Below are positions 1 to 64,000 of a stretch of 64,000 nt of DNA, piece after piece. Made by a program: the position numbers and the translations under genes. Under the pieces are notes generated by a model. The model was not told the DNA's origin, did no database searches, and was given only the letters and a program-made list of their open reading frames with translations. Each line of letters begins with the position of its first letter. Within the stretch, counting starts at the first letter, position 1. Origin of the DNA: Moniliella sp. 'wahieum' (lineage: Eukaryota); the NCBI GenBank assembly GCA_003971905.1, contig RSEE01000009.1:682001-746000 (forward strand), in the 5' to 3' direction.

Positions 1-3000
1 CAACCCGGCAACGCTGGCCAACCCACGGCCGCTGAGCGGCTGTTGGCAGCCTACCGTGCAGGCCTTCCTTTGCCTTCGGATTCTGTTCATTCGCTCGTGT
101 CTTCCACCCCTGGCGTCACACATCTGCCGTTGCTGCGGCGATCGCGGACCATGCCCAACTGGACAACTCAGACGCACAAGTGATGCAGTCTGCCTTTGAG
201 GATTCCTCCTCCATCGCCTCGGATGCTCTGACAGATGTAGTGGGAGCTGCCTCGGTGCACGGCCAAGGGCTTGGCTTTTGTGGTCCTGCGGGGGCATGGA
301 AGCAATCACTTCTCATGAACTTGTGCAAGCCCGCGCCCCCCGCTCAGCCCCCGCGTTCTCGTTCTCGCTTGGGCCTGCGCCCACGCCCAGCCTCCGCGTT
401 GGGGATCAGGGCCGAGAAGAACTTGGAAAACACGAGTTCGGACGCCAAGGCAGGCAAGGCGAAGCTGTCCTCTTTGGCAGGGCTACGCAAATACCGGAAC
501 AAGGGACCTCCTCCGTCGGCATCAGCCGCAGTTGCTGCTGCTGCGGTAGGAACCCCCTCCGCTTCCATGTTTGCTGCAGCCACGGGCAATGTGGCACCAA
601 CGGAGGCGTCTTCCGGACGCAAAATCGGACGTCGCCGGTCGTACTCCGCAGGGATCCTGGATATTGTTCGCCGCCCTGGGTCAGCAACTGGTTCTCGTCC
701 CACCTCAACAGCGCAGCCGGGCGAAGAGGTGGCTGGCAACGCGTCTCGCCCGCCGTCGCGGTCGGGATCGCGTCTGTCTAAGGTCGCTTCCTTGGTTGGG
801 TCTCGGCGACTGTCGCATGCCGCAAACCCCATCAGCTACCCCTCGGCCAATGTGGCGCACCCTGTCTCCGTCAGCTCCCATCTGGCGGCTTCGGCCGCCT
901 CGCAGGCGGCGGCGTCCGTGCATTCTGGTCGGGATGCTTCGGCTGCCACCTCGGCCGTTATGGATCCGTTCCCTTCTTCGTCGGACTGCTTGCCTCATGA
1001 AGACGATTCTGGGGTCGCGTCGAGCCGGAGATGGTCCCAGCTGACGAACCGGAGACAGGGACAGGTTCGAGTTCGTCTCAGATCCATCTCTCTCCGCGGA
1101 AGCGGTCAGGGAACCTTCCCCCATCACCTGTCGGTAGACAGTTTCCTGGTGTCTACCCTCTTCCGAGCATGACCCACCCCGATTCGCCTACCGTCCCCAG
1201 CTCGCTCGCGATGGCCTCAAGCACAGAGCGTCGCCCCGATTCCCCGACGGCTATGGCGACGCCTACGCCTCTCAGTCCCGTGCCGTCGTCGCGCTTGGGT
1301 CTGCAGGAGTCTGCGGTCTAGCAACGGGTACAGCAGTGCGCTTGAACCCACCTATTCCCTCGAGCCTCGGAACCAGCCCTTGTCCTATTCGACGCGGTGC
1401 CCTACGGCCCGACCACATTACCAATGCCGCGTCCCTTGTTCCGCCGCCGGATACGCTGTCTGGGCTGTCGCCGCGCCCGCGCAAGTTGAACACCGCGGGC
1501 CAGTCAGCCACCAGCTCGCTGGAGAGCGCTGGTTCTTCGGGTGGCGCCTCGGTTTCGGAGTCGGTGCCATCTCAGGAACAGACGAGCCCAGCCGACCGTC
1601 CGAGAAGCACTCGTGCTTCCATTGGCTCGGCCCCGCTGCTGTTGTGGCGCCGCGTTGGCGAGCGAGGTGGCAGCCTGGTGAGTCCACCACCTCGTCCCGC
1701 CACGGCCCCCGCTCTTCCCCTACGAGGGGTACGGTCAGCACAACGACCAGGTGGAGGAGCTGACTCCTGCGGCGCTACGGTTGCTAGAGGAAGTGTCCTC
1801 AAAGATCGTAGTTCGAGTTTGGCCTCCAGCCTCGCTTCTGCCGCGCTGGCCCGTCCTGGCAGCCAAGCGTCCGACGGCTCCGTCAGCGTGGTCCTATGCC
1901 TTGCGGATGCACCACAGCCATGATGGCCTTCCGGCCGTCTCGTCGCCGCTTGCCTCGTCCGAATCACGCCGTAGTTTGTCAGGGAGCCAGTCACGCCCCC
2001 GCAGCCGTGCCTTGGCTCTTACGGCGCCGCAGGCATCGTTTGCGCCTCGCACCACTTCCTTTGCATCATTTGATCAGAGATCCTCAACTCGGCCGCCAAC
2101 TCGGAGGCAGAGGTTGGCCCATCTACTGCACCCTCGAGCGCAATGCTCGCAACCCGTCCGCAGCCGTGACTCGTTCTTCTACCCCGCCGCTCTTGCTGCG
2201 CAGCTGTCGCCTCTAGCTCTTCTGTCCGTCTCTCGTCTCGGCAACACCACTCCTCCCTTCCTTCTTCGATCCGTGATTCGGGGAGGAAGAATTCGACCTA
2301 CGGGTCCTCGGAAGGGCGGGAGATCAGGTGCCCACGACGCCAGACGCCTTTTCTTCGCACCGTTCCTCTCTCATGTCCGGCTCGACGGACTGGGAAGTGG
2401 CGCTGTCGGACCCAGAAGCGGACGAAGAGTTGGTGCGGGAAGAGGAGCTGACCTCGCGCTCTTCCACCCCCCTGGCCTCTGGTTCAGCCTCAACGGGTGT
2501 GCCCCCCAGCCCATCCGGCTCAATGGGCTCCTTTGCTGCGGGTGCCTTCCGCTGGGATCCCTTGTGGAACAGCGCCGAGATGGGGGCGTCGTTGGCGGGT
2601 TCGGTGACTGGGTCGCTCCCTGGCATTCGCGCGTCATCTCGACCGACGATGGAGGGTGTGGTTTCAGTGGAAGGTATGGAGGGCGTTGTGTCTCTCGAAG
2701 GGGTGGAAGACGCGGAAGTCAGCACTGGTCCCCAGAGTCGGTGGAGGGGGAAACAACGGTTGTTCCGATGGAAGTTGACATGGTACGTGGTCCTCTCTTG
2801 TTTGGCTTTGGGCGGGAAGGTGTGCATTCGACAGCTAACTTGATGATGAACGTGCAGCCTTCTGCAACTGGGTTCTACAACTTGGCTGCCCCTTCACGCT
2901 CGATGGGTAACTTGTCGGCTGTCACGGCTGAGCGACCCCACGCGTGTCCTCAGCCGGGCGGGAACGGCCTGGTCGGAGGAGGACTCGGCGCCTGGCTCGC

Positions 3001-5067
3001 CCCGCTGTGTCCCCCTCGCCGTTTTATTCGGCCGAGAGCCTTTCGCGTTTCTCGTCTCCGGCACTCACACCGCGTTGGGCGCATGCCGCATTGCGTGCGT
3101 CCTCCTCCAGCTCCAACCCCCCTCGGCCCCAATTCAACTCAAGTCCCACCCGTCCCTTTGTGGCGGATGGTGTCCAAGCACGGGTGACGCCTAGACGGTC
3201 CATGCCCATCTTGGGCCGTTCCTCCACCTTGAACGGGGACCCATGCCGGCCGTAGCTGAGGTCTCTTCCACGTTGGCTCGCCCTTGAGCTCTGGGTCCCA
3301 CATTGCTCCCGCAACCCCGCCCCGCTCCTCTCTTCATAGCCACGTTCGTGCCTCTAGCGAGGGCAGTGCCTCTGTTCGCTGAAGCGCAGCAAGACCCGGT
3401 ACGCGGTCCATTGCGTTCGCTCCTAGCAGAAGCTGCGCCGGTCACCGTCCCCGCCTGGTCAACGAGCCGCCACGCGCCTCGGTGACCAAACGACCTGCGA
3501 CCGACATGGCGGGTCGTCGACCCATGCTTCTCCCCCTCACACTTTCGTCACGCGCAACCAGCCCGGCAGGTGCATCCGGGCGCGCTTCCTCTGCTGCCCT
3601 AGCCCGTGCTCTTCGTCGCTTTCTACGACGGCCAGTGCCGGGGAGCAGGCAGGGGCAATGGAGATCCGGCGGCGGCAAGCCCAGTCGGCGTTGGACCAGC
3701 GCTCGTTGGACGCTATGATGTCCCGTCCCTTGTCAGGGACACGGATGCGCTCGCCGTTGCCTGCATGGGGCACGTCGGGGGCGGCGGGACGCGCGTCGCG
3801 GGCTTCCTTGCCGCCGTCGGCACGGACTGCCTCGCGCGCTTCCAGCACCGAAGACGAGGTGGACATGCTGGCATTGCGCATGGCCGAGTGGTACGGGACG
3901 GGCGCGTATGTGTTCCAGCAGCGGCAGACGCAGCAAGGCCGCCGCCCGACCCGATCCGGTCGGGCTACCTTGACGTACCATCATTCGGCTGAGCCCGAGT
4001 CGGGCGTATCGGGTGGTCACGGGAGCGCCGTGGGCCGCGCACGCGGCTACCAATCCGACCAGGGCGCCGGCGCGCCCACGGATGCGGCGCTGTGGTCCGG
4101 TCCGTTAGGCAAGCGGTATTCCTTGCAGCAGGCCCCTCCGTCCACCGCCACCGCCCATGGCCGTCGCTGGTCCTCCGCCATGGGGCACGGGACGACAGGG
4201 ACAACGCTGCTGGGTTCGGCTGCGGGCGAGAAGGTTCCAGTGGGCAATGCGTTCTCCCATGCATCCAACGCGGCTGCCCGGCGCGCCTCGCTGCTCCCGC
4301 CGCGTGCCCGCAGTGCTACGCCCGCCAGCCGGGCTATGGATCGCGCGAGTATGTCGTCGGCGGGAAGTGCGCATGGAGGCCTGCTTCCCCTCACGCTCGT
4401 CCAAAGTACCGCCCCGCTGCAGCAGGCGCTGAGCCAGACTTTACTTGCCCACAATGCGCGGCGACACCGTATGAGTCTTTCGTTGCCTCCGTCGGCTGTT
4501 GCTTGCTGCGGCGGTCTCTGGTAGCGCCACACGCACTATCTCGACCCTCTCTCCCACGCCGGTGGTGTTGAGTGAGTCGGAGGCCTTCACCACCACACCG
4601 GCCACGACGCCTACGCAGTCCATGCGTGCCACTTCGGGCCCCATGACCGGCCATGGCTCGATGGGCTCTCTGGCTTCGCTTACCAGCCCCTCCCCTACCC
4701 CAGCCGCCCCGGGAGGCAACCTTTCTCCGATCAACACCACCACCCTTCCTTGCCCCACGCCCGGATCGGCAACATCTGCCACGCGCGTGTCTGCCCCTCC
4801 GTCCGCCTGGCGCGCGCTGAGAGACAACGAACCAAGCAAGGTGTCTACCTCTCCCTGCCTCCTTCTCTCGGGGTATCCGAAGCCAAGGAGGATACGGAAA
4901 CGGTGGCCGCATCTTCTGGGAAACCTTCGCCCTTGATCCCCTCTACGCCGTCCAACCCGGCGCTTGCTGCGGAGCAAGTGGCCGCCTCGGCCTCGGCCGC
5001 TGTCTTCCGCCGTCGGGCGGAGCGACAAGTCCGCCGTGCCTCGTTGCCCTACATTCCTTCCCTGTGA
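1..5067 (+). CDS. Large Ser/Ala/Pro-rich hypothetical protein, 5'-truncated by the window and broken by frameshifts
   Basis: Chain of overlapping + strand ORFs of similar low-complexity composition (180..1172, 1336..1923, 2328..2843, 3658..4524, 4499..4936, 4750..5067). It is followed by pyrimidine-rich 3' UTR-like sequence. No recognisable domain. Confidence 0.5.
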
Positions 5068-6234
5068 TGATCATCCCATTATATCCCCCCACCCTCCAAT
5101 CCTTTTGGGAGCCTGCCCTTTGTGCCTGTGCTGCCCGCTGCGTACCCATCTTGACTGCCACTTTGCTTCCTTCTTTGTCGGCGCTTCCGGGCTGCCCCCA
5201 ACGCCATCTTCCTTTCTTTTCCCCCTTCCCCCACCGTGCACGGACAGTGGGGGGGGGGGATGTGTGTGTGGTTGGGCGGCCCGGGTGCCATCTGTATATC
5301 TTTTCTTCATCTCCCACCTGCCTGCTGCCTCTTTCCCTTTGCCACCCGGAACTGCGTCCTTCCTCCTCTTCCCCATCTACCCACCAACTCACCCTTGTAT
5401 TTACCTGTGCCTCACCTTCGCTATCTTATCCCGGAACCATTCCAGTGGGCAAGGTAGATGCCGGTATAGATGGAATCGTAGACAAAAAAAGGGTACGCCA
5501 GTGAGTACCCCGGTTACCCACCTGGGCTGAAAAAGGGTACATGGACACTGCGCGGAGAGAGCCAAGGTCGCATTCTCCCTCCCCGCCAGAGAAGATCTAG
5601 TCACTCAGTCTTTGATGAGATCCAGAGTCCTGATGATGGTCGGTGGTCTAAGCGAACCAGCAACGCCTACATAGGAAAATCTAGCAGCCCGTCGCCACCG
5701 GAGTCTAGGCTGCGGAACAAAGAAAACAGAAGCGAGAAAACAACGGAACTCCTAATATGGCCTGGGGAGAGACTGAAGGGACGTTGACCACTACGAGCCA
5801 CCGGCGGCGGCTCAACATTTTTCGCTTGGAAAAGGGAAGTGATGCAGCTAGTGATGTGGGGTTGGGCTCTTCTTCATTCCCAGCATTGGCCCAAATGAAC
5901 GTCGAGCAAGCGTCCCGATCCCAGGGCTGCACCCCCTATCCAAAGAGACACACGACGGCCCAAAAATAGAAAGAAATGAGATTGGCAGTAGAAACAAAGT
6001 GGCTTATGGAAAGATCACATGCAGTTCGTGTCGAATGGTGGGATGGGATTGTAGGGGAAGAAAGGGAAAATGGCAAAACGGTGCACTAAGGGGAGGGAAG
6101 AAGGAAGCAAATGGGATACAATGTATGACAGCTAGGCTAGATGGGAGCAAGGAGAAGGCATGAGAAACGGAGTGGAGGGGGACGGTTAGAGGCAGAGGGT
6201 GAAGGGGCAACACAGGATAGAAGAGCTCAAAAGG

Positions 6235-8306
6235 TCATGGCACATGGGCGGCAAAAGTTGGTACTTGGTCTTTGCCAGGTAGGCCCGACTCGACCCTTGC
6301 CCCAAAGGGGGAAGAAAGAAGAAGAAGAATAGCTTCAGCGGGATTGGGAAGGATGAGGATGGGCTGCTGCGGCTGCCCTGGCCTCCGCAACGGCCGACGG
6401 GCCATCGAGGGAAAAGCGCGGGTGGGAGGAGATAGAGCGGCGGAAGGGTCGGGGGCAGAAGGAAGTAACGGGGACGTTTCAGCGTTGCCTCCCGCGCCCA
6501 CGCGCGGCTCGGCGGCGTCCTCCTCATCGTCGGACGACTCTTGCGGGATGTGGGAGGTAATGTCGTCGCCAAACACGACACCCATTTCTTCAATCGGGAC
6601 GCCAGCGGTTTCAGGGTAAAAAATGTAGACGGTCAAGACTGCGATGAGGCAAAAGAGGCCGTGCATGGGGTACAAGCCATGTGATGAGGTCTTGAAGGAT
6701 CGGTGTCGTTTCTCCCACGTAATAGTTGCTGAGAAAGTTGACCGCTGTTGAGAGAGAGCGCCCTTGGCGCGAAAGGTGAGCGGCATAATCTCCGGAGGCA
6801 ACAGCCAAGGGACGGGGCCAAAGGAGGCCCCAAAGGAGAACGTGTAGCAAATCACCGACACAACGGTCAACTGAGGCGAGAAGGGAAGATCAAGCCAAAG
6901 GAAAAGTCCCGTGAGCATAAGGAAGAGGGCCTCGAGCAGACCACCATAGATTAAGATGGGACGGCGGCCCCAGCTGTCGATCAAAAACCACACGGGGATC
7001 GTTGAGCTGACATAAAGGCAAGCGTTGAGCCCAGTCATGAGCACAGCTGTAATAGAAACAGGTTAGTCCAATGACGGGTATCGATATGATCACATGACGT
7101 ACCGTCTCTTCCTTCCCACCCTGCCCGTTCAAACAAGCGGGGGGCATAAAAGCTGACCACGTTAATCCCATTCATCTGTTGTTCCCGCAAAGTGAGGAGG
7201 GTGGTGTCAGTAGACAAAGTGCCGAATGGGATGGTCACAAAACACAAACCTGAGCAAAGAATTGGCTGCTGCAGGCTACGAGGACGCGGTAACGGTACCG
7301 CTTCCACATAGCCCGGTACGAGCGGTCGCCTTGTTCACGGAGGAAGAGGACATTTTCTTGATTTCACGGTACTCGAGTCTGTGGGTGAGATGAGACGGGT
7401 GGTCAGTTTGTTGTCGCACCCCTGGCTCTCCTCGAGCGGCCAGAAATGACCGCTAAAGGGTCCGGAAGGGAACGTACTTGGCGCGTTTGTTGTGTAAATC
7501 CGTCTTGTCACTGTGAAGTTCGACTAGAACGCGCATGGCGTCCAAGTCGCGGTCCTTGTCGAGCAAGTAACGAGGCGACTCGGGCAGCACCAACGTTCCC
7601 ACGGCCAAGATGCAACCTACAATGACCTGGATGCTAAGCGGGAACCTCCAAGATACATCGCCCGCCATGAAACTTGCGCCGTACCCGATCCAGACACTGA
7701 GGGCATAACCGGTGATATTGAGTGTACTCTATCGAGGCCAGGTAGCCACGATGCTCGCGACAGAGATCTCGCTTTGGTACATGGGCACGACCATGGTGAG
7801 GAATCCGACGCCAAAGCCGGCGATGGCACGGCCAGCGGTGAGCATGAACAAGTTGAGAGACGCAGTCTGAAGAAGGCCCCCCAAACTGAAAAGAACGGCG
7901 CCCAAAAAATGGTCGCCTTGCGGCCGATGCGATCGGCGAGGGTGCCAGCTAGGAGGGCAGTGAAGAGAGCGCGAGGTCGAGAATGGCCACCACGGTCCCG
8001 ATCTGGGCAGCGGTGGGGTGGTGAAAGTACAGGAGGAAGGCGGGATGGACAATGGGCTGGACATGACGCCCTGGTCGTAGCCAAAGGCAGGACACCGAGC
8101 GAGGCAAAGATGGTGACGGCCATGAGGGGGCGCCGCAGAGGCCGAGGCGGGCCATGAGGGAGGGGGGGCGGCGGTGGGGGGGAGAAGGGGGCATGGATGT
8201 GGTGCGAGGCGGCGGAGGCGGTGGAGGCGGTGCGGCGGCGGGCGGTGCTGCTGGAGGCGACAGGGACGCTGCCATAGTCGAGGGGGACAGGGGGGGCGGA
8301 GGGCAT
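6235..8306 (-). CDS. MFS sugar porter family transporter (multi-exon, frameshifted)
   Basis: Sugar-porter motifs in order: LADRIGRK, GRAIAGFGVG..VPMYQSEIS, SWRFPLSIQ, LPESPRYL, QQMNGINVVSFYAP, IDSWGRRP, GPVPWLLPPEIMP, YPETAG. ATG at 8306 (MPSAPPVPLDYG). 3' end approximate. Confidence 0.92.
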
Positions 8307-8957
8307 GGGGACGATGGTGGTGGCGGACGGATGGAGGGGGGGGCGGCTGGGAGAGAAGAGGCGGGCAGGGGGCGCAGGACAGGCGGCCGAGGGGAGGCGC
8401 GGGCGCTGCTGGAACGACGCCGACGGGTGTGGCGGAGACGCCCTCGGCGTCCGTGCCCGCAACAAGTACGCCCTGCCGCAGTTTAGCCCTGCCCGTCAGC
8501 GCCCCGTCATTTAACCCAGCACGTGACCGTGCCCTGCCATGAAATGTTCAGCGCAGCACCCAACCCTAGCCGCCGCCCATTTGTAATCGTCGTCTGGCCG
8601 CCGCCCAGCCGAGCCTGCCCGTCCGCCAGCACCCACCACCACCCACCTCCCTTCGTCTCTTCCTCTGCGCACAATGGCTGTGAGTGCGCGCGTTCTTGTG
8701 CCTTCGCGCACGGCCCTCGTACTGACTCTCCTTCTCCACAGTCTGGCTGGGGCTACAACGGCCGTACGTATCTCTGCGTGGAAGCTACGCGGACAGACCA
8801 GGTCGATGGCCATGGCTTGTCCCTCTCCTGCCAACGCCCATGGCCGGCCCCCGTCCTTCTCCCGCGTTTGCTCACGGACCTACTAACCTTGCCTCGCCTG
8901 TTTTTCTTCACGCCAGCTCCGGGTCGCTGCTACTACTTCTCTCCAGCAGTTCCAGCA

Positions 8958-9182
8958 ATGCTACCTGGTCTCGGACAACCCTCAAGCTTGCCGCCCGCAG
9001 GTGGAGGACTACAACGAGTGTCTCACCACCGCAAGGCCATTGCGCGTGAGCAGCAACTGCTGGCCCAAACGCAGGTCTACCAGGCCACTCACATGGCCGA
9101 CACGCGTGAGGAAAAGAACAAGAAACATTTTGCCGACTTGGAGTGGATACGTTCCTTCCAGCATCGTACCCCGATGGCCTAG
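8958..9182 (+). CDS. Small hypothetical protein (possibly first exon)
   Basis: ATG-initiated, protein-like charged segment (HHRKAIAREQQLLAQTQVYQATHMADTREEKNKKHFADLEW), divergent from the transporter. No family recognised. Confidence 0.3.
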   Translation: MLPGLGQPSSLPPAGGGLQRVSHHRKAIAREQQLLAQTQVYQATHMADTREEKNKKHFADLEWIRSFQHRTPMA

Positions 9183-9781
9183 TCGCCTACCCCATGCGTG
9201 TCTCCTTTTCCCTTCTCTTCGTCCTCCTTGTCTTGCTGTGCCGCTCTGTCTCTCCACGGGCGCTCCTGTGAGTAGTGCCCTGACCTGAGCACTCGGCATG
9301 TGCATTGGCTCTCCATCGCGTGGGTCAGCGACTGCCCCCCACTTGCTGCAGACCAGACGGGAGGAACGAGCGGGCGTTCCCAGACAATCGGACCATTGCA
9401 TGTTCGTTAGGCTGCTCTCAGCCGCGCGCACCATAGAATTGCGAGAAATAGAGTCACCATTTCCAGCCCGCCAACATTGAAGGCCGCGCACTTTTGCTTG
9501 TGAGCTATTAGGGGAAGGCCAATGCCAAGTGCAGTGCTCGTCTCGCGTGCTACGTTCAGATTCAGATCAGGCCCGTAGGTTCCATGTGAAATCCAGAATC
9601 AGGCCACACCGAGTCCGGCAAGGGGGAACCATGTCGCTGGTATGGAGGTGCGCAGGACAGGGACGGTGCTTGTTCTACTTTGGCCAACTACGGAGGCAGA
9701 CATGGTTCATTCTTCGCATCAGATGCAGTTCCAATCAGTCTCCGACCCAGAGACTGAAAGAGGTGCAGGCATAGAACCAAT

Positions 9782-10397
9782 TTACTTGCGCTGGGACTGG
9801 GGCTGGGGCTTGGGCAGACCATCGTAGAAGCGAGTGCGGTCCTCCGAGTGCAACGACGAAAACACACCACGTGCGGCCGGGGCAAACGACTCGACCGACT
9901 TGCGGATCTTGCGCACCTTTTCTCCCGACGACTGCAGCACCATATCCATCTTTCCTCAATCTCATGCGGGCGTTTGCCCTTACGCTAACGACCTTGGTGT
10001 TGCCGTTGGCTGGGGCGCGCAACAGGGCGTGTCAGTAACGAGGAGGGGCGGAGGCCAACATGGCGAAAAGGCGGGCCCGCCAAGCGGGGGAAGGAAGCAC
10101 GGTAGGGAGGGGGGGAAGGAGGCACATACTGTAAAACCCGCGGATGATGGGGTGGTCGGTCGGCCTGTCCTGGACGACAAACTCGACAAACGGGTAGCGC
10201 TTGGCCAGCTGGACAAGCCCGAGGCGATGAAGAACGAAGTGGCGCATGCCCTCGTGCGAAGCGAGGGCGTGGTTCACCTCCACCACCACCTTGCGCACCG
10301 GCATGAGGTAGGAGCCCTGGGGCCCACCGAGGGAGCGGGAGGCCCGGCTGATGAGCAGCTTGTCCGCACTTCGTGCCAACAGTAGGGGCCGCGGCAT
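9782..10397 (-). CDS. MRPL51: Mitochondrial large-subunit ribosomal protein mL43 (MRPL51/L43 family)
   Basis: YLMPVRKVVVEVNHALASHEGMRHFV...YPFVEFVVQDRPTDHPIIRGFY, then intron 10010-10129 (GTATGT..CAG), then TNGNTKVVSV. Restoring two A-run indels gives ...LQSSGEKVRKIRKSVESFAPAARGVFSSLH...stop at 9782. Confidence 0.85.
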
Positions 10398-11175
10398 GGT
10401 CGTCAACAGGCGCGCAGTCGTTGTACGGACCGAGCTGGCGCAGAAGGCAGACGAGAGCACAAGAAGTCGAGCGAGCGGAAGGTGGCGGCCACCCGCATTC
10501 CGCCCTTCCAACTCTTCTTCGGCTTTCAAACTGCAACTTTCAACCAAACGACTGAAAGGTCAAACTTACCCAGTCGGCTCGACTGCAGGCATCACGTGGG
10601 ACGGTCACACATCATGCATCACGCATGGCCTCCGGCTCAGGGCCTTACGCCAATGCCAAAACACCTCCTGGGATCAGATGCCCAGTATTGACTGCCACAC
10701 TTTTGTGCACCATCGTAGCTCTACCCAGAGTGTGCCACCACCTCCGTCTATGGCATACGGAGGGAGGAGCAAGAGTGCCTTCCACAAAGAGGTGAGGTCG
10801 CAATGCTTCGATCCAAGGCGCCTACAGCGAGTGTGGCACACGTACTATAATAACCGCCCCCGCCAGCTCGGCTCACAGCCCCCTCCCCCCCCGCGCCCTC
10901 GCCATTCTGGTTTTGTGCCAACCCGCACCGATATAAGTGCACGACAATGGATGAAAAGAGACAGAGGGAAATGAATGCATAAATGATTAATGATGAGGGA
11001 GGGATGACAACACAAAAACCGAGACCGTGTCCAACAAAACAGATGCGCATGACGCGCCGACCGGAATGAAACCGCCGCCAAAACCGTCTCCAACAAGAAT
11101 GATATACAACAGAACAGCTCCAAAAAGGAATAGAATCACCGCTTCCCCCAATCGCCCTGGTCCTCCCGTCAAGCT

Positions 11176-13440
11176 TCACCCGGGCTTGCGCCGCTGGAGG
11201 GCCAGAGAGACAGACGTCAACGTGCAGGGCCTGCGCAAAAGGGGGTCATCTTGTTCGCGCAGCTCCTGGACCCGAGTCAGCAAGTGGTCCCACAGCCGGT
11301 CCAACACCATCGTTGCGGTTCCCGGAGAGAAGCGGGCATGGATACGAAGCACGTGGCGCAAGTGCGCGTCGTAGACGGTTTTTACGAGTTCGACCAGCTC
11401 GGTGGCAAACGCGCCATCCGTCAGCATGCCATCGCGCAAGCCTGTCCAGGCTGGGTGGACGATCCGGGTGGCAGCATACTCCGAATTGGGCCACGGGGCC
11501 TGGTTCATCTCCATCGAAGATGACGGAGCCGAAAAGTCTTCCTCCATCTCTAGACCACAGGACCAGACTACGTCCCAGTCCTGCTGGGACGCCAGCAGGG
11601 CGGTACGACGAGTATGCTGGGACGAGCGTAAGTAAAGCGGACGGGCAAGCATGCGTCTGGCCACATCGGGGGGTGATAAGGGCGGTGGAGACGAGGCGCT
11701 GGATGCAAGGGGAAAGGAGCGTTGTCAGCGTCGCCCAAAATTCGTATGTATCTTCCTCATCACCGTCAGACTTTGGTGTGAGGATGGGGCGAACATGAGG
11801 TAGCTTAACAGTATCGCGGGGGGAGTGGAGGGAACGGATTGCTGGCGCGAGGGAAGAGAAGAGAAGAAGAAGAAGAAGATGGGCAGCAAGATAAGCAACC
11901 AACAACACGCCCCACTGGTAAACTCAGCTGCACGAGCGAGAGGAAGGAGCACAGTTCCTGGTCAGGCTGTGAGCCGGGTTCGGAACCGATGGGGAGGGAA
12001 CGGGGAAGGAGAGGAAGCGAAAGAGGGGGAAGAGGTGCGGGACCGGCATGCATAGTAGTCTCTTGACTCGGTCACCGGTGAGCTAAGATTCGTTGGCACT
12101 CTTCCGGCTGGGGTCGTGGCTTCAGTCGCTCCCACATTTCGGTATGGGGAAAAGGAGTTCCGCTGCTCCTGTTGCACTGAAGGGGACGTTAACGGATGCG
12201 GAGAGGGCAACCATACCGTTGAGGGAAAGCCACCGGAAAATGGAATGTCCGATAATTCACTGGGAGTGGTGGGGAAGGGGCTGGGGCCCCATGGTGCCGG
12301 CACATGAATAGCACGAGGATGGGCCCAATGGAGGTCCATCAGACAAAGACCGAATCGAACGGTTCCTGGCGGGACAACAGGTACGCCGAAGGGGCGAGTC
12401 GTGTAGGTTTCAAAGGTGTGGTCCACCAAGTGGGGGGAGGCCGACGTTGCTGTGATATCGTTGGTCTTGTTCATGGATGGTCATCACTTCACGAAAATCC
12501 CCGGGCATGTCCGTATGGGAAAGAAAAGAACGGTGCCGGAGGATCCAAATTTCCTTCGGAACTCATCTGGGCCCGATAGTTGGCCGAAAAGCGTGAAGAA
12601 AACGTGAAGGAGAGGACCTCCACGTGAGTGCAAAGCTCCATATTCGACGGCAGTGATCGTTTCCCCCGCCTCTGGCAGGGGAACATGATCCACAAGTGAA
12701 TCTAACACTTCTAGCACCTTCAGCCGCAGACCAGGGACAAAATGGCCTACCCCTCCTGCCCACGCTTGCGTCGTTTGATCCGGAGTGTATGAAAACAGTG
12801 TTGCGATCGGGGAAAGTGTGCAGAGGGACATGGGGACAGTTCTAGCACGAGGACGACTGCTCGTCGTTTGGGCACCAGTACGAGAAACGTTCGATAAAGC
12901 ATTTGATGGTGTGAGCCCTCAGAATGGCAATCAGAGGAGATGTCGATAGGGTCAAGCAGCGAACCTTGGGCCGAAGACGGACGGACTGGGGGCGTCCCAG
13001 TGCCAGCAGGGCAAGCAGAGAGTGGAGCCGATGCTGAGGAGGATGTATGGGTGTTGCGGGAGTGAGACGCCAGAGAGGAAGTTAGGCCGGCCAGGCGACA
13101 AGCTGTGGCCAAGGGCCGGGTGTTCAAGTCCGAGGAAGGCCACAGAATTAGCCCCGGATGGGGCATGGGGGCCGATGAGTAAAATAACGATGCAACCAAA
13201 GAGGTCGCATTAAGTGTATTAGGCTGTGAAGCGGCACCGCGCACATGGCCGCGTAACCGAGGCGGTTGGTACGCGAAATAGTCACTGTTACTTGTTGGTT
13301 GAGCGGCAGTGTTGCCATTTTCAACGGTGCTTGGAGCAGAAGGTGTTTGATCGTAGGCAGAAAAATAGGGACGAATGTATGACCAATGCTCCCGCCGGGA
13401 GTGTGTTGATGATTCCGGAAGAAGGTCGGGAAGGCCATCG
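11176..13440 (-). CDS. SABATH / Methyltransf_7-like SAM-dependent methyltransferase fold protein (divergent)
   Basis: Ordered SABATH-like motifs: TITAVEYGALHS (cf. IADLGCSSG), RPFGVPVVPPGTVRFGLCLMDLHW (cf. GSFYGRLFP.NS.HF..S..SLHW), FL.ARAAEFTSG (cf. FL..RA.EL..GG), LSPCIQRLVSTALIT (cf. L..LV.EGLI). Start position uncertain. Confidence 0.62.
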
Positions 13441-14012
13441 CTTTGGTACTTGGGGATGGGGGGCTTCCAGCGGAGACTGGAATGGGAAGGGAGGATGCGA
13501 TCGTCCTTTGGCCCATTGGCTCCCCTACTAGGGGCGTGCTAGGCTCATCGGATGGGCTATGGCAGGCAACTGAGGACTGCAGGGAGGGGGCATTGGGGCT
13601 AGTACTGGCGATGCGTGAGTGGGCTTGGGCTTGGCGTCGATGGGAGGGAGAGGCATGGAGATGGACTGGAAGTCGGACGGTGTAGGCGGTAAGCCGCCGC
13701 AGGTAATAGGTTCGGCGTACGGCATATACGTGACGGATTGAGGGTGGGGGCATACACGCCAACAGGGACGGGAGCGCACAGAGAGGGGCAGGGAAACGGC
13801 GCCCACGTATGCTGATGGGGATCCAGATCGACGTGGGTAAGGGGCCTGCGGTGGTGGTGGCAATGGCAGTGGGCGCAGCAACCGAAGCCGTATAGTACGG
13901 GGGGGGGAGGAGGGGGGAGGTGGCGAAGAAATAACGGAGAAGGCGATGATGCAGTGGAAGTGTACCGACAGCTCGGCTGGCGTAGGTGGTGTGTGATGTG
14001 GGGGGCGAGGGA

Positions 14013-14250
14013 CCTGAGGCCTGAGGGCCTGAGGCACGTTATTGACCGCTGAGTCTCAGCGCTGCGCCGCGGAGCTGAGCCCCTCAGCTGAAACCGGGGC
14101 CCGCGATATACTCTGGTAGGCTATCGGGGGGAGTGCTCCGCCAGCGCAGCGCCAGTGTGTGACAGAGACGTGCACTGGCGCACTTGGCCACCCAATCAAA
14201 CCCCCAGGGCCCGTTCCACAGGCAACAGTAACTCTAGTAACTAGTAACAC
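14013..14250. repeat. TNA+palindrome heptamer cluster (cctgagg x3, gctnagc-type units, agtaact/ctag units)
   Basis: cctgagg cctgagg g cctgagg at 14013-14034; agtaactctagtaactagtaac at ~14227-14248. Confidence 0.7.
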
Positions 14251-16129
14251 TGATGTACTGGTGGCCCAGGGCTGCTGCGCTGCGTTGCAGGGCGGCCGTT
14301 TGCCGTGGAAGTGCGAGTCAAGATCTGAGACCCAACCTCAGCTTGAGAGGCCTGTCGAGAAACCAGTCGCTCCCTTCCAGCTCTCGTCAGTCTGCCCCGT
14401 CACTGCCATCGTCTATCGATATCTATTCCCGCCCTGAGGCCTGATCCATGGCTCATGCCCAGCGAACGCAAAAGGTCGAACGGTAACTCGAGACACACCA
14501 AATGCCCACCGCCCTGATTGCGCCCCATCATGCCCGTGCCGCCCACCACAGCCGAGAAGCTCGCGAGCTCCCACTCACGTGCCTTTCGCAACACTCTCCG
14601 GCTCGAGAAACCCACCCGGGATACTGTCACCCCATTTTCGCTCTTAAAAACAAAGATTTCCCACCCCCGTCTCACTCTTCCTTCTTTTTGCTCCCCCTCC
14701 ACCTAAATGGTGTGGTGGTTAGCCCCTCTCCCGGGGGAGCACGCATATATACTGAGAAGAGAGTAGAGTAATAGCTTTACGCACCCCAGCTGTTTCGCGT
14801 ATAGCTTCCGCGATGCATCATGCGTCTCAAACCCGCTTCCGTTGCTTTACCCCCCGTCTCGAGCTGAACAATCTGATTTGTTTGGGGAGAGATGCGGGGG
14901 AGTATTTAGTGTGCACATGACTATGTCCACTGTCGTCCGACCCTCTTTGGGCCCTATGTCTGCCAGGCTCCTCCTCTTGGAATAGAGCCACCAAAACAAC
15001 TCATCTCTTTCTCGGGAGCCCTGAATTATGGTCACGAGGGATCTGACCCCTCGGTCAACGTCAGAGTAGGACAAGAGAGTTGTCACCACACGTATATATA
15101 ACCCCGAGATGCCCGAGAATCATATGAGGAGAAACTCACAGTTTTGAGGACACAGGAGGAAGGGTGTACAGTATTCCTTTTACTACTCATGCGGGATATG
15201 TCGGTCGACTCAGTGGAAAAAGCAATGTGCTGATGGTTGGATTCGTTGTGATACTAGAGATCAGAGAACAAAAGGAAGGGGGGGAAGAAACCAAGAAAAA
15301 AGGCGGCGCAGTGAGCAGGAGCACGCCAGCCGCTGAGGCAAGCATGGGCCCATGTGATGCGTCTCACCGGAGATGACGCAAAGAGCGGCTACAAGTACCG
15401 AGAGCTCCAAAAGGGATGTGAAAGTGAGGCGTGGAGGAGACGCGCGCGATGATGGTGGAAGGGTCGGATCCACCAAACCAATACTTTAATTCCACACTCC
15501 GAGCTCTCTGGCTGAGCTTCGGACGGCCTTGGGCAATGGCAGTTGGGTGGTTTTTGGTGCGGTTTGTTGCTGTGACCCTTGCGGGTTCCAGTCGGTAGAC
15601 CAGGTTCCCTCGGTTCCAACATCTGTTTCCACGCTGCGGATATCGCTCAGCGTTGTGGCATGTCCCTGAGCCTGCATTCTCTCCTATGTACCTCACTGGC
15701 CCTGTGCCTAATAGTCCGGCCTCCTATTAGATGCCTCTGTAACATGTAACTAGACTCAACTGGGGCACCAATCCATCACCTTCTTCTCATCCTTCTGCCC
15801 ATCCGGCTCCCTAGGCCAACACTGTTGTCATCACCACTGTGGATCCCATAGCTACATGGATGAGTTCCATCTTGTGATTGGGGGCAGTAGTGCAAATTGC
15901 CGCCATCGCTGGCCATGAACAAATGAACTTCGAAAGAGAACCAAGTGTTCGACATGGCGTGCCGCCGGACGTACGCGGGGCAAGGCCGAGTTACGTCAGC
16001 GTTCGAAGCCTGTCCGACCAGCCCGGCCCGTCGTATCAGCAACGGACCACGACCTGCTCTACTTTTGCCGCCAGCCTCTTGTGTCCCAGAAATGCCGGCG
16101 GACCAACCTGCGCGCCGCCCGCGGCGGAT

Positions 16130-17023
16130 ATGGCGCCCGTCCAGTCCGTTCGCAACGCTCGTCCGCTCATCATTGGCCCCGCCTCGCCTGAACCCCCATT
16201 CCCCATCGTGCTCGAGGGCACAGTGGAGAATGGGTTTGGAAGGGGCGGCAAGGAGTTGGGCTGCCCAACTGCCAACTTGCCTCCCGCGGTGTTGGAAGAG
16301 GCAGAGAAGAAGCATGGGCTCACCACGACTGGCGTCTATTACGGCTGGGCGCGCGTCGTCATCACCCCTCCCGGAGCAACGGTACGCCCCTCCTCTTCAC
16401 CTCTCCTTACGTTGCGCACGCTGCCCAAACTGCGGCCCAGGTGCTAGCCTGCTTCATTGTCGGCGTCATACTCTGACACCCCCCCTCCCCCTCCTCGGCC
16501 ACGCGGGTCTTTGCTGGAAGGAACAGGAATGGGTCAAGGACAATGACCGTATTTGGCCCATGGTCATGAGCGTCGGTTTCAATCCTTTTACGGGAACAAG
16601 GTCAAGACCGCCGTACGTTCTTTATCCCTGTCGTTGTCCTTTGCCATTTATGTTTCTTGTTTGGCTAACGTGGAGCTTCTGCTATTTTTTCTCTTTTCTC
16701 TTTTGAAAACACAGGAGGTTCACATCATTCACAAGTACCCCAGGGACTTTTACGGTGCCACCGTTCGCTCCATTGTGTTGGGCTACATCCGCCCCGAGTT
16801 CAACTACACTTCGGTCGGTACGTAGCACCTTGTCTTCCCTTCTTCTCTATTTGCGTTGGTTTTCTCTCCCCACTCCCTTGGACTGGCAGAGAGGGGATGG
16901 ACTGAGAACTAACCCCCGTCCGACTGGGTAGACGATCTAATTGCCGACATTGAGACGGACAAGAAGGCTGCCATCAAGAGCTTGGACAGGCCGGGCTACC
17001 AGGCCTACCAATCCAAGATCTAA
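16130..17023 (+). CDS. FMN1: Riboflavin kinase (4 exons)
   Basis: [38 protein letters not shown](Y)GN (one T missing in a T-run), [34 protein letters not shown]. Introns at about 16382-16520, 16613-16714 and 16818-16931. TAA at 17021-17023. Confidence 0.95.
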
Positions 17024-17699
17024 GCCTACCTTGTCTCTTTTCCATCCGACCCCATCGCGAGGGGTTCGACTCGGTGGATGGTGGATGGCGACGATGCATG
17101 CTGGTTGGTGTCCTAATTTAATCGCTCCCGCCTCGGTCACCTCGGTGATAAAATGATTGCATTTGCCCTAGTACCAGACAGCTTTTCCCAGATGGTCGAT
17201 GACAGATGAGGTCGATGAGACTGATAACGACCAGAACGGTAAATGAGAACGTTTTCACCTTTCGATGTCAGCCTGTTAGAAGGCTCCCATGTCCGCCGAC
17301 GAACGTCGACGCGGGCACCGCCGGACACGTACTGCGGTGCGTTGGCGTAACCCGGTCCGGCCTTTCAAGCCAACTTTGAAAGTCGGCATTAGGCTTCCGT
17401 TCGAATTTACCCCGCTCCGCTTAAGCTTGATCCCGCGGGCTGGCATCATGCGTCCCGGCCGCGTTGCTCCATTTCCGTCGGAGCGGCATTTCGAATCTCC
17501 CACCGGCCGACGTCTGTCCCACGGCCACGGCCACCGCTTCCGAACCCCGCTCCACACCGCTCTGCCGTGAGGGAACGGAGGGATGGGTACAGTTGGGTAG
17601 GACCTTGTCTATGTGGGAGGTGGGGGGGGCATGGGGGGCTGTATATACGAGATTCAAAAGGCAAGGCCAGAAGCCGACTATACGCAAGCTCCTGAGCAA

Positions 17700-20600
17700 C
17701 AGAACACAAAATGATTTGGAAGCTGTTGCGGTCCACATGAACAGGAACGAGCACAGAGAAGGTATATGGGCGTGCCCGCCAGCGCCACAACCAGGTCTCC
17801 AGGGACAGAGGGGATGGGCGAGACACGTTGGCCCACCATGGCTCCACGGCAGAGGGCAGGGTTAGCGAGAGGGCGGCTGGGCCAGTCGGCGATGACACGC
17901 ATCGACGGCTCGCACAGTGCGCGGGTGGGCAGATGCGTACTGGCGCGAAGCTGGGCCAGACGACGCAGTCGCGCGGTGGCGCTGGCGCGGATTCTGGTCA
18001 GTCCACCCGCGGCTTCCGGGCGCAGGGGGGCTGCGGGCCATCCTGAGGTTTCCGTCCCAGCACGAGTGGGAGCCGAGCAGGAACCTGGCAGGAGATTGGG
18101 CTGCGGGCCCATCCGGATGGGTGCCGTCCCAGTGCGGGTGGGGCCCGAGCAAGGACCTGGGCAGGAGATTGAGCAAGACTTGACAGAAGATTGAGCAGAA
18201 GGCTGGGCAGAAAGCTGGGCAGAAAGCTGGGCAGAAGGCTGGACAGGAGGGTGGAGAGCAGAGGGATCTGGCTTGGCCAGCGACAGCGGGCAGGGCCACT
18301 CGTCTCGCCGCCCGTCTCGCCACCCGCCCCGCCGCGAGTCTCGTTGCGAGTCTCGTTGCGAATCTCGCTGCGAGTCGCAACGTGATCCAGGGTGGGCGAT
18401 AGAACGATCGGTGCGGAACCGTCGCGGATTGACGCCACGCTGGGTCAGGTAAGGCAGGTCGGCCCGGCGGAGCTCTGGGCGGAGCCTGGACGAAGCTTTG
18501 GACGAAGTTTGGACGAAGCTCTGAACGAAGCTCTGGGCGGAGCTTGCCCTGGAGCTTGCCCTTTCGCTTTCTTGGAGCTTGTCGAGGAGTTTCCGGGGAG
18601 CTTGTCGAGGTGCCGACGAGCAGGGGCAGCTGGGGCGGTGGGAGCTTGGTGCTGGAACAGGGGCCGAGCATGGGGCCCCGTGTGAGTGGAGGGGACAAAG
18701 AGCAGTCGGCGCGGGGGCGGTTGGAGTGAACGGGCCGCAAGCGGTCCGCGAGCGGCAGCCCGAGGCTGGAGCGGTACGACTGGACGCGGCAGCTGGGATG
18801 CGGGGAGAGGTGCAGCGTGGGCGGGTAGGGGGAGGGAGAGAAGAGGAGGGGGAGGGGAAGGGCGAGGTGGAAGGCGAAGAAGGCGAGGGGAGGGGCGAGA
18901 CGTTTGCCCAGGACCGAGGCAGACGGGGCGCCATGCGCTGGCACCGGGTCGGGATGCTGGACCTGCGGTCGGGGCAAGGCAGGCGGGGGGGGGGCACGTG
19001 CGCCGAGGCGAGGAGCAGGAGCGGGGAGCGGGTTCCAGTTCGTGGGGAGGAAAGAGAGCGAGCTGGAGAAGGTTGTCGGTGCGCTCGACGCGGGTCGTCG
19101 TGCGCCTGGGGCAGAGGTCTCTTGCGAAGGGGCGGCATGCGCGCCCAGGCGCGTCGCGAGGCGGAACGAGGCTCGGATGAGACGCCGCGGCCGGGCTGGA
19201 GGCGGAGCGGGACCCTTGGGTGCTCCGCTCAGGCCTCTGCCTGGGTAGCTTCGGGCGGGCGGCGGCGTGTCGAACTCAAATGACGATCCTTGTACCGAGA
19301 CTGGGGACGGGAGGGAGGAAAACTGCCTGCGAAGCGGTTGAAGGGAGCAGGTCCAAAGGTGGGGTACTCGATGCTGGGTGAAAGTCGCTTGGCGCGCAAG
19401 CCGTTCGCGGGCGGGGGCGGAGGCAGGGGCGGGGCAGGGGGGCGGGTTGGAGATTGAGAGGGGCGTCGATGAGAATGAGAAAGGGGAGGTCATCTGGATG
19501 CTGATTGGCTTGGCGTAGTGTGGCAGGGGGAACAGCAGCGGCTGGTACGTCGGTCGGCAGATGCCGTCGCTGGGCCCGGGAAGATCGAGAAGTTGAGGCG
19601 GTGGCGGGTGCTTGGACGGAGGAGCCGGGCGCAGGGAGGTGGACCGACGGGTCCGAGAGGGAGGCATAGTGACGGAAAGCGAAGACGGCTCGGGGAGATG
19701 CAAAGAAGAGTCGGTGCTGTCGAGACCGCGGGAGCGCGCTTGGGCGAAGGAACGGGGCCTTGCGAGGCGCTGGGACGGGGCATAGCTTGGCCCGGCGGCG
19801 GCATGGACAAGCTTTCATCCAACCGGAGCGAGCGGCTGGGTTGGGGCGCAGCAGGTGCAGAGGCCGACGGCACAATACTGGGCCCAATGCTAGGCACAAG
19901 GCTGGGCTGGGAGACCAGCGCCGATCTGAGGAGGACAGGGAGGAGCGTAGCAGCTGGGACACCAACGACGGTGGAAGAGAGAGGATGCTAGGCGGAGGCG
20001 GGGCGCCGGGCAGGGCTTTTCCTGGCTCGGCTCGGCGCTGGACAAGGAGGATTCGGATGCCAAAACGTCATCTCCATGGCAGCGGCCAGAGGAGACAAAG
20101 GAAGGGTTGGAGGAAGCCGGGTGAGCCGACGCAGCGCCAGCGGGAATGGGTGTGGGAGCCAGAGCGCCACCTTCAGAGGAGCAAGGGCATGGCCAGACCC
20201 AGAATCCGGATGAGCGGTAGTAGCATTGGCAGCGGCGGCAGTGGCAGCAGCCGGAAGTGCCTCTTTGGCCAGGCTTGCACGGTCCGCGCTAGATGCTTCG
20301 CCTCTCTCTACCTCCGGTCCTGACGAAGCAACGGGGAACGCAAGCGGGTTAAAGAAGAGCGGAGCTGGGTTCTCAGTCAAGGGGTTCAGGCTGCGTTGGT
20401 CGGCGGCGGGTTGGACCCAGGGGCGCGGGACTGGGTTACGAAGGAAGAGGAGCGACGTCCCTTTTTGCGTTTGCCACGGTGAGGACGACGGCGTTTGGAA
20501 GAGGGAGGGACGTCGTTCTGGCTCGAAAGCGACGCGTGAAGGAGAGAAAGCAGGCCGGGCGCTCCACTGGACGTGGTGGTGGAGGGAGCAAAGAGATGGT

Positions 20601-21395
20601 GGACACGGTGGTAGCCTGCTGCTGGGCAGCCAGGAGGCGACGTTGATGAGCGAAAAAGGCGGTAAGACGTTCACGCACCAACCGATTCGCTTCCTGCTCT
20701 TCGCCCATGGACCAAAGCCACCTGGAGCCAGTCCAAAACGCTTCTTCCCCCGCGCCGCCTAGGTAGCGGAATTTGTCGCAGTGCACGACGAGCGTGCGCC
20801 GATCTCGGCGTGGGTGGGTGCATGGTCGGGCTCGGCCATCAGCAGATGAGCAGGGAGGGGGAAAACCTGTTTGCCTGTAGGAACCGCTGCGCCTCGATCG
20901 GCGGTTGGCCCAGCTCGACCCTCACACTGGACAAAACTAGGATGGCACCTCGCAGAGACGAGACGGTGCGGACGGGGTTGCCGAGCGCACGCCGATGGCT
21001 TGCGGCGCAGGGTTCGGTCAGCGGAGGGCGGACAAGGAGACGGGGAGACGGGGCCTGGCAATGGGCAAGCAAGGGACGTACCGATGGAATTCGGCCACAG
21101 CTGTGGCGGTCAAGTGGACCACCACCATGGCTTCGGGGTCGGACGCGACCAACCAGAAGGGCTCCTCCTTGTCGGGAAGGCCCATGGCAAACGTGAGAAA
21201 GCGGAAGACCTGGACCAATCCGCCCCCGATCGAGGCGAGCGCGTCGGGGCCCTCCCGTGGACGCTTGGTCAGGCCGGCAGAGCAGGGGGGCGGCTTGGCT
21301 AGTTCCGGGCCGTTGTCCGGATGCGCGGCGACCGCCAGCTCGTAGCCGCGGGGGAGAAGGCGCTCGCGCAGCCACGGACGCACATGGACGCTCAT
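17700..21395 (-). CDS. Probable shelterin TPP1/Tpz1 (Est3/TPP1 OB-fold) protein with long low-complexity C-terminal region
   Basis: N-terminus MSVHVRPWLRERLL...LVQVFRFLTF...FWLVASDPEAMVVVHLTATAVAEFHR. In-frame intron 20999-21081 (GTACGT..CTGAC..AAG) leads into RTVSSLRGAILVLSSVRV. This matches the pattern PW(I/L)..VQ..F..SD....V..T..A...F..L.GA of TPP1/Tpz1 OB folds. 3' end approximate. Confidence 0.55.
18193..18560. repeat. Coding 12-bp tandem repeats within the TPP1-like gene
   Basis: (gcagaaagctgg)-type at ~18193-18245, (gcgagtctcgtt)-type at ~18334-18378 and (gacgaagctttg)-type at ~18489-18535. Confidence 0.7.
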
Positions 21396-22399
21396 GAGGA
21401 AGGCGACGGGCGCAGGGAGGGTGCGGGTGCGAGTGCGGATGCGGGTGCGCGTGCGCGTGGGAGGGCGGGTGGGGAAGACGACGACGCAGAGGGCGGGGAC
21501 GCGTCGAGAAGGCGCCAGGCGCGGGTGGCTGCCAGTCCGATCATCGACCATCGCGCCTCGCTCATCGCTCCTCGGCCCTCGCGCATCGATCACGTGTGGT
21601 CACGTGCCAGGACCGAGCGCGTCGCAAATGAAATCTTGCAGCCCGCGTGGATCTGGCACTTGGGGCGTTACTAATCCCCCGTCCAGCCGCGCCTCTCAGA
21701 TCTCACTGCGTATGCGCGACACGAAGCAAGCTACAGGAGGCTAGGCGGTAGCCAGTGTCGCATCTGCCTCTACACCATCCCATCCCACCTGAGCGTCGGA
21801 GAGCCGCGGTCCAGGAGCCACGCAAGAGTCGAACATGCCTTCACTGAAAGAACGACACAAGAAAACAAGCACACCAGGAGCCAAGGGAGGGGAAGAGGGA
21901 GGAGAGAGGGAAAGGAAAGGAGGTAACACGCAATGAAAAAAGGGGAAGCACGCGCGCGCGGGAGGGGGGAAAACAGAGGTGGACCTGCGCTAGCCGTGGT
22001 ATGCAGTAGCAGCGATCTATCCACTGCTGTCGTGAGGTGCGCGCCGTCACAAAAGTCAAAACAAAAAAAGAGAGAAGACCCAACAAAAAGTAGCTTGAAG
22101 GTGAAGAGAAAGAGGCTTGCAACTAGCAAACGACCAACGAGACGACAAAAAACGACCGTGGCGTATCAAGCAACGAGAAACGCGACACATCCACCGCCCA
22201 ACAGAGTACACAGCGCAGTGGGGAGCAACCTCAGGGAAAAAAAACAAAACAAAAGAAACAAGCAACGACCGTGCCAGGGGAGGAAGAAGGACCCAGGTCG
22301 AAGGTGGGAGGCGGGGGCGCCAGCCGTCCATAGCGCATGGTATGGGAAACACGAGGAAAAGGTGGGGGTTGGGGGATTAAAGGAGAGAGCAAAAGAGGA

Positions 22400-24203
22400 T
22401 GGGAGAGCCGGAAGAGGCCCGTTACCAAGACAAGCCACTGCCCCGGGCGTGTCTGCCCTGCGGGCAGAGCGGGAAGAAGAAAGAGTTGAAGAGGTGTAGG
22501 TATCGCTTAGCTTGCCGCACGCGGAAGCGGGCAGGCTGTTGAGGTAGGCTGAGGTCGATTGGCCGGCGGCCAAGGGAGGGATGGCACCAACAGCAACTGG
22601 TCAAGGAAAGAGTAGAGGGTTTGGGATGGGTTGGGCAGTGCCAAGATGGGCTGGGTCGAGTGGCCATCTTAAAGTTCCAGAAGAAGGAACCAGCGCTGGC
22701 GGCGTAGGCGTTGACTTGGGTGGAAAAGTAGTTTTGGTTCCAGGTCAAGTCGTTCAGGCCCGAGATGAGCGAATATTGTCTTGGCCATGGGCACGGGGAA
22801 GCCGTCGTAACTTGTAACCGTGGCGCACACCCTCGAGTTGATCAAGGTTTGGTTGCTGACGCTAGGGAACCAGCCGGGGTAGGGGTTGTCGTTGATGACC
22901 AGCATCGACGCATTCTTGCCCGTCGCAAATGCCTTCCAGTGCTGGCTGGCTTGGGAGCAAAGCCATGGTGGAAGAACATGCTGTATCCGGCCTTCTGCAA
23001 GGTGGCGTACGAGCGCTCATAGAAGGCTTCGGTCACGTTAAGGTTGTTGCCCTGGCTGGCGTAGTATACGCCGTTGGGCTCATTGACGGGCGAGATGGCG
23101 CTGATGACCGACTTGTACGGGTGTACGAGAGCAATCACAAGCGGCTCAGCGGTTGGTCAGACCGGTCTTGGTTTCCTGGGTCCACCAGGCTGGTGCGGTA
23201 TGTTTCGGCCAGTCGATGGTCCCAGACTGCGATCAAAGATCAAATGGAATAAGGGCATTACGCGTCAGAAGACAGTCACAGGCCAGATTCTATAGACACT
23301 GGGAGAGGAGGGAGGGAGAAGGAAAGGGTACCAACCTGAGATCCCGGCATGCCATGCAGGTCGATCAACGCATACATCTGGCGCTTCCATAGCCACCCAA
23401 GCATGCGGGTGAGGTGGTACAGTTGGGTGGAGTTGACGTATGGTTCGTCGTTGGCCAGGGGAATAAAGGGCCAAAAGCCAATGGGGATGCGGACATTGTT
23501 AACACCGTGGCGGTAGAGCGTTTCAATGTCGGCCTCTGTAACCCAGCTGTCGTAGCGCTCGCTCAGCACCTGGGATGCCTGAGAACCGACAGTTTGGGTG
23601 AAATGCCACTCGTCGTAGTCGTTGGGGGCATGCTGGGTGAACCAGTCCTCGTCCATCCACCGTTCCAGGATCAGCCATCCCCGAGACTGACACCGAGCGC
23701 CTTTCTGCTGCTGTCAGCCCAGTCCCAGAAGGGCAGCGGGGTGATTTTGGAGGGATCATTGCCGCTGCTGTCGACATTACTGCCCGTGGGGGCTTGGCCA
23801 TCGCCGCTGGAAGAGGTGCTGCCGGTATGGACGGAGGAAGGCGTGGAAGCAGACTTGTCCGAATGGTGGCCATGCAGGCCGACACCCAGACCGGCACCTA
23901 GGCCGACGCCAAGGGCGACAAGCACGGCTGCCGCGACAAGGGCAATGAGCTTCTTGTGGGAGCCAAGCGACGGGGTGCGCTTGGCGGCGCCGGCGCCTGG
24001 GAGGGAGGCGTAGGGAGTGTGGTGGGCAGGAGCAGACGCACTGGCGTCGTGGTAGCCAGCGGATCGGTGTGTGGTGAGGGCCTGCTGGCTGGCGCCGGGC
24101 AGATGGAGGGCGAGTCGGAGGCGCCAAACTCCAAGCTGGCGTTGGGGTGGCCCAGGTCGGGCTTGGCGAGACCCGGGGCCGGGAGCGACTGGGTGGAGGC
24201 CAT
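22400..24203 (-). CDS. Glycoside hydrolase family 5 (exo-beta-1,3-glucanase-like) with N-terminal membrane anchor
   Basis: Hydrophobic segment (AVLVALGVGLGAGLGVGL), then GVSLG.WL.LERWM, DEWHFTQ, YDSWVTEADI, NVRIPIGFW, ALIDLHGMPGSQ, acid/base motif VNEP and GSFFWNFK. The nucleophile Glu region (~22775) is hit by an indel. 3' end approximate. Confidence 0.9.
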
Positions 24204-24281
24204 GGGGTTAGGCAAAATGAGTGTGGTGGCGCCGGGAAGAAGGGGGCGGCAGGAAGGGGCTGTGGGGGGAGGGGGGGATGT

Positions 24282-24362
24282 GGGGACGATGGGGACGATG
24301 GGGACGATGGGGACGATGGGGACGATGGGGACGATGGGGACGATGGGGACGATGGGGACGGT
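24282..24362. repeat. 9-bp tandem repeat (GGGGACGAT)x8 plus one variant unit
   Basis: Eight perfect units at 24282-24353 and GGGGACGGT at 24354-24362, ~80 bp upstream of the GH5 ATG. Confidence 0.95.
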
Positions 24363-25225
24363 GGGCTAGGGAGGCTACGTGGGATGCGGATGAGCAGGCG
24401 GCGAGGGCAGGCCAGCGGGTGGGGGAGGCAATATGCTTTGGAAGCGGCCAGCAGGACGCGCAAGCCAAGGGTAGCGCCCAGGCTGCGCGCAGCAAGGCGG
24501 CCACTGCGCCACTGCCTGGCGCTGCCGCCTGGGGGTTGGATGCGCCCCAGTGCGCAGCCAGGCGCGCGTGGCGGGCCAGGGTGCTTCGGAGTCGGCCGTC
24601 CATATACTGGTGCACGGAGGCGTGCTGTGGCGGGCGCTCAGCTGAGCAGGCCAGGGTGCTGGGTGCTGCGTATGAGCTGCTTATTCTACGTCGCAGACGC
24701 TTCTGTCGCCCACCGAAGCACGCCGGCGGCCACACCAGGTGCGCAACGGCACAACGTATCCATCGTCTCGATCAGCCTCTGCCTCGGCAGCAGGCCAGCC
24801 GCTGTTCCTAGCCCAGCGCAGGCAGCCAGGCCAGGCCGTCAGGCAGGCTAGCAGGCCTAGCCAGCCAGCTCTACATGGCAAGCAGCCCGCCTCGCCACAA
24901 GAATGTACCCAACGCTGGAAGCGTTGACCGAGTACGACTCGGCAGTCCCCACTTGTGCCCAGCTACACTCCGTCCAATCCATCCGCACCTCCCCACGACC
25001 ATGCCCACTTTCTGACATGCGACGCCAGACCACGCATGGTGGCTGATGCGGCCGTGATCGACGGGATGCATGATGGAGGGTCTGACTAGCACCATTCGCG
25101 CGCGCGTGGGGTGCCGGTGGCAGGTGACATGGCACATGGGAGGCAGTGCAGGGGCAGTGTGGGTGGGCTGGCGGCGTAGGGGCAGTGGAAGAGCGCCGGC
25201 AGGGGTCCACCTGGGTCCACCCCGA

Positions 25226-25272
25226 GCATGGCATGCATCATGCACCATGCATCGTGCATCATGCATCGTGCG
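25226..25272. repeat. Degenerate (TCA+TGCA) heptamer array
   Basis: gcatgcatcatgcaccatgcatcgtgcatcatgcatcgtgc, 7-bp period. Confidence 0.75.
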
Positions 25273-27087
25273 TGGGTTGGCCCCGCAGCGCGGTCTGCAT
25301 ACTGCCATGTGCCTGTTCCATGCAGCGTACTCCCTACTTGGCGCGAGGGGGTGGGCCTGAGGCTTGACATGCTGACAGGCAGTGCGAGTGCCTCGCTTAA
25401 CTGGCTTAATTGGCCACCACAACCGAACCAACCCGACCGTGCTTGCTTGGGTAAGCACGCACGTCTTTGTTGCATCCGTGCGCCCTCTCTGCACCAACTT
25501 GACGTGCAATCCAGTGCGTATATACGCAACAGGGAATGGGACGAGAGAGCCCCATCTTGTGCGTTTTCGCTCTGTGTTCGTTCCCTGTACTCGCACAGCG
25601 ACCTACGTCCCACCCTCCCCATCATCATGTCATGTGTCCTGTGCGCCATGAACTGCCCTCCCCTCCCCATCTAAGCACCGAGCAAAGGGGCACAGCAGGA
25701 TGCGAGGCCCCAAACCGCAGGGAAGACGAGCGTGCTATCCTACAGCTCCCCCTCCTTTTCCTCTTTCACCACTTTGGCACGAAAGAAACAAGCTCGATCG
25801 ATCCATCTCAACTAGCCATGTAAAAGTCGAGCGGCATCAACGTTCGACGTTCAACTGCTTCCGCTTATACGTGCCAGACAGGGGCCGTAGTGACAACAAG
25901 GGGATCGAGCCTCCGAAACCGAATCGTCATCATGAGCTTTTGCCTTGTTACCACTGCGGGTCCAGGCCCCCCAGTGAAGAACAAAGGGGTGGATCTACCC
26001 TTCGAACCATTCTGCACCTGTGGCCACCTCGTATCTTTTCTCCGTTGGGATTCTGTGCCATGCGGAGACCATCATACTGCCGCTTGCATTCGATCCGACT
26101 TGCCAACCCAGTCGATGCGACCCGCGCGCCAGGGCTGCCCTTGGTAGTCCACCACGGCCAACCGAGGCATCCGCCATCCTTCCTAACTTCAAACCTTGAT
26201 GGGTGCGGCCAGGTGTGGTGTGGGCAAGGCGTATGCACAGCAGTCGAGTGGCACCAGCACCATATCCCCGAGCGCTGGTGGCACCAACCATAGGACAACA
26301 CTGGCTTTGAGGCCAGGCACAGTATGATGCCATCCCGCGGTAACTAGTTCCCGTACCCCCCCTGTTCCCCCAGCCAAGACAGACCGTCGGGGCAAGCTCA
26401 GCCCAGCAGCCCAGCCTGGCTGCGCACACGCGAGCACTCTACTTCTGCCGTAACCCCACGCTTGCGGACCTGCGCCCACGTGGGTTCGCGAACGGTGGCT
26501 AGGCTGGGTTCCAAAACACCCCATCCGACGCCGCGCCACGCTGCCGTCCCAAACCACAACCGTGTGCTTCCTCACGGACCATCCCACATGCACCGAGGCA
26601 AAACCGGTTCAATGGAACTGCGATGGATGCTGCGGTGCAGCCAATGCGCCGGCACCATTGGGCGTGGGGATACAAGTCGAAGAAAGTCGAGGGCGATGGC
26701 AAGAGGGGTGAGCGCCGCCGTGGCTGTGGTCACTCTTGTTGGTGGGAACTGGTTTCTCGGATGGTGGGGGAACGGTGATTTTCACAGGGGGCTCGCTGCG
26801 AAACTACATCGTCTGCTTCCCTGGCCTGGTAGGTTCTGGCGCGGCTATAGCATCTGCGATTCGGGACTAGCTGCGCACCCCACCCAGCCTAGATACGGGA
26901 GGGAACTGGCGCAGCAGACTAGGAGCCTGGTGTGCCACCGTTCTGCCTACCTCGGGTTGGTCCCATGGTGTCGTCGGTCGCGCTGGGATAGAGAGGGATG
27001 GGCTTTTGTACGCATGGCAGTACGTTGGGGAGGGTAGGGAGGGGTAGGTGTAAGTACGAGGGCGGGCGGCTCGGGTCCGGCTCTGCT

Positions 27088-28433
27088 TCACTCCAACTCG
27101 GCCGGGTCGACGTGGCCATCGCCAGTGATGGTCTCTTTCGGTCGCCAGAGCTGCAGGACATTGTCCTCGGCCGTGGTGACGAGGTGCCAAGGGTCGTGCG
27201 GGGCCCAGGCCAAATCACAAGGGGAGGATGTATGACCGCCATGTTGGAACACGAGTTCCGGCGCGCCATCTTCCGCATCGCCCGGGTCCTGTTCTTGCCC
27301 GATCCGCGCCAAGTCCCACAGGTTCACGCGCCGATCGGAGCCGGCCGACGCGAGCACGGTCGCTTCCGTCGGCGAAAACGCCAGACCCAAGACCGAGTCG
27401 GTATGGTGTTCCAGCTGGTGAACCGGCTGGGCGAGGCAGCGCAGATCCCACACCCGAATCAGTCCCTCGGACCCGCCCGTGGCAAGGACCTGCGCGCCGG
27501 AAAACGCGTTCCAGCTCAGCGCGTTCACTTCCGCCTCGCCAGCCACGACAGCGTGCACAGGCCCAGCTTGACGAGCATCCCACACGTGCAGCATCTTGTC
27601 GTCGCCGACGCTGGCAAAGCGCTGGGACGAGGTAGGATCAAACGCGCAGTCTTCCACCACGCTCGTATGGCCACGGAAGGTGGTGAGCGGGTCGAGGCTC
27701 GTGCGGCCTTGGGCCGCAGCAACGTCCCATAAGCATACTGTCCTGTCCTCGCTCGCAGACAGCACGAGGCCGTCCTGTTGGCCGGACCAAGCCAGGCCGT
27801 ACCCTTCCTCGGTTTGTCCACGCAGGATCAGATCCGGCTTGAACGCATCCGTCTCGGGTTCGGCAGGGTGGGCAGAACGGTCAAAGACGTACAGGTCGCC
27901 CGTCACACCATGGCTCGCCACCAACGAGGGTTGCAACGGGTTGTACCGTGCCCGGTTCACATCGCCCTGGTGCACGATGCGCTGCACCATGGTCACGCGT
28001 GCATTCGGGGAGCCAGGCACGTCTGGCCAGCGCGCCAAAAGGGAGACGGGTCAGTAAGGCGTGCGTTCAGGCGCGGGCGGCGGTGGGGGGGGGGGGGAGA
28101 CCGTCTACGCACCCTCCTCTGCATCATGCAGGTCGGCCTTGCCACTGGCAACGGGCAATTGGACGCGCGCCACTTGGAGGTAATCCGTGTCTTGTTCGAC
28201 GTCTGGGTGCCGAGGAGGATGTGGTGGGCAGCGAAGCCAGGCCGGTCGGACGGCAGGCGATCGGGGAGCCACTGGCAAGTGAGCGAGGGCCACTCGAGCG
28301 CGTGGGTGACAAGCAGGTCGTAGAGGTAGGGCGAGTGCTTCTTCCACAGCTTGTATTCCTCGGCGGTGGTGGCGGGGTCACCTGCCTCGGCGTTGGCGGC
28401 AGTGGTCAGCTTCTCGACCAGTTGGGCATCCAT
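27088..28433 (-). CDS. WD40 histone-binding protein, RBBP4/MSI1/HAT2 family
   Basis: EEYKLWKKHSPYLYDLLVTHALEWPSLTCQW, HQGDVNRARY, EEGYGLAWS, GHTSVVED, FASVGDDKML, SAGSDRRVNLWDL.RIG.EQ...DAEDGAPELVFQHGGHT. Intron 28023-28112. Confidence 0.95.
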
Positions 28434-28829
28434 GGTGGCGTGCGCGCAAAGCAGGGTGGTGGCAGCGCTGCGGCCCACACGCCTGCCCAACCACAGCAAC
28501 CAACCGCAGCCCCAAACGCCCCGCCGAGCGACACGCGTCTGGACTTGTCTGCTGCCGGCGCGGTTGCGTCGCGGCGCGAAGAGAGGCGATGGGCTTACCT
28601 CAGCTGCCGATGGAACCAAGCACGTCACGTGCCAGGGCCAGGATGCGCTTCCACAGCAAGTGCTTTGTATGATACACCACCTAAGCTATCTACCACTGAC
28701 GACAGTCGACTACCTTCTACCGCGTGCCACACCCCGCCCGGCCTCATCCGCCGTCCGCAGCCCCGCTCCGTCCAGTCCAAGATCCAAATGAAAGTGCACA
28801 GCCACCTGCGCGGCGCTGCGCAAGGCGGC

Positions 28830-31800
28830 TTAGTTGGGGTCGTTCCACAGCGCGGCCAGTTGACCGGCAACTGCGGCACCACCGACCGTTCGCCCTCGGG
28901 CTGGGACGACATGAACTCGTCGTGCTCATGGATCGTCTGTTCGTACTCGCGCAGCGACTGGACCGCATACACGTGCAGCTTGGCCGCGTAGCGTGGTTCG
29001 GCCTGGGCGATCCGGGCCAAGGGCGCCGCCGACGCCGGTACACTCCCGCCGGGCACCCCGGCCAGCGAGGGCGCCGCCCAACTTTGTCGTTCTGATCCCG
29101 ATCCCGACGCACCTTCGTCCGTGGCCGACGTCGAGTCTGTCTCGGACACCGACGGAGCGACCAAGTCCAGTGCCGGCCCCGGCACAAGGGAGGAACGTTT
29201 GGAAAACGCGCGGGACACGCGCGAGGAGCGAATGGAGTGGATCGACGCTGGCCGGCCGGGCGCCGGGCCGCCCACGCCAGGCGGACCAGGCGGCGGCGCA
29301 TGCGCCGTTTGCAGGTCAAACGTTGCGTCAAACGAGATGCGGTCCGAGGAGCTGGACGAGCGACGGCGCAAGGTGGTCGCGTGCTGAGGCAGCGAGGGGG
29401 AGGAGGTGGCACGGCGCAAGACTGACGGGTCCTCGGGGGCGTGCTGGACGTCGGAGCTGGCTGGTCACGGTCCCTAGACTGCAGCGAAGTAGTCGACCCG
29501 GTCCGCGCTGCCGGCAGTGCCGGCGGTGGCGACGGCATGTCGGGCTGAGACCCCGACCCGGATCCGCTCTTGCTGCCCGTTGGTCTTGCGCATCGAGCGC
29601 AACCATTTGGCCGCGCGCGATGCGGTCGACTTGACAGACGGGTGCTGCGGGTCCACGTCCCAATCCTCGGGCTTGCTCAGGTCGTCGTCCTCATCCGAGG
29701 AAGGCGGGAAATAATCCGGCGACGGCGATCGCTCGATGGAGCGGGTGCGCTTGATGGTACTGACAAACGAAAGGCGGCGCCGGGACCGGGTGTCGGGCTC
29801 GTCGCCCTCCTCTCCTCGGTCTCCGAAGCTGACTCGGCAGTTTCGGGAGAAAGTTCATCGTGCCGCTCACGGACCTCGTCGAGGCGATGATTGAAGAGTT
29901 GGGCGATGATCATGGCCGTCGAGTTGCGAGGATCTTCGGGAGGCGCAGGGAAATCCGTCAGATGGCCGAGGCGGAAGACGAGCAAATGCAAAAAGTAAGC
30001 ACGGATGAGGAAGGACCAGGAAAGGAAGAGTTTTTGGAAGATAGAGGTCTTGAGCAGAATGCCCTCTACAAACCGCATCCGGTTGGCCTTTGATGCGATC
30101 ATCAGAGCAAAGTTGGAGTAGGCAAACTAGATTCCCCATACCAATCCCAATCCCAATGTCAAATGTCAACGTCAGCAATCAGTCCATCCATCGCATGCGA
30201 TCCAAAAAAAAAGAGAGAGTAGCCATCAACTTACAGCAATCGTCCGCATCAGCGTCACGGCATGATCCGACTTTTCCAACAACATCTCCACCACTTCCAA
30301 CACAAATGGCAGATCCACCACCTCGTCCACTCCCCAATCTGCCGCCTCAATCGCCGCAAAGAGCGAGTCGGTCCAGTCCAGGAGACAAAACACACCCTGC
30401 ACGTCCCAGAGCGATGTGCGACGGAACAGGGTCTTGATCTGCGTGTCGATCATGGGCAGGAAAATGAGGCCTTGCACGCCACACAGCCGCACCGAGTCCA
30501 CCACCACCGCCGAGCACCGACGATTGGCCAAGTCCAAGTTACGTGGCTTGCCCGTCGTCGAGCCCACCAACACGTTCGCCGTCTCTCCCGCATTGAATGG
30601 GGACTTTTGCGAGCTGAGGGTGGTGACGCTCATCAGTTCGCGCTGGACGAGAGAAAGGCACTTTTGGTGGATGGAGGTGTTGATATGGGCAAAGCCCGGT
30701 ACGCCAAATACCATCCTCGGCTCAGCTTGCAGTTTTGAGATGGGGGGCGCAGAGCCACGCTTGGCTGCGCCGTACAACAAGCGCGCCAACTGCCGATGAA
30801 AGTTCCGACAAAAGGAGAAAAAGAGTTCAGAGTCGTCCGACTTCCACCGGCGCAGCCAGTTGCCGCCCATCTCGACCTTGACGTCCAAGCGGTTGATCAA
30901 ATACGACGTGCCAGCGTTGCCGGGCCCCATGCTGCCGGACGAGGTGCCCGGAGAGGGGAACTTTTGGCGCCAGCGACCACCCGCCTCAAACTGGGGGAGA
31001 TACGACTTGGCATTGCGGAAACAGTAAGGGCGCAAGTGAGCAGGGAACAGTGCCAGGTACTCGTCCCACCCTTGGTCCGTCTGGGGCTGGACCTGAGCCC
31101 AGCCGGCCTCTTCGGCCAGGTGGTCCAGGGAGGCGCGCTTGATGGGCAAATCACTCAACAGCTTGCCTGCCACGCCGTCGATCCGGAACAAGGCGATGGC
31201 CAACACGCGCCCAGAGAAGATCAACGTGTTTTGGTACACGCCCTTTTTGTTCATCTCACCAATCGCAAACTCACAGGCGCGGGAGAGGAGCGAAGTGTAG
31301 CGCTCCCGATCCATCTTGAGCGTGTAGCGCTCGCGGCCTGACTTGAGCGCACGCGCCGCACTGGCTGAGGAGGTGGAGGAGGTAGGCGAGGAGACATCGT
31401 CGCTTGACAGCGCTGCCGCCGACAGATTCTCACTTTCCAACAGGCACGCCAGCGACTCGAGAATCGCACCGCGGTCCGAGCTGGTGGTCACGTGGGGCAA
31501 CTCGGCCAACAGGCTCGTCACCCACTCAAAGAAGAGCGCACGGCGATTGTCGGGGCGGACAAAGGCGTTGGCCGGGCCACGCATCGGAAGTGGGCGTGCC
31601 AGGGGGACATACACTGAATACACACCCGGTCGCTCCAATTCGAGTTGGAGAAAGGGAAGAAGAACGCTGCGGAGCGGGACGGCCTTGTCCATCGGCAAAC
31701 GATCCGCGTCGGACAAGGGGGGCGCGGCGGCCGCGTTGGCTGGGGAAGAACAGCGTTGACGGAACTGATCCAGTGCATCCTGCACCTCGGCCCATGCAGA

Positions 31801-32833
31801 GGCAGGTAGACTGGGTGGCGGCTTGGCAGGTTCCTGTACCGCATCCGACGAATGCGACGTCGCTGTCGCCGAGTCGGCAAGCTCTCCGGTATGGTTGCCG
31901 AAGCAGGCGCAGCGGCGCCGGACGAATCGGGGCGGCCAGAGGAGGAGGAAGCAATGTCATCCGAGGGATGAAAGTCGTCGTCAGAGCCACGCGACATGAT
32001 ACTGCGGGAGGCAGTAGAAGTGCTAAACCTGCTGACCTCGGTCGGTGTGGGCAGGCGAGGTTCCCGGAGAACGGAGCGAAACCCGAGTCGGAAGAGGAGG
32101 CAGCGGCAGTGGAAGCAGCAGCGGCAGCCGCGGTAGCGGCATCTGCGTAAGGAACGCCGTTGGCCAAAGCGGGGTTGTGAAAGAGTTACGAGTACTGTCG
32201 CGTTGGCGCATGAAGGCGCCTGGGGGAGGAGGGACGTCGGATGGGGTGCTATCCGGTTCGGTCTTGTGGGCAGCGGCCGAGGCAGACGGAGAGGCAGCAT
32301 GCCGGTTTTCCAAGCGGGCCAGGGTCGTAGGGTCGGGCTGGAGCCGGGGCTCGGCCTCGACCGAGGTATCAGCGGATGCTCCGAAGGCGGAGAGGGATGT
32401 GTGGCTCGGCCAGGCGAGGGCGTTTCAGAGTGATCTTCGACGGTGCTGGAGGAGTCGAGTGGGAGGCAAGCGTGGCGGAGCGCGTTTTGATGCCCGTGTG
32501 CCGAGGAAGGCGGGGAGGTGGCGGGTTGCCGGCACTGAGGGCGAGGGTGAGGGTGAGGAGGCGGGAGCATGGGAAGTGCGGTCGAAGAGGGAGCCCGTGC
32601 CGGAAGGGAGGAGGGTGTCGATGGTGGGTGCGCGTTCGGCGACGCGGGTGGGGTCAGAGGGCTGGAGGCGGGCCGAGCCAGCGCGGGGGGTTGCGTCGGA
32701 GGCAGTGTCGGGTGGGGGCAGGGGGCGCGAGGCGGGGGCGGGACGCGGGTGGGAGGGACAACGACGGTGCTGGGGGGGGGCTGCGGGCGGGGGTCGGGGG
32801 CGGTGATGGGCGCGGGGGGCGGCCAGCGCGCAT
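28830..32833 (-). CDS. DUF1765 / UPF0592 family protein (yeast YDL073W-like)
   Basis: Conserved blocks KGVYQNTLIFSGRVLAIALFRIDGVA, WLRRWKSDDSELFFSF and, after intron 30127-30234, FAYSNF...FQKLFLSWSFLIRAYFLHLLVFRL. Termini approximate because of frameshifts. Confidence 0.72.
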
Positions 32834-33409
32834 AGTCGCCCGCCTTGGCGGCGGCGGCGAGCAGGCGGCGGCGCTCGGCGGGGTGACGATAAGCGCGGAC
32901 ACGCGGGCGCCGGTGTGGGCGACGGGCAGCAGCACACGCCGGGCGGCGGGGGGGGCGTCGGGAGCGCCGGGGCGCGCACCGACGTCAGCAGCAGCAGCAT
33001 GGCGGTGGCGGTGGGGAGAGCATCCACGCCCGCAGCCGAGGGGGCCGCGGCGACGCGTGAGCGCGGTGGGTGAGCGTGGGCGTGGCGCCGCCAGCCCACC
33101 GGCCCTGGCGGGCTGGGGGCACGGCGCCAGTCTTGCGCCCGCTGCGCGCGCCCGGGGCTGCGGGCATTAGCGCTTGCATAGCGCTTAGTCTTGCCCCGGC
33201 GACGGGGGTTGCACCGATGCGCCAGCGGTGGGTCCTTACGTACGCAGGCACGGCGCCGGGACGCCCGCCTGAAACGTTCAGGGGACGGCGCCCAAAAGAC
33301 ACGCGCCGCTGAAAAACGGCTGAGGTCAGCAACTTTTGCTGCTGCTGGGCTGCGCGCCGATCTGCCTGCTGGTCCCCCACCGCTCCTCCTTCCCGCCGGC
33401 GTGCTGGGC

Positions 33410-35910
33410 ATGGTGCTGTCCGAGCTGCCCCACAGCATGCTCAACGGCCCCGCCCCCAACCCCAGGCCCACCCGCCAGCGACCCCAAGCTGCCCGCCCCC
33501 ACCCACCCCACTCCCGCCGCGCCCGACACGGAGCAGGAGGTCACGACGACGATCTCGAGCAGGCCGTCCGTCTCGTCACGGCCTCGGCCGCGGCCCGGCC
33601 CGCAGCCAAGGCGCACCACATGCCCAGCACCCCGCCCGCGCCCTCGCTCGCCTCCCACATACCTACCGTCTCTCCCTCTTCCAGTCCCACGCCACCATCC
33701 CCTCCCCTCGCCCCACTCGCCTCCGTCCCGTCCGCCCCGCGCATCCTCCGGCGCTCCACCCCCTCTGACCGTCCTCGCCTCCCTCGTCCTCGGCCCACCC
33801 GCTCGCCTCCCACCCCACCGCGTGCAGAGTGCCACCCCCCGCGGCCCTGTGCCCGAACCCAGGACGCTCCCCTCCTTCCTCCCCTCCTACGGCCCCAAAC
33901 CCGACCGGACCCACACCCTTCCCAGGCGGTGCATTAGCCCAAGCGAGCTGGCGCTCAAACGCCCCCGCCTCCTGGGTCCACGGCCCCGATCCGCACCCCA
34001 AACGGCGCCCCAGTACCCGGCGGCGGACCAAGGAGGGCGATCCAACACCGTGGCGCTGCACCGACTGTGGCCGGTGCTACTCGCGTGCCGAGTATCTACG
34101 CCGCCATCGGCGTACCCACGAGAAAGTGCGTCCGTGGAGCTGCGTATGTGGGAAGACGTTTGGCCGGTCGGATGTGCACGCGGCACCGGCGACAGTGCCG
34201 CATGGCACATGTCGCTGCCCTCGATACCGGCTTGGCCCAACCAGCTTGTCTCCCGGCCAGCACAAACTGTCGGGCTGGGAAGCGGCGGAGCGGGAGCGGG
34301 AACGCCGGGAACGGGCGCGGTGCCCAGTCCACCTGCCACCGTCGCTGCCTCTCGACGGGGTGCCAACCCGCAAGCCGCCAGTCCGCCCGCGCCCGGGGCC
34401 AGCCAGCCGTTTGGCCACATGGAGTTTCCGCACGCAAGGCTGTCTGCGGGCGTGGCACCGCCGCAGCCGGGCCAGGGTCCCGGTTCAACTTGTCCCGGCA
34501 GCCAGCCGGGCGAAAGGGTCGGGACAGGGCTTGCTAGTCCTTCGCCCTCTCTGCTCCGGTTCTGGCCAGGACCATGGGAGCCAAAAATGGCCACGACTAC
34601 GGCCGTGACCGTGACCATGACCATGACAATGACCATGACCCTGATCATGACGACCACGACTGCAACCACAGCCGTTCCCATTCCCATTCCTTTTCGCTTT
34701 CTGGTGGCGCCGACGCGCACTTCTCGCCCCACTGGCAGGACGTGAGTGGGGACTGTGCCACGCCGGCGCTGGCCAGCACGAGGCCACACGCCTCTGGCGA
34801 CGAGCTGGGCGAACTGGACTTGGGTGTCTGTCGCAGTCGCCGGGGACGATGCTGACGCCTGCTGAGAGTGGAGGTGGATTGGCTCGGTTGCAAGGCGAGA
34901 CGAGCGAAGACGCGATGCACTTTGATCCACTTTCGGTGCCGTGCCGCAATTTGACCCTGCGATGAGGAAGGAGAGGACACGAAGTGCTGGCGTCGCTGCG
35001 GCGGTTACTTGAAGTGCATGGGGACGACGGTCCCGTCCAAGATGATGCGGAAGGCCCAGCCCACGCTCCCCCCCCTGCCCCGGATAGCGACCGCGACGAC
35101 CACCTGGACCTCTCCGTCTTCCCGCCCGCACCACCGAGCAAGCGGAGAGGCCGGACCTGCCCGCGATTTGGCCGTTTTGGCAACTGCCGTAGCCGAGCCC
35201 AACGGCCCCTCCGAACCCACCACGGAGCGGGCTGGAACGAGGGAAGGCGACGAAGCAGGGAGACCGATTAGCTGGCATGGGCTCGGTCCCGGTTCATCCC
35301 AAGCACGAAACGGAAGAGAACGAAGAAGAAGATGCGTTTGGCCATTTCCCCTGACATTTGAGTTCCGGGTGCTTCCGACGCTGTGCCGGAGGAGGAACGG
35401 GGTGAGGGGTCGATGCCACAGCCGGACCATGCGGGGTTGCGATGCACGTCCGTTCACCCTCTTCCTCTCCGGCTGCCTCCCCCGCACCCGAACCCAAACC
35501 CGAACCCGCCCTATATTCCGCCTGCTCGGGTGCGCAGCAGCGCCAACGCATTTAGTGCTGGCACCGAAAGCGCGTCCGTCTCTCCGGCGTCGGTCCTGCG
35601 CGGCATGGCCGCCCGCACGGCTGGCGTGCACGTCGTCTCCCTTTCTTCCGACTGCGTGCGCTGTCGCCCCCGCCCTCTTCGGTTTCGGCGCGAGGATCGA
35701 GGAGAGGAGGAGTGTGCTTCGGTGGTCGCCATACCCACTGCGCTCGACCCGCTGGAGGGAGCGGAGTCAGTGCTGGAGTTGGAAGAGCAGGCGGAGATGG
35801 CTTTCCCGCCGGGGCATACGGTGTGGCGGGCGAGAAGAGGTGAGGGCTTGCTAAGCCCAACCCAACCAAAACAAACCAAAACAACCAAACCAACCCAAAA
35901 CGACAAATGA
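33410..35910 (+). CDS. C2H2 zinc-finger transcription factor (two fingers)
   Basis: WRCTDCGRCYSRAEYLRRHRRTHEKVRPWSCVCGKTFGRSD at ~34050-34175, plus a His/Asp-rich tract at ~34590-34690. Ends approximate. Confidence 0.85.
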
Positions 35911-37143
35911 AAGTCAACTGCGCCATCTGTAGTGTCGGTACCGCGTGGCTCGAGAAGAGGGCCTCGGTTCCCGTGGACGGGAAAGCGGGGGCAGTGAGTG
36001 CGTGGCTGCAGAGCAAGCTATCTGCCTCGTCGAATCGCTCCCTGCACATTCTTTTTCGTTGCAAACATTCCCCATACACTTGTGTTTTGCCCAAAAGCAT
36101 CTTCAACATATTGATTGTCTTCAGTGGTCTGCTTGGGGGGGGGGGGGGGAGACGCAGGGCAGGGTGCGTGGCAGACGGTGCGTTGCTTGGATCGGAAAGG
36201 ATGGTCAGGACGCAGGATCTATAGAAGAAGAGCCCGAAGGGGCTGAGCCAGCCTGGGCCTGCTCGTCCTGGGACGGGGCAAGCAGCCTACAAAGGCAGTG
36301 AGGGGGGCTCAACGTGAGGAAGCACTCTCTTCAACTGCAAGATTCACGTGGGAGCGCCAACTGGGACGGGTGATGATGTTCCTGGGCGGGCAGCAGCGAG
36401 GCGGGCAGGGCCAGGGCATGGGCCGCTGGCACCGCAGCCGCAGGGCGCGGGGCGCTGGGTGGAGGCGGGGGGCGGGGCAGACAAGACAGCGATAGGCGGC
36501 GATATCAACAGCCGATGGCCACGCGCCGCCACTACGCCATCCCCAGTCGGTCGCTGCTGCCCGGTGGGTTCCTGGCTGGGGAGTGCAATGCAGGATGCAT
36601 GATGCCCCTGGCCGCTCCTGCGCCGGGTGGGCGCTGCAGCGCTCTGCCTGGCGAGGGGCACATGGCCGGCACTGGCCGGCACGACAGCAACTGGCTCGGC
36701 TCGCCCAGCAGGTGGGATGCTCGGCGGGATCATCGATCGAGCAGGCTCGGCAATCGATCAGCGATCGCAGCGTCCCCATCCACCGTGCAGAGTGCCCGTG
36801 GGGCGACGCGGGGGGGGGGATTAATGTACGCGGGCTGGTTACGCTTACGAGTGGTGCGCCAGAGCGCCCGCTCGGGGCTGGGCTCGGCGTGTGCGTTGGG
36901 CGTGGCATGTGGTGCGCTGGCCAGGCTGGAGCTGCTGGAGCACACGGCACGAAAACCAGACAGCCCAAGCGAGCATGGCAGCGGAAACCGACGCACTCTG
37001 GTCCGCCATCCGCATCCTCCCCATCATCCACACCCTCTGCGTGCGCCCCTTGCGTCCAGCACCTTCCTTCTTTCCTTGGGTGCCCACAGCCGCTTGCCTC
37101 CACCACGCCCTCGCTCTCCTGCCGCGTATCCACCCCCCCCAGC

Positions 37144-38885
37144 ATGGTCGGCTTCCGCGCGCCCCGTCCCGACCCCGCCAGTCCCAACGACGACGGCCTG
37201 CAGCCTCCCTTCACCCCCGACCTCGTCCACAGCCCCAGCCCTGTCAGCTGCACCAGTGCCACCACCAGTCCATCTGCTGCCCCCCTCGCCCCTCCTGCCC
37301 GCCCGCCCCGCGCTCCGCACCGCGCCCATCAACCCCACCCCACAGCGCCCCTCCACCCACCTGGCTCGACCTCGATCTGGACCCCAGCCCTGCCTGCCCT
37401 CCCCTCCCTTGCCCTTGGGGGTAGCCCCGATGGACGGGGTGCAACAGGGCGCCGAACAAGACAACCCCCTCACCTCTCTTCTCCTTTCCCCCCGCTCGTC
37501 GCCAGCCCCGTCGACATGAGTCTTCCCCCTTCGAGCCCCATACCGCCTGCTCCGCTTCCCCCAATGGCCACCGTCGCCGCCTCCCCCCGCGCCTCCCTCT
37601 CCACCACCACCACCACCGTCGCCAGCCTCCTTGGCGCCTCGTCCCGCCGCGCCTCTATCGCGCCTTCCGACCGGCACCCCAGTCTCACCCCGTCCACCGC
37701 GCCCAACCGGGGTTCCTGCGCAGCCGCCAACGCGCCGCCCAGCAACAACGCCACCGCTCCACCGATGACGCCGGCAGTGCGCCCCCGCGTCCGAGCAGCC
37801 GGAAACGGAAAGCCAACTTGGGCGCCCTAGCCAATTGGAAGCGCAGGACGGGTCCGACAGCTCCTCGACCGCTTCGGGCTCGCTGTCTTCGCTGTCGCGC
37901 GACCGAGGTCGTGGTCCGCAGACCGCCACGGGTTCCTCCAAGACGTGCGAGAAGATCGCGTTGGGCGTGGAAGCGCTGGCGCAACTGTTGGCGCAGTCGG
38001 CGGCGCTGCGTGCAATGGGCGCGGTGCAGGCTGAGGAACCGTGGTGGGAGGCCGCGCTGACGCTCGTCCACTTTGCAGGCCTCTATCCCACGCCCGAAAC
38101 TGAACGGCACCATTCGCTCGCGTGCCTCTTACGTCTCTTCCAACCCATCCCGCTCGCAGCGGGCGGCAAGTCCGAGCTGACTGTGCCCGAGGCAGCCATG
38201 TTTGAGTCGCTGCACGACGACCCGACCGGGTGCAGCTTGATTTCGGATCCAGTCGTAGGCCAGGCGGTGCAGACCTACCTTCGTTCCACCCGTGCCCTCC
38301 CGGCTGCCGGCCCTCTCCGCAGCTCCGTTTCTGCCACCCCTTCCACACCCGTGGGGGGGGACACGCGCCTGGCCCTGACCCGCTCCGCCGGATTGTCCCC
38401 TCTGACGCCCGGTGGCAGCTTGCTCGCCTCGGACCTGCCCCGAGCGCCGTCTTGTCTGCCCGACGGCGCGACCGTGTGCTAGCAGCAGCCGCCAAGGGAA
38501 TGCGACGCACCTGGGACGTGACGCAGCTCGTCTTGCTCGGCGGCTCGGTGCCGGCGGGTCAAGTGTTGGAAGTGGGCGTGATGCGCGGTCGGGCGGTACC
38601 AGATGCGAATGGGGTGCGGCCCTACGTCGATGCACCTTCCCTCCTAGCCGGGCGAGGCAGCGTCAGCTCCTCTGGCGGCTCCACCGCCTCTGCACCAGCA
38701 CGAAAGGCGTCCGACCCCTCTGCCTCCGTTAGCGTTCCCTCGCCCTCTCTCCGCCCGTCGGGCGGCGCGCTGGAGTTGTACCCCATCTCCGGCCGCTTGG
38801 CCGCCGCGGCGGCGACCCGCTGGCGGGCTTGCTCGGCTACGTTTCGCTCACTTTGGCCCAGTGTGCCGATTCGCTGTACGATTAG
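37144..38885 (+). CDS. Hypothetical protein
   Basis: Pro/Ser-rich N-terminal part followed by globular-looking blocks (EKIALGVEALAQLL..EEPWWEAALTLVHFAGLY; RRTWDVTQLVLLGGSVPAGQVLEVGV) across frameshifted ORFs. Confidence 0.5.
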
Positions 38886-40387
38886 TCCCCCCCCTCTCCT
38901 ACCTTGGCCCACATCCACTTCCCCACCCCCTCCGCCCCAAATGGGCAGACCACATACCGTTGCTGTCGCAACCACTGCCATTGTCGCCAGTATCGCCCTT
39001 CTTTTTGGTGTTTGCCTGTTGCCCGTGTGCCTTCTGTGGATACCTATAACATTACGGTTTACCTCTGCCCAACACTCTCTAGCACTCTAAATCGATACCT
39101 GCGGGGTCATGTGGGCTTTCACGACACCGTTTTCCGCCTTGTGGGGAGGGAACTCTTGGAATGAACTAAACGTGTCGCATGAAGCATGTGGAGAGGTGAG
39201 GGCAGAAGAGCGTATCAGCTTTCTCTGCCCTCTTTTGGGGCAATACCAAGCACACAGAACATCAGCGTCCCGGTTTCCACCCCCAGTCCATGTGAATTGG
39301 CCACTGGGAACCTACGTATCGTAGGGCGCTCGCGTTCTACCGCGAAATCAAGCTCCTCGGTTGGGCCCGTATTATATGGCACGTGGGGCCCAAGCATAGG
39401 GGACCGCCATAAAAAGAGAGACAAGATTGGGAGAGCACAGTGGAGCAGTGGAGCAGTGGAGCCAACAATGCAGGGGTCGCGTCTGTCGAATTGGCCTCGG
39501 ACATGTCCACACCGAGTTATAGGTGTACCATATCACCACAATGCGATGCGATGAGATCATGGGACACTGTGACATCGTGATACATTACTTAGACATAGCA
39601 TAAGCTCTCCTCCGGTATGGGTATGGGCATGCTTCCACAGCGTCCCTTTCCCCCGGTCGAAGGCCGTTCGTCTTTCTCCGCTGCTTGGGAAAGAGATGGT
39701 GAGCAAGGCGCGGATTCCCAGTTGGCCACCGGTCCCGTCCCGGCTCCCCCGCTTCTGCTGCCTAAGTACTTCAGTACTTCAGTTCTTGTACCCTCAGGGG
39801 TGTGGGGCCCTGTTGCGATTAGCGCCCTAGCAGAGAATCCGGTATTCGGGCAATGTGTGTCGATCAACCAGTTGGATTGGGCATTGGGACCTTCCGTCGC
39901 GTCCTGCCTTGGCGTCTCATGCACGTCAGGCACATCAGGCACGTCAGGCACGTCATGTAGTGACTTAGAACAAAAGGCGTCTTCGGCCTTACCGGTTCCC
40001 GGGTACCGGTTACCACCCGTTTTCCTCGACACGTATAGCGTCCATGTCCTTCGAAACTCAGTCTCTTCGTGTCTCCATCCACCTGCTTTTTCAGCTTTTT
40101 GGGGCGTCCGTGTCGTACAAGAGGGAGGCATAATTGCATGGAAGGTATACAAGTGATGCCATAATGACGCATGCATGACGCCTTTCCATCGTTATTAATG
40201 GCTGTGCATAGCAACATGGCTGTCCTTCTCCAGAGCTTCCCCGCCCCCAACGCCTTTGGGCTTTCCCTGGCTTCCCACAACCCACCCCCTGTGGGGCTCT
40301 TTTCCGAAAGCTTGTTCAGTCCCTGTGTCCAAGGTTTGCAAAGGAAGAAGAGATGGATTCTGGACCAGAAAGCGACGCTTAACGTAC

Positions 40388-40415
40388 GTTCAACGTTCAA
40401 CGTTCAACGTTCAAC
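40388..40415. repeat. (GTTCAAC)x4 = (TCA+ACGT) array
   Basis: Four perfect units read directly. Confidence 0.9.
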
Positions 40416-41961
40416 GTGCACTGATCCAAGCGTGTGGCGCATGGGTTTGACAAATTGTCCCTCGCCAGAAAGCCAGGCCCCTCCTTGCTCGTACATAGAA
40501 CCCATCCTTCCGAGCTGGAGATAGGAGAAAACCGAATACAACCCTGCGGGCAGGGGGTGTCACATATGTCACACGTCACATGTCGCATGCCAAATGTAGC
40601 CGGCAACCGGCTGGCCTCCCCGGGAAAGGCGCCGGTAGAGCCGGAAGAGCGCAGAGCGAGAGCTTAGATACCTTGCAGGGCGTTTAGAACTCAGAGCGGC
40701 TCGGGGTGAAATTTGAATTTGACGTTTGATTAAGATTGCGATTAGATTATGAATGTAGTGGATGGGCTTCGGGGGCTGCCCAGGCACGCACACGCAGGCG
40801 ACCGTCACCGGGTCACCGGGGACTAGTCCCTGACTGGTACCTGGTACGTATGGCACATCACTGGTGGCACGTCGATGATGTATGTACAGACGGCCAGTTC
40901 ATTTTTTTGTCCGTGTCGTATGCTTTGGGAGTCGTGTGAGGTGGCGGGGGCTGGGCGGGCGTTGGGCGTTGGGAGCAGTCGCGTGTGGGATGGCCTGGAT
41001 GCAGATGGCGCGGGGCCGCGGGTGGCGAGAGGTGGTGTAGTGCAAGGTGCGACTAGTGTCGGCTAGCGCCTTCTGGCGCCCTAGCCGGTAACCGGTGACC
41101 GGCCTGAAGACGTAGGCTCTGTGAGAGACAGGCGGTTGGCCTGAAGCTTTTGAAGGGTAAAAACGTCAAGCGTGTACCGACAACATCGTTGCGGGATCGC
41201 TCGAATCGTTGCGTGGTGCCTCGATGCAGGATGCCCTGCACTGTCCCTCGACAAAACCCTGTTTTCGAGCCGAGCAGAAAAGGAAAGCGCTAGCGGCAGT
41301 TTAGATAAAGTACCAACGCGCTAACGATTGGCGCTTCGCGTGTAGCGCTTGCGCTCAGTGGCTCAACACATTCTCCTTTTTTCTTGTGGACATTGTTGGA
41401 TCGAACGTATATAGCTGCAAAGGCAAAAGCATGGCGGATCACGCTGACCTGTGACTGCGGTGACCGGTGTGCGTCCCATGTCCCATGTCACAGGTGATCG
41501 AGATCAGTGATAGAGAAAGGCCGGGGTACACGCTGGTGTAAGCGCGAGGATGGCTGATGGGTGAGATCTGTGATCTCAGATGGAATGGACACACTCCGCA
41601 AGGCGGTGGATATGGATTTGTTGATGCAGATAATGTGCGGAGGGAGGGGGGAGAGGGGGCGAGGCGTGTGAGCGTGTGAGCGCGGGAGGCGGCAGGTACG
41701 GTGCCTGTGAGTACGCGTGCAGCCACTGGTGAATCTAGGCGGTGGATTGGGGCCGGGGGCCGGGGGGCGGTGTGCGCGGCGTGTGCGCTGGCGCGTGTCA
41801 CAGTCACACCCTGCCAGCTATCGGCCGCACGCCCGCGAGCAGCCGCTACGTAGCAAGACTGCCCCGACAGGAGGTTGCGCCGCTAGGGTTATGCCGGGGG
41901 GCGCCACCAGCCCCCACCGTCGCCGCACGGGGCCGCCCTGGCGGCGTGGCGAGGCGTGCGG

Positions 41962-41989
41962 CGTGACGCGTGACGCGTGACGCGTGACG
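41962..41989. repeat. (CGTGACG)x4 = (TGA+CGCG) array
   Basis: Four perfect units read directly. Confidence 0.9.
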
Positions 41990-42941
41990 CGTGCGGTGCG
42001 GCTGGCCATGTGCGCGGGCTGGGCGAGCACATGCGGTCGGGCGGTGCTTAGTGCTTAGTGCTTGGGGACGCCGGGGCTGGCCGGGGCAGTGTTTGGTACC
42101 TGCAGCTGGTAAACTCAGTCCTTCGCCCAGCCGTGCCTGGCCCATGCTCAGCGTCACCCACCCGCCCCTCACATCCCGCCACGCCCAGGCACACGCCATC
42201 CCCAGCGCTTCTTCTTCCGCCCCGCCCCCCCCCCCCACCACCACCACCTGCCCAGATGCTGTCCGTGCCCTCCCCCGCCCCCCCCGGGCGCGCACCTGGC
42301 CCATCCACCCACCCTCCCCGCCGAGTCCCTGTCTGCGCCTGGCTCCACCTCCAGCTCCGCCTCCAGCTTCGCCTCCACCTCGGCCTCCCCCGCTTCTTCC
42401 GCCGACCCCCCACGCATCTTCACTCGACCTGCTCGCTCCGCCCTGCGCCCCCGTCGACAGTAGGTTACCCCCCCCGCCCCCCTTCGCGCCTGTCGGCCAA
42501 GCGATGCTGACGGACGGACGGACGGACTGACTGACTATCTTGTCTCGCCCGCCAGGACCCCCGTTCGCACGCCCAGCAGTCCAGTACCCGAACTTCTGCC
42601 GAGCCACCCGCACTTTGCTCCTCGCCCGCCCCTTGCACCATCCCCATGCTGACGGCGGTGAACCCCGTGCGGTCCCGCTCCTCCTCCCAGTCGCAGCACG
42701 TACCGGACCTAGTCCCCCCACTCGCCTCGCCGTACTCCCGCCCGTCTATGGCCTCTTCCCTTGCCGCCACCCCTCGACCGATCGGTTGTTGGATCCTTCG
42801 TTGCCGACCTGCAACAATCTGGCAAGCGCCCCCCCCTGCGCCTATTTCTCCCCGCTCTCCTACCTTACCCCACAGGCCCATCCATCGCAGGTGCCCAGCA
42901 CCGCGCTTCCCAGGAATACGGCTGCTCTTCCCGCGCTGACC

Positions 42942-45826
42942 ATGGCGCTGCCTTCGCCCTCCCAACCCTCAGTGCTCAAAGACACCTCTGACAGTTCACC
43001 ACGAAGAGCCGCCTCTTCCGCTTCCGCGTCCACCATCGCCCCGACCTTCTCCCTCTTGCGCGCTCGGGCCGCCCAACGCGCCGAAGGGTCCAGCAGCCGC
43101 GACGATCTGTCGGTGTCCTTGTCGCGCCAAACGTCGGGAACCGAAGCGGCGAGAGCACTGAGTTCGCCCGCGATCAGCCCTTTGGACCCCTTTCCGTCCC
43201 GCCGCTCTGGTACGCTCCGTTCCTTGTTTCGCCGGAGGCCGCCTACGTCCCCTGCCCAATCGTCCGGTCCAAGTGAAAGGGGGGAGGACGATGGGAAAGA
43301 GGAGGAGATGGAAGTGTCGCCATATGACACCTCGACACCATTTGCCTTTCCCACATTGGCTGCCGGCTCGGACGGCGGCGGCAACATGTCGCCGACCCAG
43401 CGGAGCGAGGTGGGTGCCGACAAGGTGGCGCCAGCGCCGGCGGATGAGGCGGGTGTGGGTGAGTCGGCGCGACAGAGCGAGAAGCGAGGGGAGACGACCA
43501 CCACGTTTGCCCCCGCGTCGCTCACTCCGTTCAAGTTGCCTGGCAGTGGGACGCTGCAGCCCATGCCCAACGAGACGCCGCACCACTTTTTCCAACGCGC
43601 CGTGGTCAACGCTGCGCCCGGCGACATTATCTCGAGCTTGGCCGGGTACGGGGACCGGTTTTATCTGGCTGCGCTTCGGGCGGGGATGGAGCGGTACGAC
43701 TACGCGGGGGACCCGATCGACATGGCCATGCGCAAGTTTTTGTTAAACGTTTCGCTGCCGCAAGAGGCACAGCAGATTGATCGAGTGCTGGAGGCGTTTG
43801 CCAATCGATATACCACATGCAACGCCGACATCTTTACCGATCCAGGTACGTTGCCCCTTCTTCCGCCCTAGCGTCAGGGAACCGGAAAGTGAATTCGCGT
43901 ACTTACTCATGTGTACAGACTCGCTCTACATTCTTGCCACCTCGATCATGCTACTGCACACGGACCACTTTAACAAGAACCTCAAGTCCAAGATGAGCAA
44001 GGCGGACTATGTGAAAAACACGGCGGGCATTGTACCGTTGATGCAGGCGAACGAGATGCTAGAGTATGTGTATGACAATGTGACGTGTGCGCCGTTTGTC
44101 TACCCCGAGCAAGCTAAGGACAAGAAACGATTGAAAGCCAAGGTCAACCCGTACTCGTTGCTGGCCACAACCGCTACCGCGATCTGGCCAGCGACTTGGC
44201 CCGCCTCTTCACTCTGCACCCAACGTTGGCGGTGGACCACGATTACACGACCTTGGACGCTGCCAAGCTGGTGCGCCATTTCAGTGAATCCCCCACCATC
44301 CGAACCGCCAGCTACACGGCCTCACCCATCGCCATGGCCTCTCCTCGGCGTTGGCCGTGTACACGTCGGGGCATGTGCCGCAAACGGAAGTGATCAATAC
44401 AGTACGAGTGACCAAGTTGGATCTGGTTCACGGACGGGAAGAATCCGATTCGATTTCGGTACGCAAACCGGTCGCGTCCAACTGGTCCTCCTCCAGTTCG
44501 CGCACACGACGCTGGGGGTTGCTGCTGACCAGCAGCCAGCTGGTCGTTTTTAAAGACGCGCCTATGCTGACATGTTGCTCCGATCTTGTCCAGTGCGCCC
44601 AGGACCCAGCCAAGGCAGAGGAGGTGGTGCCCAACTTTGCGCCCGACTGTCTCTTGCATCTGTACGATGCCGTGGCATTTTGCGATGAGCAAACCGATAA
44701 GGTTCCCAACGCCTTCAAAGTCCGCAGCGACAACCCCACCACTGGCGTCCAACGCTCTTTTTTCCAGCCTTCGTCCGACGGGCGGAGCGGACAGATTGGA
44801 TGGCCAAGATCAACTTTGCTGCGACGATGCGCTGGGCCGGGGTACGCAAGGTGGATGGACTGTCCAAGGGGGAAGTGATTGCGTTGGCGCGCATGCGCCG
44901 TAGCTCGGCGGCAACTGCATGGTCTGGCATCTGCCCCGTACCAGCGCCCTTACCACCAGTAGTGGCGGCAGCAATCCTGACGCTGGCGATCCGCAACGCC
45001 GTCCCAGCTCGTCATCGGTGCCACGGGCGAGGGGGTGACGGACGCGTTGAGCGAAAGCATGAGCCAGCGCGAGTCGATGCGGGAGACGCGGCTAGCCGAG
45101 CTGGAGGCGCACTTTGAAGCCAAGTTGGCTGCGGCGACGGCAGTGATTGAAAAGGCAGAAGCGACGATGGATTTGACCCAACGGACCGCACGGCACTTTA
45201 GCATCATGACGCCACTGCAAAAGAGTACCAAGGACCGTCTGATGTCGTGTGCGATCGGCTTGGCCAATCGGCTCAACCAGCTGTACCTCGACACGTTCAA
45301 AGCCCATCTCCGCCGTGCCATCCTGCTCTGTCCCATGGACCCGGGCCCGCTCGGCCGCCGCTCGTCGATGGCCCATGTCATCAACTCGTACCCCTTTGGC
45401 ACGTCGCCCGCGGGCGAATTTAGCTTGACGGCACTCCAGAAACAGCTCAACGCGTTTAGCTTTACTCGTGTGACGCGCCCGCAGCCCAGGCAGACCGTCT
45501 GTCGGTCGGAGGCGCCGAGGGACGCGCCCGTGCCTCCTCCACGCTCTCTGAACCGGCGGGACGGTGGCGCAAAGCGACCTCTCGAACGTCGTCGGTTGCT
45601 GTGCCACCCTCGATACCTTCCAGCTTTGGTTCGGCCATGGAACCAGAGCAGGTCAGCGCTGTTGGCTCACCTTTCCTTGGCCTGCCGGACCCTGGCTGGC
45701 GTCCTCGGGGCGCACGTCCCTACCGCCCCTGACACCCGGATCGGAAGCCAAGCCCCCCAACTCGCTCCTCTCTCTCCTGCTTCGCCCCAGCAAGAAGAGC
45801 AGGACAAGATGGGGGAGCAGTTGTAA
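42942..45826 (+). CDS. Sec7-domain Arf guanine-nucleotide exchange factor with downstream PH-like domain (SYT1-like)
   Basis: PIDMAMRKFLLNVSLPQEAQQIDRVLEAFANRY (catalytic Glu retained), intron 43846-43918, DSLYILATSIMLLHTDHFNKN.K.KMSKADYVKNT, then PH-like RRWGLLLTSSQLVVFKD...W(M)AKINFAA. Confidence 0.88.
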
Positions 45827-47899
45827 CTGAGGTTCGCTTTCCCTCCCACTGTCTGCTTCTCTCCCTTTTTGTCCCCTTTGGCGGAGGCGCCAAAAGGCAG
45901 GTTTGAAGACGAAGACTGGTCGGGAGAGGAGGTTTTGTTCGCAGGAAGGGTGCCACGGTTCCTATCCTTGTGGGCTCTCTTGCTTTCTTTTACTGGCTAA
46001 AAGAGGCCTCTTATAACGCGTATTATCTCCTTGTCGCCCCTCTTTCTCTCTTCTCGTATCACCATGTGTACTTATTTTTCCGCCCGTTTACACCGAAACC
46101 CCCCCTCCACCCTTTTGTTGGTACCGCCATATGTATTTACTTCCCCCCCCACTCCTCACTAGGACGGTTAGGACGATAGCCCAACAGAGTGAGAGCATCC
46201 TTCTTTGAGCAAAGGGTGTGCTGTGACTTGTGGTCCGATGGGAGAGCAGCAGGTCAAGTACTAATTGCCAGACGGATGAATGGAATAATCGCGGTATAAT
46301 CATTGAACACAGTGTATGCGCTAACTACTGACTGGGGCCGGGCCAGGAGTCTACCTCCCGCGCCTGTACAAGATTATCCCGTGGATTCTCAACGTGTGCT
46401 ACAAGAGACTTTCCAAACCGGAGGTCGCGTGGATACGACGGAGTGTGGTAGACATCCAAGCGGTGAACCATCCACTTTGAGACTCATCACTGTATTCGTT
46501 CCACCGCCCAAACGTCTTGCTTGCCATAATCTTGGGGGCGTATAGTATCCTCGTGTCGTCATATAACCAGAGAGAAGAAGGGCTCTTGGGTGCGTGTCAG
46601 GAAACGGAGATGGGGGAAGGGAAGCAAATGGATTGCATACATCTATGGACGCACAGGAGGTATATGTACCTCCTCAGGAAGGGGGCACAGTCGAGAGGTG
46701 GACACAGGATCTCCCAACTGATAAGAATCACGCCATAGTGCCCATACGGGCCTAGTGGGCCAAGGGCCCCCTAGCACGGCGTGAGTCTGACAGTGCGGCT
46801 GTGGTATTCGGAACTCTGTCGCATTCTGCTGGCTTCCAGCAGTCGAGGCAGCACCTTATCCCAGCAGTCCAAATACGTTGCGGTTCGCTCGAGCACCACC
46901 CTCTGGACTCGATGTGGAGGTGGGGGCCGGGCATTGACCGTACGAACTGAAGGATGGGCCCCACACCGACTCGTCCAAGGCACCACACCTGGACTGGGTG
47001 CCGGCGCAAGCCTTGAATGGCATGCCACCACAATTGCACATGCTGCGGATTCAACGGCTCAAGAATGGGGCTGGCGAACCGTTGAGCGTCTGGAGCAGGC
47101 CCTTTCGGCACTTCTCCCCTGTCTAATCCTCCCCTCCCACGCACGTAGGCAGGACCACAAGTCCATCCTCCCGAATCAGGGCCAGTTGTCGTTCGGCGCA
47201 CGTGCGAAGGTTGGCGGCGGGTTCTGGCGCCCTTGATCTCGCCAACAACGCCAGTGGAACACAGCCGGTAATCAGCCCCCCACAGCCGATGGGACGGATC
47301 ACAACACAAAGCAGGGCCGTCGCAGATGCAGGCCCATCCCAACGTCAGGGCCGAAAGTCAAATAAGAAAAGAAGCGTGGATTGGCCTTTGAAGAGCGCAC
47401 ACGTTCTTTGACGAACATGTATGCGCCCAGTACCTTCACTTATTCCATGCCCCCGCCGTCAACCGAGACTGAATGGGCTGCTCGCACCGACTGGGTCGGG
47501 TCACTCCTCTTCCGGCGGTCGCCAGCATTGAAGCGGCTCGCATTGGCACCTTGCCTCGTCCCCAACAGATCGTCCGCACCGAAGTGGTTCGTGCCACCTC
47601 CCCCCTCTGCCATCCCAAATGCGGTGTAATGCAGGGGGCGCGCCTCCCATCGGGCACTCAAGGCTGATGGCCAGAGGTCGGGCGCTCCCTTTTCAGGCTC
47701 CGCTGCAGGGACAATGTCTCCCCTTGATGAATGAGCTTTTGCATGTGTGGGTTGCTCGCCACCATCACAAGTACCCTGATCCTCTCCCCCGTTCTCCGAC
47801 GAAGGAGGGACAAGCTCCATTCTCTCGTTTCCTGTTACGATCGATCTTTTCCGGTTGCGTCCAGAATCAAACACGTTTTCTCGATCAGACACATAGCCT

Positions 47900-50800
47900 T
47901 GATCTAGCACGTTACAATCGCCAACCAGAAAGGTTTGGCCTGTGCGGTTTCGACGTACCTTTTGGAAATCTGGGTTGGACAAGTGGACATGTGGCCTGGT
48001 GGACTTTTGGGCTTGTGGTACCACGAACGGGGCTGGGTCACTCGCCGGCACCTGGCCTGGGGCTTTCATCCGCCGTTGCCCCTGACCCAGGAGAATCGGC
48101 GAGGCAGATGGAGGCGGTCATGCAGGGGCCGCAAAAAAGCATCGCATGGCTTCCCATCCGCTCGGTTCGCACATCTCCCAAGTCGTTCCGCGTGGTGGCG
48201 ATGGTGGTGGGCAATGGCGCGAGTGCTGGGCATGACGGCATAAGCGAGCCAGTCTCTCAGCGCGCTCTTTTGTCGGCGTAACGACGACCGCATCGTAACT
48301 TGCTATTGCCGCTGCGGGCTGCCATTGCACATTTCAAATCCATCCCCTCCGCTTTGCCCAAGGGATGTCCAAGCGGATCTAGGGACGAGGAGCTGCTGTA
48401 CATGTGGCAAGGTGGGCAGTGCACACCGGCTCGGCCCGTAGTATACCGTGTCTGAAGCCTCCGGGGCTTAGGCGCTTAGGGACGGGTAGAGGCAGGGGAG
48501 GACAAACACTGCCGACTTGCGTCGTATTTCTCCGTCAACGCGTCCATGCAGGTCCAAGAGCTGTGGATGACCTAATCACGTGGGCCACCGAGCCGAGTTG
48601 TGGGCGTCGCAACTGACATCCTCCCGGGCCGTAACCATTCCCGTACCTCGCCATGGCCAACTCTCAGCTTCCAGCCCCCCGCGCGCAAAAACATCAACAA
48701 CAACGATTAATGACTACGAGCCGATGGACTAGATGGAGTGGAGGTGTCCGTGGGGCAGATTCCGGCTCACTGTTGAAGTCGACAGTACGCCAGTCACACC
48801 CGTGAGGGTGATCTCTGCATGCGTTGCGGGCACGCGGGTCATTGGCGTAACGAGTGCCCCTTGGGCCAGAATGGCAATTGCCCCGGGCAGTGTGGCCGTC
48901 GGTTTTGGCCCCAAGGGATGTCTAATCGGAGTCGCCGGGCCAAGGGGGGTCGGGCCAGGCGAACGAGAGGGCAGCTCGTCGAGCGCGCTGGAGCAGGCGC
49001 GCCATAGGGGCAGGGGCCCCGCCGGATGTGTGCCACGTCCACCTACTCCTGCCGACGGTCGTCTAGCTACCGCGCCTACATGTTTCCAGACGGACTTGGG
49101 CACGCAACCACGTTATTAAGCCTAGTGGACACGGGGGTCGAGAGGTCGTTTATTGACCGCGGAGAAGTGCGCATTACGGGTACGTCCTGACTCCCCTCCC
49201 TGCCCCCCGCAGGTGCGGCTATTGGATGGGCGAAGGATCTGGTCAGATCAGGTTACTCACTCTTTCCTTTTGTCTTTTAACCTAGGAAGTCGAACGTTCA
49301 GCCACGAGTTCCTCGTTACGTCGATTCCGCGTATGCCGCGGTCTTGGGTACCAACTTTCTGTACGCCAATAAGGTGTCGCTCTCCTTTGCTCGAGATGGT
49401 TCAGACGAGCTTAGCTTTAAGGGCGATGGTCCCCCGATCGAGTGTTGTGGCATCATGAACATAATTACGAGCTTCAACAAGATGACGATCTCGTCGGCCG
49501 GCAAGTGTGGGTCCACGATCAGGGAGGTGGTGGCTACGCCCTGAGAGATTCAAGGTGCTCAAGCCGAGACCGAGACTGATAGAGGCGTACAAGGACCAAT
49601 CGCCCGAGGGAGAGGTGATCGAAGCCATACGGGGGCTCAAGGAGCACGACAGTGGATACGAGGCCATCGTGGCGGGAGTGGAAGAGGGCTGTATACCGCA
49701 GGGATATGAGGTGCGCAACGGGTTTCTCTACTTCCAAGAGGCGCTCTACGTACCCGACCGTCCGAATCACTGCGGTATATACCTTACTTTACGATCACCA
49801 CGACAAGCCCGAGGTTGCGCACCAAGGAAGAGAGCCCACGTACGATCAGCTGAGGCCTTGGTACGATTGGCCTGGAATGACCTTCGATGTGCGTCGCTAC
49901 GTGGGAATGTGCTCGTCGTGTCAAACTGCGAACAGCCGCCGCCATCGCCCCTATGGTTTACTGCATCCGTTGGAAATACCAGCCCGGCCTTGGTCCAGTT
50001 TCAGCATGGATCATTTCGGTCCCTTGCCAGAGGGAGGGCTTGGAAGCAAGGGTGAGACGCTGAACATGTGGGGGTTGATCAGCTGTCCAAGATGGTGGTG
50101 CTCATGCCATACAGCTCGAGCGACACCGCAGGTCGCTTGTTTGAGCGGCTGACGGTGAAGGTGTTCCACGTGTGCGGGTTGTCTACCCAGATCGTGAGCG
50201 GCAAAGGTCCCTTGTCCACTTCCTCCCAGGTGCGTGGCTTTTGCGACAAAAATGGCATTAGCCAATGCATGGCCACTACCCAGCACCCCCAGTCCGATGC
50301 GACTTGATTACGACTCATCTGCGCCAATTCGTTAGCCATATACAATCCGATTGGGTCGAATACCTTCCCTCAGCCGCATTCACGCTCAACACTGCTCACT
50401 CCGCCTCAACAGGATTGTCTCCGTTCTACAGCATGCATGGGTTCCCGTCGCGCAAACCAGGAGACCCAGCCGCCCAGCCGGGTGGGCCAGAGGAGGAACA
50501 TCAAGTGGTCCAGGCCGAGGTAACTGAGGCGGCCAAGGAAGCTTTGGAAAAGGCACGCAAGCGAGCCAAGCGCTATGTCGATCGGCTCCGGAATGAGGAA
50601 ACCCCGGATGCTTCAGACACGTTACTACGACCCACAGCCGGTGCGTCCGCAGCCTTGCCGCATGTGCAGCCGCCTCCGCTTCATGCCCAAAGGCCTCTCC
50701 GTGCGTGTGCGGCTGATGCATGCCCGCAGTGAGAGGTCCTTTTGACGACTCGACGTTCGCACCCGACGAACTTGGAATAGTGACAAGCCCAGAGCACGCT

Positions 50801-50900
50801 GGCGAGGAGGGGTCTGACAGGCTGACCCCAAAATGGGTGTGATCCAGCCAGTCTCCTCGTTGCGAGCACCCGCAAGAAGGGTGTGCCTTGCAACCCCAAT
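47900..50900 (+). mobile_element. Decayed Ty3/gypsy-type retroelement: gag, protease and integrase remnants; RT/RNase H absent
   Basis: Gag EPMD motif (~48718), zinc knuckle CMRCGHAGHWRNECP (~48817-48861), protease LVDTGVERSFID (~49121), integrase HHCC (HDKPEVAHQG..CSSC) and core PWSSFSMDHFGPLP / DQLSKMV / HPQSD / DWVEYLPSAAFTLN..HSASTGLSPF. No LTRs identified. The boundary may extend upstream to ~46750. Confidence 0.88.
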
Positions 50901-51128
50901 GGGGTAACGAGCAGCACACTGCCCCTAACCCACCCCCTGCGCTGGATGTGGGACAGACCAAAACAGGATACTTAGAGTTTTGGTTTTGATGCAGCATATG
51001 CTTCTCTCTACCTGTGATCCAATCCAATTAAATACCGCGGTCCCCTCCTCTTCTCGCCCTCCTCCTCACCACCATCACCATCCATCCATCCCCTCCCCTA
51101 CCCGCTACCCAGTCACCTCACGAAGACC

Positions 51129-52553
51129 ATGCCTGCAATAAGCAACGCAACCGGTGCCAGCGGCAGTGTGCCGCTCCTCCACCCCAGCGCCAAGCACACC
51201 CGGGCGGATATGGAGGCCGATGACATCTTCCAATCCGACGTCTTTGGCCGGCCGGCAAAGCGAGTATGTACCCTTTTCCTTTTGCTCACACTGGGCGAAG
51301 AATCGTCCTAACATGAAAGAACAGCTACCGACGGTCCATTCACCTCCCGTTACCAGTTCCCCCACCGCGTCTGCTTCACCCAGCCCAATGGCCAAGCGCC
51401 CGTTTTCGTTCCTGCGAGACGAGGATGAGGAGAGGACATAGGGACTCGTACCCCCCGTCCTACCAAGAAGCTGCGCTCAAAACAGCTCCCCAAACCGGAG
51501 CCCAAGTGGAAGTCAAAGCTCAAGACTACCTCCGCGAGCGGGTGGAGGTACCCGGCGAACGATTTCTTTACCGCCACGTACCCAATAGGAGCATGATGAG
51601 AGGGGGGGGCGCAGGGAAGCGAACCGTCATGTTCAATGCCGACCTTGAGGTGATCCTCGATCAGTTTGAACAAAATCTCCGCCATCTTGGAGCCAAAGCG
51701 TGGGACGACAACACCGCTTCCTCCTCCTCCGAATCGTCAGACGAGGAGTAGGACGACGGGGGGTGAGTGAGGAATACTCGGAGCCCCATGAGGCCTCGGC
51801 GCAGGACCTGAGCAACATGGGGGCGTCATGCCGGTTTGGCCTGAACCATGATTTGTTCCGTTCCACCTAGTCCGAGAAGAGGACGATGTGGACACAACAG
51901 ACAGTGGACCATCAAGCTCACACCTTGGTCTCACTTTGATCGTCCCACCCTCCTCCACATTTGCGAAGGAGGTGAACGAAGCTGGCAAGCAACGACGACC
52001 CTTCAAGTTCTACGATCCCGCTTATGGCCCCCGACGACCGGGGGAGTCTGATCCGCATAAAGAAGAGCAAAGCGATGGGCACCTCTTCCCTCACCCTGAT
52101 CCCCTGCACACCTTTGCCCCAGGGTGTGCACAGACAAACGGCGACAGGTTCCGTCCCTTCTGGCACGGCACCTTCTTTCTTCCCAATACACACTTCAGGA
52201 GTTTGCGGTGCAGCAAGTGGGGAGGCCCATCGCTCCACCATCTGTCTATGAAGCAGCAATGCAAGTTTTTCAACAGCCCCGAATGGGACCGCCACCAAGA
52301 GTTGAAAACGAAGATTGAAGCGGCCTTGGAGAAGGACAAGCGGAGCGTGGCCGTGTGGCGCGCGGAGACGTGGCCACTTAAAAGGCAATTCGAGCCAGCT
52401 CACATTGTCGAAGCCAAGATGCTGACTGAGTTTGGCTTCAGTGTTTCGTGGCCAATGCCCCATAACGCGCAAGCGGGGGTGGGCATTGAGCTGATCGGGC
52501 TGGATAACATGGGGTGGTACTGGCCCCCTTGGCTGACCAAGGTGATGGCGTAG
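51129..52553 (+). CDS. Orphan hypothetical protein (one probable intron, frameshifted)
   Basis: ATG at 51129, GTATGT donor at ~51264, CTAAC..CAG acceptor at ~51324, then protein-like blocks (ERFLYRHVPNRSM..VMFNADLEVILDQFEQ; FWHGTFFLPN..EWDRHQELKTKIEAALEK). Confidence 0.45.
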
Positions 52554-53561
52554 ATGCACACTACTTGGCCAACCTGGAGCCTGGCCTCCACCTCTTTGTC
52601 GTGGCCATGGTCGACGTGCCTAACTTTTTCCCAACTGAACAAAAAAGGCGGAAGAGCACTACGTCTGTAGTGCCAGAACCTCGGTGGTTGAGACTCTCCC
52701 CCTCGCCGCCCCCACTTTTGCCTCATTCATCCTATGGGTGTACGCCACCCTTCCAAGTCCCGTCTCAGAATCGTACGACGGTTTGCCTGGTCCAATTTGC
52801 CCACGACTCTAAAGATTGATAGCAGAGTAGATATAGGAAAGAGGCCGATGAACTCACCGGACCGTCAGTAGAAAAAGGTAGCTCGGATCCATCCCCATTT
52901 CCATGGTTGGAAGTGTTGCGGTCAACAATGTAACGATTAACATATTCTACTTTTAGGGCATAGGATGGCCACGTCCTCGTCGCTCTTCATTCCTTCTCAG
53001 CCAATGGCATCCGACCTTGCTTGCACAACAGAGCGCATCACTTTTGTTCACCCATAACCCCCTAGCAGCTCTCAAACATCCCAACCTCTCCGTCCCCGCT
53101 TGCCGAATGCTCCAGGTTCCATCACTCGCGAAAGTCACTACTACCATCGCTTTCCTTCCACGCAACCTCGTCTCCACCACCTCCACACCGGCTCGTTGTG
53201 GGTGTGAGTGTCGAGGATGGAACATACGAGCTAGATGATGGGAACCCGTGCCGACTGAGTAGGGGAGCGGGGGGGCGGGAGTGTGCGGTGCAATCGATCT
53301 TAGGCGGGGTGGGGTGCGCTTGTGCCCCCTGTACTGGCCATATGTTCGCTGAGAGAGATGTGACAGGGTTAGGACATAAGACAGCAGCGGAGAGAGATCT
53401 ATAGAGAGACAGAGTGCAATTAAGATCAAAAACAGGGGATGCGAGTAGGTAGCATACAGGCCCATGCAGAAAGCAGGCCTTGGAGGAACAGTAGTAGGTG
53501 GCGCAGGAGGGTGGGAAAGCATGGAGATGACAATGCAATGACCGGATAGAGATGCGCGGGA

Positions 53562-56364
53562 CTAGAACGATACTGTAGGATAGTCGCCAGGCCCAGATAC
53601 AGGAAGGCGGCCGTAAAGCGGGGTAAATAGGTCCTCCATCGGCGACGTGTCGCTGAGCGTGACTGCCGGCAGCGTTGATGCGGGCAGAGGCAGTGCTTCC
53701 CCCCTACCCCCTTGGCCAATCGGCATGGGAGATTGAGAAATGATAGAGGCCCTTCGGGTGGAAGTGGTCTCTTCTTCTGGCAATGCCACGGGGGGCATCG
53801 GGGTGGAGTGGAAACTGAAGTCGCGTAAGCTGTCTGATAGAGCTGTACTCGTGGGGTGGGCAAGGGAAAGAGCGAATGGCTCGATCCTCGGTCGTTCGCC
53901 TGACCTAAAAATCGAGGCGGCGATCCAAAAGGGGTGGTGGAAAGGGGTGAAGGGGATGAGCCCAACTGGAAGTCCGACATGGCCCTTGACAGAGGGAGCG
54001 GTTGTTTCTCTTCTTCTCGCGGGGTTTGGAGGAATGGAATGGGCGTGGTGGGCAAACTGCTGCCGTCCAAGGGAGACGCCATTGCTCGTTCAGGGCGCAA
54101 AGACCAAAGACCCTCTGCACCTTCTGGATGTAGGCCGTTGGAACTAGGCAAGCTGAGCCCTGACGATTGCTGCGTCGCAGCCATACCGATCCCAGCACCC
54201 ATCAAGTACTCCATTGGTTTGGGTGAGATGGACAGGCGGGATGGGTAGCTTGTCGGCGGCTGATAGTCCCGTGTCACATTTGACAACGTCCGCTTGCGCA
54301 ATAGGGTTGGCATCGCCTGCAAGTGAGCCTGGGGCGATAAGTGCAGTGAGGGGTCTGAAGGCGGCGAGAGGAGGCCAGCATGCAGATGCCCCTGCACCGA
54401 GAGCGAATGGGATTGGTTCTGCCCGGGTCTCTCCAGCGGATCTAGCCCACTGGCGATCGACGTAGACTGCGAGGGTTCCGGCGCACTGGACGACGGAGGG
54501 ATAGATAGGGCATACCGTCAAAAGACGGCATACCCTGCATTGGCAAATTCAGCGACAACGCGTTAGACGACGACACTGAGACAGCCATGTCGGGCGCTCC
54601 TGGGGCAAAGAGGGGAGGCGCGGGCAAGAGTTGCTGGTATTTTATAGGGTATGAAGCCGTGGGCAAAGCACTGGTCATTGTTTGTGTTGTATCCATCGAA
54701 CCATGTAGCCCGTTAGCACGCGCTGTCGTAGGCCGCGTGAGAAGAGAGATGCGTGCTGCAGGTGAGGACTGCGACGGGGTGGGTTCCATGCACTCAAGGT
54801 CCCAAGCCAGAACAAGTTGCACCGTGCCCACTTTCTGACCAGATGAAAGCTCGTCGTCTCCCTCCGACACCTTGTTGCACGATTGGGGAAGCATTGGTTC
54901 ATTGGCCACGACAAATTCTTGGATCAGCGAGATGCCAGCAACGGCCATTGCAAGGGCAGCGCGTTCGCTTGGTTCTTTGCCAAAAGTTGCTGATTCATTG
55001 GGCTTCTGGTAGTTGACGGGATGGTTCCGACTCAACAAGTCGGCCCAAAAGTCGGTGGCAAAGGGGGCATAGTGCATGTAGGAATACTGAGGAGCTCCTT
55101 CGCCTGCCTTGTCCGTGATCGACTGAGTGGAGATGTGTCTGGGATGATCCAGGGGCTCAATGAGAGAAAGAATGCGTTTACCATGGGAAAAGACAGTGGT
55201 AACGGATGTGAGCCGGCGCGAATCGGTGCTGCTGATAGTCAGCTGGGTGCTGAACTGGTCGAAGTCAGGAAGAAAAACGTCGGCCTGCGGGATACTGAGG
55301 GGGCGTAGATGTGCAGGAAGGGGCAAGACATTCGGTCGAACATGTGGAGCAACTGGGGAAACCGGACTTGGCCCAAATGTATTGTGTCGATACTCTTGCT
55401 CCCGCCAATCAGGCTGGTGCAGGGAACAGCACCGGGATCCATGGTAGTGTACATGTGCCGATTCTCACTGTCGCTGCAGTGAACCCACATAGAAAAGCTC
55501 GAGGGGATCATGTGTGGCATTTGGTCCGGCGGGGGAGGCGCAGTGACGGTAGGGTCCGTAAAACGAGTAACGTTGCCCTTGATCGTTTCGGTCACGTTTT
55601 CCCAGCCCGGAACACCGTATGGGCCACTCAGGCCGCCGTACCCTGAACTAGCCAGCGTAAGAGCATACATCATCCCACCCGCCGGCACATAGAAGTCATC
55701 TTCGGAACGTGGTTCGGCGATGAGGTGCAGAAACTCAACGTCATCTTTACGTACATTCTTGAGGACTTGGATGTGGCTCGACACCTGCTTGCGCGTGCGT
55801 TGTTTGCCAGTCTTGCGATGGATGTAGTCAGCAATGAGCTCGTTGCGCCCACAGGCCTTGCCATGCACCAACACTTTGCGTCTCCCAAGTTTGGGGATGA
55901 ATCGAAGCGCTGGTAAATATAAAAAAGTAAAGGTCAATGGTGAGTCTACAAAAGACAGCGGAGAAACACTCTGTTCGTTACTTACCCTCCCAAAACGCCA
56001 CTTCAACATCGTCAGGCCATACATCCGTGTTCTTCGCAATCGTACCCTTGCTGGACGCTGACTTAATAGGGGTACTATTAGGCGTCGTTTGGTCCGGCAG
56101 ATTAGGTTGCGAAGGTGGAACGGTAGAGCCCCCCTCAGAAGTAGTAGGATCCACTTGGGTGGATGACGCAGGGTCAGGGGCACGGAGGGGGGTGCTTGGA
56201 CCAGGCTCGGATTTTCCGTCGGGGGGTTGGAGAGATGATGTGGATGAGCTGACCGTGGGGGCGAAGGCATCTTCCAAGCTACTGGTGCTGGTACTGGGAG
56301 TGACCCCTGCCGTATCGACGGAAGCATGGGTGCGCCGGCGCTTATGGGTCGTGGCAGCCCTCAT
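53562..56364 (-). CDS. TEA/ATTS-domain transcription factor (Tec1/AbaA family)
   Basis: [13 protein letters not shown], intron 55910-55985 (GTAAGT..CAG), [51 protein letters not shown]. 3' end approximate. Confidence 0.95.
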
Positions 56365-59300
56365 AGTCAGGTCGGGGTCGAGGCTGAGGTCGAGCTGAGG
56401 GCCGGAGCGGCTGGGGCGTCCGGCACAGCTTCCTGGGTAAGGGCAGACGAGGGAGAAGGCGATATGTGGGCAGCAAGGCAGAAAGGAGGTCCTGGGGGCG
56501 TGGCCGCTTGTGCAGGCGGCGCAGAAGCTGTGGTTGCAGCGGGATCCGATGACGGCAGCCACGGTTCAGGCATAGCAGCGGCAGGCGGGGGGCTGGGAAA
56601 AGGGAGCGTTGGCGGTGAACGCTGAGCGTTGGCAGTGCCGTGGGGGAGAGGGGAGGCGGTAAGACGACGAGCCACGAGAGGGAAGCGATGGAGGTGGAGC
56701 AGAGGAGGCAGGGGAGGCACACAGAGAGGGGACCGCAGACGGAGCAGACGGGGGAGGGGGCAGAGAAGGAGCGGTTATTAATTATTGCTGCAATGGCCGA
56801 GCTGGGTTGTGCCGCTACTCCCTGCCGCCCAGTGCTGCACCCGCGCAGGCCAGCGCTCTGCAACACCCGGCGACTATGCTGCGTGCATGGAGGTCACCGG
56901 TCACCGATAGTGGGGAACGGGGGTCGATTGATCATATTGATGGCAGATGGCAGATGGCTGACCGGCATCCACTATATCCACACTGCACCCGAGTTGCAGC
57001 GGGTGAATATGGTGAATGGTGTCCAAGAGGAAAGCACGGCGCCACTTTGGGTGCCCGGTAGCAGCGGCCAGTGTCCTGGTGGCTGGAGGCGAGCCGGTGG
57101 TGACCGATGATCCGGTGAAATATGGTCGATGAGGTCGATGATGTGGATGATGCACGACGCGTGACGTGTGATATACGATACAATTGTCTCTGGTGGGACG
57201 CGTGGCGCACGACCGGTACGTGTAGCTGCCCCGCAGGGTGCAGTCTGAGATCTGTTGAGATCTAAGGTCTGGATCTGACCTCCATCTAGCCTTCCCTGTG
57301 CCTTCCCTCTTGAAGCTCTTGAAGAGCTTGCTTGACGCTCCTGAAGCTCTTAAGCTTGAAGCTCTTCAAGACGAAGAAGCTGCAATGTCCAACGCCACTT
57401 TCAGGCCAAAGCGTCACAGGCCACAGTAACCTGTCGACATCCTGCATTGCTTATTGTTTTTACTACCAATCGTCCTGCCGTTGATTAGAGCCAAACAACG
57501 GTCACATCGCCACTAGTCACTAGTCACTAACCAAGAGCTGGAGACGGAGCCTGAGGTAGGCCTGAGGCCTGAGGGCCTGACGCGTGACGGAGCCCGATGG
57601 CCGACTGCATTTGGGGCGTACGCTGGCGTACTTTGGTTGCTGCGATGCGGTGGGTGTGGATCATCGATCAGCTCTGAGCCTGAGCGCTCAGGCCGAGCGT
57701 TCATCGTGACGCGTGACGCGTGTGAAGCTTGAAGCTTGAAGCTTGAAGCTTGAAGCTTGAAGCTTGAAGCTCTTGAAGCTTGAACGGGAATGTTCAAGTT
57801 GAACGTTGAACGTTGAACGTTGAACTTCAACTCAACGTTCAAACGTTCACACAGTCACTGGTCACTAGCTCCTGTAGTCACTAGTAACTAGCCACTCTAG
57901 TCACTAGTCACTAGTCCCCTAGTCCCTAGTCAATGTGTTCCCGTTTAACAATGGTCGAACGCAGTACAGAGCGTTTGAATCAATCGAATCGATGAATGGA
58001 AATGGGCATAACATGTAACAATACTAATTGATCATTGAATATGGATCCTCGATAATAGCGGAAATGGACCATGGTGCATGGAAGAGCAGCGCATGTGACG
58101 CGCTGGTACGGTAGTAGGTACAGTGACGCAGACAGGCAATGGCCCGTCGACCCCTGCGCGTTGCGCGTTGCGTTCATGCACATTGGACCCAGCCGGCTGT
58201 TCCAGCGCAAAGCTTAAAGCTTAACGCCTAGCGCTGAACGTAAGCTTTCAGGCCCTAACACTTACAATTTAACGCTTTTAAAGCTCACCAAATCGTGTCA
58301 GGACCACAGTACCAGTACCAGTACCAGTACTCCGTGCCAATATTCAATCGACATCGATCAGGTGGAAGTTATCCCTGGGATCTCATCGATCTCATCCTAT
58401 ACATCCTATCTCAGTCCGATCATCGGTACTTCGGGGTACAAAACATGTTACAATCATCGATCATCATTAGTATGGAGTGTCTCACGTTCAGTACGTAGTT
58501 CAGTAGTCAACCTGAGTACTCAGTTACTCAACTCCTCAATACACCCAACGTTCAGTGTTCAACCTCAGTGCTCCTCGGTACTCGATACTCTGTGTACTCA
58601 ACCTCAGGCCTCAACGTCAGTCCTCACGATATACCCAACCCAGTAACTAGCTTGCCTCGTAACCGTCATGGATCTTGAGGGCCTCAGGCTGAGGACTCGT
58701 ACCGGTGTCGGTACCACCAAGTACTCGTATAATACGCAACACCCAGTACACTCAGTATTCAGTGGCCTGGGCCTGACCCTCAGGCCTCAGGCTGAGGCCT
58801 GACCGGCTGACCTCGGGCCCTCAGGGAGGGATTTGAACTTTGGGCCTGGTGCAAAGAAGGCTGGAAGCAGGACTATCGGTCACCGGTCACCGGTCACCAG
58901 CGAATGATCAGGCAATCATTTAATGACACATGAAGCGCTCAGACTGAGCGCGCGGGATCCAGTCCCAGCAGTATATACTGACGGAGATGTACTGCTAGTC
59001 CACAACTTTTTTTTGTTTTGGATTCTTTTTGAGGCTCAGGCTGAGCGCTCAGGTTGGGTACTCAGGTACTCAGTACTCAGTGGGTACTCCGTCTGAGAAA
59101 TGTGAGATCTGAGGCCCTGAGAGGCCCGAGGCCTGAGGCCCTGAGGCACAAGGCGCTCAGCTCAGGCCTGAGGACTCTCAGTCCGAGTAGTCACGTCGTC
59201 ACAATCATTTGTGAGTTGTGACATGTGAGCATGGTAACCGGTAACCGGTAACCGGTAACGCGTAACGCGTAACGCATAACGTTTACTAGTTCCGTTCCTA

Positions 59301-59395
59301 GTTAGTTACTAGTTACTAGTAACTGTCGTGACGCGTGATGTGTGATGTATGTGATTATTATTCGCCGTCTTAATCATCCCACTATACTCTGTACC

Positions 59396-59441
59396 GACAG
59401 AGCTTAAGCTGGGACGAAGAAACGCTGCGCCTAAACCGACC
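59396..59441 (+). repeat. Dispersed repeat copy A
   Basis: gacagagcttaagctgggacgaagaaacgctgcgcctaaaccgacc, alignable with copies B-D. Confidence 0.8.
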
Positions 59442-61066
59442 AGCCTTTCCTGCTTGTGGAAGCGGGTCGGGGTGGTGGTGGGGACGGTCGCTTGTGGACG
59501 TTGGAGGAATTCTGTGGGCGCAGTGGGGAGTCGGAGGGAAGGAAGAGCAAGAGAAGGGGACAAGGGATTGTGCGTATATATATGTAGGGCAAGGAGGCTA
59601 GATCTCTAGCTCTCTCTCCACATCTGTGGGTACGCGGGTGTGGGAGGCGAATGATGTTGTAGTCTTAGATCTCAACACAAGTGGGTCGGAACCCTGGCAT
59701 TGGCCAACCCCAAAAGCTCTATATTATAGCACTGAAGCTATGAAGGAGGTCAATAAATCCCCGGAACGGAGCCCATGCGCTTTCCATTGCATGTCGCAAC
59801 AGGTCAGCCCGTGTGTTTTACACTGCTTGCCTGTTTTTGCCGCCACTACGAATGAGCTGCGCACACTATCGGCTTCAAGCTTCAACAGATTCATGATTTC
59901 CACGGTTCCTTCGTATCGATATATTCCTTCGTATCCACTTTTTGCAGCTTTTCAACTCAACGCCAGGCCTGAACGCCTGAACGTTGAACGTTGAACGTTG
60001 AACGTTGAACTACTCTATCGACGATTCTTCTCCACTATACATTTCTGTGGAGGCAAGTGATTACAGTGGCTACTCTTTTAGTATAGCTATCTGCCTATAG
60101 GCCTACTCTTCTTCGACGCAACATAGTAGCTGGCATAAAACGCAAAACCAGAGACCAATATTCTATTCATGGGACCTACGCCTTTTCTCTCAAAGCAATA
60201 TTGAGACGTTCGCCCCTTTTGCTATTCACGCGCTCATCGCCTTCTGCCCCACATTCTCCAAGCCAAGCCTTCTGTCCGCGTCACCGGTCATTCTTCAAGT
60301 CACCTGATGCACCTGTTGCATGGTAGCCTAGTTTTCCTCTGTTCGTTTGACATGTGACATGTGACATGTGACATGTGGCATGTGACATGTGACAAGCGTC
60401 CACTTTATATATTCAGTAGTGCTGCCATCTGCATCACCAGGCCGAACCGGGGACCGGAGAGTCCAGTCAGAGACCAGGGGGTGGTACGATTATTCATGTG
60501 GATGAGGAAACAGCAGCAGGGTGTGGACATTGGACTTAGAACAAAAAAGGTGGCTTATGAAAAAAGAGGGACAACACAGAAGAAGAGCAACACCTTTGTC
60601 TCCAGGGAATCGGAGTGTGCGAGACACGGGAGCCTGTGCCTTAGTGGTACTTGGAGTGGGATACAGTAGGACACAATCTAAGGGTAACCGGTAACCGGTA
60701 ACCGGTAATCGGTAATCGATCGGTAATCGAGTATCGAGTACTGCCAAATGGAGAAGTACTGAGACCGATGAAACGTGTGAGACGTGTACTATGGCTCGGA
60801 AGAAGGCGTTGTATCCCGATTAAATCTGTGGGACGCATCCCGTATATGCGTCTTTGATAGGCCCCATTATCCGTCCCAATTGCTGTTCCGATGGAAAACA
60901 AGGTGAAATACTATATGGGCCATCTCCTCCAATGGACCAAATGTACTGCCACACCACACCACTCTCCTCGTTGCTGGCTTCTTGATCTCTCCCTTTTGCT
61001 TCTCTCACGCCCTTGTCCTAAGGCCCTCTAGGATCTGATTGCGTATAGATAGTATTCACTGACCTT

Positions 61067-61153
61067 GGTGGCGCTTCCAAGTAACCCCCGCAAGATGAAC
61101 GGTTCGGTTTAGACGTAGCGTTTCCCCTGTCCAGCCTTAAGCTCTGTCAATGA
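61067..61153 (-). repeat. Dispersed repeat copy B (inverted)
   Basis: Reverse complement reads tcattgacagagcttaaggctggacaggggaaacgctacgtctaaaccgaaccgttcatcttgcg...ttggaagcgccacc. Confidence 0.88.
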
Positions 61154-61780
61154 AATGGACGTGGTCTAGAGAAAGGACCTCAATCTCATTGACGGCCAAT
61201 CCTTATCGACATTCACTATCATTATTCGAGTTTGCATCATCAGGTCATGAAACTACTATCAGTGCATTTAGTATTTAGCCTCTCATCGGTCACCAGACGC
61301 GGCTCGTCGCGCTCATCGTGCGTTTGTGGCTACTGAGGTCCCTTCACTCTCTCCCTCCCGAAGCCTGTATATAGGAGCTCCGAGATGTTTTCGCGCTTTT
61401 ATTTTCTGAGTGGGGCCCCCGGGCTCATACCACCACGCACCACCAATCGCTATAGGGCAATACCACCACCCTCAAGAGGGCTCTCAGAATCTCATACCTC
61501 AGGTTACTCTCATGAAGCTTGAAGGACCTCAAGCTTCAGCGCTTCGAACTACAAGCTTCAACCTTCAAGCCCTTCAAGCTTCAAGCCTTCAAGCTTCAAG
61601 CCCTTCAATCTTGAAGCTAATAGCTTGAAGGGTCAGAACCCAGATCTCAGGCTATAGGCCGGTCAGGCCATCATGCATAGGTCTCAGGACCCCATTTACC
61701 AGTTACCGGCCTTACCCACCTTCCCTCCCTTTAACTTTTCAGTCCACAAAAGAAACATCTCTGTAGCTGTATCTCTCTTG

Positions 61781-61844
61781 TGCATCCATATCATTGACAG
61801 GGCTTAAGGCTGGGACTGGGAAACGTTACTTCTAAACCGACCCG
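61781..61844 (+). repeat. Dispersed repeat copy C
   Basis: tgcatccatatcattgacagggcttaaggctgggactgggaaacgttacttctaaaccgacccg. Confidence 0.88.
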
Positions 61845-63657
61845 GAGGACCTTGTGATTTGCAAATTACGCAGAGAGTTGCGCGTCTACACGTCTACGTG
61901 CGCGTAACGCGTAACGCTTGGTGCATGCAATGGTGTGCGTGACGCGTGACGGTGTCTTACTAGCACTCGCGTCACGCGTCACTCGTCACTGTTAACGCGC
62001 TGACGGGACAACATCGAATACTGACAATGGCAAAGTGCAAAACACTCTCAACGTTCAAAACACTCTCCCGAAGAGGGTTTTGGTGTGTCCCTTTATCAAG
62101 TAACGCGTATAATGCGCGTAAATTGTAACACCGTCGTCTTCGGGATATATACTACCTGCTACCGCTTATCCCCTCATTAATCATCACACATGTCGCATGC
62201 ATTATTGCCAAAACTCTCCTCAGACTGTTTGCTGTGGATGACGCCGATATGATAATAGTAGCCTGTGGGCAGTAGTGACATCATTGAAGCAACAGTCGCA
62301 TTTTAGTGATATCAAAATGACCGACAACAGCGGCTCAGGCAGGCGACCATACGCAATGACTCTAGTGACTGCAGGATCTCATCGCCAAGCCCGGGGCCGA
62401 CGCGGTATTTGTTATAGATACCTCAGGACGTGCGTGATAGCTCTTCTCGGTGACGGTCATTAGATTGATCCGAAAGTCCAGAGCCGCGTAACGGGGGGAT
62501 GTACATGTAATCCGCGGGAATTCGAAAGGGATAGAAAGATGAGTTTTTCAGAGTATCTTTCTATTTTTCTTCCTCGCGGCGTTACAACGGTGCAATGGTT
62601 CTTTCGTCTTCCCCGGTCATGCATCATGCATCATGGGATTATAGGGTCACCCACCACACAATGACGACTGTGTTGTTCCTATTTAATTTCCTTTGTGGAG
62701 AGCGATACCATACTATTCCTCTCCGGTCTCTCACTTGTATATATATCCTTCTCGTCTTGTCCGCGCCAAGCCAATTATTAAACCAGTGGAGTCGCCAGCA
62801 GGTCAGGACCCTCTATTGGTGCCTGCCATTCCCTTCCCCACCGGATGTACTAGCACGTGAGAATGAGAGAGGTATAATATAGATAGGCATATTGTGAGCG
62901 ACGGTGAACGTTGAACCATCTCCAAGGCTCATCATGCATCACCCGACGACGGTTTTTCAGCCCCCATACAGGTTATTGGCTGTCTTCGTGGCATAGTATC
63001 CGTGCGTCGTCATGACCAAGGGGAATAAAGCTTGAAGACTCTTCAGCGTGCCCCTGGTGCTTGACATTCTTGTCGCATTTCACTTGTTCCAACAGTCATC
63101 GAAGTAACTCCAACTCGTTATTGTACCGGCATTTCAAAAGACGTTACGGTTCCCTCGTGTACCACCTTCCGGTACGCAATCGTCGCCTCGAGTCCTTTGT
63201 GCCCGGATCATGCAAAATTAAGATATGGTTCACTCCTATTCCTGATCCTCCAAAGGCTCTAGGTCCCAACATCACTCGATCGCTATAATATTCTGTGATG
63301 TACGCCTCAGCGCCTGTCGCCCATGCCTCTCGTCTCTCGTCTTCCTCTGGACCGTAGACTCGTTATATTGTACATATATCAGTGTCCGTGTTGATGAGCA
63401 GTGTGTAACGATGGGGGGCGGTGAAAAGGTGAATCATGAGATGGAATAAAACTGTAGACAACGGAACGGTGGGACAGTGGACAATGGGACGATGGAGCAG
63501 TGGCCCAGCGCCCAATATAAGCCGGACCGTGGGCCCTGTAGTCTGCTATTAGTTTACTATCTCAGAAAGGCTGTAGTACTGAGAGGTGGAAAGGTTCCCA
63601 ATATCTCGCTGGAGCTGGACCGAACAAGCCAAAAAGAAAATGACTTTTTTGCTACTC

Positions 63658-63756
63658 TGCATCCACATATCATTGACAGAGCTTAAAGCTGGGACAGGGG
63701 AAACGCCACGCCTAAACCGACCCGTTCATCTTGCGTGTTTGCTTGGTAGCGCCACC
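63658..63756 (+). repeat. Dispersed repeat copy D
   Basis: tgcatccacatatcattgacagagcttaaagctgggacaggggaaacgccacgcctaaaccgacccgttcatcttgcgtgtttgcttggtagcgccacc. Confidence 0.88.
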
Positions 63757-64000
63757 CCTGTTAGGGAACCAGGGGGATCGCCAGGATATCAGGACCCTCT
63801 GGTTCTCGCCATCCGGTCCCGTACCCTAGGAAGCGCGTGTGGACACGAATGAACGTGGTTGACATCCGAGCGAGGAACCATTTCCATTGAGACTGAGTAG
63901 CCAAATCCTCCCAATGCGCAAACATCTTGCCCGCTGTCTTGGTGCCGTAGTATCCTCTCGCGTCGTCAAAACCAGGGGGAAAAACGGCTCTTGAGTGCGT

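Follow-up and report, generated by a model that had tools for sequence, protein, structure and literature searches.

Heptamer arrays in the intergenic DNA of this basidiomycete fungus follow a single rule, a TNA triplet followed by a 4-bp palindrome, and look like stacked DNA-repair scars rather than ordinary microsatellites. Metagenome loci aside, all counts, shuffles and scans for open reading frames (ORFs) and elements refer to one 64-kb window, i.e. the whole stretch of DNA analysed.

Heptamer arrays obey a TNA-specific palindrome rule

The heptamer pattern was confirmed as real and far above chance. Palindromic tetramers (wxyz) were present in 93 TNA-wxyz-TNA 10-mers of the window, against 5.95 ± 2.48 (maximum 16) in 200 dinucleotide shuffles, whereas non-palindromic 10-mers remained at chance level (85 vs 89 ± 9). 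In the subregion 57240–62640, 68 palindromic 10-mers compared with 1.2 ± 1.0 in shuffles. The shared grammar proposed by the sequence-only reading was thereby borne out, for TNA and a 4-nt spacer only. Palindromes made up 52% of the spacers between TNA anchors and 3.3–7.6%, as expected by chance, of those between the other 15 XNY anchors; equal frequency at other triplets, which that reading held would speak against it, was not seen. Likewise, spacers of 2, 6 or 8 nt between TNA anchors were palindromic only at chance level. Tandemly doubled 7-nt odd palindromes were centred on TNA in 41 cases, on CNG in one and on GNC or ANT in none, and single (undoubled) CNG and GNC odd palindromes were commoner than TNA ones. 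The restriction to TNA and to 4 nt, together with the 41:1:0:0 doubling, speaks for an enzyme making symmetric contacts with T and A rather than for DNA structure alone.

Rotation of the 52 exact runs of period 7 and 14 nt or more brought 29 to TNA plus a 4-bp palindrome, with two G....C types and 21 misfits; for runs of at least 18 nt the figure was 15 of 20. The calculated chance share of fitting heptamers is 448/16384 (2.7%). The centre base N was identical in both TNAs of 78 of the 93 palindromic 10-mers, and the event therefore includes direct duplication. Complementary flips of N (6/93; G/C 5, T/A 1) are read as longer hairpin-derived tracts.

The spectrum of palindromes was flat: 14 different types occurred, most often AGCT. 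The 12 C/G-containing palindromes previously listed were all found at or near the places given for them. Nine (AGCT, ACGT, CTAG, CGCG, CCGG, CATG, GGCC, GTAC and TGCA) formed exact arrays of 14 nt or more within the region, and 'array' was a generous term for the other three because they comprise paired or single units only: GATC has two units 3 nt apart (57247) plus single 10-mers, and GCGC and TCGA have single TNA-palindrome-TNA 10-mers. AT-only palindromes, noted earlier as unseen in arrays, were indeed never repeated, but they were depleted (3- to 4-fold) rather than absent, accounting for 4 of 68 chains (TTAA 3, AATT 1; P = 4e-5 assuming 50% A+T as in the region, 0.011 assuming 40% as in the window).

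A possible, if rather unlikely, alternative is that the arrays are structure-driven microsatellites. A TNA plus a 4-bp palindrome can be rewritten as a 6-bp palindrome (A-wxyz-T) with one added base, and such heptamers would form hairpins, slipped intermediates being stabilised or spared mismatch repair and slippage expanding the arrays; template switching in a quasi-palindrome would restore complementarity lost to point mutations, and the TNA preference would stem from a replication or repair property of the lineage itself. In yeast, palindromic loops evade mismatch repair. As predicted, five arrays folded into 6-bp blocks with N-N mismatches and a TNA loop (z = -3.8 to -5.6 in three, -1.9 and -1.6 in the others). 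Arrays uniform in N and up to 8 units long, clean palindrome switches without intermediates (e.g. CCGG to CGCG), the depletion of AT-only arms and the excess of period-7 runs (24, vs 11 of period 6 and one of period 8) fit as well, as does the lack of excess one-off palindromes (38 of 85 non-palindromic spacers retained one complementary pair; calculated chance ~41%). Hairpin stability, however, gives no reason for a T and an A beside the unpaired base, and self-complementary arrays of period 5, 6, 8 or 9 were absent from the window.

Anatomy of single events and joints

Isolated 10-mers (n = 31) presumably represent single events. Eighteen were one-armed, consisting of a 5-nt direct repeat (TNA + 2 flanking nt) interrupted by those 2 nt in reverse complement; 4 were two-armed and 9 unarmed. 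Armed ends numbered 26 of 62, where 1 in 16 is expected (P = 1e-15). These isolated events are 12-nt one-armed structures and not doubled palindromes; slippage can neither begin at them nor give rise to them. Across chains, the palindrome was carried on by 2 nt past the terminal TNA at 40 left and 35 right ends of the 68 chains (chance 1 in 16), and chain ends stopped at either 0 nt (19 and 22 ends) or 2 nt (19 and 22 ends) past the last TNA.

In-phase neighbours with different palindromes were seen in 7 cases, with the same N in 6 of them, against one neighbouring pair of different odd palindromes; the even-type quantum (TNA + palindrome) is therefore the better parse. TNA 5-mers recurred 62 times at 7 nt, 16 times each at 8 and 9 nt and 9 times at 6 nt (background 1–7). 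In about 40% of cases the repeat distance deviated by a fraction of a unit, with the deviation at one set place, contrary to the microsatellite view, and the partial-unit indels or extra bases lay at the palindrome centre or edge. One-armed events, in-phase mixes and centre indels support the earlier claim that slippage alone cannot explain a common rule across different units, and this anatomy also argues against Tc1-like scars.

In the Tc1-like version, one of two proposed in the sequence-only reading and in our view improbable, elements duplicating a 3-bp TNA target (PIF/Harbinger-like or Zator-like) would excise in Tc1 style, with 2 nt from either inverted end staying behind. This would account for the period of 7, for the copying of N and for palindromes that arise automatically, about a third of chain ends do stop exactly at TNA, and GGCC and CATG would match the termini of PIF-like and Tc1/CACTA-like elements. 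The 9 of 31 unarmed scars would also fit, but chance alone should yield ~6 unarmed 10-mers. Scars of this kind should end at the outer TNAs, whereas the arms extend past them. Moreover, the flat spectrum of 14 palindromes with AGCT commonest would call for a dozen families with different termini, and for elements with at least 12–14 different terminal dinucleotides.

Genomic setting of the arrays

Arrays in the window, among them several outside the range first read (14013–56906), were confined to gene-poor, promoter-side (5' intergenic) DNA (Table 1), and the 57.3–64 kb portion is gene-free, has 50% G+C and adjoins a decayed retroelement. Both features would suit protein-binding or chromatin elements (TGAC or TTAC promoter half-sites, or centromere-type DNA) maintained by selection and not written by repair. 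We consider this highly improbable: proteins read bases and not complementarity between positions, 14 different palindromes obey one rule, and units decay freely, with decayed copies in several arrays.

Table 1 Arrays and scars following the TNA rule in the 64-kb window
Position	Feature
14013..14035	TGA-GGCC x3, one-base centre insert
14224..14248	TAA-CTAG units with CT insert
25232..25271	TCA-TGCA type units, partly decayed
40379..40420	TTA-ACGT-ACGT (sole doubled palindrome), then TCA-ACGT x4.6 (array from 40386)
40804-40820	Further array of the same rule, beyond the range first read
41951..41998	TGA-CGCG x4.7, beyond the range first read; fold tested
56892..56906	Isolated doubled GGTCACC (TCA-CCGG type), beyond the range first read
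57247..57265	TGA-GATC unit, 3-nt gap, TGA-GATC-TAA
57307..57371	CTTGAAG units (AGCT type), extra CT or AG at palindrome centre, period 9
57501..57529	TCA-CTAG array
57549..57602	TGA-GGCC units, centre indels, merging into TGA-CGCG
57661..57692	TCA-TCGA-TCA single scar, then TGA-GCGC-TCA (centre G->C flip = 14-bp perfect palindrome)
57705..57722	TGA-CGCG x2.6
57723..57784	TGA-AGCT x8.6, longest array, one CT insert at palindrome centre; hairpin fold z = -5.6
57798..57849	TGA-ACGT x4, then TCA with same palindrome (orientation switch)
57850..57932	TCA/TAA-CTAG units and decayed TCC-CTAG copies
58209..58285	TAA-AGCT array and decayed units
58764..58825	TCA-GGCC -> TGA-GGCC -> TGA-CCGG; quasi-palindrome centre near 58791
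58877..58898	TCA-CCGG x3.1
59034..59081	TGA-GCGC-TCA palindrome, then TCA-GTAC array
59103..59171	TGA-GATC in phase beside TGA-GGCC; GGCC units with one-base centre insert
59233..59281	TAA-CCGG x3 -> TAA-CGCG x2, clean in-phase change, then decayed units
59283..59324	TTA-CTAG array
59970..60010	TGA-ACGT x4.7; fold tested
60348..60394	TGA-CATG x6.7, one A-to-G change; fold tested
60683..60733	TAA-CCGG x3 grading into TAA-TCGG and TAA-TCGA
61515..61630	TCA/TGA-AGCT units, C or CC at palindrome centres; one in-phase TCA-GCGC
61897..62005	TAA-, TGA- and TCA-CGCG units
62617..62635	TCA-TGCA x2.7

Proposed hairpin-type scars at TNA sites

The observed grammar, the TNA and 7-bp specificity, the one-armed single events, the in-phase mixed arrays and the joint indels are best accounted for, if tentatively, by a 7-bp TNA-centred site that is cut, or entered and left by an element, time and again, with hairpin-type processing that adds P-nucleotides and slippage that may extend arrays. 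Here the general idea of a TNA-directed cut followed by hairpin-type repair, already put forward in the sequence-only reading, fits the anatomy best. A two-fold symmetric, sequence-specific enzyme, most likely a transposase encoded by a low-copy cut-and-paste element, would act on 7 bp around a central T-N-A, reading the T and A that flank a centre base it cannot read. Insertion would give a 7-bp rather than a 5-bp duplication, and at excision the flanks would be sealed as hairpins, whose opening two bases off the tip would yield 4-nt palindromic 3' overhangs (2 flank bases and their P-nucleotides). With one overhang kept and the other clipped, or both annealing if the arms were already complementary, the resulting joint would be TNA + (two flank bases + reverse complement) + TNA, which adds 7 bp net and allows any palindromic sequence. 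Each scar would form a fresh TNA site with complementary arms; renewed events there, perhaps with replication slippage once two units are present, would build uniform arrays, and an event using the site's other arm would place a different palindrome in phase. The 5-nt direct repeat with its 2-nt inverted filler is the product expected if one hairpin overhang is kept and the other clipped, and depletion of AT-only palindromes is expected if the 4-nt overhang must pair.

Several observations count against the hairpin model. The predicted both-kept by-product, TNA-pal4-pal4-TNA, occurred once in the window (chance level), and the both-clipped product TNATNA showed no obvious excess (93 vs roughly 99 by composition estimate). 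Among all k=1 chains, 14 had neither end armed, 28 one and 15 both, so that ends look independent and not strictly one-armed, which we propose to put down to split arrays and chance matches. In addition, every 2-nt insert resembling P-nucleotides can also be read as a small tandem duplication.

Neither a transposase nor a bounded element was seen in the window: no transposase domain was seen in the 148 longest of 209 stop-to-stop ORFs (130 aa or longer) or in 28 short ORFs (27 of these in 56.9–64 kb), and a scan for inverted ends beside 2–9-bp duplications turned up one weak candidate apart from matches between arrays. This counts against the favoured model too and weighs further against the Tc1-like version, and more than 60 scars in 64 kb with no element there would suit a resident TNA-specific nuclease, domesticated or cellular, whose repeated intergenic cuts would be followed by error-prone fold-back or templated repair writing 7-bp quanta. 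Such a nuclease, which we regard as unlikely, would share the sequence specificity and joint anatomy of the favoured model, and agrees with the restriction of arrays to gene-poor, promoter-side DNA. If a staggered cut were simply filled in, however, any arms would be duplicated and the spacers would be non-palindromic, a class that is at chance; a single break alone does not duplicate TNA; and no candidate gene was seen in the window.

Relation to known systems

We know of no superfamily in which 7-bp duplications centred on TNA occur together with flank hairpins, which also counts against the hairpin model, and no description of such rule-bound heptamer scars was found in the literature searched. 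Tc1/mariner elements leave the footprint TA-CA-TG-TA and PIF/Harbinger elements make TNA/TWA duplications; these share the duplication-palindrome-duplication layout and the TNA target, but their palindrome would be set by the element ends, whereas here it follows the local flank (one-armed events, 14 palindromes). P excision leaves long 3' overhangs and is not known to form hairpins. A precedent is the P-superfamily element Galileo, whose 7-bp duplications show the odd-palindromic consensus GTANTAC within a 15-bp palindromic motif, and Galileo, 1360 and the P element (7–8-bp duplications in palindromic motifs) resemble the present sites in the 7-bp duplication proposed here and in their odd palindrome and free centre base (PMC4168063). 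These animal elements differ in their ANT rather than TNA order and in having fixed-base arms, where any complementary pair is found here.

A precedent for the hairpin step is offered by MULE, hAT and Transib elements and RAG1, whose flank hairpins are opened by host enzymes and sealed by end joining, leaving footprints (PMC5499845). The footprints of hAT, Mutator-like and Transib elements and V(D)J P-nucleotide joints share with our scars short palindromic additions mirroring the last flank bases, retained target duplications and variable end-joined joints (PMC5499845). Known hairpin footprints occur singly and are irregular, with duplications of 8, 9 or 5 bp, in contrast to the regular 7-bp TNA-centred quantum in arrays seen here, and, unlike in those transposon systems, no element was seen in the window.

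Period-7 tandem arrays in intergenic DNA also occur in prokaryotes, as heptanucleotide simple-sequence repeats (PMC4692102). Isolated (TNAAGCT)n arrays occurred on at least 120 metagenome contigs, a non-palindromic control being about equally common in viral contigs (13 vs 10 loci). A second palindrome type was present at 1 of 120 such loci, a further point against the microsatellite view. Those metagenome arrays thus stand alone, whereas in this fungal DNA one rule spans many units.

A heptamer rule of TNA plus a palindrome

The rule by which heptamer arrays in the window consist of a TNA triplet (N, a free centre base) followed by a 4-bp palindrome is real. Palindromic TNA-wxyz-TNA 10-mers, here called scars, occurred 93 times in the window, compared with 5.95 ± 2.48 (maximum 16) in 200 dinucleotide shuffles, while non-palindromic spacers were at chance (85 seen versus 89 ± 9 shuffled). 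Within 57240–62640, where the rule was first read, 68 were observed versus 1.2 ± 1.0 in shuffles. The enrichment expected by the sequence-only reading is thus borne out against shuffled DNA, as is its choice of anchor: TNA triplets 7 bp apart enclosed a palindrome in 93/178 instances, versus 3.3–7.6% for each of the 15 other anchors. No palindromic excess was found with spacers of 2, 6 or 8 nt between TNA anchors, and no self-complementary arrays of periods other than 7 were present in the window. At comparable thresholds, exact runs of period 7 (24) outnumbered those of period 6 (11) and period 8 (1). Rotation to TNA plus a 4-bp palindrome was possible for 29 of the 52 period-7 runs of at least 14 nt (expected by arithmetic, 2.7%) and for 15 of the 20 runs of at least 18 nt.

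Fourteen different palindromes occur in the window's chains (runs of scars). The arrays listed in the earlier reading are present at their places, except that GATC, GCGC and TCGA occur there as scars that stand alone or are interrupted, not as arrays; palindromes of A and T only, which it had not seen in arrays, are scarce rather than absent (4/68 chains, none repeated). The repeat T-N-A-w-x-x'-w' can be described equally as a 6-bp palindrome A-wxyz-T plus one base, or as a 7-bp odd palindrome x'w'-T-N-A-w-x placed head to tail. Because neighbouring units with unlike palindromes stayed in phase in seven cases (six with the same N), versus a single pair of unlike odd palindromes, the quantum is TNA plus an even palindrome, as originally parsed.

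Host and genomic setting

The DNA of the window is nuclear and fungal. Its open reading frames carry TEA/ATTS, DUF1765, Sec7, sugar-transporter, riboflavin-kinase, RBBP4/CAF1C and C2H2 domains, and for the TEA and RBBP4 products the best named matches belong to the smut and Malassezia group of basidiomycetes (Malassezia, Exobasidium, Thecaphora, Ceraceosorus). Prokaryotic heptanucleotide repeats were rejected on the strength of these host genes (TEA/ATTS, DUF1765, Sec7, RBBP4). Since RBBP4 is only ~50% identical to its named basidiomycete relatives, compared with up to 75% for unnamed database proteins, the source organism appears to have no close named relative among the sequences compared.

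G+C content is ~60% in the gene-rich part versus 50% in 58–64 kb. From 57.3 kb to the window end the longest frame has at most 160 residues, none of 27 short frames scanned in 56.9–64 kb matched Pfam, and tRNA and Rfam scans of the window gave no match. Perfect 10-mers cover 617 and aligned arrays 982 of the 5401 bases of 57240–62640. Rule-following arrays also fill other long intergenic stretches (Table), and the rule is at background level in the gene-rich parts and in the remnant of a decayed LTR retroelement, around which no long terminal repeats were found (44.5–55 kb). The window held no long paralogous segments that would give a natural comparison for a 7-bp gain.

Anatomy of the elementary event

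Palindromes often continue beyond the array. The 2 nt past the terminal TNA extended the palindrome (an armed end) at 40/68 left and 35/68 right chain ends, against a chance of 1 in 16, and the length of continuation had two modes, 0 and 2 nt. Isolated scars, defined as 10-mers without another within 40 nt, numbered 31, with ~6 expected by chance; a single arm was seen on the left in 11 and on the right in 7, while 4 had both arms and 9 had none, such that 26/62 ends were armed versus 1 in 16 by chance (P = 1e-15). A typical single event is therefore 12 nt long, with 5-nt direct repeats (TNA and two flank bases) around the reverse complement of those two bases, and the one-armed form brings a net gain of 7 bp. 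Among the isolated events, 18 with one arm and 4 with two have a 2-nt filler that mirrors the arm beside it. Had a 7-bp odd palindrome been duplicated, two arms would be expected, as opposed to the one-armed events seen. In 1–24000, a gene-rich part, all seven one-armed isolated scars were armed on the left of the + strand, which may reflect a strand or direction bias or small numbers; both sides occurred in 56–64 kb.

These flanks bear directly on the earlier proposal of Tc1-like scars, in which a 3-bp TNA duplication would enclose 2 nt from each inverted transposon end. That account predicts unarmed scars with flanks unrelated to the palindrome, contrary to the armed ends counted among both isolated scars and chains. 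Fourteen palindromes occur, and no inverted-end element whose termini could set them was found in the 64 kb. We consider this origin very unlikely.

N was identical in both TNAs of 78/93 scars and complemented in 6/93, lengthening the palindrome. TNA 5-mers recurred at a distance of 7 nt 62 times, of 8 and of 9 nt 16 times each, and of 6 nt 9 times (background 1–7); bases are added or lacking at the centre of the palindrome or where it meets TNA. The joint is fixed in place but imprecise, rather than a product of whole-unit slippage. An ordinary microsatellite or minisatellite, with free units and whole-unit changes, was rejected, as one rule accounts for more than half of the period-7 runs and 41 partial-unit distances stand against 62 exact ones. 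An 8-bp reading of hAT type (n-A-wxyz-T-n, joint at N) was likewise set aside, because exact runs seldom begin at A or finish at T and indels fall at the palindrome centre. The 2-nt inserts at distance 9 were dropped as proof of P-nucleotides, each being readable also as a short tandem duplication.

Slippage and the distribution of heptamer arrays

Folding predictions for single array strands give hairpins built of 6-bp blocks, in which N-N mismatches and a TNA loop occur (z = -3.8 to -5.6 for three of five arrays, about -1.6 to -1.9 for two). This brings up the ordinary account, that hairpin-prone microsatellites grow by slippage. Hairpin stability should nonetheless not depend on the identity of the complementary pair beside the unpaired base, yet odd palindromes in doubled form were centred on TNA in 41 cases, on CNG in one and on GNC or ANT in none; single odd palindromes centred on CNG or GNC outnumber TNA-centred ones in this G+C-rich DNA. 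Deamination of CNG to TNA was rejected, as C and G within the palindromes are intact, as was a mini-hairpin with a GNA-type triloop, there being no GNA-centred arrays among the non-fitting runs. The restriction to period 7 and the partial-unit distances also tell against slippage, which, as the sequence-only reading held, fails when taken alone.

A scan of metagenomes for (TNAAGCT)4 had hits in at least 120 contigs, which spanned all base compositions, with a second palindrome type at only 1/120 loci. These were rejected as relatives, being isolated arrays without the multi-palindrome rule. In viral-contig controls the palindromic form was found at 13 loci, a non-palindromic form at 10 and a CNG version at one, and there was no general excess of the palindromic form. 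Lone heptamer arrays are thus common, whereas a rule shared by many units sets the DNA of the window apart, a further point against slippage. Hairpin-assisted slippage with a TNA bias of unexplained origin is, in our judgement, unlikely.

A tentative mechanism

The explanation that we favour, tentatively, is repeated TNA-centred insertion and excision, or cutting, followed by hairpin-type processing of the ends. Filler that mirrors its flank is the signature of a hairpin-closed end opened off-centre (P-nucleotides). A 7-bp target duplication centred on N would leave each flank ending in two arbitrary bases, and a hairpin opened two bases from its tip would yield a 4-nt palindromic 3' overhang. 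Retention of one overhang and clipping of the other would produce TNA, palindrome and TNA from any flank, one-armed and with a net gain of 7 bp; were the arms already complementary, the overhangs would anneal into a seamless joint. Each scar would be a new site with complementary arms, at which later events, or slippage, could build uniform arrays, and use of the other arm would add another palindrome in phase. A symmetric enzyme on an odd-length site would be blind to the centre base, leaving N free, and its contacts at ±1 would specify T and A. If the 4-nt overhang must pair or be held, a shortage of AT-only palindromes would follow. A variant with a 5-bp duplication and two P-nucleotides would give the same product, but with TNA asymmetric in the target, and is less natural.

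Several observations keep our confidence in this scar model limited. No transposase was found among the 148 longest of the window's 209 frames of at least 130 residues or in 28 short frames. Apart from matches between arrays, a window scan for inverted ends beside 2–9-bp duplications gave a single weak candidate, in which a 7-nt inverted match lies on the inner side of the GGTCACC arrays at 56892 and 58877; it was rejected as unconvincing. The by-product in which both overhangs are kept (TNA-pal4-pal4-TNA) occurred once, at chance level, TNATNA was not obviously in excess, and all of the evidence comes from one 64-kb window. Across all single-spacer chains, 14 had no arm, 28 one and 15 both, such that the two ends look independent; this we ascribe, without proof, to chance matches and to centre indels that divide arrays. 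A resident nuclease acting without any mobile element is improbable, and selection of the arrays as binding sites is barely plausible. The remaining probability belongs to explanations of which we have not thought.

Somewhat more doubtful than the scar model is the wider proposal of an undescribed DNA-writing process in a little-sampled basidiomycete lineage, in which a TNA-specific, two-fold symmetric enzyme and hairpin-type processing would deposit 7-bp quanta, each palindrome recording the two bases beside the cut, and would build a sizeable share of intergenic DNA (11–18% of 57240–62640). A transposase family that is new or domesticated, and whose 7-bp target is centred on TNA, could supply the enzyme of such a process; the enzyme responsible for the scars has a fair chance of being new.

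Comparison with known systems

In MULE, hAT, Transib and RAG1 reactions, hairpins are formed on the flanking DNA, perhaps opened by host enzymes of the Artemis kind, and sealed by end joining, often with footprints, according to the available text of PMC5499845. The window's scars resemble footprints of hAT, MULE and Transib in that the filler is the reverse complement of the terminal bases of the flank. The duplications of these elements are 8, 9–10 or 5 bp, and period 7 matches neither 8 nor 9; the 5-bp duplication of Transib with two P-nucleotides would fit the arithmetic, but would make TNA asymmetric. No hAT, MULE or Transib element was found in the window, nor a transposase of these groups in the frames scanned.

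Galileo, of the P superfamily, is described in the accessible part of PMC4168063 as having a 7-bp duplication with the odd-palindromic consensus GTANTAC and a free centre, within a 15-bp palindromic motif, transposon target motifs being palindromes that reach beyond the duplication. The window shares the period of 7 and the free centre base, but its consensus is TNA, and its single events retain only five of the seven bases on one side. PIF/Harbinger elements duplicate a 3-bp TNA/TWA; the anchor here is likewise TNA, but what is repeated includes a further 2 nt, and TNATNA showed no obvious excess over an estimate from base composition. Neither a DDE_Tnp_4 transposase nor its Myb-like partner was found among the window ORFs scanned. 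We know of no superfamily that combines the features of these scars. They would be known in kind, as end-joining or transposon scars, here turned into tandem arrays.

No description of rule-following heptamer arrays, in fungi or elsewhere, was found in the literature searched, which comprised main texts and few subscription journals. The nearest matches, judged from the accessible parts of these papers, were palindromic repeats of Fusarium mitochondria (PMC7218506) and the unusual telomeres of Microstromatales yeasts (PMC13234504), both unrelated.

If one enzyme made the scars, the arrays would record thousands of cut-and-repair events in readable form, and each scar would reveal target, cut geometry, and host hairpin opening and end joining; to our knowledge, nothing of this kind is known in this fungal group. 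Repair would then create microsatellite-like DNA de novo in promoters, as raw material for regulatory change, and a transposase or nuclease with a target both unusual and simple (nnTNAnn) would be implicated. The rule is simple to look for in any genome, and its spread could be counted quickly.

Other repeats in the window

A dispersed repeat of ~75–110 nt is present in four copies, two of which face each other 625 nt apart. It had no Pfam, tRNA or Rfam match; a promoter module, an LTR fragment or the end of an element are candidates. One copy is split by ~894 bp relative to another, and neither duplication nor inverted ends were found at the borders of the intervening stretch, both ends of which lie near heptamer arrays. 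Repeats outside the rule are also listed.

Table. Positions of individual features in the window
Position (strand)	Feature	Remarks
near 14.0, 14.2, 25.2, 39.8–42.0 and 56.9 kb	Rule-following arrays	Long intergenic stretches
57679; near 59040	Scars with complemented N	Palindrome extended to 14 bp
56892–56912; 58871–58898	GGTCACC arrays, ~2 kb apart	Inner 7-nt borders mutually reverse complementary; could be chance, or ends of a composite element enclosing much array-rich DNA
49619–50149 (+)	Integrase_H2C2 (integrase zinc-binding domain, E = 1e-14)	Broken frame; decayed LTR retroelement
59396–59457 (+); 61089–61159 (-); 61785–61858 (+); 63666–63738 (+)	Dispersed repeat	
61862–62755	Stretch splitting the copy at 61785 relative to copy 63666–63800	CGCG-type arrays at 61897–62005, TGCA at 62617–62635
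18028–18562	72-bp repeat (2 copies), then several 12-bp arrays	Inside a 650-residue frame without Pfam match; a repeat-rich protein, probably disordered
24281–24365	9-bp repeat, 9.4 copies, 98% matches	Within overlapping long open frames; may encode a tripeptide repeat
34606–34651	Hexamer TGACCA, 7.7 copies	Beside or inside a C2H2 zinc-finger frame; resembles the TGA-CATG heptamer minus one base; outside the rule
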